IMG/VR virus record: IMGVR_UViG_3300014208_000043 | Span: 1,690-65,689 of that record | From: a virus | Taxonomy: Duplodnaviria > Caudoviricetes | Direction: 5' to 3' (one strand) | DNA: 64,000 nucleotides | Shown: positions 1 to 64,000 of the stretch, piece after piece | Layout: every line of letters starts with the position of its first letter | Position numbering within the stretch: the stretch's first letter is position 1 | Position numbers and translations under genes: made by a program | The notes under the pieces: generated by a model | What the model saw: the letters and a program-made list of their open reading frames with translations, nothing else | Database searches by the model: none | What the model was told of the DNA's origin: nothing

Positions 1-2
1 AT

Positions 3-167
3 CTTCATCCCGAAAGTCGCGAAAAACTAAAACATCTTAAATCTATGGAACATCAAGTTCCACTTGAAATGATTATGACATATAGAGAAATACCTAAACC
101 TAATTTTGCAGACGAAATGAAAGAGGCGGTGCGGAAATACCCATATCTTAGCGAAAGGCCAATGTAG
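3..167 (+). CDS. 3' end of a hypothetical protein (5'-truncated)
   Basis: Open frame from the window edge (LHPESREKLK...SERPM) ending in TAG at 165-167. Confidence 0.5.
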   Translation, partial: LHPESREKLKHLKSMEHQVPLEMIMTYREIPKPNFADEMKEAVRKYPYLSERPM

Positions 168-169
168 TT

Positions 170-334
170 ATGAAAACACTATGCGACGCTCTTCTTGAAA
201 AAGGAATTATCACAGACGAGCAGGCCCGAACCGCCGAAGCATTCAAGCGTCTTAAAGGCTACTCCATTACGAAAGCCGAAGATGTTGTGAGATACAAAGA
301 ACTTTTGGAAAAAGAAAATAAAAATAATTGTTGA
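170..334 (+). CDS. Hypothetical protein, 54 aa
   Basis: Own translation MKTLCDALLEKGIITDEQ...; ATG 2 nt after the previous stop. Confidence 0.55.
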   Translation: MKTLCDALLEKGIITDEQARTAEAFKRLKGYSITKAEDVVRYKELLEKENKNNC

Positions 335-359
335 CATTTGTTAGCATTAAATATATTTT
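328..359 (+). promoter_or_regulatory. Sigma70-type promoter with palindromic operator, copy 1
   Basis: TTGACA (331-336), 17 nt, TATTTT (354-359); imperfect palindrome TTGTTGACATTTGTTAGCA over the -35; the motif recurs 4 times. Confidence 0.75.
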
Positions 360-365
360 ATCATC

Positions 366-608
366 ATGCGAAACACATCATACACGACCCAGTCTCTAAT
401 CAAGGAAGTTTGGAATGAACGGTTAATGGCTGACTCTGTACGCCCAAGCGTCTTCTGGATAAAACAGAAAAAGCAAAAGCCGCTAACCAAAATTCAAAAG
501 CTTGAACTGGAAATAAAGCAACTCAAAGAAACCATTGCGAACATGAAGGTTGTCGATATCAGGGAATATACTCGAAACGACGAAGTTGAAGGAGGGATGC
601 ATTATTAA
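366..608 (+). CDS. Small protein carrying a copy of the major capsid N-terminal motif plus a coiled coil
   Basis: LIKEVWNERLMADSVRPSVF matches capsid LRRTIWSENLKHDSVRPSVF; directly behind promoter copy 1. Confidence 0.7.
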   Translation: MRNTSYTTQSLIKEVWNERLMADSVRPSVFWIKQKKQKPLTKIQKLELEIKQLKETIANMKVVDIREYTRNDEVEGGMHY

Positions 609-615
609 AACCATT

Positions 616-957
616 ATGCTTGTCCTACTGGTCTTAAGCGTCGAAGCGTATGTATCGCAGTGCTACAACTGCGGAGGGACCGGAGTGGTGAAGTGTTCTT
701 CATGCTCCGGAACCGGATGTGGGTCTCAATGTTACACATGCAGCGGGACCGGGAGCATAACCGAGGCGTGTTCCAACTGCAATGGAACGGGTAAGGTTGG
801 TTATAGCAACTGTTATTCATGCCGAGGGATGGGGTTCAAAACCGAGCGTTGTTCTTCATGCCGAGGAACTGGCTGTTCTGGAAAATGTTATTCTTGCGGA
901 GGTACCGGAATCATAAGGTGCCGGTCGTGCAATGGAAGCGGTCATACTGGATATTAA
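616..957 (+). CDS. Cys-rich protein with 8 CxxCxGxG (DnaJ-type zinc finger) repeats and a signal-peptide-like N-terminus
   Basis: CYNCGGTG, CSSCSGTG, CYTCSGTG, CSNCNGTG, CYSCRGMG, CSSCRGTG, CYSCGGTG, CRSCNGSG; hydrophobic MLVLLVLSVEA. Start uncertain (ATT 601/604 or ATG 616; track start 550). Confidence 0.75.
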   Translation: MLVLLVLSVEAYVSQCYNCGGTGVVKCSSCSGTGCGSQCYTCSGTGSITEACSNCNGTGKVGYSNCYSCRGMGFKTERCSSCRGTGCSGKCYSCGGTGIIRCRSCNGSGHTGY

Positions 958-969
958 TAGAAAGGAAAT

Positions 970-1143
970 ATGAAATCAAAAACCAAGAAAGTTCTGATTG
1001 CCACAAGGATTGACGCCTCCGTCAACAGCGCAATCAAGAACCACTGCAAGAAGACCGGAGTTTCAAAGCAGTTCGCAATCGAGAAGCCGCTTGCCGAGGC
1101 GTACATTATGCAGGGAAAGAATTTCACATACACCAAATCATAA
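970..1143 (+). CDS. Ribbon-helix-helix (CopG/Arc-like) DNA-binding protein, 57 aa
   Basis: Own translation MKSKTKKVLIATRIDASVNSAIKNHCKKTGVSKQFAIEKPLAEAY...; alternating beta strand, helix, G-turn, helix; SD AAGGA. Below the ORF-track size cutoff. Confidence 0.65.
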   Translation: MKSKTKKVLIATRIDASVNSAIKNHCKKTGVSKQFAIEKPLAEAYIMQGKNFTYTKS

Positions 1144-1196
1144 CATTCCACCACAATCATTTAAAGCGGAGATAGATCCGCAAAAGGAACCTGATT

Positions 1197-2180
1197 ATGG
1201 CAAAGAAGAAAGAAGCATCACCGGCCACACCGGCCCCGGCCACAGAGTCCACAGTTGAAGCCTACGATAAAGTAAAAAGTACGCCCGAATGGAAAGGGCT
1301 TTTCTCGCTCCTTATCATCTTTTTGGCGAATTGCATTAAATGGAACTGCCTGAAAAAAGCAACTGACTTTTTGGGCAAGGTGGTAGAGGGGATGAACAAA
1401 TCTTTCGTTCCCGCCCCAGAACTTATCGATCCATTTCCAACTGAATCCGTATTTCTACCGGAGTGGCCAATCTATCCATACGACGACAAAGCGAAGCAAT
1501 ATTTTAAGCCTGGAACCACCGAAAGAGTTAAGTCTGTTACGACGATAAACAAGAATTGCGGATGGGCTTCAAACGCTCTTATGTTTTGGGCACGAAAAAT
1601 GATGTTCGAGGGCCGTGATCCGATAGAGCGCCGTGATTCCGCTGCCGACGTTGGAAAGGTTACTCATTATTTGGCGGAATGCTGGCTAAAGAAAAGCCGT
1701 CCAGAGGTAAACCGCATACCGCCCGATGTTCTAATTCAGGCAAAGCTTGGATTCGCAGAGTTTTTAAAATGGGAAAAAGAAAGTGGCGTCGTTTGGATAG
1801 CGTCAGAGTTAAGTCTTGTAGGGGAGGTTGGTAAAAACAACTATCCAGTGGGCGGAACTGCGGATGCCGTTGGAATAATAAATGAGAAATTAATACTTAT
1901 GGATTTTAAGACGGGTAGCGGGATCTATTCCGAAGCCGTAATTCAGGTTGCGGCGTATCGCCACCTTATTCAGTCCGGCCCATATTATAATCTTGACGAT
2001 GCAATGATTCTCCATTTCCCGCAGGGCAAGGCAACGCTTGTCCAGGTAAATATCGAACGGTCTGCGCTGGATTGCGGATTCGAGGTGTTCAAGCATCTCT
2101 GTGAATTGGAAAAGTTGAACGAGACCATGAAGAAAGAGATGTTACCGATTTACAGTCTTTTGGGTCAGAAGGTGTACTAA
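1197..2180 (+). CDS. PD-(D/E)XK nuclease, phage recombination exonuclease-like
   Basis: GKVTHYLAE, GGTADAV, LMDFKTG, QVAAY motifs; upstream of a RecT-like gene and ssb. Confidence 0.8.
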   Translation: MAKKKEASPATPAPATESTVEAYDKVKSTPEWKGLFSLLIIFLANCIKWNCLKKATDFLGKVVEGMNKSFVPAPELIDPFPTESVFLPEWPIYPYDDKAKQYFKPGTTERVKSVTTINKNCGWASNALMFWARKMMFEGRDPIERRDSAADVGKVTHYLAECWLKKSRPEVNRIPPDVLIQAKLGFAEFLKWEKESGVVWIASELSLVGEVGKNNYPVGGTADAVGIINEKLILMDFKTGSGIYSEAVIQVAAYRHLIQSGPYYNLDDAMILHFPQGKATLVQVNIERSALDCGFEVFKHLCELEKLNETMKKEMLPIYSLLGQKVY

Positions 2181-2686
2181 TGGGAATGCCTTTTCCTTCC
2201 ATGGACATAGAAGATATTCTCTGGCTACACAAATTCGAAAGCACACCAAAGCAAACCAGCATCTTCGACGATCCTCCCGCCAAGACCGAGCGCCAGCTTG
2301 CACAGGAGATACTGTCCGGACTCGTTGCAAAATACCCAGGCAGGACAGAGCGGTTTGCAAGACTCGCGAGATATTTATGCCACCGGAACATAGGGATCCG
2401 TGAGTACTTAATTCCCAATACGGTATCAAGCGACGACCTATGGGACTTTGGCGGTATTGCCCCAGACGTTCGCAATCCTGATGATTACGGGAATAAAGGC
2501 GGGACCGGAAACAATTTTCTCGGTGCAGTGTTTGGCGCAAAAATAGACGGGAAGAAATTTGTTTTCGTTACCACCAAGAGGAGCAGGATTAAGGGGCACC
2601 ACTCGAGACGGATATCGCTTTGGACGATTCCGGAATACGAAAGTGTTGTTGCGTCGTATAAGAGAAAAAATCCAGAATTGTTTTGA
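2180..2686 (+). CDS. Hypothetical protein
   Basis: 168 aa ORF coupled to the previous stop (TAATG). Confidence 0.6.
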   Translation: MGMPFPSMDIEDILWLHKFESTPKQTSIFDDPPAKTERQLAQEILSGLVAKYPGRTERFARLARYLCHRNIGIREYLIPNTVSSDDLWDFGGIAPDVRNPDDYGNKGGTGNNFLGAVFGAKIDGKKFVFVTTKRSRIKGHHSRRISLWTIPEYESVVASYKRKNPELF

Positions 2687-2711
2687 CTTTTTGCAATGAT
2701 TGGTTTATATT
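2683..2711 (+). promoter_or_regulatory. Sigma70-type promoter
   Basis: TTGACT, 17 nt, TATATT. Confidence 0.65.
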
Positions 2712-2721
2712 TTATGAACGA

Positions 2722-2813
2722 GACAACTTGCCAAATCCTCGTAAACATTCAGCGGTTAGAAGCCAACCCGGGCGCCACCTCCGGCAAGTTGTCGGCGTCC
2801 GGGGCTGATTTTT
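2722..2813 (+). promoter_or_regulatory. Attenuator- or pseudoknot-like structured leader
   Basis: GACAACTTGCC (2722-2732) is perfectly complementary to 2783-2793, which lies in the loop of hairpin 2767-2776/2794-2803 followed by a T-run. Confidence 0.45.
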
Positions 2814-2827
2814 ATGTTGGAGCCGAA

Positions 2828-3346
2828 ATGGAAAAGCCATGTATGGTTTGTGGAGAAGTAAAGCAAATGGAAGAGTTTCATAGAAACCCAAAACACAAAG
2901 ACGGAAGATTGAATAAATGTAAAAAGTGCAATTTATTATATATAAAAACTAGATTTGAAAAAAAGAAGTTAATTCCTGGATGGTGGAGTTCTTTTTTGGA
3001 AAAACAGAGGCCATCGTATATTAAATATAACCGAACCAAGCGATCTAAAATAAGAAGAGAAGAGTTGGAGTATGAACATAAAATTCGTTATCCCGAAAAG
3101 AAAAAGGCAGGCCAATATGCACGACATCATATTCATGTATCGGATAAAATGTTTCGCCATCACTGGTCGTATAAAAAAGAACATTTTACCGACGTGGTAA
3201 TAGTTGACTCGGAGAGTCACTACAAAATTCATCGCTATACAATTTATGATAAAGAAAACTTTCAATACAAAACATTAGATGGTGTATTATTAAACACAAA
3301 GCGAGCCGCCTTGGCTTATTATAAAACACTCAAAGACAAGGAGTAG
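2828..3346 (+). CDS. HNH-endonuclease-like protein with N-terminal Cys motif
   Basis: KPCMVCGEVK...F...DGRLNKCKKC and RHHWSY...HYKIH, a pattern typical of phage HNH-associated ORFs; an in-frame upstream start exists at 2714. Confidence 0.55.
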   Translation: MEKPCMVCGEVKQMEEFHRNPKHKDGRLNKCKKCNLLYIKTRFEKKKLIPGWWSSFLEKQRPSYIKYNRTKRSKIRREELEYEHKIRYPEKKKAGQYARHHIHVSDKMFRHHWSYKKEHFTDVVIVDSESHYKIHRYTIYDKENFQYKTLDGVLLNTKRAALAYYKTLKDKE

Positions 3347-3349
3347 AAA

Positions 3350-4570
3350 ATGTCAAACGAAGTTGTACCTTTCGAGCAGATGTCCACAATGGCAATGATT
3401 GTCGCCAAATCAAAAATGTTCCCTGGCTTTGATACGCAGGAGCAGGCCATGGCATTAATGCTGGTTTGCCAAGAAGACGGTATCGGGCCCATGCAGGCCA
3501 TGCGCCGTTATCATATTGTAAAGGGCCGTCCTGCCTGGAAGTCTCAGGCGTTGGCTGCCGAATTCATGCGCCTTGGCGGTAAACTGTTTTACCGTCAATC
3601 AGACTCTAAGGTTTGCATTATCGACGGAGAATTCAAGGGCGAGAAGTATTCCGTCGAATGGACAATTGAAGAAGCTAGGACTGCCGGTCTAACCGAAAAG
3701 GACGTTTGGAAATATCCTCGGCAAATGCTCCGGGCCAGGGCGACTGCGGAACTGGTGAACGTGCTGGCTCCCGGGATATCGGCCGGCATATACACGGTCG
3801 AGGAGGTTCAGGACATGGACGACACTCCCGACACGAAGAAGGTAAAAGTCGATGTGAACGAAGAACGCGTAACCGAAATCAACGCACTCATTGAATCCTG
3901 CACGGACCAGGAAGCAATTGACCAGATTATCAGGGTGTCGCATAAGCTAATTATCGAGTCTATGCCAGCCAGGTACAAGAAAAGGATCCAAGAAAAGTAC
4001 CTTGAAAAGGTGGCCGAGTTTGCCGGTCCCGCCCCTACCCAGCCATCACAACCCTCCGTAACCGATGCCGTAATGCAGACCATAAAGGACGATTCGGTTG
4101 CCGCCGTACCTTCAGAACCCGTTCCGGGCCCAGAAGTTCTCCAGAAGCGACTTGCCGAGGAGGACGAGCGGCAGGCAAAAATTGCCGATTCCATCAGAAG
4201 CGAGAACTTGGTGCCATTGTCTAACCACCAAGACCCCAAGGATGACGGTAAAAACCCCCCGGAAACCCCATCTACGCTTCACCGGAGGCCCCTTCCTGAC
4301 ATTAAAACGCCTGAAGCCAGTACTCCCTCAGCCGAAATTAAGAAGGAAGCAGTAAAGGCCACCTATGCGGCCGGCGAATCTTACCCGGAATGGATCCGAA
4401 AGGGCGCTTTATGCGATTATTCCATCCGACCCGGAGGATCCCCGGTGCTTATCGGCTGCATAATCGAGGATGAACCCCATGTTCTGAACGGGCAGATGGT
4501 GGTTAAGCTGTCAAAATCCATGAATCCAGTGCCAATTTCCTGTTTAACCTTGGTGAAAGGCGGTAAATAA
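3350..4570 (+). CDS. RecT/Bet-like single-strand annealing protein with low-complexity C-terminal tail
   Basis: YHIVKGRPAW, WTIEEARTAGL, VWKYPRQMLRARA, GIYTVEE; lies between the exonuclease and ssb. Confidence 0.75.
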   Translation: MSNEVVPFEQMSTMAMIVAKSKMFPGFDTQEQAMALMLVCQEDGIGPMQAMRRYHIVKGRPAWKSQALAAEFMRLGGKLFYRQSDSKVCIIDGEFKGEKYSVEWTIEEARTAGLTEKDVWKYPRQMLRARATAELVNVLAPGISAGIYTVEEVQDMDDTPDTKKVKVDVNEERVTEINALIESCTDQEAIDQIIRVSHKLIIESMPARYKKRIQEKYLEKVAEFAGPAPTQPSQPSVTDAVMQTIKDDSVAAVPSEPVPGPEVLQKRLAEEDERQAKIADSIRSENLVPLSNHQDPKDDGKNPPETPSTLHRRPLPDIKTPEASTPSAEIKKEAVKATYAAGESYPEWIRKGALCDYSIRPGGSPVLIGCIIEDEPHVLNGQMVVKLSKSMNPVPISCLTLVKGGK

Positions 4571-5028
4571 TGTCAGTTAAAGACGTGAATCGGTTCTTTG
4601 CCACCGGCAACCTGGGCCGCGACTGCGAGATTCGGTATGCCTCGAACGGTACGGCATTCACCAGCTTCTCCATTGCCTGCAACCGTGGGTACAAGGACAA
4701 GGAAGGCGTCGAGCATAAAAACGTCCAATGGTTGAACTGCGTTATCATCGGAGCCCGGGGCCCGGCCGTCCAGAAATTCCTGAAGAAGGGCGCCCGGGTG
4801 CTGATTGATGCCGAATACCGGGAGAGGCAGTGGGAGGACAAATCCGGGGCGAAGAAGAAATCTTCGGAATTCATTATCGATCAAGGCGGGGATATTCAGA
4901 TCCTAAAATTCCCGGAAAATTCCGGGCAGGACCATGGGAACGACTCAAGCAAAGAGCTGGTTGGAGAGACGTACAAGGATGGGTTAAGACAGAACCCGCC
5001 GTCCGATCAACAAGACCTCCCCTTCTGA
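4570..5028 (+). CDS. ssb: Single-stranded DNA-binding protein
   Basis: VNRFFATGNLGRDCEIRY, FSIACNR, WLNCV, LKKGARV; acidic tail ending DLPF. Confidence 0.95.
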   Translation: MSVKDVNRFFATGNLGRDCEIRYASNGTAFTSFSIACNRGYKDKEGVEHKNVQWLNCVIIGARGPAVQKFLKKGARVLIDAEYRERQWEDKSGAKKKSSEFIIDQGGDIQILKFPENSGQDHGNDSSKELVGETYKDGLRQNPPSDQQDLPF

Positions 5029-5029
5029 T

Positions 5030-5230
5030 ATGGCACGAGAACATAAGCCAACCCAAGAGGTAAAGAAGTATCCGGTTCTTCCGGGTGAGTTCTGCCGGTT
5101 TTGCAAGGGACCCATGAAGACAAATGGCGTATTTATCTGGTGCGGAGATGGTACGGCATCGTGTGAGACAAAGAACATAAGGTACCCTTTGCCGCTTGCA
5201 AGAAAAGTATTGACAGCAAACAAACAATAA
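5030..5230 (+). CDS. Hypothetical Zn-ribbon protein
   Basis: CRFC...C...C motifs; in operon. Confidence 0.5.
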   Translation: MAREHKPTQEVKKYPVLPGEFCRFCKGPMKTNGVFIWCGDGTASCETKNIRYPLPLARKVLTANKQ

Positions 5231-5238
5231 ACTATACT
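5210..5238 (+). promoter_or_regulatory. Sigma70-type promoter
   Basis: TTGACA, 17 nt, TATACT, 6 nt before ATG 5245. Confidence 0.75.
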
Positions 5239-5244
5239 CTAATC

Positions 5245-5844
5245 ATGAAGAAGCAATCCAAAAAAGGCGTCTGGTGTTTCCGCGGTGCGCTTGGCTTTGA
5301 ATGGGGCGTCCGCAAGGCTAACATACCAGGAAAGCACACGTCGGAAGACTGCATGATGGCCGGGATTGAAGCTCTTGAGGCTTCAGTGAAAAAGGGGAAG
5401 CCGGATAAAAGCAAAGCAAAAAATGAAGAAATAAGGCCACCGTTTGAACATCAGGATTTGGAATTTCTTATGTATCAACTTGTGGATTTCAGATGGGAAG
5501 AGGTGGCCGAATTTGTCCGCATATATGGCTTTGACAGGATGGCGTCTCTCGCCAAAGAGGCCGATAAAAAAGTAGAAAGCAAAGAGGTGTCAGACAGGAG
5601 ATCATTTATCTTATGGACCCTTGGAAGGAACGATTCTAAGCTTAAAACGGTCGTGAGTGAAGGTGTTGATGGCCTTCTTCGAACCGCAATAATTAATGGC
5701 ATAGAGGCCGTCCTTAAAACCGGAGGATCCATAAATGACGACCAAATCAAATTGCTCCCCAAAGACAGACAGATTCAGCTTCTTCCTAAAAGCGGGGAGG
5801 GCGGGGCTGTCATCTATATCGACCCAACAGTTATTCAAGTTTGA
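5245..5844 (+). CDS. Hypothetical protein
   Basis: 199 aa ORF directly after a consensus promoter. Confidence 0.65.
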   Translation: MKKQSKKGVWCFRGALGFEWGVRKANIPGKHTSEDCMMAGIEALEASVKKGKPDKSKAKNEEIRPPFEHQDLEFLMYQLVDFRWEEVAEFVRIYGFDRMASLAKEADKKVESKEVSDRRSFILWTLGRNDSKLKTVVSEGVDGLLRTAIINGIEAVLKTGGSINDDQIKLLPKDRQIQLLPKSGEGGAVIYIDPTVIQV

Positions 5845-5867
5845 TACAAACAAACAAGGAGAATCCA

Positions 5868-6350
5868 GTGGAAAAAACAGAATCCCAGAAGAATGTTCAG
5901 GCGTACAAGGTACAACCCAAAGGGAAGTACGTGATGGTCTTGTCCGACTTGCCGCCCATTAAGTCAGCAACCGGGGAGATTTACCACGTCAACAGGGCCG
6001 ATGAAATCCTGCGGAAGGGAACGGTTCTCGGGGTGGGGCCGGATGCGAAGAACTGCAAGAAGGGCGACCGGATTCTGTATTTCCATGATAAATGCGTGGA
6101 AATTGAGTGCTTTTACCGCTCTGTTTATGGCCGGGACAAGCAGTGCGGAAAGTACATTCTCTTTGATGAGAACGTGGTTGCCGTTATCGAGAATGTCGAA
6201 CTCTCAAAATATGAGAGTGCGGGGGCTACTGTGAAGTGCCTGCGAGCCGAGGACATGGAAGAGGATCGCATGAAGGCCATCCAAGATGCCGAACGCAGAG
6301 CGTCCGTCATGCCGTCCAGTAGCAAAATACTTAGGCCGAGGATGGGATAA
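5868..6350 (+). CDS. GroES/Cpn10-like co-chaperonin
   Basis: VQPKGKYVMV, SATGEIY, KGTVLGVGPD...KKGDRILY, YILFDENVVAVI; GTG start with SD GGAG. Confidence 0.7.
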   Translation: MEKTESQKNVQAYKVQPKGKYVMVLSDLPPIKSATGEIYHVNRADEILRKGTVLGVGPDAKNCKKGDRILYFHDKCVEIECFYRSVYGRDKQCGKYILFDENVVAVIENVELSKYESAGATVKCLRAEDMEEDRMKAIQDAERRASVMPSSSKILRPRMG

Positions 6351-6351
6351 T

Positions 6352-6439
6352 AATTCTGCATTATTGTCGGTGGCGAAGTGGCAACGCAAAGTTAGTTCTT
6401 TATCGGCGGTTCGAATCCGCCCCACTATAGTGCAGGATT
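6352..6439 (+). ncRNA. tRNA-like element (degenerate tRNA or mimic)
   Basis: D-arm-like TGGCGAAGTGGCAACGC and perfect T-arm GGCGG-TTCGAAT-CCGCC; anticodon arm only 4 bp with a 6-nt loop; acceptor extended into a long imperfect helix, then a T-run. Confidence 0.45.
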
Positions 6440-6456
6440 TTTAAAAGGAGTATAAA

Positions 6457-6756
6457 ATGAGAGATAGCGAGTGCAGAAAACAGGTTGAGGTTTTAAGGCA
6501 AAAACTGAACGATATCATTGAAATATTAAATAAATTACCGGAAAGATTTAATCTGGTATCGCTTCCAAGGCCAGAGCCATATCCCAAACAAGGTACTTTT
6601 TTATTTCCAGTATTCCCAATGGACGTAAAGGTTGGCGAGAGACTAAACGATATCGAGTTTAAGTTTGACATGCTACTGGAATCCCTAAATATGGAATTGA
6701 TAGTAACTCCAGAGCAGCCAAAAAAGGTATCTATAAATAAAAAGCAGAAAGCCTAA
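6457..6756 (+). CDS. Hypothetical protein
   Basis: SD AAGGAG; 99 aa. Confidence 0.65.
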   Translation: MRDSECRKQVEVLRQKLNDIIEILNKLPERFNLVSLPRPEPYPKQGTFLFPVFPMDVKVGERLNDIEFKFDMLLESLNMELIVTPEQPKKVSINKKQKA

Positions 6757-6757
6757 C

Positions 6758-7273
6758 ATGAGCGAACGATACAAGGGAAAACTTTACCATCAAACCGAAT
6801 GGGGTACTACCGTTGCCCTGACATGTCATTTTAAATTTCAGTACGCTACCAATGCCATGAAATACGACCCGGAAATGGCCGATGGAAAGCGACCGGTATG
6901 TAACGGCTGCGGCCCATGCGGATATGGCGCCCTGGTTCCCGATACTATTCTCGGTGTTCCGGCCACCATTTGCGGGGATCTGCACAACTGGGGATATCAA
7001 TTTGGAACAGACCACGAAGATAAGGCGATTATCGACGAGACTTTTGGCGACAATATGGACCGCCTTATCCGGGACGCATACGAAAACGAATGCCGGAAAA
7101 TAAAGGGCGGAAGCCTGGTCACTATTCGCCTTTGGCTTGCCAAGCGCCGGTACATGGCAAGACTCACAATGGCCGAAGATGTTTACGAGAAGGCCGTTAA
7201 GGTTTTCGGGAAAAGTGCCTTCTGGGAAAAGCGCCAAATAAGGTTTAGTCTGGATGACATAAAGGAGGATTAA
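6758..7273 (+). CDS. Phospholipase A2-like fold protein (H-N variant)
   Basis: CNGCGP...VPDTILG...CGDLHNWGY...IIDETFGDNM resembles the GCG...C..HD..Y...D..F..M pattern. Confidence 0.45.
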   Translation: MSERYKGKLYHQTEWGTTVALTCHFKFQYATNAMKYDPEMADGKRPVCNGCGPCGYGALVPDTILGVPATICGDLHNWGYQFGTDHEDKAIIDETFGDNMDRLIRDAYENECRKIKGGSLVTIRLWLAKRRYMARLTMAEDVYEKAVKVFGKSAFWEKRQIRFSLDDIKED

Positions 7274-7425
7274 TGCACCTTCTGTTTTATATTCTTCTGG
7301 TTGTTGTATTAATTATTGTGCGTCCCATATATGCTTTTGTTGCGGCCGTAGTCATTCTTGTGATCTTGAAAATAATTGATGCCTGGAAGCGGCGCAAATT
7401 CAAGAAAGGTCTTTTTCATGGTTGA
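7273..7425 (+). CDS. Small membrane protein, 50 aa
   Basis: Own translation; hydrophobic stretch then basic tail KRRKFKK; SD GGAGG. Confidence 0.55.
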   Translation: MHLLFYILLVVVLIIVRPIYAFVAAVVILVILKIIDAWKRRKFKKGLFHG

Positions 7426-7705
7426 TCTACTTTTTAAAATTGTCGTATTGCTTTGCTTGGCATGGCTAATGCTTTACGTTAAATTTTCAACGGAAGAGAT
7501 TGGGTCTGAAAACTCCTTTTTGAATGCGGCCATACTTCAGCAGGCAAAGCAGGCTTCTAATTGCGCCATGTCCGCACTCGACCAGGTTGAATCTTTTATG
7601 TTTGAGCAGCAGGGAAACTTAACGGCAATAAACAAGAAAGCCTTAGACAAAGTAAAAAAACTAAACGAGGCCGTAATTGATTCTGGTAACAATTCCAACA
7701 AATAA
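7418..7705 (+). CDS. Single-pass membrane protein with coiled coil
   Basis: N-terminal TM LLFKIVVLLCLAWLMLYV. Confidence 0.55.
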   Translation: MVDLLFKIVVLLCLAWLMLYVKFSTEEIGSENSFLNAAILQQAKQASNCAMSALDQVESFMFEQQGNLTAINKKALDKVKKLNEAVIDSGNNSNK

Positions 7706-8273
7706 GAGCGAATACGAAATCGCTCCTCTCGTTAATATCATCGAAGGATATTCATATCCAATTCGTGTTTATGCGTCGTGCCATAAAAACGTTTCGGCAT
7801 CCGTAAATAGAAACGCCTGCATAAATGAAGCCATAAGAAGGCAAGAGGTTGACCGCATAATCATGGTTGATGACGATATGCGGGGCTTTTATAAGGGCTG
7901 GTGTGATGCGATGGTGGCTCCACTCGAAGACCCATTGGTTTCCGCGGTCTCGGCAAGACTCATAACGAAAGACGGGGCCCCGGGATTTATGATGGGGATG
8001 GAAGGTAAGACGGATACGGAAGGCTTGATTGAGGTTAATAAGATGCCGAGTGCGTGTATAGCCTTCAGGGTTCAGGACTACATATCTTTTTGCGAAGAAT
8101 TTAAGGGTTCTGGCTTCGAAGACCTTTACTGGTGCTGGCAGCACAAAAAGCGAAATCCGGAAATGAAATTCATCGTCAATGCGGATTGTAAGCTCATTCA
8201 CTTAAACGAACAAAAGAATCAGTCGGTGAATGATGCACACAATAGGGCTGTTTACGAAAGGCTTACAAAATGA
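7677..8273 (+). CDS. Glycosyltransferase, GT2-like
   Basis: ILVTIPT, SVNRNACI, IIMVDDD, GFEDLYWC. Confidence 0.8.
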   Translation: MILVTIPTNKSEYEIAPLVNIIEGYSYPIRVYASCHKNVSASVNRNACINEAIRRQEVDRIIMVDDDMRGFYKGWCDAMVAPLEDPLVSAVSARLITKDGAPGFMMGMEGKTDTEGLIEVNKMPSACIAFRVQDYISFCEEFKGSGFEDLYWCWQHKKRNPEMKFIVNADCKLIHLNEQKNQSVNDAHNRAVYERLTK

Positions 8274-9109
8274 AAAAGAACATACTGATTATAGGTGGAA
8301 ATGGGACATTGGGAACTGCGCTTTCCGAAGTTCTTTATGGAAAGTGTAATCTGTTTATTGCAAGCAGGGGAGAGGAAAACCAGAAGCGTTATTTTGAAAA
8401 ATACCCTGAAGCCAAAATGATTATTGCGGACTGCGGAAGCAGGGAGTCCGTTTCTGATATGCTCAATATGGCTGCGAGAGACGGGGTGATTGACCTCGTT
8501 ATTCATTGTGCGGCAATGAAGCATGTGAATGTTTGCGAAGATAATCCAGGCGAATGTGCCAGGATAAACGTGACTGGAACGCTTTATGTTGCAGATGAGT
8601 GCGTAAGGAGGCATATCGATTCTGCAATCTTCATAAGCTCAGACAAGAGTGTCGATCCTATAAGCACTTATGGTGCAAGCAAGCTCATGGCCGAAAGGAT
8701 ATGGTTGTCTGGAAATAGCATGAGCCGGTCAAAAATGAGCGTTATCCGCTCCGGAAACATTTACGGAAGCCGCGGATCGGTGATTCCCTTTTGGGAAGAA
8801 AAGGCCAAGCGCGGAGAAGACATCCCGATTACCAGTAGGAACATGATACGGTACTGGATATCTCCGGAAGCCCTTGCCAATTTCATTGTTGCCAGGGCCG
8901 AAGAAATGAAAGGCGGGGAAATATTCATTCCGGACTGTGCGCTTCGGTCGGCTTACGAAATAGCCGTTGATATAAATAATCAGTATGGAGGGAAGTCGAA
9001 GATTATTGATGTCGGCCTGCGGCCCGGAGAGCGGCTTGATGAAAGTCTGTACGGTAAACATGAATCCGTTACAAAAACGGAATGGGGGTATCTTGTTAAA
9101 GGAAATTAA
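8270..9109 (+). CDS. UDP-GlcNAc 4,6-dehydratase-like SDR (PseB/CapD family)
   Basis: GGNGTLG, HCAAMKHV, SSDKSVDP, YGASK, RSGNIYGSRGSVIPFW, GLRPGERL. Confidence 0.9.
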   Translation: MKKNILIIGGNGTLGTALSEVLYGKCNLFIASRGEENQKRYFEKYPEAKMIIADCGSRESVSDMLNMAARDGVIDLVIHCAAMKHVNVCEDNPGECARINVTGTLYVADECVRRHIDSAIFISSDKSVDPISTYGASKLMAERIWLSGNSMSRSKMSVIRSGNIYGSRGSVIPFWEEKAKRGEDIPITSRNMIRYWISPEALANFIVARAEEMKGGEIFIPDCALRSAYEIAVDINNQYGGKSKIIDVGLRPGERLDESLYGKHESVTKTEWGYLVKGN

Positions 9110-9899
9110 TATTCTCGTTCCAAGCAAGGACCGGCCGGCGCAGCTCGATCTTCTACTCCGAAGCATGGAGAAGCATTTTTGCACAGCTCCATACACCGGG
9201 AAGCCGACAATAATTTTCAAGGCCACAAGCGGAATATTCTATGACGGATACACTCTTGTTGGGGAGCGAAACCCCGGGTGCAAGTGGATAGGGGAGCGTT
9301 TCAACCAGAACACATATAAAGACATCCTTATTGGAGCAATTGACCCGACAAAAGAATTGACGGTACTATTCGTTGACGACAACATCTTCATAAACAAATT
9401 CGATATCAACAATTCTAATTTCCAGAAATTCATGACCGATCCGAACGGAATATGCTTCTCTTTGAGGCTTAATCCTAAGATAACATACAGCTATACATGC
9501 AATAATTCTTTCCCCCCAATGGAAAAGACATCTTGGATATGGGTAGATCAGCCGTTCGAGTATGGCTATCCAATGAGTTTTGACGGTCACATTTACAGAA
9601 CAGAAGAGCTTCTTGATGCTGTTAGTCAAATTGACTTTGACGGACCCCCGATGTTCGAGTCCGAGCTTGCGAAAAGGCCCATCCCGAAAAGTGTTTTATG
9701 GTGTGATGAAATATCTTATATTACGAATGTTGCCAATAACAGGGTACAAAAAACATTCCCAAACAGGCACGGAGAAGATAACGTGATTGACCTTTGTAAT
9801 AGATACTTAATGGGAGAGCGAATAAGGCTTGAGCCGTTTGAAGGCATGAGCCCTACCTCTTGCCATATCGAAACCCCGTTTCAATGGGAGGTGGCGTGA
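9093..9899 (+). CDS. Putative glycosyltransferase (GT-A fold)
   Basis: ILVPSKDRPAQLDLLLRS, LFVDDNIF, FSLRL, YPMSFDGHIY; TTG start with SD inferred. Confidence 0.7.
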   Translation: MLKEINILVPSKDRPAQLDLLLRSMEKHFCTAPYTGKPTIIFKATSGIFYDGYTLVGERNPGCKWIGERFNQNTYKDILIGAIDPTKELTVLFVDDNIFINKFDINNSNFQKFMTDPNGICFSLRLNPKITYSYTCNNSFPPMEKTSWIWVDQPFEYGYPMSFDGHIYRTEELLDAVSQIDFDGPPMFESELAKRPIPKSVLWCDEISYITNVANNRVQKTFPNRHGEDNVIDLCNRYLMGERIRLEPFEGMSPTSCHIETPFQWEVA

Positions 9900-10588
9900 G
9901 CAAGAACTACGATAACAGGGAGTCGTGGCTAAAAATTAAACTCAGTGCCATTCCATCCGGAAGCAGCATTATCGACGTTGGCGCTGGTGATTGCCCTCAT
10001 AAAAATCTGTGCGGTCATCTTAATTATGTGTCTCAGGATTTTTGTCAATACAAACCAGGGGCAACCGGAATAGAAAATCAGGATTGGAAATACGGTAAAA
10101 TTGATATTGTTAGCCCGATATACGATATACCTGTTTCGGGGGATGCCTACGACTCGGTGTTATGTACGGAAGTTCTTGAGCATGTTTTTGAACCGATTAG
10201 GGTTATATCTGAAATCGTTAGAATATTGAAGCCGGGGGGAGTGCTTATTCTTACGGCTCCAGTTTGTTCAACAACCCATCAGAACCCTTATTATTTTTAT
10301 AATGGCTTTAGCGAAAACTGGTACATAGAAGCTATGAAGCGTAACGGAATGGATATTGTCGAAATTGAACATAGCGGAAATTTTTACGACTATCACGCCC
10401 AGGAGCTGGCTAAGATACCAGAGGTTGCATCGGCATATAATGGAGATGCGATGAGGGGGCCCAATAAATTAGAGTCGGACATAATAGATGAGCTTAATTT
10501 ATATTCTTCAAAAGACGGCGGATCTGGAAAGATGCTGTGTTTTGGAATTCATGTTTTAGCCAGAAAGAAACACTATGAAAGTATTTAA
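9896..10588 (+). CDS. Class I SAM-dependent methyltransferase
   Basis: IIDVGAG, YDSVLCTEVLEHV, RILKPGGVLILTAP. Confidence 0.9.
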   Translation: MSKNYDNRESWLKIKLSAIPSGSSIIDVGAGDCPHKNLCGHLNYVSQDFCQYKPGATGIENQDWKYGKIDIVSPIYDIPVSGDAYDSVLCTEVLEHVFEPIRVISEIVRILKPGGVLILTAPVCSTTHQNPYYFYNGFSENWYIEAMKRNGMDIVEIEHSGNFYDYHAQELAKIPEVASAYNGDAMRGPNKLESDIIDELNLYSSKDGGSGKMLCFGIHVLARKKHYESI

Positions 10589-11249
10589 TGCTGGTGATTT
10601 GGTCTTTGACGTTGGCTGCAACAAGGGAAACAAGACCGACATTTATTTAAGCCAAGGCGCAAGAGTTATATGTTTCGAGCCAAACCCAACCATGTTCGAG
10701 CCGTTGGTTAAAAAATACTGCAATAACCCAAGCGTAATAGAGGTGAATGCGGCACTCGGAGCTGCCCAGGGTACAATGAAGATGTATCTTTGTCGGGCTT
10801 CTGACAACACCGTTATCACAGAACTTTGCACTCTCACCAAAGAATTCATAGAGAAAGCCGAGCGGTTCCACTGTTTTAAATATTCTGACAATGACACAAT
10901 CGACGTTCCGGTTATTACCCTTGATTCGGCAATCAACACATACGGAAAGCCGGACTATATCAAGATTGATGTTGAGGGTTTCGAGGTGAGCGTACTCGCC
11001 GGATTATCGGTTCCGATTAAGGCGCTCAGTTTTGAATACACCCCAGAGCTTCACACGTCAGCAGAAAAATGTTGTGCAAGGCTTTGCGAGGTTTTCCCTG
11101 GATACAAGTTCAACTATTCCAGCAGGGAAACGGAAGAATTGTTCTTCAAAGAATCAACCGATGCGCTTTCTGTGTTGGCATATTTAAGACGGTTTGAGAA
11201 AGACAGGGTTGAATATGGCGACATATTCGCATTCTCGGAGCCGAAATGA
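10575..11249 (+). CDS. FkbM family methyltransferase
   Basis: VFDVGCNKG, VICFEPNP, VITLD, YIKIDVEGFE, LSFEY. Confidence 0.9.
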   Translation: MKVFNAGDLVFDVGCNKGNKTDIYLSQGARVICFEPNPTMFEPLVKKYCNNPSVIEVNAALGAAQGTMKMYLCRASDNTVITELCTLTKEFIEKAERFHCFKYSDNDTIDVPVITLDSAINTYGKPDYIKIDVEGFEVSVLAGLSVPIKALSFEYTPELHTSAEKCCARLCEVFPGYKFNYSSRETEELFFKESTDALSVLAYLRRFEKDRVEYGDIFAFSEPK

Positions 11250-11944
11250 GGACAATGGCGATAAGCTTTGTTAAGGGAGGCAAGCATCAACCCTTAATTC
11301 AAAAGCAAAAAATTCAGGCCGGAGATGCAGGATTCAATTATTCCATCGTCTATACATGGGAAGATCTTGAAAAGACGGCGGAGTATATAACATACAAAGA
11401 ACTGTACGACGTTCCGAAGGGCGCCGGATACTGGATGTGGAAGCCGTACTATCTTTTGAGAACGATGAGGGAAATGGAATATGGAGATTTGGTTTTCTAT
11501 TGCGATGCTGGAGATTATTACAGCAAGGATGCTGTAAGCAGGATGCTTTCTATTGCGGAAATAAACGATGGGAGATTTCTTCTTAGTCATGTTTTCGCTA
11601 ATAATTATGAATACGTTAAGGAATATTTGTTTTCTAAGTGCTTTGGTGGGGCGGAGAACTTTTCGAGAAGCGCCCCCCAAATAGAGGCCGGCGTTAACGC
11701 TTGGATAGTAACAAAAGAGAATATTGATTTTATTGAAGACTGGTATTTGCTTTCGAGACAGAAAGACAACATTAACGACGATAATTGCGGGTATGAAAAT
11801 GAGACTAGGTTCAAGGACTACAGATACGATCAGTCCATTCTTTCTTTACTTGTAAGCAAGAGGGGATATAAAAGCGTTAGAATAAACCTCACCCACGACT
11901 GGCTTATCTGCAATAAATTAACCAATGAGTTGCCGGGGTTATGA
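11246..11944 (+). CDS. Putative glycosyltransferase; paralog of the C-terminal domain of 12583-14175
   Basis: GAGYWMWKP, FYCDAG, QIEAG, YRYDQSILSLL. Confidence 0.65.
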   Translation: MRTMAISFVKGGKHQPLIQKQKIQAGDAGFNYSIVYTWEDLEKTAEYITYKELYDVPKGAGYWMWKPYYLLRTMREMEYGDLVFYCDAGDYYSKDAVSRMLSIAEINDGRFLLSHVFANNYEYVKEYLFSKCFGGAENFSRSAPQIEAGVNAWIVTKENIDFIEDWYLLSRQKDNINDDNCGYENETRFKDYRYDQSILSLLVSKRGYKSVRINLTHDWLICNKLTNELPGL

Positions 11945-12582
11945 TTTCAATAATCGCTACGACCTATAACGGATTTCACTTCCTTACTAATGCGCTTAGA
12001 AGCTGTCCGCGTGGAGACGAATTCGAGACAATCCTTGTTGACGATTGTAGTCCAATGCCATTTCCCGACTATGCGAAGAAGGAAATAGACCGCTTGGGCG
12101 TCCGGTACTTCCGGACACCCACAAACATGATGCTTCCCGGGGCTAGGAATTACGGAATTGAGCGGTCTATTGGAGATTGGTTTATAACCCTTGATGAAGA
12201 TGATTGGTTTTATCCAGGCGCAATTCAAAGGCTATTCTCCGAAAGAAAAGACGCTGATATTGTTTATGGAAACATAAAGAATTACGGAAAGACCGTCGAG
12301 CCGTGCACTGAAGAAATAACCAAGGAGACGTTTTTAAACGGCAACCCGCTATTTGTTCACTCGCTCCAAAGCAAAAAGGTATGGGAAAGAATCGGCGGGT
12401 ATAGCGTCAAGAATGTTGAATACTATGAAGACTGGAATTACTGGAAGAGGGCGGCCGAGGCAGGATTTTCCTTTAAGTACGTTCCAGTCATTGTATATAA
12501 TAAAACAGAGAGACAGGGAAGTATGTGCAGGAGAATCGGCGGAAACATAGACGGTGCCGTTAGTCTTACATTGGAGGCATAA
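11941..12582 (+). CDS. Glycosyltransferase family 2
   Basis: ISIIATTYN, ILVDDCS, GARNYGI, ITLDEDD, EDWNYW. Confidence 0.9.
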   Translation: MISIIATTYNGFHFLTNALRSCPRGDEFETILVDDCSPMPFPDYAKKEIDRLGVRYFRTPTNMMLPGARNYGIERSIGDWFITLDEDDWFYPGAIQRLFSERKDADIVYGNIKNYGKTVEPCTEEITKETFLNGNPLFVHSLQSKKVWERIGGYSVKNVEYYEDWNYWKRAAEAGFSFKYVPVIVYNKTERQGSMCRRIGGNIDGAVSLTLEA

Positions 12583-14175
12583 ATGAAAATTGGAGTCCTT
12601 TTAATTGCTACCGGGAAATATATTGATTTCCTGAAGCCCATTTATAAATCAATACGCCTTCATTTCTTAACCAAGCACAATGTTATCGTCTATGTGTTTA
12701 CGGATTCCATAGACAAGACCCCCCCAGGATGCACACCAATATACCAGAAACATCTTTTCTGGCCCGGCGCATCCATGAAGCGATATTCCATGTTTAAGAA
12801 CGCTTCCGCGGTAATAGGCGGAAACGACTACCTGTATTATCTGGATGTTGACTCCCTTGTCCTGCAAGACATCGGCGACGAGATTCTTGGCGAGAGAGTG
12901 GCAACGCTTCACAGCGAGAACTATAAACTGAATCCGGACCAGCAGCCCTATGAACGAAACGAGAAAAGTTTTGCCGGGGTTCCCGAGGGCAAGGGAAAGA
13001 CCTATTACTGCGGCGGGTTCAACGGAGGGAAGGCCGATAAGTTTCTTGAAATGTGCAAGATTATTTCCGCAAACATAGAAGGAGACTTGAGGGAGGGAAT
13101 TGTTGCGAAATGCTACGACGAATCGCACTTGAACAAGTATTTCATAAACAATAAGCCCGACGTTGAATTGTCTCCCGCTTATGGATACTCCGGGGCAATG
13201 AATGAAAAAACCCTTCCATTTGAAAAGAAAATACTTTTCCTGGTTAAGGATCATGTTGCCGTAAGAGAAAGAAATTATGATACGGCCATGGAAAAGGAGG
13301 GGGATGGAAAAATGCCTACCGTTCACTATATAACCTATTCGGATTATCCTTTCAGGAAGCTCCAGGCGTGGGCCTGCAACAATGCAGCGAATTGCGGGTT
13401 CCAGAAAATACTGTCCTATACAAAGGAATGGCTTATAGCCACGGATTTCTATAAGGAAAACAAGGAAATTCTGGACATGGAGCGGGGCGCCGGATATTGG
13501 ATATGGAAGCCGTTCATTATTCTTGAGACAATGAAGAACGTCAAGGACGGCGATATCGTATTCTACTGCGACTCCGCCGACCAGGTTAAGCTTGGTTCAA
13601 AAGATTATATCATCGACACCGTATCAAAGAATGGAATGCTTATCGTCCGGAACGATTGCCTTAATAAACAGTACATAAAGATGGACGCATTTGTTCTATG
13701 CGATGCGGACTGGCCGAAATACCACAACAATAACCAGGTGGAGGCCGGCATTTGCGCTTTCGTTAAAAACGAAAACTGCATTGAGATTCTTAACGAATGG
13801 CTTTTTTACTGCAAAAACAAAAACATCGTTACTGATTTACCCAATATTTGCGGAAAGCCAAACCTTAAAGAGTTTGCAGACCATCGACACGACCAGGCCG
13901 TGCTTACTCTTGTGGCCCTGAAGCGCGACCTTCCCATGGTTCCAATATCGGAAGCCGCCCAGTACATCTCATGGGATGTTGGTAAAAGCGTTGGCGGTCT
14001 TGCCGGGGAAATCAAAGGAAAGATGCCGTCGATAATAATGACCCAGAAGGACATAAAAAAAGAACTTCTTTTAAAGTATAGACTCCCGGAAGACTTCGGC
14101 CCGAGACATCCCTGGTGGAAGCAGCCAAGCTTTCAATACAGATACCAGAAGATGATTTATGAGGAGGGCAAGTGA
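12583..14175 (+). CDS. GT6 (ABO/alpha-1,3-Gal-transferase family) fused to a second GT-like domain and a C-terminal tag
   Basis: KIGVLLIATGKY, VFTD, YYLDVD, ATLH, YYCGGFNGG, DESHLNKYF, LSPAY; then GAGYWIWKP...HRHDQ. Confidence 0.85.
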   Translation: MKIGVLLIATGKYIDFLKPIYKSIRLHFLTKHNVIVYVFTDSIDKTPPGCTPIYQKHLFWPGASMKRYSMFKNASAVIGGNDYLYYLDVDSLVLQDIGDEILGERVATLHSENYKLNPDQQPYERNEKSFAGVPEGKGKTYYCGGFNGGKADKFLEMCKIISANIEGDLREGIVAKCYDESHLNKYFINNKPDVELSPAYGYSGAMNEKTLPFEKKILFLVKDHVAVRERNYDTAMEKEGDGKMPTVHYITYSDYPFRKLQAWACNNAANCGFQKILSYTKEWLIATDFYKENKEILDMERGAGYWIWKPFIILETMKNVKDGDIVFYCDSADQVKLGSKDYIIDTVSKNGMLIVRNDCLNKQYIKMDAFVLCDADWPKYHNNNQVEAGICAFVKNENCIEILNEWLFYCKNKNIVTDLPNICGKPNLKEFADHRHDQAVLTLVALKRDLPMVPISEAAQYISWDVGKSVGGLAGEIKGKMPSIIMTQKDIKKELLLKYRLPEDFGPRHPWWKQPSFQYRYQKMIYEEGK

Positions 14176-15128
14176 AAAAGAGATGCCTGATTCTTGGAAG
14201 TAATGGTTTTGTTGGCGCAAGGCTATACGATAGGCTTTCCAAATTAAATAATGTAAAAAGGTGTGATCTGTCTGAAAAGGATTCGTATTCGTATTTCACG
14301 GCAGACTTAAGACATTCTGCGGAAGCGCGGTATGTATTTTCAAAGAGTGACCGCTTCCATGAAGTGTATCAGTGTGCAGCCACGGTTGGCGGAGTAGGTT
14401 TTTATGGAAACGGAAAACATGATGCTGATATTCTCCGGGATTCTATTCTGATAAACGCCAATGTTTTAAATGCCATACTCGAAGAGGGTGAGCCATACCC
14501 CAAAGTGTTTTTTGCAAGCTCTGCAACAGTTTATCCCGGCGACAAAGAGGGTGCCATGAGTGAAGACATGGCCTATCCGGTAAATCCATCAAGCGAGTAT
14601 GGGTGGGAAAAAATCATGAGTGAGCGGCTTTATCTAGCACACCACCGCAACTATGGAATTCCAATAAGGATAGCGAGGTTTCACAACATCTTTGGTGCTC
14701 CGTGTGTTTACGATGGAGGCAGGGAAACGTCAATAGCGTCGTTTTGCAGGATGATTGCTCGTGCTCCAAACGGTGGGAGCATCAAAATCTGGGGTGATGG
14801 ATCGGCCAGGAGAAGTTATATTCACATTGATGATTGCGTATCCGGAGTCATGGCGCTAATGGAGGGTGATACTGTTGGACCCGTAAACATCGGCTCCGAT
14901 CTTTCTGTTTCCATAAGGGATATATGTGAAATCATTATTTCCTCTTCTGGGAAGGAAATAAAAATAGAGCAAGCAGACGGTCCGGCAGGAGCAAAGAATA
15001 GAAATTCAGATAATGCGCTGGCGTATTCCGGCCTTAATTGGAGGCCCGAATTTACCCTACAAGGGCTTAAGGATAAATTGGCCGAGACATATAAATGGAT
15101 TGAAAGGCAGGTTCAAAATGAAGATTGA
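14172..15128 (+). CDS. NAD-dependent sugar-nucleotide epimerase, GDP-mannose 3,5-epimerase-like
   Basis: GSNGFVG, AATVGGVGF, EYGWEK, RIARFHNIFG, IWGDG..RRSYIHIDDCV, PVNIGSD. Confidence 0.85.
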   Translation: MKKRCLILGSNGFVGARLYDRLSKLNNVKRCDLSEKDSYSYFTADLRHSAEARYVFSKSDRFHEVYQCAATVGGVGFYGNGKHDADILRDSILINANVLNAILEEGEPYPKVFFASSATVYPGDKEGAMSEDMAYPVNPSSEYGWEKIMSERLYLAHHRNYGIPIRIARFHNIFGAPCVYDGGRETSIASFCRMIARAPNGGSIKIWGDGSARRSYIHIDDCVSGVMALMEGDTVGPVNIGSDLSVSIRDICEIIISSSGKEIKIEQADGPAGAKNRNSDNALAYSGLNWRPEFTLQGLKDKLAETYKWIERQVQNED

Positions 15129-16161
15129 CAAGTACAATCCTTTTAATGGGGATAAAGCATTGTGCCATGTTGACCGCTGGAAGCTTGTTAAAAAAGGCAT
15201 TGTTATGTCTCCGGTATTTGTCTCTCTGGATTTATCAGAAGTATGTAATTTAAATTGCACCTTTTGTAACGCCAGGAAAGTACGCGGTAAAGTAAAGATG
15301 GATCGGGCTACTATTGATAAGGCTGTTGGCGTTCTTGCCAGGTGGGGCACAAGGGCGGTTTGTATTGGTGGTGGTGGAGAATCAACGCTAAATCCAAACA
15401 TAGGATACGCAATAAAACGCCTACATGAACACGGTGTTTCCGTTGGGATAGTTACCAACGGCGTAAAAATCCCGCTTATAAATCCAGAATTTGTTTCATG
15501 GATTGGCGTATCCGTGGACGCGGCAACCAATAAGACGTATGGAAAAATTAAGGGATGTAGGCCGGCCACATTTGACAAGGTAATCGAGAACATAAAGTTC
15601 TTTAAAAAGCACTACCCATCAATTGAATTGACTTATAAATTTCTACTTCACCCACTGAATGAGCGCGAGGTTAAGGATGCGATTGGCTTAGCAAAAGAGA
15701 TTGGGTGCGACAGAATTCATATTCGCCCAGGGTCTTATGCGTGGTTTGATAAGACCGGAAAGCAGTTTGAGTTTAAGGTTGACAGCTATCGCCTTACCGA
15801 AGAAGATATCGATCGAGGAAGGTTGATTAACGAGTCGGAAAATTTCAGAGTGCATGCTGTTTACGAAAAATTCAACCGTATGTTTAAGCCAAAGATTCCA
15901 TTCGATAGGTGTTATGCCGGGTTTGCCACCTGTTATATTTCTCCGCGTGGCGGGGTCGGGCTTTGCTGCGACCGGCGCGGGGACAAGAAGATGATGCTCG
16001 GCAACCTGGACAATATCGAACAGCGATGGGGAAGCCAGATGCACCGCAATATTTTAAAGAGTGTTGACGTGCTTATGTGCCCGAGATGCACCTATTCCCA
16101 TGTGAACCAGATTTTCGAGAACGTGATAATGGAAGACCGGATGATGGTTGATTTTATATAA
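15118..16161 (+). CDS. Radical SAM enzyme with SPASM/Twitch-like C-terminal Cys cluster
   Basis: CNLNCTFC (CxxxCxxC), GGGESTL, VTNG, VSVDA, C-terminal C...CC...CPRC. Confidence 0.9.
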   Translation: MKIDKYNPFNGDKALCHVDRWKLVKKGIVMSPVFVSLDLSEVCNLNCTFCNARKVRGKVKMDRATIDKAVGVLARWGTRAVCIGGGGESTLNPNIGYAIKRLHEHGVSVGIVTNGVKIPLINPEFVSWIGVSVDAATNKTYGKIKGCRPATFDKVIENIKFFKKHYPSIELTYKFLLHPLNEREVKDAIGLAKEIGCDRIHIRPGSYAWFDKTGKQFEFKVDSYRLTEEDIDRGRLINESENFRVHAVYEKFNRMFKPKIPFDRCYAGFATCYISPRGGVGLCCDRRGDKKMMLGNLDNIEQRWGSQMHRNILKSVDVLMCPRCTYSHVNQIFENVIMEDRMMVDFI

Positions 16162-16171
16162 GGGGGAAACA

Positions 16172-16519
16172 ATGGAATATCCCGTTGCGGAAATGGCAGA
16201 TCGATACACTATAGCAAAACTAAAGCACGAACGCTTAAATCAGTGTACGGAAGAAATGATTCAGCTATACGCTAGTCTCGGAGACAGGGCGGTTATACAC
16301 GGATTTGAGATAGGGCAGCTCTATGCAATAAATGGCCTTATTTGGGACATGGAGGCCGAGATCCGGCAAGGGGTAATTGGAAAAGAGTCTTACGAAGAGA
16401 TTGGGCGCCGGGCGCTTCTGATCAGACATATGAATAAAAAAAGAGTCGGTGTAAGAAACTTAATAGCCAATATTGAGAAGCAGCCTATTGATGTTAAAGG
16501 AAACCATGCCAGCGAATGA
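16172..16519 (+). CDS. Small helical protein of a type often found in phage glycosylation clusters (DUF6165-like)
   Basis: EMADRYTIAKLK...INGLIWDMEAEIR...MNKKRVGVRNLI. Confidence 0.55.
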   Translation: MEYPVAEMADRYTIAKLKHERLNQCTEEMIQLYASLGDRAVIHGFEIGQLYAINGLIWDMEAEIRQGVIGKESYEEIGRRALLIRHMNKKRVGVRNLIANIEKQPIDVKGNHASE

Positions 16520-17291
16520 CATTTCAGTCGTATTAACAATTCACAATAAAGAGATGTTGGCTTACGAGGTAATGAAGGCTATTCTCTTAAAGTCGTCTCC
16601 TGCCGTTAAAGAGGTTATTGTGGTTCTAGATGGATGCACGGATACCTCATTTGAGAAAGTTGATACCGCGGTTGCGAATTATAACACAAGAAGGATCCCC
16701 ATTATATACGTCGAGACCCCGGATGTTTATGAGCTCCGGGCCAATAACGAGGGGATGAAAAGGGCGAATGGAGAATATGTAATATTATGTCAAGACGATT
16801 GCGTCATCCAGGAACAAGATTATGACGTTAGACTTTTATCGGTATTCAAGAAATACAACGATATCTTCGCAGTCTCGGGCCGGGCGGCCCATAACATAGA
16901 AAGGGCGTGGTCCGGGTTCTATCCATTAGGATACTCCGACCTTATGGGGTATGACAATAAGGCTCCGAGAGATAAGGTCTTTATCAGGGACGCGGTGAAT
17001 CGTGGGCCCCTGATGCTAGAAATGAAGCGGACAAGAGAGTTGGAATATTTTGACGAGGCACTACTCCCTCAGAATGGGGACGATCACGACCTATGCTTGC
17101 GTGGATACCGAAAAGGGTGGCTGTGCGGATCTACGTGGGTCGATTACCGTTCTGATGAAGACTGGGGAACCTCCAGAAGCGGTAAGTCGATTGTGACCGG
17201 GGATGTAATTAAGAAAAACATGACCACCATTTATGAGCGGCACCACGATTTGATTGATGGAAAGAAGCATAACGAGGAGAGGCCAATATGA
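16506..17291 (+). CDS. Glycosyltransferase family 2
   Basis: ISVVLTIHN, VVLDGCTD, ANNEG, ILCQDD, DDHDLCLR. Confidence 0.9.
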   Translation: MPANDISVVLTIHNKEMLAYEVMKAILLKSSPAVKEVIVVLDGCTDTSFEKVDTAVANYNTRRIPIIYVETPDVYELRANNEGMKRANGEYVILCQDDCVIQEQDYDVRLLSVFKKYNDIFAVSGRAAHNIERAWSGFYPLGYSDLMGYDNKAPRDKVFIRDAVNRGPLMLEMKRTRELEYFDEALLPQNGDDHDLCLRGYRKGWLCGSTWVDYRSDEDWGTSRSGKSIVTGDVIKKNMTTIYERHHDLIDGKKHNEERPI

Positions 17292-17950
17292 GTATTGCCC
17301 TACTTGTGCATGCGGGAGATTCTAATGCGTGGGCCTGGCCGCACTTTCTTCGCCATTTTGCAAAATGGTGGGATGCTGATTGCGGGATACCCGTTTACTT
17401 TGCATCGGAAGAGGTTCCAGTGGATCACCCAAGGACAATAAATCTGAAAATAGGCTTTCGTCCGTGGGGCGGGTTTATTCAAAAGGCGCTTCTGAAGATA
17501 CCGGAAGACCATATTCTTTTTATGCACTCCGATTATTTCTTTATAGACCAAATAGATTATTCTCTTTTAAATACCCTTCATAATTTAGCGCATTCAAAAG
17601 ACATTAGGATTCTCAAATGCTGCGGATCCTGGATGGGCTTTGAGAATCCCATGTTTCCCCCAACACAAGAGAATATGGACGGCGTTGAAATGTGGAGATA
17701 CAACAACAAATCCGACTATCTGACATCACAGCAGGAAAGTATTTGGGAAAAGCAAACCCTTTACGATTCCATTCTACCAAGCGAACAGCCATGGTCGGCC
17801 GAAACAAACGGATCTAACAGGCTAAAAGCCCGAAACCCGGACGTTCGCATTTACGCTTACCGAGGCAGACCCCCAGTCCCATACGAGGAAACAATAGGCC
17901 GCGGTCAAATCCGCCCTGGAGCGGAGAAGTATTTTGAGGGAACGAAATGA
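17288..17950 (+). CDS. Putative glycosyltransferase (GT-A-like)
   Basis: LLVHAGD, ILFMHSDYF, SQQESIWEK, PWSAE; within the GT cluster. Confidence 0.55.
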   Translation: MSIALLVHAGDSNAWAWPHFLRHFAKWWDADCGIPVYFASEEVPVDHPRTINLKIGFRPWGGFIQKALLKIPEDHILFMHSDYFFIDQIDYSLLNTLHNLAHSKDIRILKCCGSWMGFENPMFPPTQENMDGVEMWRYNNKSDYLTSQQESIWEKQTLYDSILPSEQPWSAETNGSNRLKARNPDVRIYAYRGRPPVPYEETIGRGQIRPGAEKYFEGTK

Positions 17951-18849
17951 AATTTATTGCAATCTATAAGTACTACAACGCTTCCGAATGGATTGGCACA
18001 TCGGTCGAATCGGTGCTTCCGCTTGTCGATAACGTTTTAATATCATGCCCACAAGTGGACTGGACCGGAAACGGGACGCCTGGCAGCAAAAGCCTTATCC
18101 CTTCCAGCGACAAGGTAAAGACATACGACACCACCAAATCAGATCACAAAAAAGTATATGAAGAGTTAATCGAAAAAGCCATGGATTACGAATGGGACTA
18201 TGCTCTTATCGTTGATGCCGACGAGGTCTGGGCTCCTGAAGGTTTAGCGAAGGCTCTGAATTCAGCAAAAGGCGCGAACACATATAATTGTTTTATGCAC
18301 AGCTACATTAAATCTCCGCTCTACCGGGTGGTGCCTGAAGACGGAAATAAGCCGACCGTTCTTGTTAAGAGAGGCGTACCCTATTCACACGTCAGATGGG
18401 AAAAAGAAAAGCCGGAGTTAATTCAAACCCACCTCCACCACTTCAGCGCGGTACGGAAAAGCCTATATGATGTAATAGGAAAGTTTGACCTATCCAACCA
18501 CGTTGAAAAAATGGCCGGAATAGAATGGTCCGACTGGATAACCGAGGTATGGAATAGGCTTCCCAATGCCGAGAACGTAAATCCAAACCCATTATACAGG
18601 GCAATATGGCCCCATGTAAAAACGGTTCTCCCTGCGGAACTTCCAAGCGTATGCCTATCTAATCAATTAGTCAGGGGTTGGATGGATTTCAAAGATGAAT
18701 GCCCAATTGATTATAAAAAGATTACGCCAGAATTATTAAAACAATTCCGCTTGCCGGAAGACTTTAATGCCGCCAATCCCCTATATAGGCAGCCGTCATT
18801 TAGGTACAAATGGGCGCAATTAATCAAGCACATAACAGAAATGAAATAA
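17947..18849 (+). CDS. GT2-like glycosyltransferase with the same C-terminal tag as the GT6 fusion
   Basis: WIGTSVESV, LIVDADEVW, HLHHFSAVR; tail ELLKQFRLPEDF...QPSFRY. Confidence 0.7.
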   Translation: MKFIAIYKYYNASEWIGTSVESVLPLVDNVLISCPQVDWTGNGTPGSKSLIPSSDKVKTYDTTKSDHKKVYEELIEKAMDYEWDYALIVDADEVWAPEGLAKALNSAKGANTYNCFMHSYIKSPLYRVVPEDGNKPTVLVKRGVPYSHVRWEKEKPELIQTHLHHFSAVRKSLYDVIGKFDLSNHVEKMAGIEWSDWITEVWNRLPNAENVNPNPLYRAIWPHVKTVLPAELPSVCLSNQLVRGWMDFKDECPIDYKKITPELLKQFRLPEDFNAANPLYRQPSFRYKWAQLIKHITEMK

Positions 18850-18881
18850 TTGTTGACATTTGTTAGCAATTAAATTATTTT
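18850..18881 (+). promoter_or_regulatory. Promoter/operator, copy 2
   Basis: TTGTTGACATTTGTTAGCAA; TTGACA, 17 nt, TATTTT. Confidence 0.75.
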
Positions 18882-18887
18882 ATCTCC

Positions 18888-19685
18888 ATGCAGCAAACAC
18901 CAGCAGAAAAACAGAAAGCATTTCGTGGCCGAGCGTGGCCCGGAAAGCTTTGCATCTTCACTGTTGCCGGTGGCCCATATCAAAACTGGGCTCCGCTCTT
19001 TGTCGCCATGGCAAAGGAAGCGTATCCCGAGGCCGACGTAAAGGTTCTGGTCCCAGGAGAAATGACAATTCCGGAAACGCCCGACATAATCTCGGTCGGT
19101 TCTGTTTTGCCAATAGGGCACCCGCTTCTTTGCGCATCATTGCGCTTTCTAATTTGCCCTGAATGGATAACTGGATACGACTATGTTTTGATTACCGATG
19201 CCGACATGATGATTGTTCGGGAGGAGCCCGGAATCGTTTCTCAACACATGATGAGCATGGAGCTGAATGGAACCGAGTGCTATGATAACTGGCTTATGGC
19301 TCCAGGACGGATGCCTGGAATACATTTCGTAACAAGGGAATGGTGGGGTATAACTGATTCGGCAAGACGGAAAGAGACCGGAATGCTCGTAAATCCGGAT
19401 GTGGTTTTAAATATTCAGCCGGCGGACGATGAGAGAGTGCTCCATAGGATAGTTACAAATTCAGGACTTCCCCCTGCCCCGGCTACCGCTCACACATGGA
19501 CGAACCACGGAATACATTTGGGTGCACATAGGAAGTATAATGGCATGTCGCTACAATTAACTGCGCTTGAACAGTCGGCGGCAATTAAGATGGTTAAATA
19601 CGAAGATGAGATTTCCGTTGCTGCGTCAGAATTTCCATGGATCAGAAGATTTGTAAAAGATATAAAGACTGAATTTCATGTATAG
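18888..19685 (+). CDS. Putative nucleotide-diphospho-sugar transferase
   Basis: SLRFL, DYVLITDAD (DxD), GIHFV, DERVL. Confidence 0.55.
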   Translation: MQQTPAEKQKAFRGRAWPGKLCIFTVAGGPYQNWAPLFVAMAKEAYPEADVKVLVPGEMTIPETPDIISVGSVLPIGHPLLCASLRFLICPEWITGYDYVLITDADMMIVREEPGIVSQHMMSMELNGTECYDNWLMAPGRMPGIHFVTREWWGITDSARRKETGMLVNPDVVLNIQPADDERVLHRIVTNSGLPPAPATAHTWTNHGIHLGAHRKYNGMSLQLTALEQSAAIKMVKYEDEISVAASEFPWIRRFVKDIKTEFHV

Positions 19686-19724
19686 GGGCAAAGGACGAAA
19701 GGTTTTCATCCTTTGCAAGTTGCA
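19683..19724 (+). other. Leader site of cassette array 1 (attI-like or half attC)
   Basis: Short hairpin then CCTTTGCAAGTTGCAT; no AAC left core; similar to 57566-57618. Confidence 0.5.
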
Positions 19725-19787
19725 TAAAATCTGTGGTGCAAGGCAGGCCGCACGTCGTGTGCGGCAATACAAAGAAAGGAAAATGTT

Positions 19788-20795
19788 ATGAGTAGCTGGC
19801 ATTCTTATCCAAGTGTCTATGCAATGGGTCACGCCGCGATTTCCGAGTTACTTCTTGACCCCGTTCTTGTCGAAGAAAAAATTGATGGCTCACAGTTTTC
19901 TTTCGGGCGCTTCAATGGTGAATTGAAGGTTCGTTCAAAGGGAAAAGAAATGGATACGGAAGCTCCCGAAAAACTGTTCAAGCGGGCTGTCGAAGCGGTC
20001 AAGGCGCTGGACCTCAAAGACGGTCTGACGTATCGCGGAGAATGTCTGGACAAGCCACACCACAACGCCCTGGTTTACGACCGGACGCCAAAATACAACG
20101 TCATCCTTTTTGACATCAACTCCGAACACGAACAGTATTTAAGCCGGGAAGAGAAAGAAGCGGAAGCCGCCCGCGTCGGCCTTGAAATTGTCCCTATCAT
20201 GTTCCAGGGAAAGATTGAAGATTCAAAAATGGTGCTCGACTTTTTGGAGCGTCAATCCGTTCTTGGTGGTCAGAAAATAGAGGGCGTTGTCATCAAGAAC
20301 TATTCCAGGTTTGGCCGCGATAAAAAGGCGCTCATGGGAAAATATGTTTCAGAGCAGTTCAAAGAGGTTCACAAGAAAACGTGGGGCGAAAGCAATCCGG
20401 CCCAAGGCGATATTCTTATTCGGCTGATAACCATGATGAAAACGGAAGCCCGATGGAACAAGGCGGTTCTCCATATCAACGAACGGGGTGAACTTGAAAA
20501 CTCTCCGCGTGATATTGGAAAATTGATTCTTGAAGTTAAGCAAGACATTCAAAAGGAATGTCAGGATGAAATCAAGGCAGTGCTCTATAAATGGGCAATC
20601 GACCACATAACGCGGGGATGTACGGGCGGACTTCCTGAGTGGTATAAAAAGAAACTGCTTGAAACGCAATTCGGAGCGCCGTCCATGGCGCAAGGCAGCA
20701 CCACAGACTTCATGCAACAAGCGCCAGCACGAAATGGCGGGCAAGAATTGGATTTGAAGAGGCCCGCCACATCGTGCGATCCGGAAGCGCAATAA
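19788..20795 (+). CDS. ATP-dependent RNA ligase-like nucleotidyltransferase (cassette 1)
   Basis: Motif I VEEKIDG, YRGE, ILFD, EGVVIK, GKYV; last ~27 codons encoded by the attC-like site. Confidence 0.8.
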   Translation: MSSWHSYPSVYAMGHAAISELLLDPVLVEEKIDGSQFSFGRFNGELKVRSKGKEMDTEAPEKLFKRAVEAVKALDLKDGLTYRGECLDKPHHNALVYDRTPKYNVILFDINSEHEQYLSREEKEAEAARVGLEIVPIMFQGKIEDSKMVLDFLERQSVLGGQKIEGVVIKNYSRFGRDKKALMGKYVSEQFKEVHKKTWGESNPAQGDILIRLITMMKTEARWNKAVLHINERGELENSPRDIGKLILEVKQDIQKECQDEIKAVLYKWAIDHITRGCTGGLPEWYKKKLLETQFGAPSMAQGSTTDFMQQAPARNGGQELDLKRPATSCDPEAQ

Positions 20796-20836
20796 AATAT
20801 TATGGATTGCGCTCCCGGTGGCGCAACCCGTTGTGT
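20712..20836 (+). repeat. attC-like site 1
   Basis: ATGCAAC, branched stem, GTTGTGT; near copy of 57871-57989. Confidence 0.8.
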
Positions 20837-20860
20837 GTAATTTCGCGACAGGAGTATAAA

Positions 20861-21091
20861 ATGAAGATTATTCTTGCTGGAAACAAAAGGCAGTACGATG
20901 AGTATTGCCGGGGCAACCAACTTCATCCCAGCAATAAGCATTGTATGTATGCAAGAAACCGCGAATGTATTATGGGTCTTGATATTTCAGATTATGCTAT
21001 TGTTGGGACTTTTTGGGATCGCCCCGACTCATTTGAAATTATGGCGGTGGTGCTGGAAAGGCTGTCGCGAAACAACACACAACTCCCGTAA
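20861..21091 (+). CDS. Hypothetical protein (cassette 2)
   Basis: SD GGAG; MKIILAGN...; ends within the attC left core. Confidence 0.7.
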   Translation: MKIILAGNKRQYDEYCRGNQLHPSNKHCMYARNRECIMGLDISDYAIVGTFWDRPDSFEIMAVVLERLSRNNTQLP

Positions 21092-21153
21092 GGTAAAATA
21101 AAAGAAAGATTTGATTTATGGAATCTTTTACTTCACCTTACTAAACGTTGTAT
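21077..21153 (+). repeat. attC-like site 2
   Basis: ACACAAC tccc GTAAGGT...ACCTTAC taaac GTTGTAT. Confidence 0.8.
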
Positions 21154-21210
21154 AAAATGCCATTTGCGCAAATCAAATTAAACGCGGCGTAAAGCCGCTG
21201 AAAGGAAAAG

Positions 21211-21396
21211 ATGGAAGCGTTGAGAAAACTTATTATTGTGACTTTTGGCCTGGCTATTGCAATTTGTTTGAGTATTGTGAATATGATTTATGGATGGGGT
21301 GTTTCTCCGAAATCATGGGGCGTTATAATCGGTGTGGGGTTTTTCGGGCAGGTATTCGCACAAATAATAATGATGATTGGTTCACATAAAGATTAA
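21211..21396 (+). CDS. Two-TM membrane protein (cassette 3)
   Basis: Two hydrophobic helices; SD AAGGA. Confidence 0.75.
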   Translation: MEALRKLIIVTFGLAIAICLSIVNMIYGWGVSPKSWGVIIGVGFFGQVFAQIIMMIGSHKD

Positions 21397-21417
21397 AGGC
21401 AGCGCAAATGGCACTTC

Positions 21418-21524
21418 ATACAACATTTGCCAAGGTGGTTCAGCGCGTTCCCGCGCTTCAACCCAAATGCCGGAACGATTGTATTAGCAGAGTCCGGCAC
21501 TTCACCTTGGCAAGGACGTTGTGT
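21418..21524 (+). repeat. attC-like site 3
   Basis: ATACAAC...TGCCAAGGTG...CACCTTGGCA...GTTGTGT; same family as 23606, 24711 and 58429. Confidence 0.85.
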
Positions 21525-21551
21525 GTAATTTAGCGCGAAAGGCAAAATAGC

Positions 21552-21992
21552 ATGAAGACCGCCGCCGAAGACAATAAAATCAAAGCGTATACCGTGGAAG
21601 ACCCCGACGAAGGTATGGGCGTTATTGTTTTCCATTACTGCGCAAGCAGAGCGAAGGCTCTTGCGTTTTATTATGATGACCATCTTATGGATTTTGCGTT
21701 TGTCGATTTAAAGGTACGGAGAAATAAAGAGGCGGATAAATTTGCAACCAAGGAGCCAAGTGTTTTTGATTTTCAATTACACTCCAAAGAATATCGCGAA
21801 CTTGGTTGGCATTGCCAAGATAGTTCTGTTTGTGATTGGTGTGGGCTTGGAGAATATGATGACATTCCAGAATCAATTGTTTCTGAATATGAAGACGATA
21901 TGGTTTGTAAGGAGTGTCAAGATTTTGAAAAAAGCAAAGGCACGGCGGCGGAAGAAAAAGGCATCGCGCTAAAAAACACACAACTCCCGTAG
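21552..21992 (+). CDS. Hypothetical Cys-containing protein (cassette 4)
   Basis: 146 aa; CDWC...CKEC; C-terminus NTQLP read from the attC core. Confidence 0.7.
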   Translation: MKTAAEDNKIKAYTVEDPDEGMGVIVFHYCASRAKALAFYYDDHLMDFAFVDLKVRRNKEADKFATKEPSVFDFQLHSKEYRELGWHCQDSSVCDWCGLGEYDDIPESIVSEYEDDMVCKECQDFEKSKGTAAEEKGIALKNTQLP

Positions 21993-22051
21993 CGCGAAAG
22001 CCGAAAAATAATGTATAGTGATTTCGGCCATCGCGCTACTATACGTTGTGC
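21978..22051 (+). repeat. attC-like site 4
   Basis: ACACAAC tccc GTAGCGCGA...TCGCGCTAC tatac GTTGTGC; near-identical to 22676-22750. Confidence 0.85.
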
Positions 22052-22101
22052 GAAATCCGGTTGCAATAGCCAAGACGGGCGCAAGACAAAAAGGAGGAAA
22101 G

Positions 22102-22383
22102 ATGAGGAAGTGTGAGCATTTTCATCGAGGGGCATTAGCTTGCAAATTAAGTGGGATGCCGTGCCTTGGTGACGTCCCCAAAAGATGTTTCAGGGTCAAC
22201 ATCGTCGCCACCCCAAAGAAGAGCGCCCGAAAAAAGAGCAACCGGACTTCGCACAACAGCGCCACTAAGGCTCGCAAAGCCTCGTCCCAAACCTTGCGCG
22301 GTTGCCGGAATTGCGGAAGGGCCGTATGTCCAATCGGTGAGTGTATCAACTATTCTAAATGGCAACCGCGCAAGGCTTCTTAG
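22102..22383 (+). CDS. Basic Cys-rich protein (cassette 5), about half encoded inside its attC-like site
   Basis: SD AGGAGG; MRKCEHFHRG...; runs through 22251-22383. Confidence 0.6.
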   Translation: MRKCEHFHRGALACKLSGMPCLGDVPKRCFRVNIVATPKKSARKKSNRTSHNSATKARKASSQTLRGCRNCGRAVCPIGECINYSKWQPRKAS

Positions 22384-22401
22384 TGGCGCGGAACGTTGTG
22401 C
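22251..22401 (+). repeat. attC-like site 5
   Basis: GCACAAC a GCGCCACTAAG...CTTAGTGGCGC ggaac GTTGTGC. Confidence 0.8.
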
Positions 22402-22448
22402 AAAATTTGCCGAAAGACCTTTAAAGGCATCGCGCCAAGAAAGAGAAC

Positions 22449-22709
22449 ATGAGAAGATTTAGACAATTTGATTGGGTTAAACATGGACCACATATTTTAT
22501 CGTTCGGCCCAAGTTACAATAGCCTTGATGAACTTGAAGTGCATTTTTACGAGGGCCACGATCCGGTTATCTTTGGTCCGTATGGTGGAGATAGGAATCA
22601 TTGTAGGGATATAGATTATTTACGTAAAAGAAGATGGGAGCTAAAATCAGGCGCGAAATCATCGGCAAATTCAGCACATAACTCCCGTAGCGCGAAAGCC
22701 GAAAAATAA
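22449..22709 (+). CDS. Hypothetical protein (cassette 6)
   Basis: 86 aa; tail runs into the attC. Confidence 0.65.
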   Translation: MRRFRQFDWVKHGPHILSFGPSYNSLDELEVHFYEGHDPVIFGPYGGDRNHCRDIDYLRKRRWELKSGAKSSANSAHNSRSAKAEK

Positions 22710-22750
22710 TGTATAGTGATTTCGGCCATCGCGCTACTAGAACGTTGTAC
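22676..22750 (+). repeat. attC-like site 6
   Basis: Copy of site 4; left core carries a 2-nt insertion (GCACATAAC); right core GTTGTAC. Confidence 0.8.
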
Positions 22751-22796
22751 GCAAAACCGGCGAAATAGCCAAGAGCGCCGATAAGAAAGGAAAGAT

Positions 22797-23045
22797 ATGA
22801 AGCTAAGAATAATGGTTTTGGTAATGGGCTTATGCACCATTATAGTAGCAAACATGACATGTCGAAAATTAATAGGAGAAAGTTTTTCATCGTTATCTTG
22901 GGTTTCGGGATGGGTTTGTGCTATGCTGTGGTTTGCTATACTGGATGCAATAAAAGAAGAGAAAGAATCGGCGCAATCGAAATCATCGCCGGTTCAGCGT
23001 ACAACTGACGTAGCGCGAAATGGCAAAGCCCGCTGTGAAATGTAA
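22797..23045 (+). CDS. Two-TM membrane protein (cassette 7)
   Basis: Two hydrophobic segments; tail runs into the attC. Confidence 0.7.
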   Translation: MKLRIMVLVMGLCTIIVANMTCRKLIGESFSSLSWVSGWVCAMLWFAILDAIKEEKESAQSKSSPVQRTTDVARNGKARCEM

Positions 23046-23075
23046 GAGGCCACTTCGCGCTACTAAGCGTTGTAT
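22999..23075 (+). repeat. attC-like site 7
   Basis: GTACAAC tgac GTAGCGCGAA...TTCGCGCTAC taagc GTTGTAT. Confidence 0.85.
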
Positions 23076-23136
23076 AAAATGCCATTTGCGCAAATCAAAT
23101 TAAACGCGGCGTAAAGCCGCTGAAAGGCAGGAGAAA

Positions 23137-23583
23137 ATGAGTTCCTTTTCAATCTATTGGCTTATCAAGCTTGATGCTATATCTGATGTTTTGTTTAGTC
23201 TTGGGGTGCTTGGAATTATTGCATTTGTTTTATTGGGTATCGTATGGATGCAGGGGCACGACACAACGGATGATAGGGGCAGGATCATAGGAGATGAAGT
23301 GAAAAAAAGAAGAGAGTCCAGAATGCAAGTAGGCCTAAAAGGTATCCTTATAACCGCACCCGTTTCGGTTTTTCTTTTTATGCTATCCGCGATGGTTCCA
23401 TCCACAAAAGAAATGTGTGCGATAATCGTTGTTCCAAAAATTATTAATGCAGCTTCTGAAAATGAAGCTCTTAAGAATATGCCAAATGTGATTTTGGAAA
23501 CGGCAAACGCCTGGATTCGAGACTTGACCCCTAGCAATGTATCCGGCGGAGTAAAAGACATAATTAAAGAACTTAAGAAATAA
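23137..23583 (+). CDS. Membrane protein (cassette 8)
   Basis: SD AGGAG; IYWLIKLD, TM helices, PSTKEMCAI. Confidence 0.75.
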   Translation: MSSFSIYWLIKLDAISDVLFSLGVLGIIAFVLLGIVWMQGHDTTDDRGRIIGDEVKKRRESRMQVGLKGILITAPVSVFLFMLSAMVPSTKEMCAIIVVPKIINAASENEALKNMPNVILETANAWIRDLTPSNVSGGVKDIIKELKK

Positions 23584-23605
23584 AAGGCAGCGCAAATGGC
23601 ACTTC

Positions 23606-23708
23606 ATACAACATTCGCCAAGGTGGTTCCGGGCAAGCCCGTTCACCCAAATGCCGGAACGATTTTATTAGAAGATTCCGGCACTTCACCTTGGCAAGGC
23701 CGTTGTGT
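23606..23708 (+). repeat. attC-like site 8
   Basis: ATACAAC...GCCAAGGTG...CACCTTGGC...GTTGTGT. Confidence 0.85.
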
Positions 23709-23773
23709 GTAATTTTAAGACGCGCAAGACAATTAAATCAGCGCCCAAGGGCGCAAAACAAGGAGGAGGATGA

Positions 23774-24169
23774 ATGTCAGAGTTCAGAAACGAATTTGAG
23801 GGCTATTTAGGGAAGGGCGCTTTCAAGTTCCTGAAAGTCGCGTCTATCCTGGCAGCGATTTACATTTTATCGGCGCTTGTGTTTGGCTTATTCCCGTTCT
23901 CCGTGGCGTCCGGTGTTGTGAACAAGGTTGTTAATTCGACCGCAATCATTAATAATTATCAGTGGTTTTACGACCAATACAACACCATCCAGGCACAGCA
24001 AGCAAACTATGAATCTGTTCCGGTCGATGCTTACGAGCGAAACGGGATGCGGATGGTGCTCAATAACTCTATCGCTGAATACAATTCCCGGTCAAAACAA
24101 ATAACGCGGAATCTTTGGAAAGCAGATAACCTGCCCTATCAAATCAATTTAATTGGAGGTGGAAAGTGA
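23774..24169 (+). CDS. Membrane-anchored protein (cassette 9, gene 1)
   Basis: TM then NYQWFYDQYNTI...IAEYNSRS; SD GGAGG. Confidence 0.75.
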   Translation: MSEFRNEFEGYLGKGAFKFLKVASILAAIYILSALVFGLFPFSVASGVVNKVVNSTAIINNYQWFYDQYNTIQAQQANYESVPVDAYERNGMRMVLNNSIAEYNSRSKQITRNLWKADNLPYQINLIGGGK

Positions 24170-24690
24170 AAAAGAAAATTTCTGTCCTGCTCGTTTCTCT
24201 CGTGGCTGTTTTTTTGTGCATGGGGGTCGATGATTGCGACGGCAAAACCGGGCGCAACATGGCGGTTAAGAAACAGGAGGAAATGATAAAGGCCGCCGAA
24301 TCAACAATCCCAGTTCCAACCGTATCCTATTTTCAGGAAAAGCGGACAATCACGAAATGGGCAGAGCGATGGGATAAGCCGAGCGTTCCGTCTTATGTTT
24401 ATCTTATTTCATTCGGCAAAGTTCTCGGATATTATGTTGCAGACGGCAAGCCCGCCTCTACACGGTCTTATATTATGCCGGAAGATCAGATTATCGGCTA
24501 TGGCGAAAACCGTGTGGTAACCTCTGCCCCCGACATTGATGGGACTTACGGAGATAATAATCCTGGCATTCGCTTCTTTACCGCTGAAGGTGTTGCTGTT
24601 GAATGGGCCGGGGATGGCGCAAGCTATCTTTATTCAGACGCCTTGATTGATTTCGGATATGAAGTCCCAAGACTTAAAATAAGGAAATAA
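24166..24690 (+). CDS. Secreted or lipoprotein-like protein (cassette 9, gene 2)
   Basis: Signal peptide MKKKISVLLVSLVAVFLC; PDIDGTYGDN..GIRFFT..G..VEW...YLYSD; overlaps gene 1 (GTGA). Confidence 0.75.
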   Translation: MKKKISVLLVSLVAVFLCMGVDDCDGKTGRNMAVKKQEEMIKAAESTIPVPTVSYFQEKRTITKWAERWDKPSVPSYVYLISFGKVLGYYVADGKPASTRSYIMPEDQIIGYGENRVVTSAPDIDGTYGDNNPGIRFFTAEGVAVEWAGDGASYLYSDALIDFGYEVPRLKIRK

Positions 24691-24710
24691 AGAGCGCGTC
24701 TTAAAACAAC

Positions 24711-24817
24711 ACACAACATTTGCCAAGGTGGTTCAGCGCGTTCCCGCGCTTCAACCCAAATGCCGGAACGATTTGATTAGCAGATTCCGGCACTTCACCT
24801 TGGCAAGGACGTTGTGT
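24711..24817 (+). repeat. attC-like site 9 (last of array 1)
   Basis: Near-identical to site 3; ACACAAC...GTTGTGT. Confidence 0.85.
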
Positions 24818-24851
24818 GTAATTTTGTCCGCAAGTGATGAAAAGAGCTAAT

Positions 24852-24898
24852 TCCCCTGGCTAAAGCCACGCGGACAGGTGATGCCGGGGGGATTTTTT
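24852..24898 (+). terminator. Possible intrinsic terminator after array 1
   Basis: TCCCCTGGC...GCCGGGGGA stem with a large loop, then TTTTTT. Confidence 0.4.
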
Positions 24899-24911
24899 AA
24901 AAGGAGTATTT

Positions 24912-25076
24912 ATGGGAAAGAAGATGAATCTTGCATTAAGCAGGCCGATGGAATCGAAAATCAAAAGCGGTAAGCAGAACGTGGAATACGCGAAAACCCA
25001 CGTCAGGATCTTCGGAGAGAAGCCGCTGAACAATTCCGAAGAAGCAAACAAGAAAAAGCGCAACAAAGTGCAATAA
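24912..25076 (+). CDS. Small basic protein, 54 aa
   Basis: SD AAGGAG; own translation MGKKMNLALSRP... Confidence 0.55.
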   Translation: MGKKMNLALSRPMESKIKSGKQNVEYAKTHVRIFGEKPLNNSEEANKKKRNKVQ

Positions 25077-25095
25077 AAAGAAAAGTATTGCAAAA

Positions 25096-25323
25096 ATGAA
25101 AGAAATAATATATGTTTCTGGTATGGTGAATCAACCTGAATGCCCGGAATACCAGTTGGTTAAGAGACCGTCTGGTCACTTCCGGGCGACTTATTTTATG
25201 CTGAAAACATCTTGTCCTGAATGCGGAAGGCCGCAGCACTTAATCATGGGTAAGGCCATTTGCCTAGAGCATGGGTGCCCTGCATATAAGATTCTTTTTG
25301 AATTGGATTGGAAAAGCACATAG
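25096..25323 (+). CDS. Hypothetical Zn-finger protein
   Basis: CPECG...ICLEHGC. Confidence 0.55.
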   Translation: MKEIIYVSGMVNQPECPEYQLVKRPSGHFRATYFMLKTSCPECGRPQHLIMGKAICLEHGCPAYKILFELDWKST

Positions 25324-25331
25324 GGGGAAAC

Positions 25332-25442
25332 ATGTTTGAATTCGAAGAAAGACTCAAGAGAACCATTGCGCTGATTCTTTTCGGCTCCTTCTGGTTTTCC
25401 ATGGGAATTATCGTTACGGTCGCGGTTGTGAATTTAATATAA
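25332..25442 (+). CDS. Small membrane protein, 36 aa
   Basis: SD GGGGG; single hydrophobic helix. Confidence 0.45.
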   Translation: MFEFEERLKRTIALILFGSFWFSMGIIVTVAVVNLI

Positions 25443-25451
25443 GGGGGAGTC

Positions 25452-25928
25452 GTGGGCGAAAAGTATTGTCCGGCAGGGAAGATTGAGTGTGAAAACTATT
25501 TTTGGGACAGTTTCCCAGGATCTCTTGGTGGAAGAGAAAAACAGTGCCCTTTTTGTCATTTTATCGACTATTCCATTATTGGGTTTGAGGTTTGCCCTAT
25601 CCCGTCAAAGCAGAAGAAAATAGAGGATAAGGTGGAAAGGGCTTGGAATATTATGGTCTCCTTGACCCCCGCGTCCCTTCCGTTTTGCTATGAAGCGTTT
25701 TACAAAGCCTGCAAAGATGCTGGATTAAAATATCCCAAAGGAGCAATCGTGGAAAAAATTGACGATAATAGATATCTTTCAGCCAATAAGAACGATCTAT
25801 TTAAGCTGATAGAAAAATTGATATCGGCAGGATTCAGAGAGTCGTCCCAAATGGTTGTCGATAATGAAATATTTGATTATTTTAAGAGAGCCGGATACTC
25901 GGTTAGGATAAAAAAGATAAAAAAATAG
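25452..25928 (+). CDS. Hypothetical protein
   Basis: GTG start with SD GGGGAG; 158 aa. Confidence 0.6.
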   Translation: MGEKYCPAGKIECENYFWDSFPGSLGGREKQCPFCHFIDYSIIGFEVCPIPSKQKKIEDKVERAWNIMVSLTPASLPFCYEAFYKACKDAGLKYPKGAIVEKIDDNRYLSANKNDLFKLIEKLISAGFRESSQMVVDNEIFDYFKRAGYSVRIKKIKK

Positions 25929-25964
25929 CCCAGGCAGTAAGCCATTGAGCCCAGACCGGGCTAG

Positions 25965-25995
25965 CCCCTTGTGCGAAAGCATGAGGGGTTTTTTG
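25965..25995 (+). terminator. Intrinsic terminator
   Basis: CCCCTTGTGC-GAAA-GCATGAGGGG followed by a T-run. Confidence 0.85.
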
Positions 25996-26289
25996 TTTAT
26001 TAGGTACAATTCCCTTTTTCGGGCACTTTTATTCCCCTTAAAATAATGTCCCGTGCGTGTCCCGTACTATGACAGACGGGACAATAGGGGACAATTGGGC
26101 GATTTGTGGTATGTCGGAAAAGCCGGAATACCACATATGGGCAATAGGAAATACTATCGGAATCGTATTGAAGCTATTTCAATACAATTACGATAGTATT
26201 CAGATAGTATTTAGATACGCTTTATACACGCCTAGGACAGTTTTGTCCACGACCTGGACAGATCTGTCCAACGCTATGACATTATTGTC

Positions 26290-26318
26290 TTGACTTTTCC
26301 AATTTTGTAATTTAGATT
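26290..26318 (+). promoter_or_regulatory. Possible promoter of the structural operon
   Basis: TTGACT, 17 nt, TAGATT. Confidence 0.45.
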
Positions 26319-26404
26319 ATACGCATAAGGACGACAGTGTCCAAGAGCCGTATTCGATAGAATCAATGAAATGTTTCTGTGAAACGTAGACAAAAAGAGA
26401 GCGC

Positions 26405-26674
26405 ATGAAACAATCCCCGGTACTCGCAGGCAAGAGGTTTCACCAGGTTATTTGCCGCCAAGAGACGGCAAAGAATCGCATTTGCGGCCAGGTGCTCGGG
26501 TACGTTGAACTCTCTCGCCCCAACACGACGCCCCAGTACTGCCGCCGCTGCAAGCGCATGGAGGCGTGGGACGTGGACAGCGACGGAGCTGTGACCGTGA
26601 CGCTCATTCCACAAGCCGAACGAATCAAAATCTACGACGAGGCTATAATTTTACGGGAGAGAACAGATGGCTAA
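26405..26674 (+). CDS. Small Zn-finger protein upstream of the portal
   Basis: VIC...ICGQVLG...YCRRCK; overlaps the portal start. Confidence 0.55.
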   Translation: MKQSPVLAGKRFHQVICRQETAKNRICGQVLGYVELSRPNTTPQYCRRCKRMEAWDVDSDGAVTVTLIPQAERIKIYDEAIILRERTDG

Positions 26675-28859
26675 TATCGTGAAATCCAAAAAGGATGAAA
26701 CGACGCTATCGGAAGAAGTCCGGAAAATTTACTCGAATTATAATCGGGTCTCGACTTACCACCGCAGAAATACCAACAACTGCATTAACAATTATCGCTT
26801 TTATTACGGCAAGAATCCGGAGCTCGGCTTCGGGCAATACACCGTGGAAGCCGCTCAGAGGCTTTTAAAGCAGAACCGCCAGCTTATCCAGCACAACTTT
26901 GTTTTGCCCCTTCTGGATAATATGGCGGCCTCTCTGATGCAAATGAAGCTTGACCCGTCATTCATTCCGATTAATGCGGAAATGTCCTCGATTACCGAAA
27001 TTCCACAGAAGATGTCATACTCCGATAAGGAGCTGATGAATTGGGACAATTCCGTTGCGGACCTGACCCTTGGCGGCCTGATTCATGAGTATTGCGTTAA
27101 GATGGTTGTTTCCACCAAGTGGGATAAGCGTGGAAATATCGGTATGGAGAGCATGCTCCCGAACTCCACGTTCCCGGATCCCAACTGGAGGAGCTCATGC
27201 TCAAGCGACTGCAAGCATGTTTGGCATGAAGGATGGTTCACTGCGGAGCAAATCATGGACATGTACGAATCAAAGCATGACCTGATAGCGGCTGCCGCGG
27301 ACAGGGACCGGAAGGACGGCTTATCCTACGGTACCAACCATGGGGTGAACGGTCTCCGTGGTGACATGGAAGACAAGTGGGGCTCTCTTTACAAGGTTAT
27401 CGAGCAATACGATGTCATTTCCAAGAAGATTAAGCGCGTTTACCTTCTCCGGCCAGGCGGGACACAGGTGGCGATTCCGAAAGAAATTAAGAGCGACAGC
27501 GATGTTGTTCAATTCCTGAACGCCAAATATCCCGACTGGCAGCCCTATGACGTTTTCGAGGACGAAGATCTTGATACCGAGTGCATCGTTAAAACGATTT
27601 GCCCGGGCCTTATCATGGAAAACGTGCTGGAGAGCCGGCCGACAGAGCTTCAGATAGGGTGCACCCCATTCAAATTCTGGTCATGCAGCAGGCTTAACGG
27701 CGAGCCCCGGGGCCTTCTGGAATCCATCAAGGACGCCCAGACCTATATCAATTACTGGTCTGGAATGCTCACCAACAAGATTCAGGTTGAGGGTGGTGGT
27801 GGTGCCCAGTACGTTGATCCTAACATGTTCGAGAATTACGCTGAATTTGAGCGTTATTGCGCCAACCGGAACAATCCGGCCGAGAATTTTCGTGTTAAGG
27901 GCGGTTACATGGAGAAGGGCGTAATGCCTGCCCGTCCTGTCTTGACGAACTCCGGATTCCCGACCGAGGCCTATAAGAACCTGGAATACATCATCGACAA
28001 GGTACTTCCGCACATCTCCAAGGTTCCCCCGGTGCAGTACGGAATCAGCGACAAAGGCGATTCTGGATTCCTTTTTCAGCAGAAGAAGGCCCAGGCCGAC
28101 CTCCAGGCGTGGACAATCCACTTCGGGTATAAGAATTTCTGGAATGACTGGTATGAATCCTACCTCATGGCCGCATCACAGGTTTATAACAACGAGGGCA
28201 CGGAGCGGGAATTCGTATTTCAGCAGGGCAAGGAACGCATCAAGGCGAATGAGGTTGTCGAACTCGAAGACGGCAATTACGGCATAAAGAACGATATGTC
28301 CAAGCTGAAAGAAATCCGGATGCAAGTGGTCGTTACCGAGCGCCCGGACAGCCCCACGGAACAAGCAAACAACATTTTAACATACTCCGAGCTTGCCGGA
28401 CAGATGTCAAAGGTACCGTCAAAAGCGGCATCCGTTGGCGTACTCCTTGGCATGATAAGCGACAATATCCCGTATCCGGAAAAGGACAAGATTGTTCTTC
28501 AGAACGTGAACAAGCGTGAAACAGACCTTGAACTTCTGAAGCTGGATACGGCTATTTTGATGCAAAAGCTCCAATTGAAGCAGGCCGAAGACCAATTGAA
28601 CGCGGCGATGAACCCACAACCACAGCAGCAGTCCCAGGGAAAGCCGCCTTCCGTGTCCATCTCCTTCAAGGACTTGCCGCCCGAGGGCAAGGTTCAGGCC
28701 GCGGAGCAGGCTGGTATCAAACTTCAGCTTCCCCCGCCACCAGCCCCAACGGTTAATCCGGATGGGACGATAAGCGCGGCCGGAGCACCCCCAGTTGACT
28801 CAATGGCGCCCCAGTCCGGGGAGCCTGCGAATACACCCCCCATAACCGGAGGACAATAA
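26667..28859 (+). CDS. Portal protein (P22-like)
   Basis: 730 aa; NYRFYYG, HNFVLPLL, RGLLESIKDAQTYIN, ISKVPPVQYG, SGFL; Pro/Gln-rich tail; first gene of the head module. Confidence 0.8.
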   Translation: MANIVKSKKDETTLSEEVRKIYSNYNRVSTYHRRNTNNCINNYRFYYGKNPELGFGQYTVEAAQRLLKQNRQLIQHNFVLPLLDNMAASLMQMKLDPSFIPINAEMSSITEIPQKMSYSDKELMNWDNSVADLTLGGLIHEYCVKMVVSTKWDKRGNIGMESMLPNSTFPDPNWRSSCSSDCKHVWHEGWFTAEQIMDMYESKHDLIAAAADRDRKDGLSYGTNHGVNGLRGDMEDKWGSLYKVIEQYDVISKKIKRVYLLRPGGTQVAIPKEIKSDSDVVQFLNAKYPDWQPYDVFEDEDLDTECIVKTICPGLIMENVLESRPTELQIGCTPFKFWSCSRLNGEPRGLLESIKDAQTYINYWSGMLTNKIQVEGGGGAQYVDPNMFENYAEFERYCANRNNPAENFRVKGGYMEKGVMPARPVLTNSGFPTEAYKNLEYIIDKVLPHISKVPPVQYGISDKGDSGFLFQQKKAQADLQAWTIHFGYKNFWNDWYESYLMAASQVYNNEGTEREFVFQQGKERIKANEVVELEDGNYGIKNDMSKLKEIRMQVVVTERPDSPTEQANNILTYSELAGQMSKVPSKAASVGVLLGMISDNIPYPEKDKIVLQNVNKRETDLELLKLDTAILMQKLQLKQAEDQLNAAMNPQPQQQSQGKPPSVSISFKDLPPEGKVQAAEQAGIKLQLPPPPAPTVNPDGTISAAGAPPVDSMAPQSGEPANTPPITGGQ

Positions 28860-30142
28860 TGGCGGATAAGCCATCAGTCGCAGATAGCGACAAGCCCCAG
28901 TATGCGACCATCGAAGAGATTGCGGTGGCGGTACAAAAAGACAAGGATATGCTGAAAGAATTCGGCACCCTTGGCGAGGAGAAGTTTTTGGAGAAGTATC
29001 TTAAAAAGGCCGGTGATGCCGACGAAACCAAAGGGGAAGAGCCACCCAATGGCGAGAAAGCTACACCCGACGCCCAGGACGAAGAGGTGGTTTTAAAGAT
29101 AAGCAAGAACCGCTTTGGGGGTAAAGACCCCATGGAGGCGATTGCAGAGCTTGAAGAACGTGCCGGAATCGCCCGGGAATTGGAGGATGAACGCCTCACC
29201 TTTCAGCAAAGGCTTCAGAAGAGCGAGGATGAACGCCTCTCTCTTGCCGCGGCCCTGGAAGCGAAGAAGAAGACCGAGAGCGTTGCCTTGCCCGAAGAAA
29301 TCAACATTGATGATTTGGAGGGAGACGACATCTTTGATGCTGAAAAGCAGAAAAGACTTGTCGGGTCCCTTAAAAGCATGGCAAAGAAAATCTCAGCGAT
29401 GGAAAAGGGAAATCTGGAGGCGAAGGAGCGGGATGCGTTAGAGCGTCAAAACCGTACACAAAAGCAGTCTGCCGAAGAAGAGCAAGATGCTTTTGACCGT
29501 CTCCGTAAAAACAACCCGGAACTGTTTGCCGGAAAGCGTGAAATCACGGCCGTTCAAAGCGACTATGTGAAATTCATGACCGGACTGGCAAAAATCATCG
29601 GGCACAAGGGTCAGGTATTGGACCCGGTAACCGGCCAGTTTGACCCTGCCGTATCCCAGGCCTACGCCCAGTACCACGATGATAAGAGCGGCGTTGAGCT
29701 GCGTAAACAGGCCGAAGCGAACAACGTTAAGCTTCCCGGTGATTTTGATGATTTTCTCCTTTATCACAAGCTTCAATCGGTCAGAGGCGAGAACTACAAA
29801 AAGGATGCAACCGGTTTACGACCCTATTCATGGTCAGAAGCTCTGGACAGATACCTTGATGAGCAACCCAAACAGAAGCAGGATCCGAAACTCCAGATGG
29901 CGCGGGAGAAGAAAGAAAGAGAACTCCAAGCCATTGAGAACCGCAAGAAACATGCGAGGGAGCTACCTGCGTCGGAGGGGGCGAACCCCATTGACCTAAC
30001 CCAAGTCAATGAACGGGACTTTGCCAATAAGCTCTCAGCGTGGAAGTCCAAGGGCAAGGCCGAGGATGGGGATTGGCTCAGAAACGTTATGGGCGCAATG
30101 CAAATGCCCAATAACGAAATTGAAGCAACCCTTAAACGTTAA
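28859..30142 (+). CDS. Capsid scaffolding protein
   Basis: Charged coiled-coil protein between portal and capsid genes. Confidence 0.65.
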   Translation: MADKPSVADSDKPQYATIEEIAVAVQKDKDMLKEFGTLGEEKFLEKYLKKAGDADETKGEEPPNGEKATPDAQDEEVVLKISKNRFGGKDPMEAIAELEERAGIARELEDERLTFQQRLQKSEDERLSLAAALEAKKKTESVALPEEINIDDLEGDDIFDAEKQKRLVGSLKSMAKKISAMEKGNLEAKERDALERQNRTQKQSAEEEQDAFDRLRKNNPELFAGKREITAVQSDYVKFMTGLAKIIGHKGQVLDPVTGQFDPAVSQAYAQYHDDKSGVELRKQAEANNVKLPGDFDDFLLYHKLQSVRGENYKKDATGLRPYSWSEALDRYLDEQPKQKQDPKLQMAREKKERELQAIENRKKHARELPASEGANPIDLTQVNERDFANKLSAWKSKGKAEDGDWLRNVMGAMQMPNNEIEATLKR

Positions 30143-30156
30143 AAAAGGAAAATAAC

Positions 30157-31530
30157 ATGAGTGTCCCCGGAACCCCGTCCTCACTGGCAACGCTCGGCGC
30201 TGCCGGTTTGAGGCGAACAATTTGGTCGGAGAATCTGAAACATGATTCCGTCCGCCCATCAGTTTTCACGTCTCCCGAACTCGCCGCCGACTTCCAGCTT
30301 AATACGGACGGCGAAATCGTCATCAACCGGAAAGGTATCCTCCTGGATATCATGAACGTCGGCCAGGCCGGCGCCGGTCAGTCCGTCCGTTGCGCGATGC
30401 GGACCGGCTTCAGGAAACGCCCCCAACTCGGTACCGGCGAAGACATGCTCGGTAACGGCGATGAAGGCGGTCTGAAGTGGGCCGAATTCAAGTACAACGA
30501 GCTCAAGAAGGCCGCGAAGATGTACATGTACGGTTGGAACTTCAACGACACGTCATACCTCGACGTGAACGGGACCAACCCGAAACTGCTTGGCTCCTTC
30601 TGGGCCGAGTACAACGACTTCCGCTTCCAGCAGGCGCTCCAGCTCCAGATTTCCGAGGAGCTGACCTATACGCCCATCACCGCCAGCTTCCAGATCAACC
30701 CGAACGTCCTGGTCCCGAATATCGCCTATTCGGATAACCCGGCATACGACGTTGATGCACTGACTGTGACCGACGGTGCCGCGGATACCGACAGCTATTA
30801 CAGCTCCCGCACTTATGGCGGAGCCGGAACGTATGTCCAGAACGTGGCAACAGCGATGATGGCCGGTGCGACCACTGGCTCCACGCCCCGCGCCGTATTC
30901 AGCGTTGATCATGTCTCCGCCCTGATCTCCTACATTCAGGATATGCACCTCGTCGAACCCATTGAACTCGACGGCATGATTACCTGGATTCTGAAGGTCG
31001 GTCCGAAGACCGCGGCTTACATGCTCAATCCGTCCGTATCCGGAAGCTTCGGCTCCCTGTTTACGTCCGTTGCGGCATATAAGAGCTCAGAGCGGAACCT
31101 GATTCCCGGTGAAATTGGCCGGATCATGGACCATTTCCTGGTCGTTAAGGACTGGAGAACCCCCACTTGCACGATTTCCGGCGATTCCGGTGCGTATTCG
31201 ATGAAGTACGGCTATATCATGCCGTCCAACAACGACGACCGGAACAACAGCGCATGGGCCGTAACCTCTGGCGCCACCAACTATGTGTTCGAAATGAACG
31301 CGGTGCTCGGTGCGAATGCCGTTGCCCGTTATACCCGCGACTCCCGCAAGGATAATCTGGCCGAGACCACAGAATTCGGCAAGATTAAGGAAATCGGAAC
31401 GTACTTTGGCGAAGGTATCCAGCTCCCGATTTTCAACAACGACACAGCGACGGCTTCCAGCCACATCTATCGTGGAAGCTGCATTCTGCCTCATAGCATC
31501 TGCCCGATTGACGCAATCGTGGCTGCATAA
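30157..31530 (+). CDS. Major capsid protein (N4-gp56/DUF4043-like)
   Basis: 457 aa; strongly biased codon usage; GQSVRCAMRTGF...GEDMLGNGDE; follows the scaffold and is followed by a hairpin. Confidence 0.8.
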   Translation: MSVPGTPSSLATLGAAGLRRTIWSENLKHDSVRPSVFTSPELAADFQLNTDGEIVINRKGILLDIMNVGQAGAGQSVRCAMRTGFRKRPQLGTGEDMLGNGDEGGLKWAEFKYNELKKAAKMYMYGWNFNDTSYLDVNGTNPKLLGSFWAEYNDFRFQQALQLQISEELTYTPITASFQINPNVLVPNIAYSDNPAYDVDALTVTDGAADTDSYYSSRTYGGAGTYVQNVATAMMAGATTGSTPRAVFSVDHVSALISYIQDMHLVEPIELDGMITWILKVGPKTAAYMLNPSVSGSFGSLFTSVAAYKSSERNLIPGEIGRIMDHFLVVKDWRTPTCTISGDSGAYSMKYGYIMPSNNDDRNNSAWAVTSGATNYVFEMNAVLGANAVARYTRDSRKDNLAETTEFGKIKEIGTYFGEGIQLPIFNNDTATASSHIYRGSCILPHSICPIDAIVAA

Positions 31531-31545
31531 GACAGGCGAGAAACC

Positions 31546-31577
31546 CCGGGGGCCGGAAGGTCCGGCTCCCGGATTTA
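31546..31577 (+). terminator. GC-rich hairpin after the capsid gene
   Basis: CCGGGGGCCGG-AAGGT-CCGGCTCCCGG then ATTT. Confidence 0.55.
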
Positions 31578-31614
31578 TAATACGCCCGGTAAAGGGCGGG
31601 AAAGGGAGAGTCTG

Positions 31615-32655
31615 ATGGAACCACTGATTTCAGGCGCAGTAGTGCCTTACATGCCCGAGATGGGCCAAAACATGATTAACGCCGGGGTCTCGGTTTTTGA
31701 ACTGCGACACCACGGCAAACGGTTTTTTAACCGTGTTTCAATGGGTCCCTATGGGGCTAAAATTATCGGCGCGGATGACGAGTCCGGCCGCATGTTCCGC
31801 CCGAGAGTCGAATGGAGAACCGGAGCGGAAACACAGCTTTTCTTTGAAGCGGACGCCAAAGGCGTCTGCATCGCATGGATGGCCGACGATCCATGGTGGC
31901 ACAATAGGCTTCACCTCATGCTCGAACCGTGGCTCCTTGCCATGGCCGTACAGCGCCACACTCCACGCGGCCTAATCCCCGGGTACATCATTCAGCTTGA
32001 AATTCAGGCGATGCGTACCGTTTTACGCAAAAGAATTGAACAATTCGACGTTTTCCAGGACGGCCGCGCACTCGACCATTTCAACACGAAAGAGGCTGCC
32101 GAGGAATTCGTTGACTCAAAACAGACATACGAACTGAAGGCCGACAAGACCGGCCAGCTCCGCAATATCCCCATGAATAAACGGGCCTATACGATTAAGC
32201 CCGGATCCATGGAAGAATACAAGCCGGAAATCAGAGACCTTATCGACAAATACAAACGGCTTCAATTCGGGTGGACGTCCTGCCTTGAATTCAAAAACGA
32301 AATCAGGCCGCAAATTGAGAAGGAAATCGAACGCCTGAAGCAGACCGCGGAACCCCAGAAGGCCGCACTTGCACCGGAAGATTTGGCCGGCGCAATTGCC
32401 AATTGGGGACCGGAAGAGCGTCAGAGGTTTTCCGAACTGCTTCTCGGAAACCGTGAAAAGGCCATGGAAGAAGCCCCTGAAGTCGCGGCCGAACTGGAGC
32501 CGGGCCAGGAGAAGCAAACGTTCAACAAGACACAACTCACAAAGATGACCGCGGCAGAACTCAAGGTGCTTCTTGGCACCGAAGAGGATTTGACCAGGAA
32601 CCAGATGATTGATAAAATCCTGGTGCGGCAGTCTGGCGTGGTTGTGGTGGAGTAA
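31615..32655 (+). CDS. Hypothetical protein with C-terminal Rho-N/SAP-like helix-extension-helix
   Basis: TQLTKMTAAELKVLLG...TRNQMIDKIL. Confidence 0.6.
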   Translation: MEPLISGAVVPYMPEMGQNMINAGVSVFELRHHGKRFFNRVSMGPYGAKIIGADDESGRMFRPRVEWRTGAETQLFFEADAKGVCIAWMADDPWWHNRLHLMLEPWLLAMAVQRHTPRGLIPGYIIQLEIQAMRTVLRKRIEQFDVFQDGRALDHFNTKEAAEEFVDSKQTYELKADKTGQLRNIPMNKRAYTIKPGSMEEYKPEIRDLIDKYKRLQFGWTSCLEFKNEIRPQIEKEIERLKQTAEPQKAALAPEDLAGAIANWGPEERQRFSELLLGNREKAMEEAPEVAAELEPGQEKQTFNKTQLTKMTAAELKVLLGTEEDLTRNQMIDKILVRQSGVVVVE

Positions 32656-32657
32656 GG

Positions 32658-33383
32658 ATGAGCTTAATAACCCTCATTGATCGCATTGAACCGCATGCTT
32701 CTGGATGGTCCAGGGTTCGCATCCGCACCCTTGTTCAGGATGCAATCGACCAACTGTTTGAGCACGACGGACCGGGTACACAATTCATCCCAAGCGACAA
32801 TGAGGGCTTTCCTCCTTTCCTGAAAACGACTGACACGGTTTATCAATACGACGTCATTACGGCAAACCTTTCCACGACACTCCAGAAAAGCCTTAACGGG
32901 ACCAATTACGCGATGCGCTGCAATCGAGTCCTGAAGGTCTTTGTCGATGTAACCGAGTCCGACTTCGACCACATTTGGACTGGTGTGCCATACGTCTATT
33001 CCCCCGTCTCTGACTATTCGACCAGGGATTTGACCAAAATCGAGGTTGCCGACATTCCGGCCGACTTCATCCCTGCGAACGAGACAGACCCGGCAAAGGT
33101 TATCTTCAAGGATAACCCAGGAACGACGACTGATAAATTCTATATCCTCTTCACATGGGAACACCCGCGCCTTACCAGCGAGTCGATCCCCTTGAATATC
33201 AACAGCAAATGGCATGAGGCGCTTATGGATTACTGCATTGGCAGGATTCAGGCGCTTTCAAACGGTGTTGTCGATAACGGATTCCAACAGAAATTCGAGA
33301 ACAAATGGAAGCCCGAGTTTAGGGCTGCAATAAGCGGAGCGATAGGGAGAAACAATCTCCAGGTTCAACCGATTATATGCTGA
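32658..33383 (+). CDS. Head-tail adaptor-like protein
   Basis: Position; IPLNINSKWHEALMDYCIGR pattern; 241 aa. Confidence 0.55.
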   Translation: MSLITLIDRIEPHASGWSRVRIRTLVQDAIDQLFEHDGPGTQFIPSDNEGFPPFLKTTDTVYQYDVITANLSTTLQKSLNGTNYAMRCNRVLKVFVDVTESDFDHIWTGVPYVYSPVSDYSTRDLTKIEVADIPADFIPANETDPAKVIFKDNPGTTTDKFYILFTWEHPRLTSESIPLNINSKWHEALMDYCIGRIQALSNGVVDNGFQQKFENKWKPEFRAAISGAIGRNNLQVQPIIC

Positions 33384-33392
33384 TCCTAAACT

Positions 33393-36300
33393 ATGAAAAA
33401 TTTTAGCCCACAGTCGCAACAGTTTAACGAGCGCATGATTGCCCGGGACCAACGGGCTTTTGGTGATGGCGCTTTCGATGATATTCCCCCCTCAAAGATT
33501 CCGGCCAATGGAATGAAATGGCTGGAGAACTATATCGCCTTCAATGACCGTCTGGAACCGCGTGGCGGGTCTAAGAAGTGGGCCGCCTATCAACTCCCCA
33601 AATTTTACTCCGGACTCACAACCTCGAAGACCGGGGCAACCGTAACCGTAACAGGAGCGATAACCTATGCGTATGCCGGATGTCAGATTCATTATGATGA
33701 TGGTACTTACGACCTCATTCTTGTTGTTGCTGGCGGGACGCTGACGGTTGATGCTTCCACGACGAGACCGGCATCTACTGCGGCATTCATTACGGAGCCA
33801 GTGTTTGGCTTCTGGCATCACGTCGGGAAGAACCTTCTCGTTCTCCACATTGGCAATAAGCTCTATGCTGCCAATTATAATTTCACCGCAAATGCAACTT
33901 ATGGATTAGCTGCGGGGTGGAATAGGGTTTATGGCTTATCGGCAAACATTAGAAGCGGAAGTGAGACGGACCCGGACAGGAGCAATCTTCAAAAGCAGAT
34001 ATCAGACGCTGCGGAATATAACGATTACATGGTAATTTTTAACGGTGGCGGATGGAACTATTTTAATTCCAGCGGGGAAGCAATTAAGGCGGTAGGCGGA
34101 ATTTACGTTATTCGCTTTGTGTCTCCCCTCATGTTTTACCCTATCAATACTCCGGTCCCGTCACAGCGGTTGACCGACAACAGCGTTAAGTCTGAAACGA
34201 ATAAGTATGGATACCGATACCTCTATACGATGAGCAAGATGCGGACGACTGCTGTGATAGGAGACAGGACATCAGCGGGATCGGTAATGGAGCTGGAGAG
34301 CGGATCGACTGAAGTCAACGCTTCCGACTATAAGGATTACGGGGAAATATGGAGCGCAAACCCTACTGGTCCGGCCACCGCTGCCGAGAAATACCCAGTC
34401 TGGACAGGTAACGCGCTTCCCGCCGCATTCGACACGATAGCGGAAAATGCCGTAATTGCCGATGCTCAATTCAAGATTACGGTATCCAGCACGGCATATC
34501 TTATCCGGACAATCTTGACCGGCGTTACGTCGTGGAACGAAATTGCTGATGCTTTTCAGGTATCCTGCCGGGATTTTCTTCCAGAAATGGAAGTTGCATA
34601 CAGCGCAGCAGGAAGATTTGTTTTTACCCATAGGGTAAAGGGAGCAAGAATAACCGCTTTCGCTGCCGGTGATGGCGGAACAGATATCAGCTCTATGTTT
34701 GCCACCGGGGCCGAGGTTTTGACCAACTGGGACAGCCCTCTTGCGCTCGCCACCGCATCATATAAGCTCAAGAATCCGGAGAACTATGTTTCTGCCGGAT
34801 ACTGGAAATACGACCATTGGACGCATTACAGCATATATCGAACCCTGGATATTGGCGTAAACGGAATCGACCCCATAACGGGACAGGGAAATAATTCTGA
34901 ATTATATGTCTGGGTTGCCGACCGACGGGTAATAAAATCTTTCAAGTGCTCAGTATCGTCTTACGTAGTTACGGCGACTGCGGACACTTTTCTTCCTGAA
35001 GACGTGGGAGACGTTATTGTTTTCTCAAATGGAGACGAGGGAACTATCGTTTCCTATACAAGCGCCACCATTGTCGTGGTCGGAGCTACGGTTGGCAACA
35101 GAACCAATGTTGCCGCTGCAATCGGGAGCGCATTCCATCCACAACTTGCTTATAAATCCGGAACGACACTCACGGCACTCGCTTCATCTTTCGAAGAGGC
35201 GGATATCGGAAAAGCTATTTTTTGGCAGGACGGAACAATTGATATTATCACCGGGTACACGAGCGAGACCGTTGTTACGGTTGCCGCTTCCGGAACAATA
35301 TCATCCGTTGGTGCAGGCGGAGAAGCCATAAGCATTGAGCCTGAAGAGCGAAATTTCTACGACCGGACAAGCGATGATATTCTCCGGACCCGGGTGGCCT
35401 ATTTCAGCTTAAAGAACCGCTTTTGGGAATCCCTTCCCAACTTTGAGACAGGAATCATCGGAAACGGATTCATGTTTGGCGCTGTCCGTGACCAGGGAAT
35501 TTCAGCCTATTGCCAGGTAGCCGAAGAATTTTGGTATCTCTGGGGTTATCACAATGCCTCGAAACAGGTAATTCAGTACAAAGACAACATCACCGCAATC
35601 AAATATCAGTCAGACAACGCCGTTGTGATCTGCTACAATTCCATTCACCGGGCACCTCTGAACAATTATATCGAGGAAAAGGTGGAATCCGTGGGCGAGG
35701 TTGTTTTCGTACTTACGGGTACGGCGCCGATCTCCCCAAACATCGGCTGCCAGGACATCGGGGCTATCCGGATAATAGATAATTACACCATTGGCATGAT
35801 TTCCTCAGACAACCAGCTTATTCTTATCCAATTTGACGGGGCTTCATTCAAGCTTTCCGGGGATATGGCAAAAGACCGCTTCAGGAAGAGGCTCCGGGCC
35901 AATGTTGGGGTATCCACGCTGTCCTACGATAAGCTTTCCGGACTCCTTATGTGGATAAAGACGGCTTCTTGGTTGGGCCGGACTGCCTTAACGACCAAGC
36001 TTTCCTCAGAAAAGACCGATAAATCTTACCGGTTTGGCATAATTTCGGACGAACAAGGCGTCGGGGTATCGGAAAATACCGGCGCCTCATGGGTTTTGCC
36101 ATTTTCCGGGGTGGCCGGCGTGGTGCTTAACGACGCTCAGAACCAGCCGAGGCACATTATCCTTGACCGGGATGGCTACTGCTACGATTTGACCTCCAGG
36201 GAAGGCGCCACAGACTCAGGGATAGCCCGTTTGGCACACGATAAGGCCGCAACGGACGCTTCTGGTGGCACGGATATCGCCCCTGCCGTATGGTTTCCCC

Positions 36301-37079
36301 TGGACGAGGGCAACCGGAAGCGGTATTACCTCCAATCGAAGAACTGCCGGGTCTTCCTTGAGCCGTTTGACAGGTCAAAAGCGAACGCCACCGGGTACAC
36401 GGCTGAAGGGTACCCCGACACTCTCGAAGTTGACCTTACCCTTTTCCAGGACGGCGACATAAGCACGGTAAAGGCTAGGGCTAAGGACATCAATTTTAGC
36501 GGGGATATATCTTACGACCGCTTTGCTAGGGCTCACGGCCTCCAACTGAAGGTTTCGGCCACCACCGGGGAGCATATCATCACCGGTAGGCTCCAGGAAT
36601 ACGAGGCCGAGGACAAGGCCGAGGATCCAGACAGTAACACCGACACCCAGATGGTTCACCAGGGGGATATCCAGAATTGCGATTTCCACCTGTTTTCCCG
36701 GAACGGTGCGGTAATTAACCGTGTTTTAGGGCAGGCGCCGTCAACGCTTCCAGCCGTCACCCTTGTATCATCCCCGGAAGGCGGAACAAACGGAATCGAG
36801 GTTGACGCAGGAACCATTGAAGATACGAACAAAACGCTTTCCTACACCGGGGATTTCTCCGTCCAGATAGGCGTTAAAGATGTTGATGCTACCGGCATAT
36901 ATTTCTATATCGGAACTGGCTTCTCCATACGAGTTTATCTGGACGGAGCTACTTACAAATGCGCCGTTCTTTATAATTCGGCCACGACAACCGCTTCTTT
37001 GTCCTACGCCGGGAGCGGATGGTGCAATATAACGGTAAGCCGATCCGGAACGACGCTTTCGATTACGGAGGCATTATGA
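33393..37079 (+). CDS. Tail nozzle/stabilisation protein (P22 gp10/T7 gp12-like) with inserted domains
   Basis: 1228 aa, beta-rich; WLENYIAFNDRLEPRGGS N-terminus; position after the adaptor. Confidence 0.6.
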   Translation: MKNFSPQSQQFNERMIARDQRAFGDGAFDDIPPSKIPANGMKWLENYIAFNDRLEPRGGSKKWAAYQLPKFYSGLTTSKTGATVTVTGAITYAYAGCQIHYDDGTYDLILVVAGGTLTVDASTTRPASTAAFITEPVFGFWHHVGKNLLVLHIGNKLYAANYNFTANATYGLAAGWNRVYGLSANIRSGSETDPDRSNLQKQISDAAEYNDYMVIFNGGGWNYFNSSGEAIKAVGGIYVIRFVSPLMFYPINTPVPSQRLTDNSVKSETNKYGYRYLYTMSKMRTTAVIGDRTSAGSVMELESGSTEVNASDYKDYGEIWSANPTGPATAAEKYPVWTGNALPAAFDTIAENAVIADAQFKITVSSTAYLIRTILTGVTSWNEIADAFQVSCRDFLPEMEVAYSAAGRFVFTHRVKGARITAFAAGDGGTDISSMFATGAEVLTNWDSPLALATASYKLKNPENYVSAGYWKYDHWTHYSIYRTLDIGVNGIDPITGQGNNSELYVWVADRRVIKSFKCSVSSYVVTATADTFLPEDVGDVIVFSNGDEGTIVSYTSATIVVVGATVGNRTNVAAAIGSAFHPQLAYKSGTTLTALASSFEEADIGKAIFWQDGTIDIITGYTSETVVTVAASGTISSVGAGGEAISIEPEERNFYDRTSDDILRTRVAYFSLKNRFWESLPNFETGIIGNGFMFGAVRDQGISAYCQVAEEFWYLWGYHNASKQVIQYKDNITAIKYQSDNAVVICYNSIHRAPLNNYIEEKVESVGEVVFVLTGTAPISPNIGCQDIGAIRIIDNYTIGMISSDNQLILIQFDGASFKLSGDMAKDRFRKRLRANVGVSTLSYDKLSGLLMWIKTASWLGRTALTTKLSSEKTDKSYRFGIISDEQGVGVSENTGASWVLPFSGVAGVVLNDAQNQPRHIILDRDGYCYDLTSREGATDSGIARLAHDKAATDASGGTDIAPAVWFPLDEGNRKRYYLQSKNCRVFLEPFDRSKANATGYTAEGYPDTLEVDLTLFQDGDISTVKARAKDINFSGDISYDRFARAHGLQLKVSATTGEHIITGRLQEYEAEDKAEDPDSNTDTQMVHQGDIQNCDFHLFSRNGAVINRVLGQAPSTLPAVTLVSSPEGGTNGIEVDAGTIEDTNKTLSYTGDFSVQIGVKDVDATGIYFYIGTGFSIRVYLDGATYKCAVLYNSATTTASLSYAGSGWCNITVSRSGTTLSITEAL

Positions 37080-37130
37080 CCAACCTCATATCGCAGTGGG
37101 TGGGCGCATGATTGACCATGACGAAAGGAT

Positions 37131-37490
37131 TTGACAATGGACTACATTAAAGCCCGTAAACAGAGTGACTATCTAAAATATCTCTGTGATGCGCACGACA
37201 ACCTTGAAGCCGCGAAAGCCCTTGACACGGTTAAGGAACCGCAACCGGCGCAAGACATCGCCGCGCAAAAGCTTGTCTACTCCAACTATGTCATCGGCGG
37301 TTCTGGCGATAAGGCCGCGCTATTAGGCACGGTGGGCGCGGCTCCTACGGCCACGGAAAAAACACTAACCGATATTGGGTTTACCAAAGATGTGGCGTTG
37401 TCCATACTGGATGAATCCGCGAAACTGCGTACCGATGCGCTGGCCCTGCGCGTGGTTGATGTGAAACCTATCGAGGAGCCAATAAAGTGA
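37131..37490 (+). CDS. Hypothetical protein
   Basis: SD AAGGA; 119 aa. Confidence 0.6.
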   Translation: MTMDYIKARKQSDYLKYLCDAHDNLEAAKALDTVKEPQPAQDIAAQKLVYSNYVIGGSGDKAALLGTVGAAPTATEKTLTDIGFTKDVALSILDESAKLRTDALALRVVDVKPIEEPIK

Positions 37491-37645
37491 AAAGCGTAAC
37501 TAAAAAATGTCCGCGATGTGGGGCTGATTTATCCTATGCAATGTTGATGTGCGATCCTCCAATTGAGCAATACTCCTGTAAATGTGGCTTTGTGCAACGG
37601 ATACCGACAACAATTGTACGCGAAACATTGGAGATTAACCAGTGA
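37487..37645 (+). CDS. Small Zn-ribbon protein, 52 aa
   Basis: KCPRCG...SCKCGF; coupled to both neighbours. Confidence 0.5.
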   Translation: MKSVTKKCPRCGADLSYAMLMCDPPIEQYSCKCGFVQRIPTTIVRETLEINQ

Positions 37646-39225
37646 AAATCCCTTGGGGCACGCCTACCGTATCCTCTGCAACGGCGATAGGATATACCAA
37701 TTTAGAGCAGAGCATATTGGGGCTGCTATTTCTCCCCGTAATCGTGGATGATTTCGCTAATCTTGATGCGTGGACAGAAGTTGACAGCGCCAGTAACGTA
37801 AATCTTGCTGATGGCGTCGTGACCATGAATGGTAACAATACCTACAATGGAAATGGGATATTTTTAACGGCTGGACTTACCAGGGGACGAGGATACGCTG
37901 AGGTCAAATTTAATTGTAGTACGTCAGTATATTATAGGCAAGGATTTTATCTTAATAATCTTGCGGCGCTGGTAACTAGTATCACCGGTATTGGTGGGCC
38001 GGGGTTCATATCGCATATGGCGGAGTCCCTTACCGCGTGGCAGGATGATTATGGTGGAGCCGCAGGGTATGCTGGCCGTGTTGCCATATTACCTAACACA
38101 TGGTACACATTAAGAATTTATGTTGATTTATCTAAGGACGGCGCTACATGGAAAAAAGTCAAATTTGCTATTATAGGTGGGATTTATTCCTCCGAAACAT
38201 CTGTCGGAGAGGTGGACTTAAAAACAACCGCATGGGGCACTACAATATACCCTACGTTACAGCGATACGCAAATAGTGCTGCGCAATTAACGTCATATAA
38301 GGAGTTTCGTTGGAACTCTGGTTATTCCACCGCCTCCCCCTACATCGAATGGATAGCCGATGCTGGAGTGGGCAAGACATGGCAAAACTTTGACCGCACC
38401 GCGATTACTTTTCCCGCTGGTTTCCCCACAACGAACATGACATTTAGCGATAGTTTTGACGATGGCACGGAGGCATACAGCGTTGCGGCGGCCCTGGCAA
38501 CATGGCAAGCGGTTGGCAAGACCACAGCAAACCGGCGCTACATTCGGCTACGCGCCTACCTTGTCAGTGATGGGGCAACGGCCATAAGCGCACCGGTATG
38601 CGGGCCGAACTCCGACACGGGAACGGACATCAAGGATTTGACCACGGCGGAGGAGGCGGCGAGGAATACGGCAACACCCAATGGTGATGCTGATGTTCTG
38701 GCTGGACAGACATGGAAAAGGCTTAATATTTTGCATACGGGAACACTGACGGCCGTTACGGCCCCGTCCATCCCGGTCATTACCACCGTTAAAAACATCA
38801 CCCCGACATCGGCCATTGTCGTCATTTCTCCACAAATAACAACGGATTCGCTGAAAATCTATAAGGACGGCGTTCTTGTGGCTTCTGGTGTTACAACGCT
38901 TGAATACTCCCTTACCGGCCTTATCCCTGGAACATCCTATTCGATTACGGCAAAGGCAACGAATTTGACCGGGGATTCCGCGGCATCCACGGCTTACGTC
39001 TTTTCGACAACGGCTTCCGATGCTTCAGCGAACGCCTCCCTCCTTTCCGCGGCAACGGTCGCGGTTGTAACCGTAACCGGCGCACCTAAGATTGTGGGCC
39101 ACGGCTCCGCTAAAATATTCGATGTCCGCACTCATCCGGTTGATTTATCCCTCGCAACGATAGATTATTACTGGAAAGACGTTATGGGCAACAAGGGCCG
39201 CTCGGTCTTACCGGAGGATAGATAA
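37642..39225 (+). CDS. Virion protein with lectin-like region and fibronectin type III domain
   Basis: Thr/Ala-rich; TPTSAIVV...IYKDG...YSLTGLIPGTSYSITAKATN (FN3). Confidence 0.65.
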   Translation: MKIPWGTPTVSSATAIGYTNLEQSILGLLFLPVIVDDFANLDAWTEVDSASNVNLADGVVTMNGNNTYNGNGIFLTAGLTRGRGYAEVKFNCSTSVYYRQGFYLNNLAALVTSITGIGGPGFISHMAESLTAWQDDYGGAAGYAGRVAILPNTWYTLRIYVDLSKDGATWKKVKFAIIGGIYSSETSVGEVDLKTTAWGTTIYPTLQRYANSAAQLTSYKEFRWNSGYSTASPYIEWIADAGVGKTWQNFDRTAITFPAGFPTTNMTFSDSFDDGTEAYSVAAALATWQAVGKTTANRRYIRLRAYLVSDGATAISAPVCGPNSDTGTDIKDLTTAEEAARNTATPNGDADVLAGQTWKRLNILHTGTLTAVTAPSIPVITTVKNITPTSAIVVISPQITTDSLKIYKDGVLVASGVTTLEYSLTGLIPGTSYSITAKATNLTGDSAASTAYVFSTTASDASANASLLSAATVAVVTVTGAPKIVGHGSAKIFDVRTHPVDLSLATIDYYWKDVMGNKGRSVLPEDR

Positions 39226-42188
39226 TGCTCGCAAAGCTTTCCGGGCAGCGGTATATTCCAACGGAACAGAAAGAGGCGTTTAGCCAGCTTTGGCAATTGG
39301 CGGAAGACCACCGGACGAAGATAAACGACATCCTGGAACTCGTTGACGCTACCGCCTCGACAACACAAATCATCGACATGATAAAACCTCTTGCAAGAGA
39401 GGCTTTTGTTTATAAGCTTCCGGTTGTTTACAATGATGAGCAGAAATCATTAAGCGCGAGAATTTCAGCGATAGACAACGGATGGGGCTTGGCAACAAAA
39501 GAGCCGACAGGTGTTGTCGACAAAACAAAATCATCAATAGCATTCAGCGACGCCCTTCTTAGGTTTACGATAACTGGGATAAATTTTGAAATATTTATAA
39601 ATGGGTCAAAATTAATTAAGAATACGGAATCTGTTGATATTACAAATACAGTAGGCTTGTGGTATATTTATTATAACTCTTCTGGTGTTTTGACTGCCTC
39701 ACAAACAGTGTGGTCATTCGAGTCAACCGTATCCCTCGCATCTATTTACTGGAATGGAACAAACGGACTTCTTTGTGAAGAGCGTCACGGAGTTACAATG
39801 GACTGGAGAACTCATGAGTATCTACACGAAACAGTTGGCGCAAGATATGTGAGCGGTTACGTTGCCACGATAACGAATGCCGAAACTTGGAGCCTTTCTC
39901 AAGGTCATTTTCACGATGAAGATCTGGGGCATGATTCTGGTGGAGCGAAGACGACGGCGCGTGTGTTTTATAAAACAGCTTCTGGGTACACGTTCACGGC
40001 GGCGCAGGCGGCCATGTATTTTGATGCTGCTGATATAATCCAGTACAATAACGGTACGGCATTGGCTGATGTTGACAATAACAAATACACATGTTCATGG
40101 ATTTTTTCTTCCCCGGACCCTACAAATCCGATTTGGATCATAATCGGACAGAATAACGATACGCTCCTTGCGACTGCAAGGACGCGGACATACGACACCC
40201 TTTCTCTCGGTACGCTTCCGTCTCCTGAAATGAAATTGCTCTATAGGGTAATTTTACAGAGAAGCGGAACAGGTGTTGACTACATTGAAACAGCGGACTA
40301 CCGATCCGTATCCAATTTGCCATCGGGAACGTATACGGCTACGGCACACAGCGGATTGAGCGGGCTTCTTAACGACGATCACACTCAATATGTTTTAGCT
40401 GACGGCACAAGAGCAATGGCTAAAATAGTTGCAGGAAACATAGCTAAAACTGCATCTTCTCTTGCCGAACTTAATGCGCTGATTGCGCTAGACGTCAACA
40501 TGTCGATTATTATCGTAGGTAATATAAGCGGAAGTGGAAGTCTTTCTATTCCATCTAAAATAGATATCATTGGATTTTTAAATAGTGTAATATTTACCGG
40601 GTTCGATGATGTTACTATAGGGAGGATGACGTATGACGGTCTTGTTCAAATAACAGATTGCCCGCTAATCTTTGGAGCTGTTAAGTGGGTAAGGCCGGAA
40701 TGGTTTGGATCGGCAACCGGATCTCTCGTAAGAGCCATAGAATCCCTACCGACTAGCGGGGGTGCAATAAAATTAATAAATTCCGATTATGATATTTGTG
40801 GGGAATATTCTGTATCCGCTACGCCTGGAGCTGCGATAGGTAATGAAAAAAAGAATGTAAAGCTGCTTGGATCTGGAATGCCAATAAAATCTTCGGACGG
40901 AACTAGGTTTGTATCTGGAAGCGGAACGGTTATTCAGGGTATGTTTTTAAATTTTGCTGATGGGTTTGAGGCTTATGATTTAGGTGTGGATTGCGGTGAT
41001 TATGTGGTTGCTAATCTTAATGGTGGAAACCATATAGATGGTTTTGTAGCCGGAACCCATAAGCTAGATCATGATGCGGCTGATTATGAATATTACATAA
41101 GAGACGTTCACGTTGGAAACATTAAGGTTCTCCTGAAGGATCCGGTAGCCGCCACCCCGTCAACATATTTTCATGCTTTTCTGTTTGAGCACATTATTGG
41201 TGGGTCGCATGGTTATATTGAATGTGATGGTGGGTATCATGGCTATGTTATAAAATCCATCGATGTAAAAGGTGGAGACGTAAGGACATACAATCAGCTT
41301 TACGGTACAACATACATATTTAAGTCAGATCAATATACTTTTTGTAGAAACGTAACGGTTGACAGTATTACCGTTGGGAAAAAAATTAACGAGAGCATTA
41401 CTACTGTTACGGGAATTGTTGAATCCGTTACAGACTATGATACGCAGGGCATAACAATAGGAATACTTCATGGGGTAAACTGCAATACGCTTCTTCAGAG
41501 GTATGGAACGGGAAAGGTTTATGACGTAAACATAGGCAATGTTATTTGCGAAAACATCACCGGCAACTGCATTGTTATTGATGAAAACATGGAAAGGGTT
41601 AACATAGGAAATCATTTAATCAACGGATCTACTGGATATGGAATTTATACCGTTGATGGGTGTTTAGATGTTAACATAGGTAACGGATCGGCATATAATT
41701 GTGCATACAGTGGTTATTTTTTAGGAGGAGATGTTAGGCATGGAGAAATAAGCTGTATTGGAAATGGAGCTTATGGGATAGAGCTTGGAAGTGGTGCCCA
41801 AATAGATACTAGCCATGTAAGGGGGCGCGACAACGGCACATCTCTACTTTCAGGCATATTGGCCCTGCTCGTTGCCGCAGACCTAGAGAATAGTTGGGTG
41901 GAAGAGGGGGGATCTGAACATCCATTTCAAGTAACGTATAGCGGAAACACTTTGCAGATTAGGGGTATGGTCAAAGATGGAACAACGGCAACGGTCGCCA
42001 CGCTTCCAGTTGGGTATAGGCCTGGATACAATTTGACGTTTGTTGCATACGCAATAAAAGCAGACGACACCACAAAAACATTTGCCCATATCACTATTGG
42101 AACGGATGGAGCAATACAGGTTTCAAACCTATCGGACTTAGGGGGTACGGGTGCCCATATCGGATTTGGAATAACATATTTAATATAG
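39225..42188 (+). CDS. Tail fibre/tailspike with parallel beta-helix (depolymerase-like) region
   Basis: WVRPEWFG, GGAIKL, Asn/Gly/Ile-rich repeats; C-terminal LQIRG...VATLPVGYRP. Confidence 0.75.
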   Translation: MLAKLSGQRYIPTEQKEAFSQLWQLAEDHRTKINDILELVDATASTTQIIDMIKPLAREAFVYKLPVVYNDEQKSLSARISAIDNGWGLATKEPTGVVDKTKSSIAFSDALLRFTITGINFEIFINGSKLIKNTESVDITNTVGLWYIYYNSSGVLTASQTVWSFESTVSLASIYWNGTNGLLCEERHGVTMDWRTHEYLHETVGARYVSGYVATITNAETWSLSQGHFHDEDLGHDSGGAKTTARVFYKTASGYTFTAAQAAMYFDAADIIQYNNGTALADVDNNKYTCSWIFSSPDPTNPIWIIIGQNNDTLLATARTRTYDTLSLGTLPSPEMKLLYRVILQRSGTGVDYIETADYRSVSNLPSGTYTATAHSGLSGLLNDDHTQYVLADGTRAMAKIVAGNIAKTASSLAELNALIALDVNMSIIIVGNISGSGSLSIPSKIDIIGFLNSVIFTGFDDVTIGRMTYDGLVQITDCPLIFGAVKWVRPEWFGSATGSLVRAIESLPTSGGAIKLINSDYDICGEYSVSATPGAAIGNEKKNVKLLGSGMPIKSSDGTRFVSGSGTVIQGMFLNFADGFEAYDLGVDCGDYVVANLNGGNHIDGFVAGTHKLDHDAADYEYYIRDVHVGNIKVLLKDPVAATPSTYFHAFLFEHIIGGSHGYIECDGGYHGYVIKSIDVKGGDVRTYNQLYGTTYIFKSDQYTFCRNVTVDSITVGKKINESITTVTGIVESVTDYDTQGITIGILHGVNCNTLLQRYGTGKVYDVNIGNVICENITGNCIVIDENMERVNIGNHLINGSTGYGIYTVDGCLDVNIGNGSAYNCAYSGYFLGGDVRHGEISCIGNGAYGIELGSGAQIDTSHVRGRDNGTSLLSGILALLVAADLENSWVEEGGSEHPFQVTYSGNTLQIRGMVKDGTTATVATLPVGYRPGYNLTFVAYAIKADDTTKTFAHITIGTDGAIQVSNLSDLGGTGAHIGFGITYLI

Positions 42189-42251
42189 TGAACATTAACG
42201 GGATGCAGTTTGTACCGCAGCAAAAACAATAACAATAAATCGGGGTGAGCG

Positions 42252-42536
42252 ATGGACATAACAACGGTAGGACAGGCGGGTGGAGCGGCAACGGTAGGCG
42301 CTGTTTTGATTAAGGTTATCGATAAGATCCCGTGGGGAAAACTGATTGGTCGTAATGGCAATGGTAAAGAGCCGATATCGAAAGAGGCCGTTATGGTGCT
42401 GATTGGAGACCATCACACGGTATGCACGGCAAGAATTTTGAATGAAATGAAAGATGTTAAGAATTCCTTATCAACCGAAATGAAGGATGTTAGGGATACG
42501 ATTGTCCAAATGCTTTTGCAGGACAGGAACAAATAG
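42252..42536 (+). CDS. Small membrane-associated protein (holin-like, weak)
   Basis: GQAGGAATVGAVLIKVI N-terminus plus coiled coil. Confidence 0.4.
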   Translation: MDITTVGQAGGAATVGAVLIKVIDKIPWGKLIGRNGNGKEPISKEAVMVLIGDHHTVCTARILNEMKDVKNSLSTEMKDVRDTIVQMLLQDRNK

Positions 42537-42565
42537 GCTATATTGTATAACAAAGTGAGGTAACT

Positions 42566-45500
42566 ATGGCATTTTCAAGACCAAAATGGGCGATGGACTA
42601 CATCAAAGAGCTTGAGGGTGGAAAGTCGAAAGACCAGATTACCATCGTTCCTGGCCTTATTGGAGGGGCCAAAGACCTCACTTATACGGGATCCGGTGCG
42701 GACGGTAAGATTCAGGCTGATATGCCGGTAATGGAGGATAAGGCCCAATACCATGAAGGGGAAGTAGTCATCCCGAAGAAGGACGTGGATGGAATGGGCG
42801 GACCGAATTCGGCCATGTCCAGGATCCAACGCATGATGAAACATAGATCTGAGGCTCCGTCCGTTTCTGGGTACGCTTGCGGAAAGCCGAAGATGAAAGG
42901 ATATCAGACCGGAGGGGCTGTCTCTGCATCCAACCCGTATCAACAGGGCTCGGAGCAATATGATTACTGGAATATGAAGAACAAACCGGCACCATCGGTT
43001 GCTCCGACCAGTGGGGATCCTGCCCCGCTTAGTCCAGAAAATGCCCTTGGTGATACGCAGCCAATCCAAGCCGCTCCTGCTACAAACCCTTACCAGCAGG
43101 GTTCCGAGCAATACGATTACTGGAACTTAAAGAATAAGCCCGCTCCATCGGTGGCCCCAACTACTCAAAGTGGAGATCCGGCACCCTTGAGTCCGGAGAA
43201 CGCGCTTGGGGATACGCAAACTGTCACGGTGCTTAACGCCGATGGAACAACCAGGTCCGCGTCTGATGCGGCGAATCTTCCGGGGCAAGCGGCGGCAACT
43301 AATGCGGCAACGCCGGAAGCGACGCAGAGCGTGGGGCAGACAATTCAAAATGCCGCCCCGCCAGTAACGAAAAATCCATATCAGCCCGGAACCGAACAAT
43401 ATGATTACTGGAATAAACAGAATGCCGCTGCCTCCCCAGAGGGCGGGGATACCCAGACCGTACAGGTTCTTAATGAGGATGGAACGGTCAGAACTCCAGA
43501 TCAGGCTGCTGCCCTCCCGGCCGAAGCCGCTGCCATTAATGCGGCCACTCCAGAAACAAGGTACAGTGTAGGACAGGCCATTGATAATGCAAAGGCTCCT
43601 GCTGTTACTCCGACAGCGCCAACAACCACTCCCGCCGCAACGATAAGCACTGGGAACCCGACGTATGACCGTGCGGCCAATTCCATGCTCCAGCAGATGA
43701 CCCAAATTGCCAACGGGACATCCGATATGGTCCGGCGCCAGTATGCGATGGCCTTTAATGCCCTGGACGCAAGGCTCCAGACTGCCCTTGTATCGACAGC
43801 AATGCGGATCTCCAACGACCCGAACATGACCTCCGGAGCCAAAGTCGCAATGATGGCCGAGCAAATGCGGAATGCCGGGATTGCTCAGTCTGAAATGGCG
43901 GCCGGTGTCGCGAAAGAAATGATTTCCAATGCCATGAATGCCACCTCCAGCGCCTACAATATGGCGAATTCAGAGCGTTTGAACCAGCAGGCGCTTGAGG
44001 AAAGGGACTATTCGCGCAAGATGGAACTCAAGTCCGGGGCTATCAATGCTGCGGTTGCGGCCAAAGATTGGGCGGCAGTTGCGAAGCTGTCCAAAGACCT
44101 CTATGGTGTTGATTTGGACGTTTCAAAGTTAAAGAGCCAGGATTCGCTCGGCATTATTGCAGACGCAAACAACTTCATTCTTACCAATGCAATTACCCCT
44201 CTCGGAGCTTCCGCAACAATCGAGACCCCCGGAGTCCGTTCCGCCCTTACAAGCATCTGGAATGAGATGAACCCCGGGCAGCCGATGGACGAAAATTGGG
44301 CCAGGGAGCAACTCGGGAAGATGATTCAGGCCACCGATCCCGTTTGGCAGTTTAATAACGCCATCGACGAGAACGATGCGCTTATCTATTTCAATGGCGA
44401 TCCGGCTAAGCTTGCCGCTTTCAAATTCGGCAACAAGACCGGCCTTGAAGCCTTCAAGAGCGCCATGTACGCTTTCCAGGCAGGCGGAGCGGTTGCCCTG
44501 GATGCGAATGGGCAATTCACATTCAATGAAGAATCTCCGGTTTGGAAGCTTGTGCAGGACGCTTTTGGGATGGGTGAGACCGGGACCACCGGAACAACAG
44601 GAACCGGGACCACGGCAAGCGGAACAACTGGAACGGCAGCTAAACCCAAAGAGGGTGATACAAAAACAAACCAGGGCAGTACATTCACTTACACAAACGG
44701 CCAATGGGTAGCAACCACGACGCCCGCCAACCTTTCCCAGGAAACCAGGGTTACGCCATCCGGGAACAAGGAGGGCGATACTAAGAGTGCGGGTGGACAA
44801 ACATTCAAATTCACAAACGGACAATGGGTAGCTCAGACCGGAGCGATGGCAAATGACACCATTCCGTTTACGAAGGATTCAGTATTCGGCGATGATATGA
44901 AAGTGACAGACTATGACAACTGGAAGAAGTCTCTCGGAGCAAGTAACGAATGGAATTTAAACGATGCTGGAATGAATCTTGAGGAATTCGCCAGGGCCGG
45001 TAATGAAACGGCAATAAAAGATTACGCCGCAATGCTGGCTTCCGATCCTGCCGCGCTTGATTATGAATATGACGGCCTTTCCGATGCTGGTCTCCAGGCC
45101 GTTAAGGACGCTATCCCACCAGAGGCAATAGGCAAGATGGTACAGAGCGTTTATCTTGATCCGAAAGGATCCATGTATGGCCAGGACGTTCCTCCGGCAT
45201 ACGCTTCCATCTTGGTAAACAGCGAGCCCACAAATCCGAAATACGTGGAACTGTATGCAAAGACGCAGGGGTATACTCCTATGACATACTCTAAGGGGGT
45301 AGCTTCAAACTGGCAAAGCCTGTACGATAGCGACTATTCAGCGGCACAGGCGACAATGAACGAGTGGATTGGTCCAATCATCAAGCGTAATGATCCTAAT
45401 GAAATAGCTTCAGTGCAAGATGCTTCATCCGTATTTAGCGATTCTGGAAATGGCCAGTCTGGGATAAATCTGGACACAACCAAGATTGCCTCACTATCTG

Positions 45501-45688
45501 ATGCGGCCCTTGCGTTTGTCCCAACCATCGGATCGTTTATGCATCTTAAAACGGGGGAGACCAACGCCATGAATGCGGCAATTGCAGCAGAACAGAAACG
45601 CCGCGCTGACCTGAAGAAATCGATAAGCGAATCGCTGAGCCCTGAAGCCGCAGCCGCATTGACTAAATATGTTTTCCCTACAGCGTAA
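42566..45688 (+). CDS. Probable DNA-ejection (internal virion) protein with internal repeats
   Basis: HEGEVVIP; 3x NPYQxGxEQYDYWN; Ala/Gln-rich helical core. Confidence 0.6.
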   Translation: MAFSRPKWAMDYIKELEGGKSKDQITIVPGLIGGAKDLTYTGSGADGKIQADMPVMEDKAQYHEGEVVIPKKDVDGMGGPNSAMSRIQRMMKHRSEAPSVSGYACGKPKMKGYQTGGAVSASNPYQQGSEQYDYWNMKNKPAPSVAPTSGDPAPLSPENALGDTQPIQAAPATNPYQQGSEQYDYWNLKNKPAPSVAPTTQSGDPAPLSPENALGDTQTVTVLNADGTTRSASDAANLPGQAAATNAATPEATQSVGQTIQNAAPPVTKNPYQPGTEQYDYWNKQNAAASPEGGDTQTVQVLNEDGTVRTPDQAAALPAEAAAINAATPETRYSVGQAIDNAKAPAVTPTAPTTTPAATISTGNPTYDRAANSMLQQMTQIANGTSDMVRRQYAMAFNALDARLQTALVSTAMRISNDPNMTSGAKVAMMAEQMRNAGIAQSEMAAGVAKEMISNAMNATSSAYNMANSERLNQQALEERDYSRKMELKSGAINAAVAAKDWAAVAKLSKDLYGVDLDVSKLKSQDSLGIIADANNFILTNAITPLGASATIETPGVRSALTSIWNEMNPGQPMDENWAREQLGKMIQATDPVWQFNNAIDENDALIYFNGDPAKLAAFKFGNKTGLEAFKSAMYAFQAGGAVALDANGQFTFNEESPVWKLVQDAFGMGETGTTGTTGTGTTASGTTGTAAKPKEGDTKTNQGSTFTYTNGQWVATTTPANLSQETRVTPSGNKEGDTKSAGGQTFKFTNGQWVAQTGAMANDTIPFTKDSVFGDDMKVTDYDNWKKSLGASNEWNLNDAGMNLEEFARAGNETAIKDYAAMLASDPAALDYEYDGLSDAGLQAVKDAIPPEAIGKMVQSVYLDPKGSMYGQDVPPAYASILVNSEPTNPKYVELYAKTQGYTPMTYSKGVASNWQSLYDSDYSAAQATMNEWIGPIIKRNDPNEIASVQDASSVFSDSGNGQSGINLDTTKIASLSDAALAFVPTIGSFMHLKTGETNAMNAAIAAEQKRRADLKKSISESLSPEAAAALTKYVFPTA

Positions 45689-45701
45689 ATAAGGAGGAAT
45701 T

Positions 45702-46301
45702 ATGGCAGAACCAGCACCTTCAATAAATCCGGTAACATCCGTTATCAGCGGAGTATTAAATTTTGCCGGTTCCTGGTATGCGGCCAAAGAACAAAAGAAA
45801 GAGAACTCTGCTGCCCGTGCGCTTCAGGAGAAGTTGTTTTACGATAAGCTTAGGCAGGAGAACACCCAGTTTGACGCTACAATGACCCAGAGAAAGAACG
45901 AGTTCGGTACGACAACGCGACTGACGAAGGCCCAAATGAAGGCCGCAGAACGCGCCCAGAGGACCCAGGACGCATTGAGCCGCAAGACCCTTGCTATCCG
46001 TGAGACAGAGGGCCAGCAGAGCTACGGCCTTGCCAAAGAAGCTCAGGCAGCCAACATCGGCCTTAACGAGCGTGGCATGACCCTCCAGGAATCCCAAGCG
46101 GCAACGGATAAGGAAACGGCCACGGCCAACATCGCCCTTGGAAACCGGGGAATGGCTATCCAGGAGAAGACCGCCGAGGCTCAAATCCAGGCGAACAAGT
46201 TTAATCAAATTACGCAACTCATGACAAATATGACGAATTTCTACAATACTCCCGGTGCGCGGAGCCAATTGGCAACGCTCTATTCCGGCTATAGGAGGTA
46301 A
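45702..46301 (+). CDS. Probable ejection protein (P22 gp7-like position)
   Basis: Small; VISGVLNFAGSWY then Ala/Gln coiled coil. Confidence 0.5.
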   Translation: MAEPAPSINPVTSVISGVLNFAGSWYAAKEQKKENSAARALQEKLFYDKLRQENTQFDATMTQRKNEFGTTTRLTKAQMKAAERAQRTQDALSRKTLAIRETEGQQSYGLAKEAQAANIGLNERGMTLQESQAATDKETATANIALGNRGMAIQEKTAEAQIQANKFNQITQLMTNMTNFYNTPGARSQLATLYSGYRR

Positions 46302-46303
46302 TT

Positions 46304-47683
46304 ATGCCACAGGCCCCTAACATTCAGCCGAACGATGTTGCCTCAATGTACCAGAGGATGGGCGCAACCGCTGGAGCGGCGGTGCAGAACATCGGGGAGG
46401 CGGTGGATAAGTACAATACGTGGGAAGAGATGCGGAAAACCGAGAGGGCCCGGGTGGCGCTCCGGAGTGAAATTCTGGACAAGTATGGCTTAAAGCCAGA
46501 TTTTATCCCGGAAAAAACTTCGATTGATGACCTTGAGCGTATCGCCGGACGGGCCATGCAGCTCGACGATGTTATTACCAGAGCACAGAAGTTTGGCGCA
46601 GTAGGGGTGGCCGAGAAGAAGCTGGCCGCCCAGTCCCTTCTTGCGGATAAGGCCGAATTCAATTCCTTTATCATGGCAACCGAGAAGGCCGTGGACGAGG
46701 CGGCCAAAGAGCAGAAGAAGGCCGGGGAGCAATCCCAGGCGGCAGGAGTCTTGAAAAACACCAGCTCTATGCTTTCCGATAGGGGCTTTCAAGGTGCGCC
46801 AGGATTATTGCCTGCATCTCCCGAGATTCCAACAAACAAAGGTGAGATTAATTTAAACTACGACCCCAACCAACCAGAAACAGCAACAAACACCCCAGTA
46901 ACGGGAACGAGTGCGATTACGCTTGCCACCCCGGAGGGCGCGGTGAATCCTGCAACGCTAAACCCAAACAGGCAAGAGATTCCGTTATCCGTGTATCTTA
47001 AAAAGCAAAAAGGACAGGAAGCGTCTAGCCAGGATGCGGAAGCAACATTATTGCAGTCACCTTCAATTGCAGAAAAAGCCGGGGAGCAATCACTTAAATC
47101 ATATCGTGGCGCCTTCCGTGATCAGGACGTTATTAATTCTGAATTGGCAGCAAAGAAAAAAGCTGCGAGTGGCGGATCCGACGACAGTATCAAAGATAAT
47201 CAGGTTGTAACCAATTACAATAAGGCCCAAAAAGAAAAGGCCACGATGGAGAAAACCATCAAACAAACCAATCTTGATATTGAAGAATTACGTGGAAATA
47301 TCGAGAAATTAAGTCAGGGAAAAACGATAAAATTCAAGGGCGAATTCGTTCCCCCTACAGATCCTTCCATAAAAAACAAGATAGAGGCGCAACTCCAAAT
47401 CCTTCAAGGCGAACTTGAGGGTTATCAAAGCGACCTCGAAACCTACCAAGCCCAGTACGACGAATGGGGCCAGGAAATGAAGAGACGCGGAATACCTGGA
47501 TCAGGGGCGTCAAAGCCACCAAAAGAAAAACCACCTATCCAAGATGAAGTCAAGACTATTCAGGCGGCAACATCGGCCTATGCAGAAAGGGCAAAGAAAA
47601 ATGGGTGGCCATCATGGGATAGTCTTTCATTACCAAAACGGCAGGAATTTACAGCGCTCTATAAAAAATCCATTGGCCAATAG
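46304..47683 (+). CDS. Probable ejection protein
   Basis: GATAGAAVQNIGEAV N-terminus; coiled coils; precedes the giant gene. Confidence 0.5.
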   Translation: MPQAPNIQPNDVASMYQRMGATAGAAVQNIGEAVDKYNTWEEMRKTERARVALRSEILDKYGLKPDFIPEKTSIDDLERIAGRAMQLDDVITRAQKFGAVGVAEKKLAAQSLLADKAEFNSFIMATEKAVDEAAKEQKKAGEQSQAAGVLKNTSSMLSDRGFQGAPGLLPASPEIPTNKGEINLNYDPNQPETATNTPVTGTSAITLATPEGAVNPATLNPNRQEIPLSVYLKKQKGQEASSQDAEATLLQSPSIAEKAGEQSLKSYRGAFRDQDVINSELAAKKKAASGGSDDSIKDNQVVTNYNKAQKEKATMEKTIKQTNLDIEELRGNIEKLSQGKTIKFKGEFVPPTDPSIKNKIEAQLQILQGELEGYQSDLETYQAQYDEWGQEMKRRGIPGSGASKPPKEKPPIQDEVKTIQAATSAYAERAKKNGWPSWDSLSLPKRQEFTALYKKSIGQ

Positions 47684-47691
47684 GGGGTTTC

Positions 47692-50600
47692 GTGGCTAAG
47701 AATTTGTTGGACAATTTCAATCCACTGGATTCCTTTAATCCATCCGAAAATAAAAGTAGCCTTGATGATTTTAACCCATTGGATAGTTTTAATCCAAATG
47801 ATATTACAGTTAAAGCGCCAACATCAATATTGGGCGTTCCGGTTTTAGATGGCCCCGGTAATGGACCGATTGAAACCAAAAGTAAAAACGCCCAACCCGT
47901 TAATATTTCAGAAGTAGAAATACCAAAATTTCAGGACGTAAGTAAGGTGGATATTCCTGCGTCCGTAGTGGCGGAACCGGCTACGACATCTATAAAATCG
48001 GATGTGTTGGATGATTTTAGTCCATTTCCAGATACCTATATGGCTGGAACAAAAATTCCTACATATAAAAATATTGAACAAAACAATCAATCCAAAACAA
48101 TTTTCCCAGAAAATGCGCCAATAGAAATTGCCGTCCCTCAGCCCGAAAAAGAAAAGCAAGATAATATAATCGGTAGTAGCGCAAAAGCCTTTAATGCTGG
48201 AAGCGCTGCCGTATTGCGTGGCCTTGCCAGGACTCCGGCCTTGGCAGCAAGCGTCGTTGCAACGGGAAGCAACATAATAAATAGTGGAATAAATAAGGCC
48301 ATGGGCGCTGATATTTTTAGAACAGACCTAAAGGCCGCCCCAGAAACTTATGATAACTTTGTTACGCAATATCTTGATAATGTTGCAAGGCGTGATAGTT
48401 ATGTCCAAAAAGAATTTGGATCAAAAGACATATCTCTTACTGATTTGTTAAAAAGGCGGCAAATTGGAGATGCGGCTAAGTGGCTATACTTTAGCACCGT
48501 TGAACAAGTTCCGCAACTCGCTCTTATTGGTGCTGGAAAGATGGCCGGAATCAGCGATGCCGCAGGATTAGTTGGATTGTCTGCAAGTAGTGGAGCCGAG
48601 CAAATAACCGACTATTGGAAAAAGCTTGAAAGGGGAGAGTCGGTTCCAAGCCAAACGGTAGCAACAATGGCCTCGTTAGTCAACGGAAGCTTTGAGGGCC
48701 TTTTTGAGAAGATGGGATCGTTTGCCATACTAGACAGAATGACAAATGCGCTAAAAGGTGTTGGCAAAAAAGAAATACAAGAGGGAGTGTTCCCGGCACT
48801 TAAAACGATATTTAAAGAAATGTTTAAATCTGGGGGTCAGGAATTTGCAGAGGAGGCGGGGACCGCCGTTGCACAGGGAATTGTTGATAAGACAACGGGA
48901 ATGAGGCCGGATTTAACATGGAGTCAAATCACAAAAGAGGCTTTCGAGAATGGAATGGTTGGTCTTACATCCGGGGGTGTTCCTGGGGCCGTAACCGGAA
49001 TGGCAATAAACGTAAATGAGAACGAAAAGAATAAGAGGGCAGCAATCGTTGACGCTTTGAAAAAGACAAATCCTGAGATGGTTGACCAGCTATTGAAATC
49101 TCAAGAAGACATAACATTTGATAAGCTATTAAATAAAGAAATCCCTACACAGCAGAATACCAAGCGATCCGGTTCGGAGATCTATCGCAATCTCGTACCG
49201 GAGGTTCAGGGGGCAACTATTGAACAAGGAGGCGTTAGCGAGAAGCCACCAGAAACACCAACCGCGAGCACGGAAACAGCTCCTCCGCCGGAAATCCCAC
49301 CCGCTACAACTACGGGCCAGACGGGCCCGGCGGAGAAACCGTCACGCCTTCCAAAGAAAAGCGATATTACCTTACAGGAATTCGATGCTCTTCCCGCCGA
49401 GGATAGACAGCGTATTCACGAACAAAATGACGTTACCGGGCGACCCGGCCTAGCCGCATTCAACAGGGTTCTTAAAACCAGAACGAATAACTATACCGCC
49501 CCAACCTATGTTGCCGTTGGGGATGTTAACGGATTCAAGGTTTATAACGACATGCTTCTGGGATCGCAAGCCACCGACGAATTGAATGGAAAAATGTTCG
49601 ACATCTTTGAAAAGCATCTAGGAAAAGACATGAATTCCAATATTCATGGGGATGAGCACATGGCGTTTGGCGATTCTCCCGAGGCCTTGCGAGATAAATT
49701 AGCCGCCGCATCCAAGGAGATTGCCGAGACCCTTGCGATAAAAATGGACGATGGAAAAATTTATCGCCCCACAATGAAATGGAAGATAGGAAAAGTGCAA
49801 ACGAGAGAGGGCGCAGGAGCCCTTAACGCCAAGGATCTTGACAACGATATGATTGGATTTGACAAATCGCTTGGAAAAATATATACTTCTATTAGGGCGG
49901 CCAATGTGCCCGAAAATGAACTGGTTACTCGAAAACTGATTGAGGCTAAACCAGAGGAGAAAAAAAATGAAAACAACATTCCCGACACCGGAGTCGGAAC
50001 AGGAACTCCGGGAGAGCAGGGCAAAGAAAATAAAACGGTTAGCCCCGATACAAGAGTGGGAGAAGCCGCGACCAAACCAGTTCAACCCGTCGTCCCAAAT
50101 CAGCCCGAACCAAAAGTAAAAAAGGAGAAGGCTCCACCGCCTCCTCCTCAGACCCCAGAACCAACACCTACAAACCCGACGCTTATTGCCAAACGCAAGA
50201 AGCTTATTGAAACCCAAAAAAATGTTGCTACGGCAGGCGACAATGATCTTTTTGAAGCAAAGAAGGTTGCTGACCAATACTTATCCCAGGTAACAGCCAA
50301 AGACCCGCAGGCCCAGGCCGCGGCGAAAGCCGTTATAGATGAAATCTATGACCGAGGCTTTGAGTATCGAGGCGGGAAGTATGAACAAGTGGAAAAGCTT
50401 GGAGTAAGAAAGCTTGCAAGGCAACTGGAAGCCGAAGACCGCGTAATGCGGGAGCCGGAAAGCGCATACTCTTCCCTGTCAACGCAGAACGGGTTTGAAA
50501 TCATAAAAGACGGCCTGCTTAACAACATCCCAACAAAGTTTAAAAACAAACCGAAATACAAATACACAATCAACACCCCCGCTGATGTTGTCGCAAAGAA

Positions 50601-53600
50601 AAAGAAAATGCTGGAGACGGACTTTGTTAATGACTTCTTTGGCGTTAATCCAAAATACGAATACTACGATTACGAAAAACAAATTATCAGACCCCTTGAT
50701 ACTTTAAAGTCAAAGCGTACCGGCCTCGACCAGTACGCCGAAGAAAGCAATCTTGATGCTGAAAAGATAAAAGACGCGATGGACGCCGCCATTGAAGGGT
50801 ATTACATAAAAAAGGGCTACTCTGAAGGCGTAAGCAAAGGAGAGGCAAACAGGGAATCGAAAAAGAAAGACTATGTTGAGCGCGCCAGAAAACAGATTGA
50901 ACAAGAAGACGCCTATTCCAAATACGAGGAGGAGCAGCAGAGGAAAAATGAAGAGGCCATACCCTTCAGCCGTTGGTATGAAAACAAATTGTTGACAAAT
51001 GTTAGCAATAAATCTATATTAGGGAAGGAGGCAAAAGATGAAAACAAACCCGTTTCTACTAAAGCTCCTTCTCAAAAACAGCCCGGAACCTCGGAGTCGG
51101 GGAAGGCTACCACTGAAGAATTACGGCCTAGAGACAGGGGAAGAGCGGTCGAGCTTCCAGTGGCAAGATGGGAGAGACCTGGAGACGCTCAAGAGTCATT
51201 CCGAAACCTTATTGACGAACTTCAGAAAGAACCCGGTGGCAGGAACATTACAGATGATGACGTTCAGGTTGTGGAAACTCCTGCGGATGTTTCTGATGCG
51301 CTTTCCACTCTTCGGGATGTTTTGCCCGTTCATCGTGTTATGGTGGTTAGAACTAAGGCCTCAGTACCAGGCTTCGACGGGGTTTTCCTCAAGAAAACTG
51401 GCACATTAGTATTCAACGAAAACATGAAGAAGCCCATTCTTTGGGTTGCCCTTCACGAGATAAAGCACAAGATAGACATCGACTTTCCTTCTGTTGCAAA
51501 ACATTTCAACGACTTCTTTAATTCCCAATTAACACCAGAGGGCCGAGCGGCAAGGCGCAAGAGGGCGCTTGCTGAAATATCCGGCGTCCATGTTAATGAT
51601 TACGATAGGCTTTCGACACAGCAAAAACTGGATGCAGAGGGCAGGCTTACCTCCGCTCTTGAGGACAAAATAGGAATCGGAGAATTGGCATCGGACTTTA
51701 TGGCCGACTCTTTCAATTACGATTCAAAGTTTTTGACCTATCTTTCCAAGAAAAACCCCGGACTATTCAAGAAGGTAATCAAATCCTTCATGGATTTGCT
51801 CACGAAGATTATCAATAAATTCAAGGGCAGTCCGAGAGTCACAAAAACAGAATGGTTCAAGGATATGGGCGCCATGCGGAAGGCGCTGGCCCGGATGGTT
51901 GTGAATGTTGGCGACAAGGTGCGCTTTGAGAACGCGGCCAAGGAATACGATTCCATTGTTGATGAATTTCTTTCCATGGTCAAAGAGGATTTTGAGAAGC
52001 GTAATATTCAGTGGAGCCGGGGACAGGCGGATTTATTTGGTGAAGTAGAATCCCCCGAAAAGATTGCCATTGAAAAGTTCAAGCGCGAGAAATCAGAGAA
52101 AGAGGCTGCCACAAGAAACCCTGAAGTCATGGCCTTGCCGATATTCAATAAGAACGAGACGGCGAGGGCTGCGGAGGCACAGCAGTCTTTGTTTTCTCGT
52201 TCCGAAAAATTCAAGCCCGTCGATACCGAAAGCCCTGAATTTAAGAAATGGTTTGGCGATTCAAAAGTTGTTGATGAGAATGGATATCCGCTGAAGGTTT
52301 ATCATGGGACGACGCACAAATTCACCATCTTCAGCAAGGATCGCGGAAACATGGGAAACCATTATGGCCGCGCTTATTATTTCACCGATTCTAAACTCGA
52401 TGCCGAACAAAATTATAGTGGTATTGGCCCAGACCTAACCCATAGGATAGACCTGAGAACGGAAAGGCTGTTTGATGAGATTGTGGGAGATAAGCCGCCT
52501 AAGTATGGAACGAAAGAATACAATGCGATGATGAGAAAAGCCAAGAAGCTGGCTACAAAAGAACTGTCTGGTGGGAAAGAAACGCTCATTGAAGCCTATG
52601 TCTCTCTTAAAAATCCAGTTGTTTTGGTTGGGGAAAACCAAACTCGATTTGAAATGACTTTTGACGATGATACTGGAGAGGAGGGCGGGAGTGCGCTAGA
52701 GTTATATGCCGCTCTCGATCGAACCGCTGCTGTCTTTGGTATTAATGGTCAGGACGTATGGAATGCTATCTCTGAAAAATTGGATCTTTCGGACTTTACC
52801 GCAAAAGAATTCGAAGATGCAATGAGGGCAAGTGAGACTGTATCGTATATCGAAGATCGGGATACTGGCGATCTTGCCGGAAACGAGTTCATATCTACAT
52901 TGTGGAATAATGTCGGGTTTGATGGAATAATCATGGATGCTGATGAGGCGTTCGGGAATAGGCGTGCCATCGGGAAAAAGATGATGATGGATGAAGGAAC
53001 AAAACATTACATTGCCTTTTCCCCCACGCAAATAAAATCTGCCATTTCCAACACAGGGGAGTTTGACGCAACAAATCCGGATATCAGGTTTTCCCGCACC
53101 TCGCAAAACGAAATCGACAAGAAGATAGAAGAGGTTTTCAGCGAGGCCCCGCGCAAGCCAGCCGACGACACAAAGATTAATGTCCCCCAAAGCGTGAACG
53201 ATGACGTCCAGCACCGGATGAGAATGGCAAAGGGAATTAAGCCACCGCCATTCTATAAAAACATCGAGCCTGCCCTTGTTAAAATCGCCCAAGCCTTTAC
53301 CCGGCATTATACCGGACTTGGAAAAGAGGATGCCGCAGTTGCCGATATTCTCCGCCAGTTCGAAGCGGTTCCCGAGTATTCGCAGGCCATCTCCATGAAC
53401 CTTATGCACAAGATAACGGATGGTCTTGGAAAGAATGGATACGACTTATTCTCGAAAGCAATCATCCTGCCCGACCTGGTTAAGGATATCGACCGCGGCC
53501 TTTACGAGGGCAAGGATGCACTTCCCTTTGGATATAAAAACAGGGCCGAGATTCAGACTGATATCGACAACGTGCAGGCCGAGGTTAAGAAAAACCCCAC

Positions 53601-55818
53601 GGTTGAGGCCGCAATCAAGATGCGCCAGGAGATTAACCGTGCCATTAAAGAAGATTTGGTAAAATACGGCCTTCTCAAGAAAGACGTTCTCGAAGACGAA
53701 GCCTATTTCCACCATCAGGTGCACGACAAGATTGCCGAAAGAGGCTTTTTTGGAATAGGCGCATCCAGTTCCGACGTTCGGGCGCACAAGGCCGGATTCA
53801 TGCGCGGCCGTACCGGTTCCGTTCTCGACTACAATACCGAGTATCTTGAGTCCGAGGGTGAGGTATTGGCACAGGCGATATCGAGAATCGAGACGCTCCG
53901 GACACTGAAGAGACTGAAGCCACTGGTCGATATCTCTGATAAGCTTCAGGCCCAGGCCAAAACTGAAAAGAAGCCCATAGAAGCCGTTATCCCTGAAGGG
54001 TACACGCAGTGGTCTCCAAAAGAGAACACTCCGTTCTATCCGGCAAAGACGATTCCAGAGGAATTAATAGATGCCTTATTAAATAATGTAGATGTTGGCC
54101 CAATTACTGAAGATGACGTAAAAACAGTCATTACGATGGGCCGCAAGGCACAATGGATCGTTAAGGAGGGTGTCGCTGAAACGTTGGATAATCTCAAGCC
54201 TCCTAAATCAACCGGCCCGATGGGTAAATTCGGAGACGCTCTTCAATATGTAAACAACAAGTGGAAGCAGTGGACGCTTTTAATGCCGCTCCGGATTGCA
54301 AAATATAACCTGAACAACATGAGTGGAGACCTTGATATTGTACTGGCATACAACCCGTCAATTCTGAAAGGATTTATCCCTGCCGCCAGGGACGCCTGGA
54401 GACTTATCGTTAAGAAGGAATCTCCAAACGAAGAGATGCTTGGCCTTATTAAGCGGGGTGTGATTGGCTCCGGATTCGCAACCCAGGAGGTTCCGGATAT
54501 AAGTTTTGTGAATATGTTCCGGGCGCTTACCGGGAAAAAGCCAGGTGTTGGAGGTAGGATAAAGCAGGCCGCAGGATGGAACCTTGGAAAGACGATTACG
54601 GAGTGGCGGGAAAGCATACTGAGGATTGCCGCCTATCGGCACTTTAAGGCCCAAATAGAGGCCGGGAAGACGGTTTACGGGGCATCCAAGGCTGATGAGG
54701 TCAACCAGGTCGAGAGCACCGAGGACAAGGCCGCAAAGATGGCCCGTGAACTCTTGGGCGATTACGGCAACCTTTCCGCGGCAGGGCAGGCGTTAAGGTC
54801 AAAACTGATGCCATTCTGGAGCTGGATGGAGATTAACGCTCCCCGCTACATGAGGCTTATCAAAAACGCCCACAAAGAAGGTCGCTCCGGATTCAAGTCT
54901 GGAGCGGTTGCCGGATCACTAAAAACGGCCAAAGTCATTCTTGCCGCAAACATCTTATTCGCCATGGTCACTCTTTGGAACAAGATGTTCTTCCCGGATG
55001 AGGAAGAGGAATTGGGTGATTCAAACAGGCAGCTCCACCTTATTCTTGGAAAGAATGACGATGGAACAATCCGGACCCTCCGGGTGCAGGGCGCCATGTC
55101 CGACGTCCTGAACTGGGCCGCACTCGAAGATTATCCTGACGACATTATGGATTTGGCAAACAAAAAATCCACCATTGGAGAAAAGGCGAAAGAAGCTGGT
55201 ATTTCAACTCTTTCAAAGCTTTTCAATGGTATCGGGCCGCAATACAAGACGCCGCTTGAAATGTACGGAAAGACCAAGCGTTATCCGACAATTGATAAGC
55301 CCCGGCCCGTAAGAGACGTTTACGAGCACCTTGCCGGAGTGTTGTCCGTCGATAAGCCCTATCGCCTTATTGCCGGGAAGCCCACAAAGGGTATTGCCGC
55401 AGAGGGCGAGGGCGCACTTATCTACAAGAGCATCCCCGGAGAAGCCGCGTATTACGACATGCTCAATAAGGCGAGGAAATTTCTCGACCAGAAAACGGAA
55501 GGCGAGAAAATATCTATTACCCCGACTGAGAAAGCGAACGACCTTTATTATTACAAGCAGGCAATTCGCTTTGGAGACATGAAGGCGGCAAAAAAATATC
55601 GGGATAGATACAAGGCGAAGGGCGGGGACTACTCTTCGATGATTCAGAGCTTCGAAAGAATGGGGCCGATGTCCGCATACTCTGGAGAGAACGCCCAGTA
55701 TATCGACGAATTCGAAAAGTCGCTCACGCCAAAAGAGTTCGACAAATTAAACAGGGCACAGGCGTGGTATGAGCAATTCAGAGATGCCGCACTTAACGAT
55801 CCCGGATGGGAGGAATAA
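47692..55818 (+). CDS. Large polyvalent protein (2708 aa): GGDEF-like, HExxH metallopeptidase, ART-PolyVal-like, LPD38-like
   Basis: DVTGRP...DVNGFKVYND...HGDEH; LHEIKH...ELASDF; FKKWFGDSKVVD...VYHGT...YYF...YVSLKNP...GFDG...QIKS..NTGEFD; ELLGDY...PFWSW; FSR-type linkers. Confidence 0.8.
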   Translation: MAKNLLDNFNPLDSFNPSENKSSLDDFNPLDSFNPNDITVKAPTSILGVPVLDGPGNGPIETKSKNAQPVNISEVEIPKFQDVSKVDIPASVVAEPATTSIKSDVLDDFSPFPDTYMAGTKIPTYKNIEQNNQSKTIFPENAPIEIAVPQPEKEKQDNIIGSSAKAFNAGSAAVLRGLARTPALAASVVATGSNIINSGINKAMGADIFRTDLKAAPETYDNFVTQYLDNVARRDSYVQKEFGSKDISLTDLLKRRQIGDAAKWLYFSTVEQVPQLALIGAGKMAGISDAAGLVGLSASSGAEQITDYWKKLERGESVPSQTVATMASLVNGSFEGLFEKMGSFAILDRMTNALKGVGKKEIQEGVFPALKTIFKEMFKSGGQEFAEEAGTAVAQGIVDKTTGMRPDLTWSQITKEAFENGMVGLTSGGVPGAVTGMAINVNENEKNKRAAIVDALKKTNPEMVDQLLKSQEDITFDKLLNKEIPTQQNTKRSGSEIYRNLVPEVQGATIEQGGVSEKPPETPTASTETAPPPEIPPATTTGQTGPAEKPSRLPKKSDITLQEFDALPAEDRQRIHEQNDVTGRPGLAAFNRVLKTRTNNYTAPTYVAVGDVNGFKVYNDMLLGSQATDELNGKMFDIFEKHLGKDMNSNIHGDEHMAFGDSPEALRDKLAAASKEIAETLAIKMDDGKIYRPTMKWKIGKVQTREGAGALNAKDLDNDMIGFDKSLGKIYTSIRAANVPENELVTRKLIEAKPEEKKNENNIPDTGVGTGTPGEQGKENKTVSPDTRVGEAATKPVQPVVPNQPEPKVKKEKAPPPPPQTPEPTPTNPTLIAKRKKLIETQKNVATAGDNDLFEAKKVADQYLSQVTAKDPQAQAAAKAVIDEIYDRGFEYRGGKYEQVEKLGVRKLARQLEAEDRVMREPESAYSSLSTQNGFEIIKDGLLNNIPTKFKNKPKYKYTINTPADVVAKKKKMLETDFVNDFFGVNPKYEYYDYEKQIIRPLDTLKSKRTGLDQYAEESNLDAEKIKDAMDAAIEGYYIKKGYSEGVSKGEANRESKKKDYVERARKQIEQEDAYSKYEEEQQRKNEEAIPFSRWYENKLLTNVSNKSILGKEAKDENKPVSTKAPSQKQPGTSESGKATTEELRPRDRGRAVELPVARWERPGDAQESFRNLIDELQKEPGGRNITDDDVQVVETPADVSDALSTLRDVLPVHRVMVVRTKASVPGFDGVFLKKTGTLVFNENMKKPILWVALHEIKHKIDIDFPSVAKHFNDFFNSQLTPEGRAARRKRALAEISGVHVNDYDRLSTQQKLDAEGRLTSALEDKIGIGELASDFMADSFNYDSKFLTYLSKKNPGLFKKVIKSFMDLLTKIINKFKGSPRVTKTEWFKDMGAMRKALARMVVNVGDKVRFENAAKEYDSIVDEFLSMVKEDFEKRNIQWSRGQADLFGEVESPEKIAIEKFKREKSEKEAATRNPEVMALPIFNKNETARAAEAQQSLFSRSEKFKPVDTESPEFKKWFGDSKVVDENGYPLKVYHGTTHKFTIFSKDRGNMGNHYGRAYYFTDSKLDAEQNYSGIGPDLTHRIDLRTERLFDEIVGDKPPKYGTKEYNAMMRKAKKLATKELSGGKETLIEAYVSLKNPVVLVGENQTRFEMTFDDDTGEEGGSALELYAALDRTAAVFGINGQDVWNAISEKLDLSDFTAKEFEDAMRASETVSYIEDRDTGDLAGNEFISTLWNNVGFDGIIMDADEAFGNRRAIGKKMMMDEGTKHYIAFSPTQIKSAISNTGEFDATNPDIRFSRTSQNEIDKKIEEVFSEAPRKPADDTKINVPQSVNDDVQHRMRMAKGIKPPPFYKNIEPALVKIAQAFTRHYTGLGKEDAAVADILRQFEAVPEYSQAISMNLMHKITDGLGKNGYDLFSKAIILPDLVKDIDRGLYEGKDALPFGYKNRAEIQTDIDNVQAEVKKNPTVEAAIKMRQEINRAIKEDLVKYGLLKKDVLEDEAYFHHQVHDKIAERGFFGIGASSSDVRAHKAGFMRGRTGSVLDYNTEYLESEGEVLAQAISRIETLRTLKRLKPLVDISDKLQAQAKTEKKPIEAVIPEGYTQWSPKENTPFYPAKTIPEELIDALLNNVDVGPITEDDVKTVITMGRKAQWIVKEGVAETLDNLKPPKSTGPMGKFGDALQYVNNKWKQWTLLMPLRIAKYNLNNMSGDLDIVLAYNPSILKGFIPAARDAWRLIVKKESPNEEMLGLIKRGVIGSGFATQEVPDISFVNMFRALTGKKPGVGGRIKQAAGWNLGKTITEWRESILRIAAYRHFKAQIEAGKTVYGASKADEVNQVESTEDKAAKMARELLGDYGNLSAAGQALRSKLMPFWSWMEINAPRYMRLIKNAHKEGRSGFKSGAVAGSLKTAKVILAANILFAMVTLWNKMFFPDEEEELGDSNRQLHLILGKNDDGTIRTLRVQGAMSDVLNWAALEDYPDDIMDLANKKSTIGEKAKEAGISTLSKLFNGIGPQYKTPLEMYGKTKRYPTIDKPRPVRDVYEHLAGVLSVDKPYRLIAGKPTKGIAAEGEGALIYKSIPGEAAYYDMLNKARKFLDQKTEGEKISITPTEKANDLYYYKQAIRFGDMKAAKKYRDRYKAKGGDYSSMIQSFERMGPMSAYSGENAQYIDEFEKSLTPKEFDKLNRAQAWYEQFRDAALNDPGWEE
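49859..49887 (+). promoter_or_regulatory. Internal near-consensus sigma70 promoter within the giant gene
   Basis: TTGACA, 17 nt, TATACT; downstream GAGGAG and +1-frame ATG at 49967. Confidence 0.5.
50989..51020 (+). promoter_or_regulatory. Promoter/operator, copy 3, inside the giant gene
   Basis: TTGTTGACAAATGTTAGCAA; TTGACA, 17 nt, TATATT; then GGAGG and +1-frame ATG at 51038. Confidence 0.65.
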
Positions 55819-56204
55819 TGGAATGCAAAACCCGCGCTGAACAAAATCGCCATTTTACAAAAATGCGTCTTGAGTTTGAGTATTGGCTTTTTGAAAAGGG
55901 ATGGCCATGGCGACAGGCAGAGGCAGCCAGAACCATGGAGTATGCAGAGATATTAGCCAAAGATGGAAAGGGAAAACTTGACACTCTCCATAGATATAGC
56001 CTGGCCGACGACTATTGGCTCACAACAGATAATGGTCTCGACATAAAATGGATTGACTCCAGATATCAAGAGATGGGGGAAAAATGGGAATCCCTTGGGG
56101 GCTGGTGGGGTGGCAGGCGAAAGAAAAAACTTCGCAATGGAAAGGTAGTCTCCGACCCAGATGTTTATCATTTTGACCTTGGACAAAAACCTTTGAAATA
56201 CTAA
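55818..56204 (+). CDS. M15-family peptidase (L-Ala-D-Glu-type endolysin)
   Basis: TLHRYSLADD (SxHxxxxAxD-like), WESLGGWWGG, DVYHF. Confidence 0.7.
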   Translation: MECKTRAEQNRHFTKMRLEFEYWLFEKGWPWRQAEAARTMEYAEILAKDGKGKLDTLHRYSLADDYWLTTDNGLDIKWIDSRYQEMGEKWESLGGWWGGRRKKKLRNGKVVSDPDVYHFDLGQKPLKY

Positions 56205-56251
56205 ACTGCTTTATTTATATTCATAATTCCCTTCTTAACACAACCCCTACA

Positions 56252-56278
56252 AAGGCCCCTAACCGGGCCTTTTTATTT
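56252..56278 (+). terminator. Intrinsic terminator
   Basis: AAGGCCC-CTAACC-GGGCCTT then TTTATTTT. Confidence 0.75.
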
Positions 56279-56290
56279 TAATTAAAATAA

Positions 56291-56322
56291 ATGTTGACAA
56301 TTGTTAGCAATTTGATTATTTT
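56291..56322 (+). promoter_or_regulatory. Promoter/operator, copy 4
   Basis: ATGTTGACAATTGTTAGCAA; TTGACA, 17 nt, TATTTT; followed by ATCATCATGCGAAA as in copy 1. Confidence 0.75.
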
Positions 56323-56328
56323 ATCATC

Positions 56329-56520
56329 ATGCGAAAAACAAGAACACAAAAGAGTAAACCTAAAGATGGAATCCCAAGCGCATTCCACTGCTTCGGAGAA
56401 CACATTGTTAAGCAGGGCCGAAGCATGGAAGAGGCGTCGATTGCGAATCAGTGGTCTTGGTATCATGCGGGATGGTCGAAGCATCGGCAGCTTCTTGAGA
56501 ATAATAAGAAAGAAAAATAA
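56329..56520 (+). CDS. Hypothetical protein
   Basis: ATG 6 nt after the -10 box, same context as ORF 366. Confidence 0.55.
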   Translation: MRKTRTQKSKPKDGIPSAFHCFGEHIVKQGRSMEEASIANQWSWYHAGWSKHRQLLENNKKEK

Positions 56521-56747
56521 TGAATAAAGGCATTAACGATTTACCTTCAGATGGGTGGAGAAATCCATATTGCAATAGCCCTTCATTCTTAGGCCATTGG
56601 CATTACGTTAAGGCAGGAACAAAAATTATGGATTATGAAAGGTCTCGCTTGGTTGGATATCCTATGTTTGGAAATATGGCAATGCTTGGACATGAAGAGG
56701 GTGGAGGGATCTTGCTTAAATACTTGGTGCAATATGGAAATGGATGA
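56520..56747 (+). CDS. Hypothetical protein
   Basis: Coupled start (TAATG). Confidence 0.5.
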   Translation: MNKGINDLPSDGWRNPYCNSPSFLGHWHYVKAGTKIMDYERSRLVGYPMFGNMAMLGHEEGGGILLKYLVQYGNG

Positions 56748-57117
56748 CTCTTCCTACCACTACCGTCCCGCCCCGTACAACATGAGAGACAAGACGGATT
56801 CCGAATTGAGGGAAGAAGAGATTTTAGAAGAAACCGTAAAGCTCGAAATAGGAGAAGAAAACATGGGAAAGCCGCTTGATGAGAACGTCGAAAAAGAGGC
56901 CAGGAAGTTTTTCAAGACTATGCCGGACAACGCAAAGCTTTTTATCCAGCACCACATTCGGAATTGCCTTTTCCCGATCCCATTCATAATCCACAAACTT
57001 GAGAACCGGGAGACGATTACGCAGCTTCAGGTGAATTACGTGAAAAGCGCACTCGAACATCTTACCGCTGACCTTAACACTATAACCGGAAGCGAGAATG
57101 AACAGTCTCAAGGATAG
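56734..57117 (+). CDS. Hypothetical protein
   Basis: Acidic N-terminus then helical region; start uncertain. Confidence 0.5.
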   Translation: MEMDDSSYHYRPAPYNMRDKTDSELREEEILEETVKLEIGEENMGKPLDENVEKEARKFFKTMPDNAKLFIQHHIRNCLFPIPFIIHKLENRETITQLQVNYVKSALEHLTADLNTITGSENEQSQG

Positions 57118-57568
57118 ATACTACACTCCCCCCAGGTGCTACGAGAGCCTTCCTATTGACTGGGGAATGTTTTATTCAGCTCTTGAGCCGGCGGCAGGAG
57201 ATGGAAGGATTGCAAGGTTCCTTACTGGCAAGATTAGGGACATCCAGACATGCGAGATCGACATTGGAATTGATTTCTTTAAGTATGAATGGAAAGGCGA
57301 TCTAATACTCACCAATCCACCATTCTCGCTTTCTTTAGAATTTACTGAAAGGTGCGTAGAGATATCGAATACGTGTATTATGCTTCACCGTCTAGGGTTT
57401 CTCGCATCGCAGGATAGGAAAGATTTCATGAAAGCACATGAGCCGTGCTCCATATATGTTCTTTCTAATAGGCCGTCCTTCACCGGAAAAGGAACCGACA
57501 ATTCAGATTACGCGTGGATTTGTTGGGATAGAACAAACAGATTGCCAAGGGGAATATTTCATATTTAG
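57098..57568 (+). CDS. Compact N6-adenine DNA methyltransferase-like protein
   Basis: YYTPP, ALEPAAGDG (motif I), ILTNPPF (motif IV), YAWICW. Confidence 0.8.
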   Translation: MNSLKDRYYTPPRCYESLPIDWGMFYSALEPAAGDGRIARFLTGKIRDIQTCEIDIGIDFFKYEWKGDLILTNPPFSLSLEFTERCVEISNTCIMLHRLGFLASQDRKDFMKAHEPCSIYVLSNRPSFTGKGTDNSDYAWICWDRTNRLPRGIFHI

Positions 57569-57618
57569 GGGCATGGCCGGATAAAGGGCGAAAACATAAC
57601 GCCCTTTGCAAGTTGCAT
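57566..57618 (+). other. Leader site of cassette array 2 (attI-like or half attC)
   Basis: AAAGGGCG...CGCCCTTT GCAA GTTGCAT; shares motif with 19683-19724. Confidence 0.5.
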
Positions 57619-57669
57619 GCAATTTTGGCCGAAAGACATTAAGAGCGCCGCAAGGCAAGGAGAAGAAAG

Positions 57670-57951
57670 ATGTTAAACAAGCGTGATTGTGGAGCGATTG
57701 CCGCCGCAATGATTGTACGGCAATATTGTGACGAGGCAAATGGTTGTATTGGTTGCGTTTTTGATTTCGATGATAAGAGAGCAGATCTATTACCGCTATG
57801 TCCATTTGCCACAAATCCAAGACACTGGAAGTTTTTAGAAGAAGCGGCGCAAGGCATCGGCCAAAACAGCATGCAACAAGCGCCAGCACGAAATGGCGGG
57901 CAAGAAGATGAGCAGAAGCCCGCCACATCGTGCGATCCGGAAGCGCAATAA
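57670..57951 (+). CDS. Hypothetical Cys-rich protein (cassette B1)
   Basis: SD GGAG; C-terminal MQQAPARNGGQE...PATSCDPEAQ shared with the RNA ligase. Confidence 0.65.
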   Translation: MLNKRDCGAIAAAMIVRQYCDEANGCIGCVFDFDDKRADLLPLCPFATNPRHWKFLEEAAQGIGQNSMQQAPARNGGQEDEQKPATSCDPEAQ

Positions 57952-57989
57952 TATTATGGTCGCGCTCCCGGTGGCGCGGTCCGTTGTGT
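57871..57989 (+). repeat. attC-like site 10
   Basis: ATGCAAC...GTTGTGT; near copy of site 1. Confidence 0.85.
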
Positions 57990-58053
57990 GTAATTTTAAG
58001 ACGCGCAAGACAATTAAACCAGCGCCCAAGGGCGCAAAACAAGGGAGAAGAAA

Positions 58054-58422
58054 ATGGTACAAGAACTTTACGATGACTATGTTGAGGCTAAACGAGCTGT
58101 AAGAGGGGCCGAAGAATGGAACGCCCTCCCTGACGGCCCGATATATGAGTCCGGCGGTAAAATGGATGTTGCAATATCGCACTCTACAGCTCCTATGCTT
58201 ATGCGCATTGGCCAGCAAAATGCCGGTGGGAAAAATTATTGGGAATCTCCATCCGAACTTAATGCGGCAATTCTATATATCCTTGTAAGGGAGCAAGACG
58301 AGATAATAGAAAAGGCCATTTCTTATTTAAAAAGAGAAGAAGAGATGAAGCTTATTAAAGCCCAAAGATTTGTTGATGAGTTGCAAGATAAAATAAACTC
58401 AGTTAAAGGCGGCGCGTCTTAA
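58054..58422 (+). CDS. Hypothetical protein (cassette B2)
   Basis: 122 aa; leader near-identical to the cassette 9 leader. Confidence 0.7.
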   Translation: MVQELYDDYVEAKRAVRGAEEWNALPDGPIYESGGKMDVAISHSTAPMLMRIGQQNAGGKNYWESPSELNAAILYILVREQDEIIEKAISYLKREEEMKLIKAQRFVDELQDKINSVKGGAS

Positions 58423-58428
58423 AACAAC

Positions 58429-58535
58429 ACACAACATTTGCCAAGGTGGTTCGGGCCGTTCCCGGCCCTCAACCCAAATGCGCGAAACATTAGATTTTTT
58501 GAATCGCGCACTTCACCTTGGCAAGGCCGTTGTAT
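58429..58535 (+). repeat. attC-like site 11
   Basis: ACACAAC atttgccaaggtg...caccttggcaaggcc GTTGTAT. Confidence 0.85.
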
Positions 58536-58574
58536 GCAAAACCGCCACAAGACAAAAACAAAAAGGAGAAAAAG

Positions 58575-58751
58575 ATGGAACAGTGGAAATGCTCAAAGTT
58601 TGACAAGGCGAACAAGTGGAACGTGTCTGGCACTACGACAATTCATCCTACATTCGCCGAAGCCAACCACAGGGCGACGGAAATCCTTAATGACCTTGGG
58701 GATTTAGGTCGGAATATTTATTCTGTTATGCTGGAGCCTATCATTGTTTAA
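58575..58751 (+). CDS. Hypothetical protein, 58 aa (cassette B3)
   Basis: SD AAGGAG; MEQWKCSKF... Confidence 0.6.
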   Translation: MEQWKCSKFDKANKWNVSGTTTIHPTFAEANHRATEILNDLGDLGRNIYSVMLEPIIV

Positions 58752-58766
58752 GAGTGGCGGTTCAGC

Positions 58767-58820
58767 ATACAACTAGCAAAGCACGGCGTTTCACTGCCGT
58801 GCATTTGCCGGACGTTGTGT
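58767..58820 (+). repeat. attC-like site 12 (54 nt)
   Basis: ATACAAC ta GCAAA-GCACGGC...GCCGTGC-A-TTTGC cggac GTTGTGT; one extrahelical base. Confidence 0.85.
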
Positions 58821-58875
58821 GTAATGCTGTCCGAGATAGCCGAAGAGTGTGCGCAATACAAACGAGGAGAATGGC

Positions 58876-59085
58876 ATGAAAATTCTAATGTTTGAAAATG
58901 TTGACTTTTACGAATTTAGATTTGAAGGGAAAATAGCTAGAATGTATGAAAGGCAATATGTCCAAGACAGGGCAAAACAGATGAACGATAATAAGCCAAA
59001 TGCTTTTTTAGATGCCTTTAGGAAAGAAATGGGGTTCAGGAATATAGGAGCGCGCACGGAATCGGGCAGCACAACACACAACTAG
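58876..59085 (+). CDS. Hypothetical protein (cassette B4)
   Basis: SD GAGGAG; MKILMFENVDF...; stop just inside the attC. Confidence 0.6.
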   Translation: MKILMFENVDFYEFRFEGKIARMYERQYVQDRAKQMNDNKPNAFLDAFRKEMGFRNIGARTESGSTTHN

Positions 59086-59129
59086 CAAAGCACGTAGTTT
59101 CCACTACGTGCATTTGCCGGACGTTCTAT
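59076..59129 (+). repeat. attC-like site 13 (54 nt)
   Basis: Same family as site 12 with a compensated inner stem (GCACGTAG/CTACGTGC); right core GTTCTAT. Confidence 0.85.
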
Positions 59130-59185
59130 GCAATACAACCGCCAAGGCAAAGAAAAGAGCGCGCCCTAAGAAAAGACAAAGCAAA

Positions 59186-59944
59186 ATGAAACCATATTAC
59201 GAACACGCCGGAATCACAATCTATCACGGAGACTGCCGGGAAATTTTAATTCAGCTCGCCCCGGATTCCGTGATAACAGACCCGGTTTGGCCGAATGCAA
59301 GGGTTCCGCTTTTCGGACAAAAAGACCCGTTCGGAATGATGCGGGAAATGGTCGCAGTCCTTGCCGATTCTTGCAAGCGCCTTGCCGTCCATCTTGGCTG
59401 TGATAGCGACCCGCGTTTTTTAAGTTCTGTCATGCCCCTGGTTTTCCCGTTCTTCCGTGTGGTCTGGTTTGAATATGCTCGGCCACATTATAAAGGGCGT
59501 TTGATGTACGGCTCTGATGTCGCTTACCTTTTCGGCATCCCGCCCAAATCCCGGAAAGGCGCACATGTTATTCCGGGTAGGCTCATTGATGCGGATTCAA
59601 GCGGCCGCCAATCAGACCACCCGTGTCCTCGTAAAATAGGTTTTGCAAAATGGCTCGTTAATTGGTGGAGCGATTTGAATGATTTGGTTTGCGACCCATT
59701 CATGGGGAGCGGAACCACATTGGTTGCGGCCAAACAATTAAACCGGCGAGCAATCGGAATTGAATACGAGGAAAAATACTGCGAGGAAGCGGCCCGGCGT
59801 TTAAGCCAGGAAGAATTATTCGGAACGGGCGCGCAAGACCAAAGGCAGGCGGTTGTACAGCATAGAACAAGCGCAAGGGCAAAAGGCACGGAAGAATTGA
59901 ATTTGGAGCCGTGCCCTTCGCCCGCCCCGGACGCGCTTAAATAA
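59186..59944 (+). CDS. Beta-class N4/N6 DNA methyltransferase (cassette B5)
   Basis: IYHGDCRE, VITDPVW (DPPY-like), HPCPR, VCDPFMGSGTTLVAAKQLNRRAIGIE; tail encoded by the attC. Confidence 0.9.
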   Translation: MKPYYEHAGITIYHGDCREILIQLAPDSVITDPVWPNARVPLFGQKDPFGMMREMVAVLADSCKRLAVHLGCDSDPRFLSSVMPLVFPFFRVVWFEYARPHYKGRLMYGSDVAYLFGIPPKSRKGAHVIPGRLIDADSSGRQSDHPCPRKIGFAKWLVNWWSDLNDLVCDPFMGSGTTLVAAKQLNRRAIGIEYEEKYCEEAARRLSQEELFGTGAQDQRQAVVQHRTSARAKGTEELNLEPCPSPAPDALK

Positions 59945-59980
59945 ATATGGAATGCGCGTCCGGTTGCGCATCCGTTGTCC
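59862..59980 (+). repeat. attC-like site 14 (last of array 2)
   Basis: ATAGAAC aa GCGCAA...TTGCGC atcc GTTGTCC; branched like sites 1 and 10. Confidence 0.8.
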
Positions 59981-60012
59981 GACATTGAAACGTCGCACAA
60001 CAAGAAAGTAAA

Positions 60013-60405
60013 ATGACAAACCTTCAAAAGAGGATATCTAAATATAAGCGCGACAACCCTAGAAAATCGGTTGTGCAAAAATATAAAAACACCAAGTGTA
60101 GGTGTTCACATAATCATATTCATGCCAGTAGGAAAGAGGCCCGCGACTGCGAAAAGGTGGAGATGCTTAAAAAGAGCGGGGAATTCAAAGAGGCAAAAAC
60201 ACAAGTAAGCTTTCCGCTTTACGCATATTCAGCAGGGATAAAGGTTCAGGTTTGTACTCATATTGTTGACAAGCTTGTTACACGGAAAGATGGAACGCAA
60301 GAGGTGATCGAAACGAAAGGTTTTTGCACCCCAGAGTGGGCCCTGAAAAGGAAACTATTTGAGGCAAACTACCCAGACATAATTTATTCAGTTTGGCGTT
60401 GCTAA
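60013..60405 (+). CDS. DUF1064-like restriction-fold endonuclease/resolvase
   Basis: KYKNTK, HASRKEA, HIVDKLV...VIETKGF. Confidence 0.7.
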   Translation: MTNLQKRISKYKRDNPRKSVVQKYKNTKCRCSHNHIHASRKEARDCEKVEMLKKSGEFKEAKTQVSFPLYAYSAGIKVQVCTHIVDKLVTRKDGTQEVIETKGFCTPEWALKRKLFEANYPDIIYSVWRC

Positions 60406-60419
60406 ACAGAGAGGACTAA

Positions 60420-60665
60420 ATGAACCAAGCGATTGAAAACCTGAAAGAGCTTGCCAGGGGCATGAAGCAGACGGCGAAAGATTACGGAGGATCCAGAATT
60501 TCCAGAGAATTCAACATCGCGGCAGACCGGATAGGCTTCGAGCTTAACCGCATCGAGAAAAACATGGACGATATGTGGGCGGAAATCGGGGCGCAGGGTC
60601 ACGAGCTTAACACCATCAAGGACGGCCGCATTTATAAAATATTAAAAGCATTGCATATTTTATAA
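60420..60665 (+). CDS. Hypothetical protein
   Basis: SD GAGGA; 81 aa. Confidence 0.6.
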   Translation: MNQAIENLKELARGMKQTAKDYGGSRISREFNIAADRIGFELNRIEKNMDDMWAEIGAQGHELNTIKDGRIYKILKALHIL

Positions 60666-60679
60666 TTTGTATATATATT
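60651..60679 (+). promoter_or_regulatory. Possible promoter of the terminase genes
   Basis: TTGCAT, 17 nt, TATATT, 6 nt before ATG 60686. Confidence 0.5.
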
Positions 60680-60685
60680 TTAGGC

Positions 60686-61264
60686 ATGGGCGCTAAGTCC
60701 AAGACTCCTAAAACTGAAGAGCCAAAGGCAAAGCTTGGTAGGCCGATGAAGCAGGACTACAAGCCAGAATATTGCCAAGACATTATCAATTATTTCAAAG
60801 TCACAGAGCTTTATAAATCCATTCCAAAATTTGTGTCATATTATCCCGCCGAAAAAGGGAGCACCGCTGAGCATGGCGGAATAAAGTCACAGGCGTTTGA
60901 GATTGTTGCCACGACACCGGCGCACCTTCAGGCTTGGGCCAGAGAGAAGGGGATCGACCGGCAGCGGATTCATGTCTGGAGGAAAAAGTATCCTGAATTT
61001 GCCGAGGCCGTCGATATCTGTAAGGATATGAGATCTGAACTTATTCGGGACAATGGGCTTAATGGGATGTATGATGCCAGGTTTGCCCAGATGGCGGCGA
61101 TGAACTATGCCGAGGTGGGGTGGCGGATGAAGACTGAGAATAAGCCTGACGTAAACGTTACTGACGTAAATTTAAACGATGTATGGAAAGAGAGGGAGAA
61201 GAAAATAGAAGAAGAAAAGAAAGAAGCCGAAAAGAAGAATAAGAAAACAGCAGATGGAAAATGA
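60686..61264 (+). CDS. terS: Terminase small subunit (P22 gp3-like)
   Basis: GRP..DYKPEYC, WRKKYPEF, GLNGMYDARFA; immediately upstream of the large subunit. Confidence 0.75.
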   Translation: MGAKSKTPKTEEPKAKLGRPMKQDYKPEYCQDIINYFKVTELYKSIPKFVSYYPAEKGSTAEHGGIKSQAFEIVATTPAHLQAWAREKGIDRQRIHVWRKKYPEFAEAVDICKDMRSELIRDNGLNGMYDARFAQMAAMNYAEVGWRMKTENKPDVNVTDVNLNDVWKEREKKIEEEKKEAEKKNKKTADGK

Positions 61265-63386
61265 ATCCCAATCAAGAACACCTCGTTCATTTTTAGCCCT
61301 ACCGAAAAAAGCCACTGATTATTATTTACACCACAGCTACGAATTTGTTTGCGATTTAATTTTAAAGCCCGTATGGCATTTATATAAGCCAAGCAAACAG
61401 CAAAAAACATTTTTAGACGCTTACGATAAATACAACAGAATCCATGTTGATAGCGGACACTCTACAGCCAAAAGCACAACAATGAGTTGGATGGGAATCC
61501 ATTTTCTAGTTTGCCGACCATCTTTAAATTCTGAGTGCAAGGTCCCGTGTACCGCCCCAACAATGACACAACTTAAAGATGTCCTTTGGGGAAACTTTAG
61601 CAAGTGGATAGGGATTTCTCTTATTTCCGATGATCTTGTTTGGCAGGAGATGAGCATAAAGCATACAAAGATGCCACACCCTCACTATGCGGCTATTCGG
61701 CCATCTAATCGTGCGGCAAATATGCAGGGCCAGCATGCCAAGCATCTTCTTTGGCTTATTGATGAGGCCTATGGAATAGTTAAGAATGACGTATGGGAAA
61801 CAATAAACGGATCCCTTACCAATGATGATAATAAAATAATAACCGCCGGGCAGCCCACAATGGTTACTGGCTATTGTGCCGATCTGAAAAATCCAAAGAG
61901 AAGTCCGGAATACATCGAACCGAGGGGAATATGCCTAAGATTTAGCTCCCTGGATGCCCCGCCAAGCATATGCAAGCCTGAATGGCTTGAGGATATGAAG
62001 AACAAATGGGGCGTCACCCATGACGTTTACCGGGTCCGAGTGCTCGGGCTCCCACCATTAGGCAACCCAAAGGCCTTTATAACGCTCCAGGAGGCCCAAG
62101 GAGCCGTGGATCGGGAAGAAGTCGATACGACGGGAGCCGTTGAAATTGGTGTTGACCCTGCCCGGGATGGAGACGACCTGTGCGTTATGGCCGTCCGGAA
62201 GGGGTGTAAGTACTTTCCGCTTGAAACGATGCCGAAATCCGACGAAATAGAAATAGCCGCCATGATTTTGCGCCGGGTCCGGGAGATAAGGATGGAAAAG
62301 GATCCCGCTTTCCCGTACCGTTTAGGCTTTAAAGGGAGAATTCGCGTTAAAATCGGCGTTGCCGGTGGTTACGGTGCCGGCGCCGCGGACATCCTGAAGC
62401 GGAATAAGAAGGACAATATCGAGGTTGTCGAGGTTCAGGAGGGCGGCGGGGGCAATGAGGATTACGGAAACGCCTCCGCGGTAATGTGGGCCGAATTCAA
62501 GAATGCCCTGCCGAAGCTTTCCCTTCCGGACGACGACGACCTTGTGGGCCAGCTGTGCAGCCGGGAGACCGACATCGACATGAAGGGCGGGAAGACCTGG
62601 ATGGAGGCGAAGAAGAAGTACAAGGCCAGGATGGGCCACTCCCCGGACCGGGCGGACGCCGTTATAATCTGCTGGACGGAGCAAGCGGCCAAGGCCAAGC
62701 TGATTGAAGGCGATATTTCCGGGAGCTCAACGAAGATTGTGGTGAACTGGAAAACCCTTTCTCCGGAAACCGTTCCGATGATTGCGCTCTATACCGATAA
62801 GGAAACGAAGACCGGTGCGGCCGTGGTACTCTGGAAGCAGGAGACATCAACCGTTTACGTGCTTCTTTCCAGGGATTACGATTGCGCCAGGCCGGAAAAG
62901 ATTTTCGCTGATTTATCCGAAACCATGAACCGCATCTCCGATGGGTTTGTCCGGAACATTAAAACCTTTGAGTGGTTTGGGAACAAGCCGTATGACAACA
63001 TCGGCCTCGGGACAATACGGGACACCTGGAGCAAGGCCGGGATAAACGTAAGAGCGAATCCCATGTTCAATATCGACGGAGCCGTCCTTGCCGTGAACCG
63101 CTTTCTATCCAGGAAAGGAATTATATTCGATGACGTTTGGGCCGGGCAACTCATTGTTGATTTGCAGGGTTGGTACGCTGAAGAAAAAGAGGGTGCGCCG
63201 AATTCTATCCTTGCGCTTGCTTCGATAATCTCAGTGATAAATGACGGGACATACATCAACCGGCAGCGGCCAATTCCAAAGTTTTCACCTGAGAGCACAG
63301 AGGTAAAAAAGAGATTCGAGGAAAATATTCAGACGGGAAGACCCTTCGGACAGACCAATGCGGATTCTGATTCTTGGATGTTTTAA
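61254..63386 (+). CDS. terL: Terminase large subunit with C-terminal extension
   Basis: Walker A SGHSTAKS, Walker B LIDEA, nuclease IGVDPARDGDD, SPDRADA. Confidence 0.9.
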   Translation: MENESQSRTPRSFLALPKKATDYYLHHSYEFVCDLILKPVWHLYKPSKQQKTFLDAYDKYNRIHVDSGHSTAKSTTMSWMGIHFLVCRPSLNSECKVPCTAPTMTQLKDVLWGNFSKWIGISLISDDLVWQEMSIKHTKMPHPHYAAIRPSNRAANMQGQHAKHLLWLIDEAYGIVKNDVWETINGSLTNDDNKIITAGQPTMVTGYCADLKNPKRSPEYIEPRGICLRFSSLDAPPSICKPEWLEDMKNKWGVTHDVYRVRVLGLPPLGNPKAFITLQEAQGAVDREEVDTTGAVEIGVDPARDGDDLCVMAVRKGCKYFPLETMPKSDEIEIAAMILRRVREIRMEKDPAFPYRLGFKGRIRVKIGVAGGYGAGAADILKRNKKDNIEVVEVQEGGGGNEDYGNASAVMWAEFKNALPKLSLPDDDDLVGQLCSRETDIDMKGGKTWMEAKKKYKARMGHSPDRADAVIICWTEQAAKAKLIEGDISGSSTKIVVNWKTLSPETVPMIALYTDKETKTGAAVVLWKQETSTVYVLLSRDYDCARPEKIFADLSETMNRISDGFVRNIKTFEWFGNKPYDNIGLGTIRDTWSKAGINVRANPMFNIDGAVLAVNRFLSRKGIIFDDVWAGQLIVDLQGWYAEEKEGAPNSILALASIISVINDGTYINRQRPIPKFSPESTEVKKRFEENIQTGRPFGQTNADSDSWMF

Positions 63387-63396
63387 AAAATAGTTG

Positions 63397-63533
63397 TTGC
63401 AGTTCACAAATTTTAAATTTATCTTTATTGGCGTAATGGACAAACTCATTGGAAATAATTCATAGGGGCCGCCTCCGGGCGGGGCAACTGTCTGTTTAAT
63501 CTTGTCCATTACCAGGCACCCCTATGTTTTTTT
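63397..63533 (+). promoter_or_regulatory. Promoter plus attenuator-like leader of the replication gene
   Basis: TTGCAG, 17 nt, TATCTT; GTAATGGACAA/TTGTCCATTAC interleaved with CATAGGGG/CCCCTATG followed by T7. Confidence 0.5.
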
Positions 63534-63546
63534 ATTTGAGGTTCAA

Positions 63547-64000
63547 ATGGCAAAAAGATTTACGTCAACTGAAATATGGGATGACCCATGGTTTCAGGAA
63601 TTAGATTTTAAGGCTAAATTATTCTGGAAATATCTTTGTGATAAATGTGATATAATAGGGTTTTGGAAAGAAAACAAGAAATTGGCGGAACTCCAATTAG
63701 GTTTTAAAATAGATATTCCAAAAATGCTTGTTGATATAAACAAAGGAAAAGAAAGAGTTGGTGTTTATTCAAATGGATTGTTTATTCTCGACTTTGCCGA
63801 TTATCAATACGGTTCTTTTCGGACATCAAACCACTCTTTTCATAAAGGGTTGGTCATAAAGATAGATACCCTATTACATACCCTATCAAATAGGGTATTG
63901 GATACCCTTAAGGATCAGGAAGAGGATCAGGAAGAGGATCAGGAAGAGGTAAAGGAAGAGGTAAAGGAAGAGGTAAAGGAAGAGGTAAAGGAAGAGGTAA
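63547..64000 (+). CDS. Phage replication initiator / replisome organiser (3'-truncated)
   Basis: Own translation MAKRFTSTEIWDDPWFQELDFKAKLFWKYLCDKCDIIGFW...; SD GAGG; iteron-like repeats and an acidic linker follow. Confidence 0.7.
   Translation, partial: MAKRFTSTEIWDDPWFQELDFKAKLFWKYLCDKCDIIGFWKENKKLAELQLGFKIDIPKMLVDINKGKERVGVYSNGLFILDFADYQYGSFRTSNHSFHKGLVIKIDTLLHTLSNRVLDTLKDQEEDQEEDQEEVKEEVKEEVKEEVKEEV
63910..64000 (+). repeat. 12-bp tandem repeat (GAAGAGGATCAG then GAAGAGGTAAAG)
   Basis: About 7.5 units encoding EEDQ/EEVK; runs to the window end. Confidence 0.9.

Follow-up and report, generated by a model that had tools for sequence, protein, structure and literature searches.

Two integron-like gene cassette arrays in the complete genome of a tailed groundwater phage

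Clusters of integron attC sites without an adjacent integrase (CALINs) are already known from phages, where 17 of them, virulent phages included, were reported by Qi et al. 2023 (PMC9892861), who also noted a methyltransferase in phage cassettes; the attC sites of phage TJE1 were validated with IntI1. Mobile regulatory cassettes termed PeSL (promoter-early stem-loop) have been described in T4-type phages (Arbiol et al. 2010, PMC2839356; Comeau et al. 2014, PMC4122927). PeSLs are promoter-containing direct repeats that act by homologous recombination. In the dif/pdif modules of Acinetobacter plasmids (XerC/XerD sites), inversely oriented sites of ~25 bp bracket genes and are served by a host recombinase in trans; the pdif arms are conserved protein-binding sequences flanking a 6-bp centre and act as duplex DNA.

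The DNA analysed here (the window; 64,000 nt, to which all positions refer) belongs to an IMG/VR record of 65,689 bp, whose direct terminal repeats, estimated completeness of 100% and genes for portal and the large and small terminase subunits uphold the description as a complete phage genome. This groundwater phage of 65.7 kb carries 14 small promoterless genes, split over two arrays. The stretch was present without change in two groundwater runs from separate studies (2018 and 2022), which excludes an assembly artefact. In comparison with five relatives, where the flanking genes adjoin each other, array A is an insertion.

An array at 19718-24817, delimited by hairpins of 74-151 nt, had been put forward in the earlier note, and all of its coordinates and motifs were recovered in the sequence. 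Array A comprises nine cassettes of 213-1016 nt with sites of 125, 77, 107, 74, 151, 75, 77, 103 and 107 nt, the G of R' being located at positions 19719, 20830, 21147, 21518, 22045, 22395, 22744, 23069, 23702 and 24811. Its parts and the promoter upstream are the following:

18853..18881, + strand: sigma-70-like promoter (TTGACA, 17 nt, TATTTT; 10/12 matches) within a 72-nt repeat present in three copies
19683..19718, + strand: leader; short hairpin, then TTTGCAA directly before the first GTTG, without a CAAC left core
19719..20718, + strand: cassette A1, RNA ligase; ORF 19788-20795 runs on into its own site
20712..20836, + strand: site A1, 125 nt, type C, translated; 90% identical to site B1
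20830..21083, + strand: cassette A2, 76-aa ORF
21077..21153, + strand: site A2, 77 nt
21147..21424, + strand: cassette A3, 61-aa ORF; 5' and 3' chassis same as A8
21418..21524, + strand: site A3, 107 nt, type A, three-way tip
21518..21984, + strand: cassette A4, 146 aa, phrog_9207
21978..22051, + strand: site A4, 74 nt, type B
22045..22257, + strand: cassette A5, ORF continuing into its own site
22251..22401, + strand: site A5, 151 nt
22395..22682, + strand: cassette A6, 86 aa; 3' core with 2-nt insertion
22676..22750, + strand: site A6, 75 nt, type B; 60 nt identical to A4
22744..23005, + strand: cassette A7, 82 aa
22999..23075, + strand: site A7, 77 nt
23069..23612, + strand: cassette A8, 148 aa, phrog_3878
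23606..23708, + strand: site A8, 103 nt, type A
23702..24717, + strand: cassette A9, two ORFs (131 and 174 aa); chassis same as B2; near-unchanged copy in an unrelated biofilm run
24711..24817, + strand: site A9, 107 nt, type A
24811..24900, + strand: last unit, degenerate and ORF-less; 5' chassis, partial 3' partner, no CAAC; a terminator-like hairpin with T-run follows and closes array A

Array B (57612-59980) holds five cassettes with sites of 119, 107, 54, 54 and 119 nt:

56294..56322, + strand: sigma-70-like promoter repeat upstream of array B, same repeat family as 18853..18881
57566..57611, + strand: leader, motif as in the leader of array A
57612..57877, + strand: cassette B1, 93 aa; tail encoded by 3' chassis and site, as in A1
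57871..57989, + strand: site B1, 119 nt, type C
57983..58435, + strand: cassette B2, 122 aa
58429..58535, + strand: site B2, 107 nt, type A; 42-nt hairpin module 95% identical to a site of phage G002
58529..58773, + strand: cassette B3
58767..58820, + strand: site B3, 54 nt, type D
58814..59082, + strand: cassette B4
59076..59129, + strand: site B4, 54 nt, type D; aberrant R' GTTCTAT
59123..59868, + strand: cassette B5, N6/N4 DNA methyltransferase; start GTTCTAT, end ATAGAAC, covarying at core position 4
59862..59980, + strand: site B5, 119 nt, type C
59974..60001, + strand: terminal mini-hairpin (GTTGTCCGAC, 8 nt, GTCGCACAAC) directly before the DUF1064 and terminase genes

Both arrays begin with the leader motif TAGGGGCA...hairpin...CCTTTGCAA|GTTGCAT, the stems of which are compensated; the leader of array A is a candidate attI-like landing site. 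At the far end of array B, the mini-hairpin at 59974..60001 is an empty pair of cassette ends closing the array. One strong promoter-like repeat lies upstream of each array, and the promoter at 18853..18881 likely drives the operon holding array A. A promoter scan revealed no comparable sigma-70-like promoter inside the array, in agreement with the promoterless units reported before.

As in attC arrays and CALINs, the cassettes are co-directional, promoterless and mostly single-ORF, their boundaries are imperfect hairpins starting with ...AAC and ending with GTT..., each cassette has the complement of its own 3' core, and the sites are built of R stem, unpaired spacer, L stem and variable tip. 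A methyltransferase in the cargo and the lack of an adjacent integrase are shared with the phage CALINs. With nine and five cassettes, the arrays exceed the two-site minimum that has been published.

The match of 7-nt cores within each cassette, as claimed in the earlier note, was reproduced exactly (13 of 14 own-cassette matches versus 2 of 14 within the hairpin), the exception being A6 with its 2-nt insertion, which was indeed seen in the 3' core. None of 100,000 partner permutations reached 13 own-core matches (p<1e-5). The signal exceeds the claim, with complementarity extending to about position 22, compared with 6-7 nt in the classical attC model. Every cassette has its own terminal inverted repeat of 20-24 nt, in which GTTG and 5 variable nt are followed by a mismatch fixed at 2 nt (positions 10-11) and by a box of 10-13 nt that is unique to the cassette. 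Over positions 8-22, own ends gave 11-13 matches out of 15; non-own pairs averaged 4.7 and in-array hairpin partners 4.6. An end-pair scan, comparing 22 nt from GTT with the reverse complement of the 22 nt ending in AAC at a threshold of at least 18/22, yielded 14 pairs in the window, namely 13 of the 14 cassettes and one cross pair of the twin chassis A3/A8; A6 was absent because of its insertion, and ten shuffles gave 0-1 hits.

The 3' ends of A1 and B1 are 87% identical; the differences, which lie mostly in the box, are compensated in either cassette by its own 5' end. In B5 the covariation reaches core position 4 (GTTC/GAAC), confining the crossover to C-G-T-T. Across the 24 tabulated cassettes from two phages, all stems were compensated, position 11 had A in the 5' arm opposite C in the 3' arm without exception, which corresponds to bottom-strand G:T, and top-strand totals amounted to 30 A.C versus 2 G.T. 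Since about 22 nt are complementary and the box is unique to each cassette, the pattern is not merely the passive footprint of a G|TT crossover; of the IntI footprint suggested before, the own-end core rule thus stands and the passive footprint as sole cause does not. The own-end complementarity has to reflect selection for a stem that would form anew once the cassette is excised.

The sites, arranged as ...CAAC, short spacer, stem, simple or three-way tip, longer spacer and GTTG..., measure 54-151 nt across both arrays; published attC sites span 57-141 bp, branched tips being known from chromosomal integrons (PMC5027507). DNA folding, which the earlier note had advised for the bottom strand, revealed that in 13 of 14 sites this strand is more stable than its complement, the mean advantage being 2.5 kcal/mol in array form and 2.7 kcal/mol in circle form, with 3.2 G:T pairs versus 0.14 on the top strand (Wilcoxon p ~0.001). 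The same kind of strand bias has been described for attC sites (Nivina et al. 2016, PMC5027507), and the bottom-strand preference together with the G:T excess is an integron signature that argues against mRNA structure. Unlike in attC, the core is GTTG plus Y-rich bases, with 0 of 16 R' cores fitting GTTRRRY; canonical extrahelical bases were not seen in the folded sites, where the sole bulge (B3, B4) sits on the bottom-strand arm carrying AAC, and the spacer is asymmetric (0-5 versus 4-7 nt; canonical, 5-6 nt per arm). No tyrosine recombinase is encoded in the complete 65,689-bp record. Given this, the deviating cores and the lack of canonical extrahelical bases, a classical IntI as the enzyme is not supported. 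Further differences from attC arrays and CALINs are the phage-gene cargo, the re-used leaders and trailers and a conserved tip motif, CCCAAAT...hairpin...ACTTC, which is common to three phages. In contrast to pdif, the arms are cassette-unique, so that they cannot serve as a sequence-read signal, and adjacent modules are separated by a large hairpin.

The integron-like anatomy and the cassette modularity described earlier were both supported, the breakpoints of the modules lying at GTTG both in the genome and in an unrelated biofilm run. Between A9 and B2, chassis identity begins one base before GTTG, next to unrelated upstream hairpins. Biofilm run X3, from another study, carries cassette A9 with 2 differences in ~320 coding nt, and the rest of the compared stretch 18800-26700 (array A and flanks) is absent from it. 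The similarity ends directly after GTTG, at 24814, and the hairpin that follows A9 in this run has 12 changes, the first lying 3 nt beyond CAAC. Hairpin modules reassort separately from the cassette chassis, the A3 hairpin being nearer to that of A9 than to that of its chassis twin A8. Such reassortment is not what G|TT exchange on the bottom strand alone would predict, and it calls for gene conversion or a second point of crossover. Neither excised circles nor deletion variants nor reordering turned up, and both runs with the phage have the same array. The cargo is phage-type (RNA ligase, DNA methyltransferase, PHROG families of unknown function), and the same leaders, with ribosome-binding site, and trailers recur with unrelated ORFs between them. 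More than 100 phage homologues of the A1 RNA ligase match residues 1-295 only; the tail is 3' chassis and site sequence and differs in a relative of 85% identity, a pattern of gene capture.

The same architecture was found in four other uncultivated phages with GC contents of 34-55%, the cassettes of which differ from one phage to the next. G002 has 11 cassettes and a portal 42% identical; L050 has at least three, in the same location upstream of the portal; G006 has 1-3; and G007/L064 (117 kb, GC 34%) has one. The background of the end-pair scan was about five chance-like hits in ~1.5 Mb of other phage DNA, and the scan gave nothing comparable in phage TJE1 with its published CALIN. No tyrosine recombinase was present in G006 or G007; the integrase that G002 carries 2.5 kb downstream is of an ordinary phage type and, by NCBIfam, not an integron integrase. 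We conclude that the cassette system is real, integron-like and phage-type, and it looks like a gene-swapping system belonging to the phages themselves. The novelty claimed before was worded too strongly, phage attC clusters as such having already been published (Qi et al. 2023, PMC9892861); new are this architecture and the fact that several phages share it.

The two arrays are probably of the integron type, CALIN-like in that no integrase accompanies them in cis, and are part of a complete tailed-phage genome; their attC-like sites would act as folded single-stranded DNA, with a recombinase supplied in trans. Each boundary would be such a site, preferentially of the bottom strand, in which the R stem (...CAAC with GTTG...) would be followed by the asymmetric unpaired spacer, the L stem and a tip that varies and frequently forms a three-way junction. 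Strand exchange would take place inside the four bases C-G-T-T, so that GTTG from position 4 onward would belong to the downstream cassette; one bond among these would be cleaved. The excised cassette, presumably a circle, would re-form the 22-bp R stem from its own two ends, including the fixed G:T wobble at position 11. The promoterless cassettes would be transcribed from the sigma-70-like promoter upstream of each array. The recombinase, probably a tyrosine recombinase acting in an IntI-like manner, would come from the host or a co-infecting element, and the system may well be active today. Nothing of the kind named in the earlier note as speaking against its reading was found.

Recombinase-free, structure-directed shuffling, in which the phage's own recombination proteins anneal repeated hairpin modules (40-140 nt) between co-infecting phages and cores and own-end stems serve otherwise, e.g., in cruciform cutting or replication stalling, is unlikely. 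It would suit a genome that has no site-specific recombinase but does have a recombination module (exonuclease 1197-2180, endonuclease VII-like 2696-3346, RecT-like annealase 3350-4570, SSB 4570-5028), to which G002 adds a Cas4-type exonuclease, as well as hairpin families that are repeated at 88-100% identity inside the genome, are partly common to other phages and reassort independently of the chassis. It leaves unexplained the unique compensated 22-nt stem with its fixed G:T at position 11 and the chassis identity from GTTG beside unrelated hairpins (A9 versus B2), and the cores common to all sites, 4-5 nt, are below annealing length. We regard it as very unlikely that the arrays are punctuated at the RNA level, with own-end stems pairing cistron ends in a polycistronic early transcript (RNase III-type processing or stabilising stems), hairpins as processing signals and modules shuffled by homologous recombination in a PeSL-like manner. 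The stems of ~22 bp with an internal mismatch do match RNase III substrates in size. Leaders and trailers re-used around unrelated ORFs would fit as well, and PeSLs are a precedent for regulatory repeats shuffling phage ORFs (PMC2839356, PMC4122927), the likeness extending to repeated intergenic elements around small accessory ORFs, hyperplastic phage regions, modular shuffling and genes in early-type operons. The antisense strand, however, folds better by 2.5-2.7 kcal/mol, wobble pairs average 0.14 in the sense strand versus 3.2, and selection on mRNA would give the reverse of the 30 A.C versus 2 G.U-type positions of the sense strand. Moreover, unlike PeSLs, the boundaries have no promoter, a conserved core of 4-5 nt and own compensated inverted ends per unit; no Rfam family matched, and the invariant CAAC/GTTG around each hairpin would have no role.

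Little credence is given to fossil arrays, assembled elsewhere (e.g., in an integron of a bacterium or archaeon), taken up as blocks and no longer active in the phage. The missing integrase in cis, the same array in groundwater runs of 2018 and 2022, the degenerate last units of both arrays and the chromosomal-integron fragments known in phages (Qi et al. 2023, PMC9892861) are in line with such an origin. Against it stand the phage-type cargo (the RNA ligase with its >100 phage homologues, the methyltransferase, the PHROG families), the presence of two arrays in one genome and of arrays with different cassettes in four other phages, and the 24/24 compensated stems, which imply continuing selection.

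Array A (19719-24817) was read from the sequence as nine cassettes and array B (57612-59980) as five, with the cores located by script. The cassette arrays described in the earlier note were confirmed: the hairpin lengths it gave were those measured, the 5' core of a cassette is the reverse complement of that cassette's own 3' core in 13 of 14 cases, the sole exception (A6) being caused by a 2-nt insertion, and the cores match within the hairpin at only 2 of the 14 sites. Upon permutation of the core partners, 0 of 100,000 trials reached 13 matches (p < 1e-5). The triplets AAC (R'') and GTT (R') flank an imperfect hairpin at all 14 sites in the window and at 10/10 sites of G002, another uncultivated phage with a like array. 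The R' cores seen were GTTGCAT, GTTGTGT, GTTGTAT, GTTGTGC, GTTGTAC, GTTCTAT and GTTGTCC, and 0 of 16 R' cores fit the RRRY part of the extended consensus RYYYAAC/GTTRRRY. The sites are close together and co-oriented, with no integrase nearby, as in a CALIN (a cluster of attC sites without an integrase), this being a likeness in spacing, orientation and lack of an integrase.

An assembly artefact was excluded by sequencing-run contigs. Terminators were dismissed as an explanation of the sites, T-runs being absent except at the end of array A, and so were known RNA families, as an Rfam search of the sites matched no family. The hairpins were too heterogeneous for consistent MAFFT alignment, the result being structurally inconsistent.

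The core rule could be refined, since complementarity exceeds the 7-nt core: every cassette carries a terminal inverted repeat of 20-24 nt, as seen by aligning the first 40 nt of each cassette to the reverse complement of the last 40 nt. The repeat consists, in this order, of GTTG, five variable bases, a 2-base mismatch and a cassette-unique box of 10-13 nt. In one class the 5' arm has AA at the mismatch and the 3' arm CA, AA or CT; in a second class the mismatches are A.C, at positions 8 and 11. Over positions 8-22, own ends (the 5' and 3' ends of one cassette) match at 11-13 of 15 positions and non-own pairs at 4.7. Scanning the 64-kb window for such end pairs returned 14 pairs, namely 13 of the 14 cassettes and a cross pair of A3 and A8, which share a twin chassis (leader and trailer around the cassette ORF); shuffled sequence gave 0-1 pairs, about five chance-like hits came from some 1.5 Mb of loci in other phages, and TJE1, a phage with a published CALIN, gave 0.

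Each site was folded as DNA in an array form, comprising the cassette 3' end, the hairpin and the 5' end of the next cassette, and in a circle form, in which the 5' end of the cassette itself takes the place of the last part. The circle form was 10-20 kcal/mol more stable than the array form (mean about 15) and revealed a single architecture throughout, in which a small internal loop separates an outer stem of 10-13 bp from the R stem (9 bp, NNNNNCAAC pairing with GTTGNNNNN), and a second, asymmetric loop separates the R stem from the L stem, which carries the tip. The tip is a simple loop in hairpin types B (A4, A6) and D (B3, B4) and a three-way junction in types A (A3, A8, A9, B2) and C (A1, B1, B5). 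The bottom strand was found to fold more stably than the top in 13/14 sites, with a mean advantage of 2.5 kcal/mol for array forms and 2.7 kcal/mol for circle forms, and with 3.2 G:T pairs on the bottom versus 0.14 on the top strand (p about 0.001). In the end stems of the 24 tabulated cassettes of two phages, an A on the 5' arm at position 11 always faces a C on the 3' arm, and the sense-strand totals were 30 A.C versus 2 G.T.

For attC sites, a more stable bottom strand, G:T mispairs of 1.24 versus 0.39, a layout in which a central spacer (5-6 unpaired nt per arm) lies between R box and L box and a variable tip follows, a length range of 57-141 bp and, in chromosomal integrons, branched tips have been described (Nivina et al. 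2016, PMC5027507). The present sites fit in their order of R, spacer, L and tip and in their length (54-151 nt); the spacer is asymmetric, the R'' side having 0-5 nt and the R' side 4-7 nt, and one G002 site lacks it. In the MFE predictions, no extrahelical bases were seen on the arm opposite the bottom-strand AAC, where mismatches are symmetric or absent, and the sole bulge (B3, B4) sits on the bottom-strand AAC arm. In comparison with attC, the GTTRRRY consensus, a symmetric spacer and, in these predictions, canonical extrahelical bases were not seen. Conversely, an own-end stem of 22 bp with a wobble at a fixed position, conserved motifs in the tips, translation of the sites and re-use of chassis have not been described for attC.

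In all cases the five variable bases that follow GTTG travel with the downstream cassette, B5 covaries even at position 4 (GTTCTAT with ATAGAAC), and the spacer preceding GTT travels with the hairpin. This places the exchange point within C-G-T-T, a window compatible with the integron crossover G|TT named in the earlier note. A9 and B2 have leader and trailer in common from the base before GTTG onward, and the hairpins upstream of them (type A versus type C) are unrelated. Cassette A9 is also covered by contigs of a biofilm metagenome from another study (run X3). There, the coding part shows 2 differences in about 320 nt and the hairpin 12, the first of them 3 nt past CAAC; similarity stops at 24814, the final base of GTTG, after which other sequence follows. 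The remainder of the compared stretch 18800-26700 (array A and flanks) is uncovered in this run. As the contigs are of low depth, this is one supporting case and not proof. Another run (X4) yielded distant matches only, from other organisms. An apparent deletion joint from 23763 to 24694 was rejected as a cross-match of B2, whose chassis is that of A9.

The phage record comprises 65,689 bp with direct terminal repeats (estimated completeness 100%; the window is bases 1690-65689) and occurs in two groundwater metagenomes, each of a different study. Every long ORF is on the + strand, and the following features were assigned in the window:

1197-5028, + strand: recombination module of exonuclease, unknown ORF, endonuclease VII-like protein, RecT-like annealase and SSB
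7677-19685: glycan-building island of 12 kb, with two epimerases/dehydratases (one of them PseB-like), two methyltransferases, glycosyltransferases of families GT2 and GT6 and a radical SAM enzyme
26667, + strand: portal, P22-like
60.7-63.4 kb, + strand: terminase, small and large subunits

A like epimerase/methyltransferase/glycosyltransferase block lies upstream of the terminase in TJE1. A 72-nt element containing TTGACA, 17 nt, TATTTT and a small ORF start occurs in three copies (317-388, 18839-18910 and 56280-56351); these are probably early promoters heading three operons, two of them with cassette arrays. Relatives L017, L018 and L011 have genes 17947-18849 and 18888-19685 fused into a single ORF (564-785 aa), and in the present phage this promoter-like repeat falls exactly at the split.

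A tyrosine recombinase (PF00589) was searched for in the whole 65,689-bp record and in G006 and G007, two further phages with like cassettes, and no match was obtained. The arrangement of a complete integron, intI (a tyrosine recombinase with the IntI-specific extra domain) beside attI and Pc, was not found; a leader motif common to the arrays and a promoter upstream are present. The 265-aa gene upstream of array A was dropped as a recombinase candidate, relatives having it fused to the preceding glycosyltransferase-like gene. In G002, a 399-aa phage-type integrase (phrog_1, E 1e-25) is encoded 2.5 kb downstream of the array; it matched no NCBIfam model, that of the integron integrase included, had no close relatives in IMG/VR and no solved relative by sequence, and is probably a lysogeny integrase. 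The lack of PF00589 matches in three phages together with the phage type of the G002 enzyme implies that a recombinase is not a constant partner in the lineage and, if the arrays are active, must act in trans.

Related contigs were reached via portal homologues by protein alignment, and the phage behind contig L064 (G007; 117 kb, GC 34%) via its RNA ligase. G002 is a complete phage of 61.8 kb with a 42% identical portal and a GC content of 55% versus 47% here; its array of 11 cassettes follows the same grammar on the early strand. Contig L050 has at least three cassettes where array A sits, between a homologue of gene 18888-19685 and the portal, G006 has one clear and two degenerate cassettes, and the L064 phage has one. 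In five relatives without arrays, the genes flanking array A adjoin each other, identifying the array as an insertion; an empty landing site was not found at the syntenic position in the array-less relatives. No cassette ORFs common to the arrays of the present phage, G002 and L050 were found. A 42-nt sub-hairpin is 95% identical between this phage and G002, and a CCCAAAT...hairpin...ACTTC motif occurs in both and in L050. A small L050 ORF at 2980-3174, flanked by a promoter-like site and the array's first cassette, looks by eye like a helix-turn-helix excisionase/MerR-type protein.

The closest portal relatives were P0002 (68%) and P0003 (62%). GenBank phages gave no match to the array DNA or the portal, single-protein scans of viral contigs with the array-upstream gene and with the portal found nothing, and exact-pattern scans for the hairpin motif returned only G002 itself and a chance match in a coding region of an unrelated phage (L001). 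Among species-representative genomes, the sole contig with a portal relative, L062, carries no cassettes and therefore gives no host clue; this 23.5-kb contig is binned in a Bathyarchaeia (archaeal) MAG and may be a mis-binned phage contig.

The cargo is phage-type. A1 encodes an RNA ligase of 335 residues with homologues in more than 100 IMG/VR phages; nearly all of these matches end at residue 290-300, and the coding sequence for the final ~40 residues lies in the 3' chassis and the hairpin. The same tail is carried by B1, an unrelated 93-aa protein, and a different one by the RNA ligase P0019 of another contig, which is 85% identical to A1. B5 is an N6/N4 DNA methyltransferase, and several further cassettes belong to PHROG families of unknown function. 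Cassette ORFs at several 3' ends (e.g. 21077-21091 and 21978-21992) cross CAAC and stop in the spacer or hairpin, so that the site sequences are partly translated; the read-through gives tails ending in NTQLP in A2 and A4 and the long shared tail of A1 and B1. In A3/A8, A9/B2 and three G002 cassettes, unrelated ORFs are set between re-used leaders and trailers. Modularity therefore exists at two levels, that of the cassette and that of the ORF inside its chassis.

If the boundary structures acted as punctuation in the mRNA, wobble would be expected on the sense strand. The reverse is seen, wobble lying on the bottom strand, which argues against selection for mRNA structure; this explanation is further weakened by boundaries without promoters and by the absent Rfam match. 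Shuffling through annealing, carried out by the exonuclease and the RecT-like and EndoVII-like proteins that the phage encodes, accounts for the independent reassortment of hairpin modules and may operate beside a site-specific process; it leaves unexplained both the compensated cassette-specific stems and the core breakpoints beside unrelated hairpins. The phage-type cargo and the compensation intact in 24/24 tabulated stems make it unlikely that the arrays are fossils. The promoter-early stem-loop (PeSL) cassettes known from T4-type phages are analogous in function and differ in mechanism (PMC2839356, PMC4122927): their boundaries are direct repeats, each with an early promoter and a stem-loop, whereas no promoter-like boundary site is present here and the boundary hairpins fall into at least four unrelated families.

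Among known systems, integrons and CALINs come closest and share their logic with the present arrays, and the own-core rule, the bottom-strand fold bias and the core breakpoints support, at the level of sequence, the integron-like reading put forward in the earlier note. Its claim of novelty for an array in a phage goes too far in its wording, as CALINs have been reported in temperate and virulent phages; phage attC sites were tested there in an integron-integrase recombination assay, and IntI1 recombined the CALIN sites of TJE1 (Qi et al. 2023, PMC9892861). We tentatively consider, at somewhat less than an even chance, that the arrays could be the phages' own cassette-exchange system apart from bacterial integrons. 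Its site would be bipartite, combining a hairpin module from a small shared set with a cassette-specific 22-bp stem that has a fixed G:T at position 11 and forms only when own ends meet; a non-IntI recombinase would be supplied in trans by only some phages or hosts, and the cassettes would come from a common pool. Were this the case, unrelated phages (GC 34-55%, 60-117 kb) would obtain from this pool not only accessory and anti-defence genes but even the C-terminal tails of proteins.

Phage genomes are mosaic, and the mechanisms moving single accessory genes between phages are poorly known. A site-specific, integron-like system that has a site grammar of its own and lacks an integrase in cis would offer a testable route for phage gene trade, including that of methyltransferases and RNA-repair enzymes, and would extend folded-DNA recombination sites past classical attC, with bearing on integron biology and phage genome plasticity. 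The C-G-T-T window, the position-11 G:T and the own-end stem are fixed features open to bench tests, and the cargo provides candidate host-takeover or counter-defence genes.

Outside the arrays, a giant ORF of 2708 aa (47692-55818), whose first 1000 residues had no PHROG hit, has counterparts in G002 (54% identity over 917 aa) and in G006 (39%). Tandem 12-nt repeats (AGGAAGAGGATC / AGGAAGAGGTAA) were seen at 63905-64000, within an ORF leaving the window end. In L064, a tmRNA (6958-7318) with the tag peptide AEDYSFAEMLKVA follows immediately after the RNA ligase gene.

Follow-up and report, generated by a model that had tools for sequence, protein, structure and literature searches.

Cassette arrays with long complementary arms in an integrase-less phage: a probable extended-stem variant of integron-type cassettes

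Introduction

Integron biology rests on a short recombination site that is defined by its structure, and both the origin of the cassettes and the systems that move them outside bacteria are open questions. In a classical cassette the 5′ end (TTRRRY) is complementary to the cassette's own RYYYAA, the attC site has a length of about 57–141 nt and its extrahelical bases are used by the integrase IntI. The canonical attC site is composed of an R box, a spacer, extrahelical bases and a variable terminal structure, and the stem above the spacer contains two extrahelical bases, typically G and T (PMC7439510). It was shown that cassette excision is governed by the stability of the attC site (PMC5371416). 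Clusters of attC sites without an integrase, termed CALINs, are present in virulent phages, and the attC cluster of the Tetrasphaera phage TJE1 was validated experimentally (Qi et al., 2023; PMC9892861).

The phage arrays analyzed here raise the question of what long inverted repeats enclosing each cassette are for, i.e., whether they form the base of an attC-like site, serve another recombinase or act in a different process. The base of the site is about twice as long as the classical one, carries a private address and a fixed mismatch, and occurs in lytic-type phages whose cargo includes ordinary phage genes, among them those for an RNA ligase and a DNA methyltransferase. A preliminary description, made from the sequence alone, had proposed a divergent attC class or the substrate of a different recombinase.

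The phage genome and its two cassette arrays

The window, i.e., the whole 64-kb stretch of DNA that was analyzed, covers nearly all of its source record, a complete virus of 65,689 bp with direct terminal repeats. Every gene in the window lies on the + strand, as do all features given below. Next to a glycosyltransferase island and structural genes, the phage encodes a recombination module of an exonuclease, a RecT-like annealase and an SSB (1197–5028) as well as an endonuclease VII-like protein (2696–3346). Small ORFs, separated by structured elements of 54–151 nt, are collected in array A (19719–24831) and array B (57612–60001). A gene for a Holliday-junction resolvase (phrog_190; 60013–60405) is located immediately downstream of the terminal unit of array B.

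Cassette A1 is bounded by a left arm at 19719–19739, which shows the GTT core, AA at positions 10–11 and a private part of 9 nt, and by a right arm at 20698–20718, which ends with AAC within the read-through tail of an RNA-ligase ORF (19788–20795). It is followed by an attC-like inner element of type alpha (20719–20829), a branched hairpin, and a near-identical element follows B1. Cassette A2 (20830–21083) has arms of 22 nt (20830–20851 and 21062–21083), A3 (21147–21424) of 23 nt, A4 (21518–21984) of 21 nt and A5 (22045–22257) of 20 nt with a lone A·C mismatch at position 11. The arms of A6 (22395–22682) lie at 22395–22413 and 22662–22682, A7 (22744–23005) has 20-nt arms, and the 23-nt arms of A8 (23069–23612) are those of A3. 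A9 (23702–24717) contains two ORFs and shares its 24-nt arms with B2; it is followed by the last inner element of array A (24718–24831), of type gamma, with an unpartnered left end (GTT at 24811) closing the array. In array B, the arms measure 21 nt in B1 (57612–57877), 24 nt in B2 (57983–58435), 20 nt in B3 (58529–58773), which precedes a short inner element of 40 nt (type delta), and 21 nt in B4 (58814–59082), here with one additional mismatch. B5 (59123–59868) encodes the DNA methyltransferase between 21-nt arms (59123–59143 and 59848–59868). Array B ends with a 28-nt unit (59974–60001), in which a left and a right end of 10 nt each, the latter finishing with AAC, enclose 8 nt. This unit looks like an empty cassette body.

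Both arrays are preceded by a common leader (19683–19724 and 57566–57618), which in each case follows the stop codon of an unrelated gene and is composed of TAGGGGCA, a short hairpin and CTTTGCAA, directly followed by GTTGCAT, the core of the first cassette of either array. The junction TGCAA-G-TTGCA forms a small inverted repeat resembling the simple site of attI, and to judge from its sequence the shared leader could be an attI-like site.

A single strong terminator was found for array A (25963–25990). The inter-cassette elements contain no terminator-like sites on the + strand, and the only promoter-like match at the cassettes is a weak one at a left arm. An Rfam search matched no family, a Pfam search gave no match for ten ORFs taken from array A and the module downstream of it, and no close phage relatives were detected in IMG/VR by means of the genes flanking both arrays and a 730-aa protein downstream of array A. 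Exact attC-type patterns were searched in viral contigs and found no match either.

Complementary arms, private helix and fixed mismatch

The entire window was scanned for GTT...AAC pairs, 30–3000 nt apart, with 21-nt arms complementary at at least 16 positions. This resulted in 15 pairs, every one of them within the two arrays, compared to 1–2 pairs in five mononucleotide shuffles. All 14 complete cassettes (A1–A9 and B1–B5) start with GTT, finish with AAC and possess complementary arms of 20–24 nt, confirming the earlier claim of terminal inverted repeats of about 20 nt that extend beyond the 7-nt core; the three arm pairs originally quoted (A1, A2 and B5) were recovered at their places in the arrays. 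The ungapped match amounts to 18–19 of 21 positions in 13 cassettes, and A6 requires a 2-nt indel next to the core.

Within each arm, positions 1–9 comprise the GTT core and a few further paired bases. Positions 10–11 of the left arm are AA in 19 of 19 cassettes, i.e., 13 from this phage and six from a second phage (G001, described below), and the corresponding positions of the reverse-complemented right arm are [T/A]G in 18 of 19. On the top strand the resulting fixed spot is an A·C mismatch that may be accompanied by an A·A, and on the bottom strand it is T·G; in a second variant A·C occurs at positions 8 and 11. The mismatch bubble that had been noticed at a similar offset in the first inspection is real and more regular than claimed. 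From position 12 to the end at 20–24, the distal 9–13 nt are private to the cassette, with 11 distinct sequences among 13 cassettes. These private parts match their cognate partner at 9.7 of 10 positions on average vs. 3.2 of 10 for non-cognate combinations (non-cognate maximum 7). Covariation over so many independent sequence types shows that arm pairing is either selected or templated.

Just inside both arms of most cassettes a purine-rich motif (AAGGCA, AAGACA or AAAGA) is present in the same sense (e.g., 19740–19745 and 20692–20697), so that the stem ends in an A·A mismatch. An interpretation of this motif as target duplication was rejected: it is missing from G001 and looks like shared chassis ancestry.

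Inner elements, cores and module borders

The inner element starts directly after ...AAC and stops directly before GTT..., and the 14 sites have a length of 54–151 nt from R″ to R′. All 14 are predicted to fold into two stems around an unpaired central spacer, with a branched tip in the longer types. The unpaired spacers measure 1–4 nt after AAC and 3–5 nt before GTT, i.e., the spacer asymmetry reported initially is seen. Sites of the gamma type (four copies) form a three-way junction supported by five compensatory pairs, and their L stem is predicted to be a perfect 10-bp helix without bulges. The predicted folds of the beta and delta types show isolated unpaired bases or small internal loops, arranged differently from the classical pattern. 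Every site (14/14) begins with an RYRYAAC-like sequence such as ATGCAAC or ACACAAC and finishes with GTTGYRY, the third position departing from the RYYYAAC/GTTRRRY consensus. The preliminary description had regarded the GTTGYRY core as a departure from classical sites, which turned out to be wrong: GTTRYRY cores (GTTATGC, GTTATAT, GTTATAG) are common in the classical array of Vibrio anguillarum, and the core sequence itself is therefore not unusual.

The arms that flank one inner hairpin derive from different cassettes and their private parts are mismatched, the true partner being located across the ORF; this places the crossover between the two flanking arms. The module borders lie within a few nucleotides of GTT and AAC. 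In the pairs A3/A8 and A9/B2 the downstream inner type is identical and the upstream inner types differ, showing that, as in integrons, each inner element is part of the cassette to its left. The inner elements of A4 and A6 (21985–22044 and 22683–22743) match from AAC to the spacer before GTT and have different R″ cores and arms, which points to an exchange not only at GTT but also at the AAC border. A crossover at G↓TT alone cannot yield this pattern; an exchange at AA↓C, i.e., top-strand recombination, or short-homology recombination by the phage RecT system may contribute to it. Finally, A1 and B1 have trailer, core and inner element in common, and their private arm parts differ at both ends in concert, a difference that bears on how cassettes are built.

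The cassettes A3 and A8 (21147–21424 and 23069–23612) as well as A9 and B2 (23702–24717 and 57983–58435) share within each pair identical arms, a leader of 35–57 nt with a small hairpin and a trailer of about 30 nt. The ORFs are unrelated within both pairs, i.e., the non-coding chassis was reused. Many cassette ORFs have no stop codon before the right arm and read into the inner hairpin (19788–20795, 20861–21091, 21552–21992 and 22449–22709). The proteins of A2 and A4 both end with NTQLP, encoded by the shared core, and the RNA ligase of A1 is about 40 residues longer than its relatives.

Folding of cassette circles and of single-stranded array DNA

As the preliminary description had proposed, the circular junctions were reconstituted in silico and folded. 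Rejoining of the cassette ends resulted in one continuous long hairpin in 14 of 14 cases, and the circle junction was 10–19 kcal/mol more stable than the corresponding array site (14 cassettes), with the bottom strand usually being the more stable one. The energies are predicted from thermodynamics and take neither SSB nor kinetics into account. When linear single strands reaching from the preceding site through the cassette to the following site were folded, 16–21 of the 21 arm bases paired with their cognate partner in all 12 cassettes and on either strand. The arms could thus also act within the array by looping each cassette and bringing its borders together. Using DNA parameters, the bottom strand forms the more stable arm duplex in 16 of 19 cassettes, since the invariant A·C reads T·G on this strand; the bias is modest in size.

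Recurrence of the design and origin of the cargo genes

The arm design was looked for in 200 loci found via relatives of the RNA ligase (80 from viruses, 80 from metagenomes and 40 from genomes) and was clearly present in one of them, the viral contig G001 (116.8 kb, 34% G+C), which stems from an unrelated phage. G001 contains a terminal array (1–1640) and a solo cassette 9 kb in (9030–9166), together six cassettes with arms of 19–22 nt. The spot of AA against [T/A]G and the asymmetry of the spacers are the same as in the phage arrays described above. The G001 array has a G+C content of 43% vs. 34% for the contig, so that by its composition it is foreign to this genome. The search for a tyrosine recombinase on this partial contig gave no match either. 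Two inner elements of G001 encode a similar C-terminal peptide of about 40 residues (QQLKA...KLRxLSA) by diverged DNA. An apparent cassette of 103 nt (1193–1295) was rejected, as it is actually the L stem of a long site. Moreover, one metagenome contig likely carries a single cassette of the same style.

The closest relatives of the RNA ligase show 85% and 76% identity, and some of the tails look site-encoded. In eight close relatives inspected, the ligase gene lies outside any cassette. For array B, a blastn search against isolated phages gave the methyltransferase of two Microcystis phages as the sole match, encoded there in a tight operon without cassettes. RNA ligase and methyltransferase are hence ordinary, tightly packed genes in the other phages inspected, suggesting that ordinary phage genes were placed into a reusable non-coding chassis here.

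Search for the recombinase and the host

A six-frame search of the complete phage revealed neither an integron integrase (TIGR02249) nor another tyrosine recombinase (PF00589), and no serine recombinase, Y1 HUH or rve DDE transposase. As a control, the recombinase models found matches in 10 to 14 of 14 genomes, with TIGR02249 and PF00589 matching in 14 of 14. This shows that the enzyme, if it belongs to the tested families, must act in trans, supplied by the host or by another element. The motif CGTTGYRYRNAAW was not enriched in 401 sampled Patescibacteria genomes, a result that does not exclude this phylum.

A long hairpin with a private base as the proposed site

With a probability of roughly 70%, we consider each arm pair to be the split basal stem of an attC-like hairpin that belongs to the cassette itself, an interpretation that draws on the anatomy and covariation of the arms, the computed energies, the recurrence in G001 and the absence from the classical arrays examined. 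The cassette circle would carry one long hairpin with the private helix of 9–13 bp at its base and the fixed non-Watson-Crick spot next to it, and above this spot a 9-bp helix ending in the GTT/AAC core (R box), the asymmetric unpaired spacer and a second, often branched stem. During insertion, a crossover at G↓TT or right beside it would cut the circle open at the top of the basal stem, so that one stem half comes to lie at the 5′ end and the other near the 3′ end of the inserted cassette. This would be classical integron logic with a stem of about twice the length and a cassette-specific address. The long stem might make the site of a free cassette far more stable than the hybrid sites of the array, thereby favoring capture and retention over loss. 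In single-stranded array DNA it might pair both ends of one cassette and join the two crossover points. The fixed mismatch may serve as a recognition feature that is read on the bottom strand, and the enzyme could be a tyrosine recombinase that is supplied in trans by the host or by a co-infecting element. Points that speak against the reading as a basal stem opened at G↓TT are the absence of a recombinase of the tested families from the phage, the pattern seen for A4 and A6, the predicted gamma L stem without extrahelical bases, and the purely thermodynamic nature of the energies.

If the long stem is functional, cassettes would be kept in the array and free ones be favored for capture, cassettes with the same core would be stopped from cross-pairing with each other, and a testable signature would be at hand for the responsible recombinase and for a wider family of arrays. 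Going one step further, the arrays might represent a distinct, undescribed branch of integron-like capture systems in uncultured phages and possibly also in ultra-small bacteria and archaea, in which a long hairpin with private basal helix and fixed mismatch is used by a trans-acting recombinase other than a classical integron integrase and ordinary phage genes are loaded into a reusable chassis. We regard this wider proposal as tentative and would at present rather bet against it.

Alternative explanations for the paired arms

It was considered that the arms act in RNA. The array might be transcribed as a unit and each cistron be closed by a panhandle of about 21 bp with an internal loop, which RNase III would cut to release stable monocistronic mRNAs, the resemblance to attC being secondary. 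About 22 bp with an internal loop is a usual size for an RNase III substrate, and the cassettes lack promoters and terminators of their own, array A having the single strong terminator at 25963–25990. Moreover, all 12 folds of the sense strand show the cognate arms paired over the ORF. However, with RNA parameters 18 of 19 cassettes have their weaker arm duplex on the sense strand, and this strand carries A·C where selection on RNA would favor G·U. RNase III would not need the GUU/AAC core, yet neither this core nor the AA/CA spot varies between two phages that differ strongly in base composition, Rfam gave no match, and the swapped partners together with the module borders at GTT and AAC indicate exchange of DNA. 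As the primary role of the arms the RNA panhandle is therefore unlikely; as a second function, with processing by RNase III, it is possible.

The arrays could also be the product of homologous shuffling by the exonuclease, RecT-like annealase and SSB of the phage, for which leaders, trailers and inner hairpins would serve as homology arms as proposed for the promoter-terminator cassettes (PeSLs) of T4-type phages (PMC2839356; PMC4122927), and the complementarity would be a by-product of chassis ancestry. The phage does encode these three proteins along with the endonuclease VII-like protein and the Holliday-junction resolvase, identical leaders and trailers surround unrelated ORFs in A3/A8 and A9/B2, A4 and A6 have a common inner element and different arms, and RNA ligase and methyltransferase are non-cassette genes in other phages. 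Nevertheless, shuffling by homology would neither need nor maintain 11 private complementary arm pairs or a fixed mismatch, and the promoter-terminator composite typical for PeSLs is missing. We consider homologous shuffling improbable as the explanation of the arms; it may well act alongside the basal-stem mechanism without replacing it.

Finally, small MITE-like transposons mobilized by a DDE or HUH enzyme and stacked side by side would also result in units bounded by inverted repeats of about 21 bp with a conserved outer end (GTTG...CAAC), but this is very improbable and fails on every defining feature, as no Y1 HUH, rve or other tested recombinase is encoded by the phage, no target-site duplication is seen at the unit borders, over half of each repeat is private, fitting recognition of structure and not a sequence-specific transposase, and the units stand in one orientation and in strict tandem, with copies in the arrays only and covarying structured hairpins between them.

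Comparison with known systems

The basal-stem reading brings the arrays close to integrons. Like integron and CALIN arrays they contain small, mostly orphan and promoterless ORFs in one orientation, and as in integrons each ORF precedes an imperfect hairpin of 54–151 nt with ...AAC and GTT... at its borders. In 14 of 14 cases the cassette begins with a sequence complementary to the left end of its own site, which is the footprint of a crossover at G↓TT. An unpaired spacer separates two stems, the tip is variable and sometimes branched, and the bottom strand is slightly favored. With published phage CALINs the arrays share a DNA methyltransferase among the cargo (PMC9892861).

In contrast to these similarities, the extent of pairing differs. 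For 14 cassettes of a chromosomal-integron fragment of Vibrio anguillarum (on a phage record), pairing of the cognate ends extends over 8–11 nt, and for the integron of Shewanella M16-3 and its separate attC cluster over 8–12 nt, whereas the phage arrays pair over 20–24 nt. A match of 17 of 21 arm positions was reached in neither the Vibrio nor the Shewanella array, and the TJE1 genome contains no arm pair with at least 17 of 21. Classical pairing of 8–12 nt implies that a few cassette-specific bases beyond the 7-nt core are normal, and the first helix of the phage arms corresponds to these. The mismatch and the second, private helix are absent from the Vibrio and Shewanella arrays. Unlike in integrons, the distal half of the phage arm is private, a fixed non-canonical AA/CA spot is found 10–11 nt from the end, the spacers measure 1–4 and 3–5 nt, and the predicted folds of at least one site type show no clear extrahelical bases. 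An integron is defined by an integrase gene (IntI) adjacent to the array together with attI; no integrase is encoded anywhere in the complete phage, and by this criterion the arrays are of the CALIN type. The possibility that this design is routine in known chromosomal integrons, which was raised at the outset, came out negative in the two classical arrays and in TJE1, a small sample. The term divergent attC class is a fair description, as the arms exceed the classical 8–12 nt and the design recurs in an unrelated phage. The gene content of TJE1 resembles that of the phage, with a methylase, an SSB, an ERF protein and an exonuclease, and a sugar-modification island encoding a nucleotidyltransferase, an epimerase, a methyltransferase and a glycosyltransferase. 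A literature search that did not cover all journals gave no description of long private basal stems.

A further system of interest is attP(+) of CTX-phi. This site exists only as a folded single strand, with a stem that has an unpaired or mismatched center, and the tyrosine recombinase XerCD of the host acts on it in trans by a single strand exchange. It differs in that each phage genome has a single such site, which serves integration into the chromosome and is not part of a cassette array, and in that its arms are dif-like and sequence-specific and contain no private helix.

Moreover, the PeSLs of T4-type phages, like the structured elements here, are repeated intergenic motifs on either side of small accessory genes; they occur in hyperplastic regions of lytic phages and were proposed to mediate modular shuffling via homologous recombination (PMC2839356; PMC4122927). 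PeSLs are direct repeats that combine an early sigma-70 promoter and a terminator stem-loop (PMC2839356; PMC4122927), while the phage cassettes are without promoters and terminators of their own and their key feature is the inverted complementarity across the gene. As a summary, the arrays are best described as a real structural variant of integron-type cassettes, with an extended stem, carried by a phage that lacks an integrase.

Follow-up and report, generated by a model that had tools for sequence, protein, structure and literature searches.

Two arrays of attC-like gene cassettes, bracketed by a 21-nt split stem, in a complete phage genome

The window that we analysed, a stretch of 64,000 nt, belongs to a 65.7-kb phage genome that is complete, with direct terminal repeats, and that carries a total of 14 cassettes over two arrays. 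Array 2 spans positions 57612-59982 of the window and consists of five co-oriented cassettes; one has an N4/N6 DNA methyltransferase as cargo, and the other four have a small ORFan each. On the 3' side of every cassette lies a hairpin site, imperfect and 54-119 nt long, located between ...AAC and GTT.... Array 1, our reference (19683-24819, plus strand), opens with a leader like that of array 2 and holds nine arm-bracketed cassettes, an RNA ligase cassette among them; the two arrays have site families and one cassette frame in common. The first-pass annotation had proposed a second attC-like array of five cassettes that draws on the site families of the first, and this is what we found. It had also proposed that the arrays flank a virion-to-lysis module: a virion block does lie between them, from the portal gene at 26667 to a polyvalent protein ending at 55818, but no lysis gene was identified there.

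All five cassettes of array 2 lie on the plus strand. B1 (57612-57877) has arms at 57612-57632 and 57857-57877, in which 19 of the 21 positions are paired and the mismatches are the fixed AA/CA described below; its ORF (57670-57951) encodes a Cys-rich protein of 93 aa with no Pfam or PHROG match and runs through the 3' arm into the hairpin site. B2 (57983-58435) is bracketed by arms of 24 nt (57983-58006 and 58412-58435) and encodes an ORFan of 122 aa (58054-58422), for which only two homologues turned up among 5.8 billion proteins, on contigs of 1.8 and 2.7 kb. The arms of B2 and its 61-nt leader recur in the array 1 cassette at 23702-24717, around unrelated ORFs. B3 (58529-58773; arms 58529-58548 and 58754-58773) carries an ORF of 58 aa (58575-58751) with no family match in Pfam or PHROG, and B4 (58814-59082; arms 58814-58834 and 59062-59082) one of 69 aa (58876-59085), whose stop codon, TAG, stands immediately 3' of CAAC. 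None of the ORFan proteins of B1-B4 had a homologue in the approximately 3 Mb of phage DNA that were searched, and atlas look-ups of B1 and B2 were uninformative. Finally, B5 (59123-59868; arms 59123-59143, GTTCTATGC-AA-TACAACCGCC, and 59848-59868) contains the methyltransferase gene (59186-59944), which extends into site 14 and matches PF01555 at 6e-18 and phrog_67 at 3e-34. The cargo would be accessory, and the methyltransferase probably shields against host restriction. Promoter-like matches were not enriched in the array region (13 in 55500-61500, against 9.1 ± 3.0 expected), and each unit consists of a single promoterless gene followed by its hairpin site.

Every cassette is bracketed by an inverted repeat of 21 nt that is specific to that cassette. 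The repeat reads GTT, six variable paired positions, a fixed unpaired AA opposite CA, and ten variable paired positions, a layout that is kept in 22 cassettes from three unrelated phages. Across these 22 the GTT is invariant, while positions 4-9 vary and yet remain paired, with 5.5 of 6 positions paired to the cassette's own other end versus 3.0 to the ends of other cassettes. Position 10 is A·A in 17 cassettes, position 11 is unpaired in all of them and A·C in 21, and of the ten positions from 12 to 21, 9.6 are paired to the own end and 3.2 to the ends of other cassettes. Within array 2, own ends are paired at 78 of 90 places over arm positions 4-21, a value reached by none of 44 derangements. 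A detector built on own-end pairing returned 14 pairs (13 distinct cassettes) from the 64-kb window, all of them within the two arrays, compared with 0-1 matches in reversed-sequence controls. The methyltransferase cassette had originally drawn attention for a covarying core, GTTCTAT at its start and ATAGAAC in its 3' site. The cassette starts with GTTCTATGC and its own 3' arm ends with GCATAGAAC, and the pair is real; it is not limited to 7 nt, however, and forms the first part of the 21-nt inverted repeat. We rejected the possibility that these units are terminal-inverted-repeat elements moved by a transposase, as the repeats match within a cassette and differ among cassettes.

Our comparison was with twelve cassettes of a Vibrio integron that is part of a phage record; a Photobacterium integron, whose array lies off the contig, was set aside. 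The Vibrio cassettes are paired at 6.9 of 7 over positions 1-7, and often up to position 10, but from position 12 to 21 only 1.8 of 10 are paired. Therefore, the co-varying core is a signature of integrons, to which the outer helix is an addition. The whole genome of Tetrasphaera phage TJE1, scanned for arm-type own-end pairing, had none.

The hairpin sites of array 2, all on the plus strand, fall into families. Site 10 (57869-57991) is a Y-shaped double hairpin that lies between ...GCATGCAAC and GTTGTGTGT and folds at -34.3 kcal/mol on the top strand and -35.6 kcal/mol on the bottom strand. Its resemblance to site 1 (20710-20838), noted at first pass, is borne out by an alignment with 85% mean column identity, in which site 14 (59860-59982, with the 3' end GTTGTCCGA) is a diverged relative. 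Site 11 (58427-58537) likewise belongs, as suggested, with sites 3, 8 and 9 (21416-21526, 23604-23710 and 24709-24819), at 90% mean column identity; an exact 18-mer of this family, searched elsewhere, gave four matches, all unrelated chance ones. A covariation check within these families found six both-sided pair changes in the family of site 10 and five in that of site 11, numbers that were reached in 0 of 500 shuffles each; in the latter family 97.9% of the cells are paired, versus 26-41% when the partners are slid. Sites 12 (58765-58822) and 13 (59074-59131) are sisters of 54 nt, as described earlier. Site 12 is a single hairpin with the stem GCAAA+GCACGGC and one bulged base, and site 13 has the compensated inner stem GCACGTAGT/ACTACGTGC. 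Two pairs are fully compensated between them, G-C to T-A and C-G to A-T, and the bulged base is a top-strand A, which corresponds to T on the bottom strand. A search of the sites against Rfam, which has no attC family, gave no match.

The folding of the sites depends on the strand. The bottom strand, opposite the mRNA, gives the stabler fold in 20 of 21 sites, versus 35% of 400 random windows from the same phage, and the sites contain 33 G·T pairs on the bottom strand versus 5 on the top strand (352 versus 324 in the controls). As the better fold lies opposite the mRNA strand, the sites are not mRNA structures. This bears on the idea that hairpins and arms are RNA expression elements (terminators, stems from which RNase III releases the genes, or stabilisers) and not recombination sites. 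The elements do lie between genes, at regular spacing and in the orientation of the genes, array 1 contains an RNA ligase gene, and long stems enclosing a gene are reminiscent of the rRNA processing stems cleaved by RNase III. Nevertheless, besides the poorer fold of the mRNA-sense strand, the stem mismatches on that strand are A·C and not G·U, and arm position 11 is A·C in 21 of the 22 cassettes; the hairpins have no T-runs, and terminator-like elements are at chance (9 versus 7.8); Rfam recognizes none of the sites; and the RNA ligase gene is one of the genes that the cassettes carry. We consider this explanation very improbable. For the last reason, and because the mRNA strand folds worse, we also discarded a reading in terms of RNA splicing or ligation inspired by the ligase gene. 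Hairpin promoters for an N4-type virion RNA polymerase were discarded as well: the 2708-aa virion protein has an ADP-ribosyltransferase domain and no polymerase match, and the hairpins described here are much bigger and more diverse than N4 promoters.

Immediately upstream of B1 lies a candidate entry site (57566-57611, plus strand) that comprises TAGGGGCA, a hairpin AAAGGGCG/CGCCCTTT and, immediately 5' of the first GTT, GCAA; it is devoid of a left ...AAC box. The 16-mer CCTTTGCAAGTTGCAT occurs exactly twice in the window, at 19710 and 57603, once at the head of each array, and the leaders of both arrays form hairpins with compensated stems. The entry point would most likely be this common leader, ...CCTTTGCAA|GTTGCAT, heading both arrays. 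The proposal of two fixed landing pads has some support from the shared 16-mer. The sole complete relative that we reached (terminase identity of 39%) has no such cassettes. At its other end, array 2 closes ahead of the DUF1064 gene (60013) with a mini-hairpin that carries no cargo (59974-60003, plus strand; GTTGTCCGA, 10 nt, TCGCACAAC), which folds at -8.9 kcal/mol (z -2.8) on the bottom strand and -5.8 kcal/mol (z -1.1) on the top strand.

The arm detector found cassettes in four additional viral contigs, which brings the cassette-bearing contigs to seven; the GC content of the carrier phages ranges from 34 to 56%. A terminase-based search of IMG/VR found no close relative, while terminases that are 46-62% identical are present in other assemblies, and an alignment search of metagenome and viral contigs reached relatives at up to 39% identity, of which G002 alone has arm-type cassettes. 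Several observations are signs of mobility. The same arms, leader and site enclose unrelated ORFs in arrays 1 and 2, the RNA ligase cassette shares 71% identity with a gene of an otherwise unrelated phage, and another phage harbors a solitary cassette with a site at its 3' end only, followed by GTT. No excised circle, empty site or presence/absence polymorphism was seen in the sequences covered, which included no close relative. None of the seven contigs had a match to the tyrosine recombinase family PF00589, which was searched at E<=1 in the complete genome, a search that gave matches in 14 of 14 reference genomes used as control. Nor were there matches to PF00239 or PF01797 (serine and HUH recombinases) in the complete genome or in G001, G002, G004, G005 and G007; G006 was searched for PF00589 only, and the serine/HUH check thus covers six of the seven contigs. 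No protein is common to all seven phages compared, and a tail-fibre domain is found in five only. Lastly, a scan of 185,579 bacterial genomes with a narrow pattern found no arm-type cassette, which argues against free exchange with host integrons.

Could the cassettes move by homology, with no site-specific enzyme? The sites would then be portable homology, and genes would be shuffled by short-homology recombination through the phage's own exonuclease, RecT-like annealing protein and SSB, in the manner proposed for the PeSL motifs of T4-type phages, for which shuffling is documented (PMC2839356, PMC4122927). The phage does encode these three proteins and an endonuclease VII-like protein, and its DUF1064 protein has a PHROG match to a family that bears the annotation Holliday junction resolvase. 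In addition, site families recur four times, and two cassette pairs have identical leaders and trailers of 59-61 nt around unrelated ORFs, which resembles exchange within flanking homology. What homology exchange leaves unexplained is the cassette-specific pairing of own ends over 21 nt, the invariant GTT/AAC and fixed AA/CA bubble in phages of such different GC content, the compensated stems, and the strand bias of the folding. We therefore regard it as unlikely.

The enzyme searches also bear on a system that is specific to phages and not of the integron type, in which the own-end stem of 21 bp would be the functional site. On single-stranded DNA this stem would leave the gene as a loop, and its base would be cut by a host enzyme, such as a recombinase of the Xer type or a structure-specific nuclease combined with ligation. 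The lack of a recombinase in the seven contigs fits a near-universal host enzyme. The outer helix and its fixed bubble are seen in the 22 aligned cassettes of three phages, with detector cassettes in four further contigs, and are absent from the real integron and from the published TJE1 cluster. Moreover, the R box of site 13 is unable to pair in the array because ACACACAAC stands opposite GTTCTATGC, and this B4/B5 junction keeps its own-end pairing though neighbour pairing is lost. The absence of integron-type extrahelical bases and of such cassettes in the bacterial genomes scanned points the same way. On the other hand, the AAC-spacer-stem-GTT geometry of the junctions is that of a canonical attC, the 9-bp pairing of own ends is present in a true integron too, no candidate enzyme was identified, and the bacterial scan used a single narrow pattern. 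In this form the proposal seems to us quite improbable.

We favor, with a probability of roughly 0.65, the reading that the cassettes belong to integron-type single-strand recombination, in an extended-stem variant whose enzyme is supplied in trans. The sites combine a paired ...AAC/GTT... box with an inner stem-loop and an unpaired spacer. Cassettes would exit and enter as circles; the strands would be exchanged at G|TT, on single-stranded DNA whose bottom strand is folded. Once circular, a cassette would fill out its own site with its first bases, and its start would pair with its own 3' end for this reason. The 9-bp box, the 2-nt bubble (AA over CA) and the 10-bp helix would form from a cassette's own two ends only; this extended pairing should make the folded site more stable in the free circle and, in single-stranded array DNA, would loop the gene out. 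The enzyme, apparently not encoded by the phage, would be provided by the host or by an element that co-infects it and would most likely be a tyrosine recombinase. A more tentative view, which we hold possible but doubtful, is that the split stem of 21 bp marks a family of mobile cassettes specific to phages and apart from bacterial integrons, moved by an enzyme that the carrier does not encode (e.g., a host Xer-type recombinase or a structure-specific enzyme), with the cassettes' own paired ends, and not canonical attC features, providing recognition and strand choice.

Little is understood of the ways in which lytic phages acquire and trade small accessory genes, among them anti-restriction methylases and ORFans with a probable anti-defence role. 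This genome offers a compact case: its 14 cassettes are set at two putative entry points that share a leader, no recombinase was found in it, and the well-defined architecture of its sites recurs in phages of 34 to 56% GC. If the system is active, phages use a recombination activity supplied in trans to swap genes. The extended stem might lock cassettes, stabilise free circles or substitute for extrahelical bases in the choice of strand, and the cassette frames that recur around unrelated ORFs touch on how integron cassettes arise.

The likeness to integrons is extensive. As in integron cassettes, there is one promoterless gene per unit, all units have one orientation, and the start of the cassette is complementary to its own 3' box, which we also measured in the Vibrio array. 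As in attC sites, an imperfect hairpin (54-151 nt here) lies at the 3' end between ...AAC and GTT..., an unpaired spacer separates the outer box from the inner stem, structure is conserved and sequence little conserved, and the better fold is on the strand opposite the mRNA, which is indirect evidence that this strand is the functional one. The AAC/GTT bounds are present in all five array 2 sites and in 13 of the 14 in the window, and 12 of the 14 junctions have an R box, of 5-9 bp. In contrast, the attC R box consensus RYYYAAC/GTTRRRY is replaced by the core GTTGYRT; the individual cores are GTTGTGT, GTTGTAT, GTTGCAT and GTTCTAT, in which the fifth position is a pyrimidine and only the triplet is kept. 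The central spacer of attC is unpaired and has 5-6 nt per arm (Nivina et al., 2016, PMC5027507), whereas the spacers here are unequal, with 2-4 nt on the AAC side and 4-5 nt on the GTT side. The extrahelical bases of attC are placed on the bottom strand's 3' arm, close to L'' (PMC5027507); against the two or three such bases of the bottom strand that we looked for near L'', with the spacing of a 6-bp stem, we found a single bulged base, in sites 12 and 13 only, on the 5' arm of the bottom strand. A complete integron has intI, attI and a promoter, and this phage has neither intI nor a recognisable promoter-plus-attI platform.

Rows of attC sites without an integrase have been described in phages (CALINs; Qi et al., 2023, PMC9892861), including virulent ones, where DNA methyltransferases are recurrent cargo and IntI1 can recombine the sites. 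Array 2 has this layout, with five sites within 2.4 kb and no integrase, and its attC-like sites depart from attC in two features. Integrase-less attC clusters in phages are, then, already published, and what is new is the extended stem. The published clusters, found by integron software, have about 2-4 sites in the figures of that paper, compared with the 14 cassettes reported here, and two arrays in one genome, in a virulent-looking phage, are a further difference from integrons. The PeSL cassettes of T4-type phages (Arbiol et al., 2010, PMC2839356; PMC4122927) likewise have intergenic stem-loop repeats flanking small accessory ORFs, also lie in variable regions of lytic phages and are also linked to gene shuffling. 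PeSLs, however, are conserved promoter/terminator sequences that work via homology, whereas the motifs described here have no promoter consensus and vary, with compensated stems, an AAC/GTT core and cassette-specific end pairing, and their only conserved letters are GTT, AAC and AA/CA. Compared with the own-end stem of integrons, that of this phage is distinguished by its fixed 2-nt bubble and 10 further bp.

Array 2, on the + strand at window 57612-59982, consists of five units (B1-B5), each holding one + strand ORF; every unit starts with GTT(G/C)YRTGY-AA and ends with ...CA-RCAYR(C/G)AAC. Four of the ORFs (93, 122, 58 and 69 aa) gave no family matches, and the other encodes a 252-aa N4/N6 DNA methyltransferase. 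The first-pass annotation had reported that the methyltransferase cassette begins with GTTCTAT and carries a matching ATAGAAC in its own 3′ site as a compensatory pair. This pair is real, but it is just the start of an inverted repeat, 20-24 nt long, that encloses every cassette of both arrays. We aligned these repeat arms from 22 cassettes, belonging to this phage and two unrelated phages. Positions 1-3 are GTT throughout, positions 4-9 vary in sequence while the pairing is kept, 17 cassettes have A opposite A at position 10, and position 11 is unpaired in all 22, being A opposite C in 21 of them; positions 12-21 are paired and contain all four bases. Over this last stretch, mean pairing is 9.6/10 with the cassette's own end and 3.2/10 with the ends of other cassettes, and the own-end pairing observed in the five array 2 cassettes was matched by none of 44 derangements. 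A detector of own-end pairing found no instance in the window outside both arrays, while reversed-sequence controls gave 0-1 matches.

The AAC of each unit is separated from the next GTT by an imperfect hairpin, which measures 40-105 nt by itself and 54-119 nt with the 7-nt boxes. These sites (10-14, numbered on from those of array 1) had been proposed to form a second attC-like array drawing on the site families of array 1, and alignment of the families agrees. Site 10 is like site 1, with site 14 a diverged relative of the same family; site 11 groups with sites 3, 8 and 9 in an alignment of 90% mean column identity; and sites 12 and 13 are sisters with compensated inner stems, in which both partners of two pairs differ, and with a single bulged base each. 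In the two larger families, of only 3-4 sequences, we counted five and six both-sided pair changes, matched by 0 of 500 shuffles, and pairing fell from 93-98% to 23-49% once the partners were slid. Covariation in families this small supports paired stems, although short of conclusively.

Several ORFs run into the sites. The RNA ligase ORF of array 1 and the B1 ORF read through the 3′ arm into one site family, at 20699-20795 and 57857-57951 respectively, with the identical tail ...MQQAPARNGGQ...PATSCDPEAQ, and the B4 and B5 ORFs also end within their sites. In a cassette-bearing 34%-GC phage (G001, L088), a 125-nt site is present three times (1858-1985, 2219-2345 and 9161-9295); translated in frame, the copies supply three different cassette ORFs with their C-terminal part (...QQLKAEIAALV...KLRQLSAV), so this site doubles as coding sequence. 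The same phage has a sequence like a tRNA/tmRNA 3′ end (T-arm plus CCA) at ~11850-11930, downstream of its RNA ligase gene.

Structure in mRNA would tolerate G·U, not A·C. At arm position 11, where the mRNA strand has A·C, its complement has G·T. We folded each strand of 21 inter-cassette sites from three phages, using DNA parameters. At 20 of the 21, the stabler fold was that of the bottom strand, which is complementary to the mRNA; among 400 random windows taken from the same phage, this held for 35%. Bottom-strand folds contained 33 G·T wobbles and top-strand folds 5 (352 vs 324 in controls). The A·C on the mRNA strand and the bottom-strand bias disfavour the alternative that the hairpins are mRNA processing stems or terminators. 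Terminator-like and promoter-like matches showed no excess over chance, and an Rfam search gave no match. The folding bias fits the integron rule that the recombining strand is the bottom one (PMC5027507).

Each array begins directly at an unrelated gene's stop codon, with TAGGGGCA, a hairpin and then CCTTTGCAAGTTGCAT, a 16-mer absent from the window outside the two array heads. The leader stems differ between the arrays yet remain paired, and the leader, made up of a stem, a short spacer and GTT, resembles a right half-site and lacks the left AAC box. Array 2 ends, just 5′ of a DUF1064 gene, in a cargo-free mini-hairpin at 59974-60003 (GTTGTCCGA, 10 nt, TCGCACAAC), which may represent an empty cassette frame or the right half of the site originally targeted. 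The suggestion of two fixed landing pads holds as far as the leaders, being of the same kind at both heads, support two putative entry points of one kind; one complete relative (39% terminase identity) had no arm-type cassettes.

Cassette B2 and the array 1 cassette at 23702-24717 have 24-nt arms, a 61-nt leader and a site family in common around unrelated ORFs, and the cassettes at 21147-21424 and 23069-23612 likewise share a frame while their ORFs are unrelated. The RNA ligase gene of array 1, which sits within a cassette, is 71% identical to a gene adjoining the array in a 34%-GC phage that is otherwise unrelated, and the B5 methyltransferase has a 53% homologue beside an RNA ligase in a GC-rich phage without any sites. 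Another phage has a solitary cassette whose only site is at the 3′ end, followed by GTT, as predicted by insertion at G|TT. We regard the recurring frames, the two sets of homologues and the solitary cassette as signs that cassettes may move.

The source record (65,689 bp), of which the window covers bases 1690-65689, is an IMG/VR virus with direct terminal repeats and a completeness rating of 100%, and all its genes lie on the + strand. Its early region, with genes for an exonuclease, a RecT-like annealing protein, an SSB and an endonuclease VII-like protein, is followed by a 12-kb glycan-building island. In the gap that separates array 1 from the portal gene (26667), a dense cluster of GGACA/TGTCC repeats and a 23-nt palindrome at 26040-26300 could mark a region with an iteron-like or regulatory role. 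Farther on are the tail fibre gene (39225-42188) and a 2708-aa polyvalent virion protein (47692-55818) that contains a polyvalent-protein-type ADP-ribosyltransferase domain (PF18760, 6e-17). A promoter-like TTGACA-17-TATTTT (56294-56322), likely the start of a transcript through array 2, follows a terminator-like hairpin and its T-run (56251-56272). Downstream of the array come the DUF1064 protein, which falls in a PHROG family carrying the annotation Holliday junction resolvase, and then the terminase genes.

Searches of the complete genome for tyrosine recombinases, serine recombinases and HUH Y1 enzymes gave zero matches. Arm-type cassettes occur in six further IMG/VR contigs (1-7 each; GC 34% to 56%), two of which, G002 and G004, have them at two places; tyrosine recombinases are lacking in all six, as are serine and HUH enzymes in the five checked. 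BLAST clustering of all ORFs found no protein common to the seven phages, the C-terminal part of the tail fibre being the sole protein segment common to five of them, which may point to related hosts. A pattern scan of 185,579 bacterial genomes returned 73 matches, none arm-type. The same pattern recovered four true arrays in viral contigs; as it is narrow, the scan is weak evidence for a cassette pool that would be specific to phages.

The initial observation is confirmed and extended, and array 2 is best read as an integron-type cassette array without an integrase. Integrase-less cassette arrays are already known in phages (PMC9892861), and this one is apparently an extended-stem variant, undescribed so far. 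Our control was a Vibrio anguillarum array carried in phage record MK672802, a genuine sedentary integron that includes intI and 15 attC repeats. Twelve of its cassettes show own-end pairing of 6.9/7 at positions 1-7, often reaching position 9 or 10, but just 1.8/10 at positions 12-21. Cassette-specific co-variation of the core is therefore what integron biology predicts: in a cassette circle, the first bases of a cassette would complete its own site. What the phage cassettes add is the bubble and the outer 10-bp helix, and arm-type pairs are also lacking in Tetrasphaera phage TJE1, which carries a published phage CALIN (an attC cluster without integrase). Measured against the defining features of attC (PMC5027507), the phage sites share the triplets, hairpin, length range and orientation rule, whereas they depart from the RYYYAAC/GTTRRRY consensus, their spacers measure 2-4 nt and 4-5 nt where attC sites have 5-6 nt per arm, and they have no paired extrahelical bases, sites 12 and 13 having a single bulge on the opposite arm. 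Given this mixture, we describe the sites as working like attC rather than as members of the attC family.
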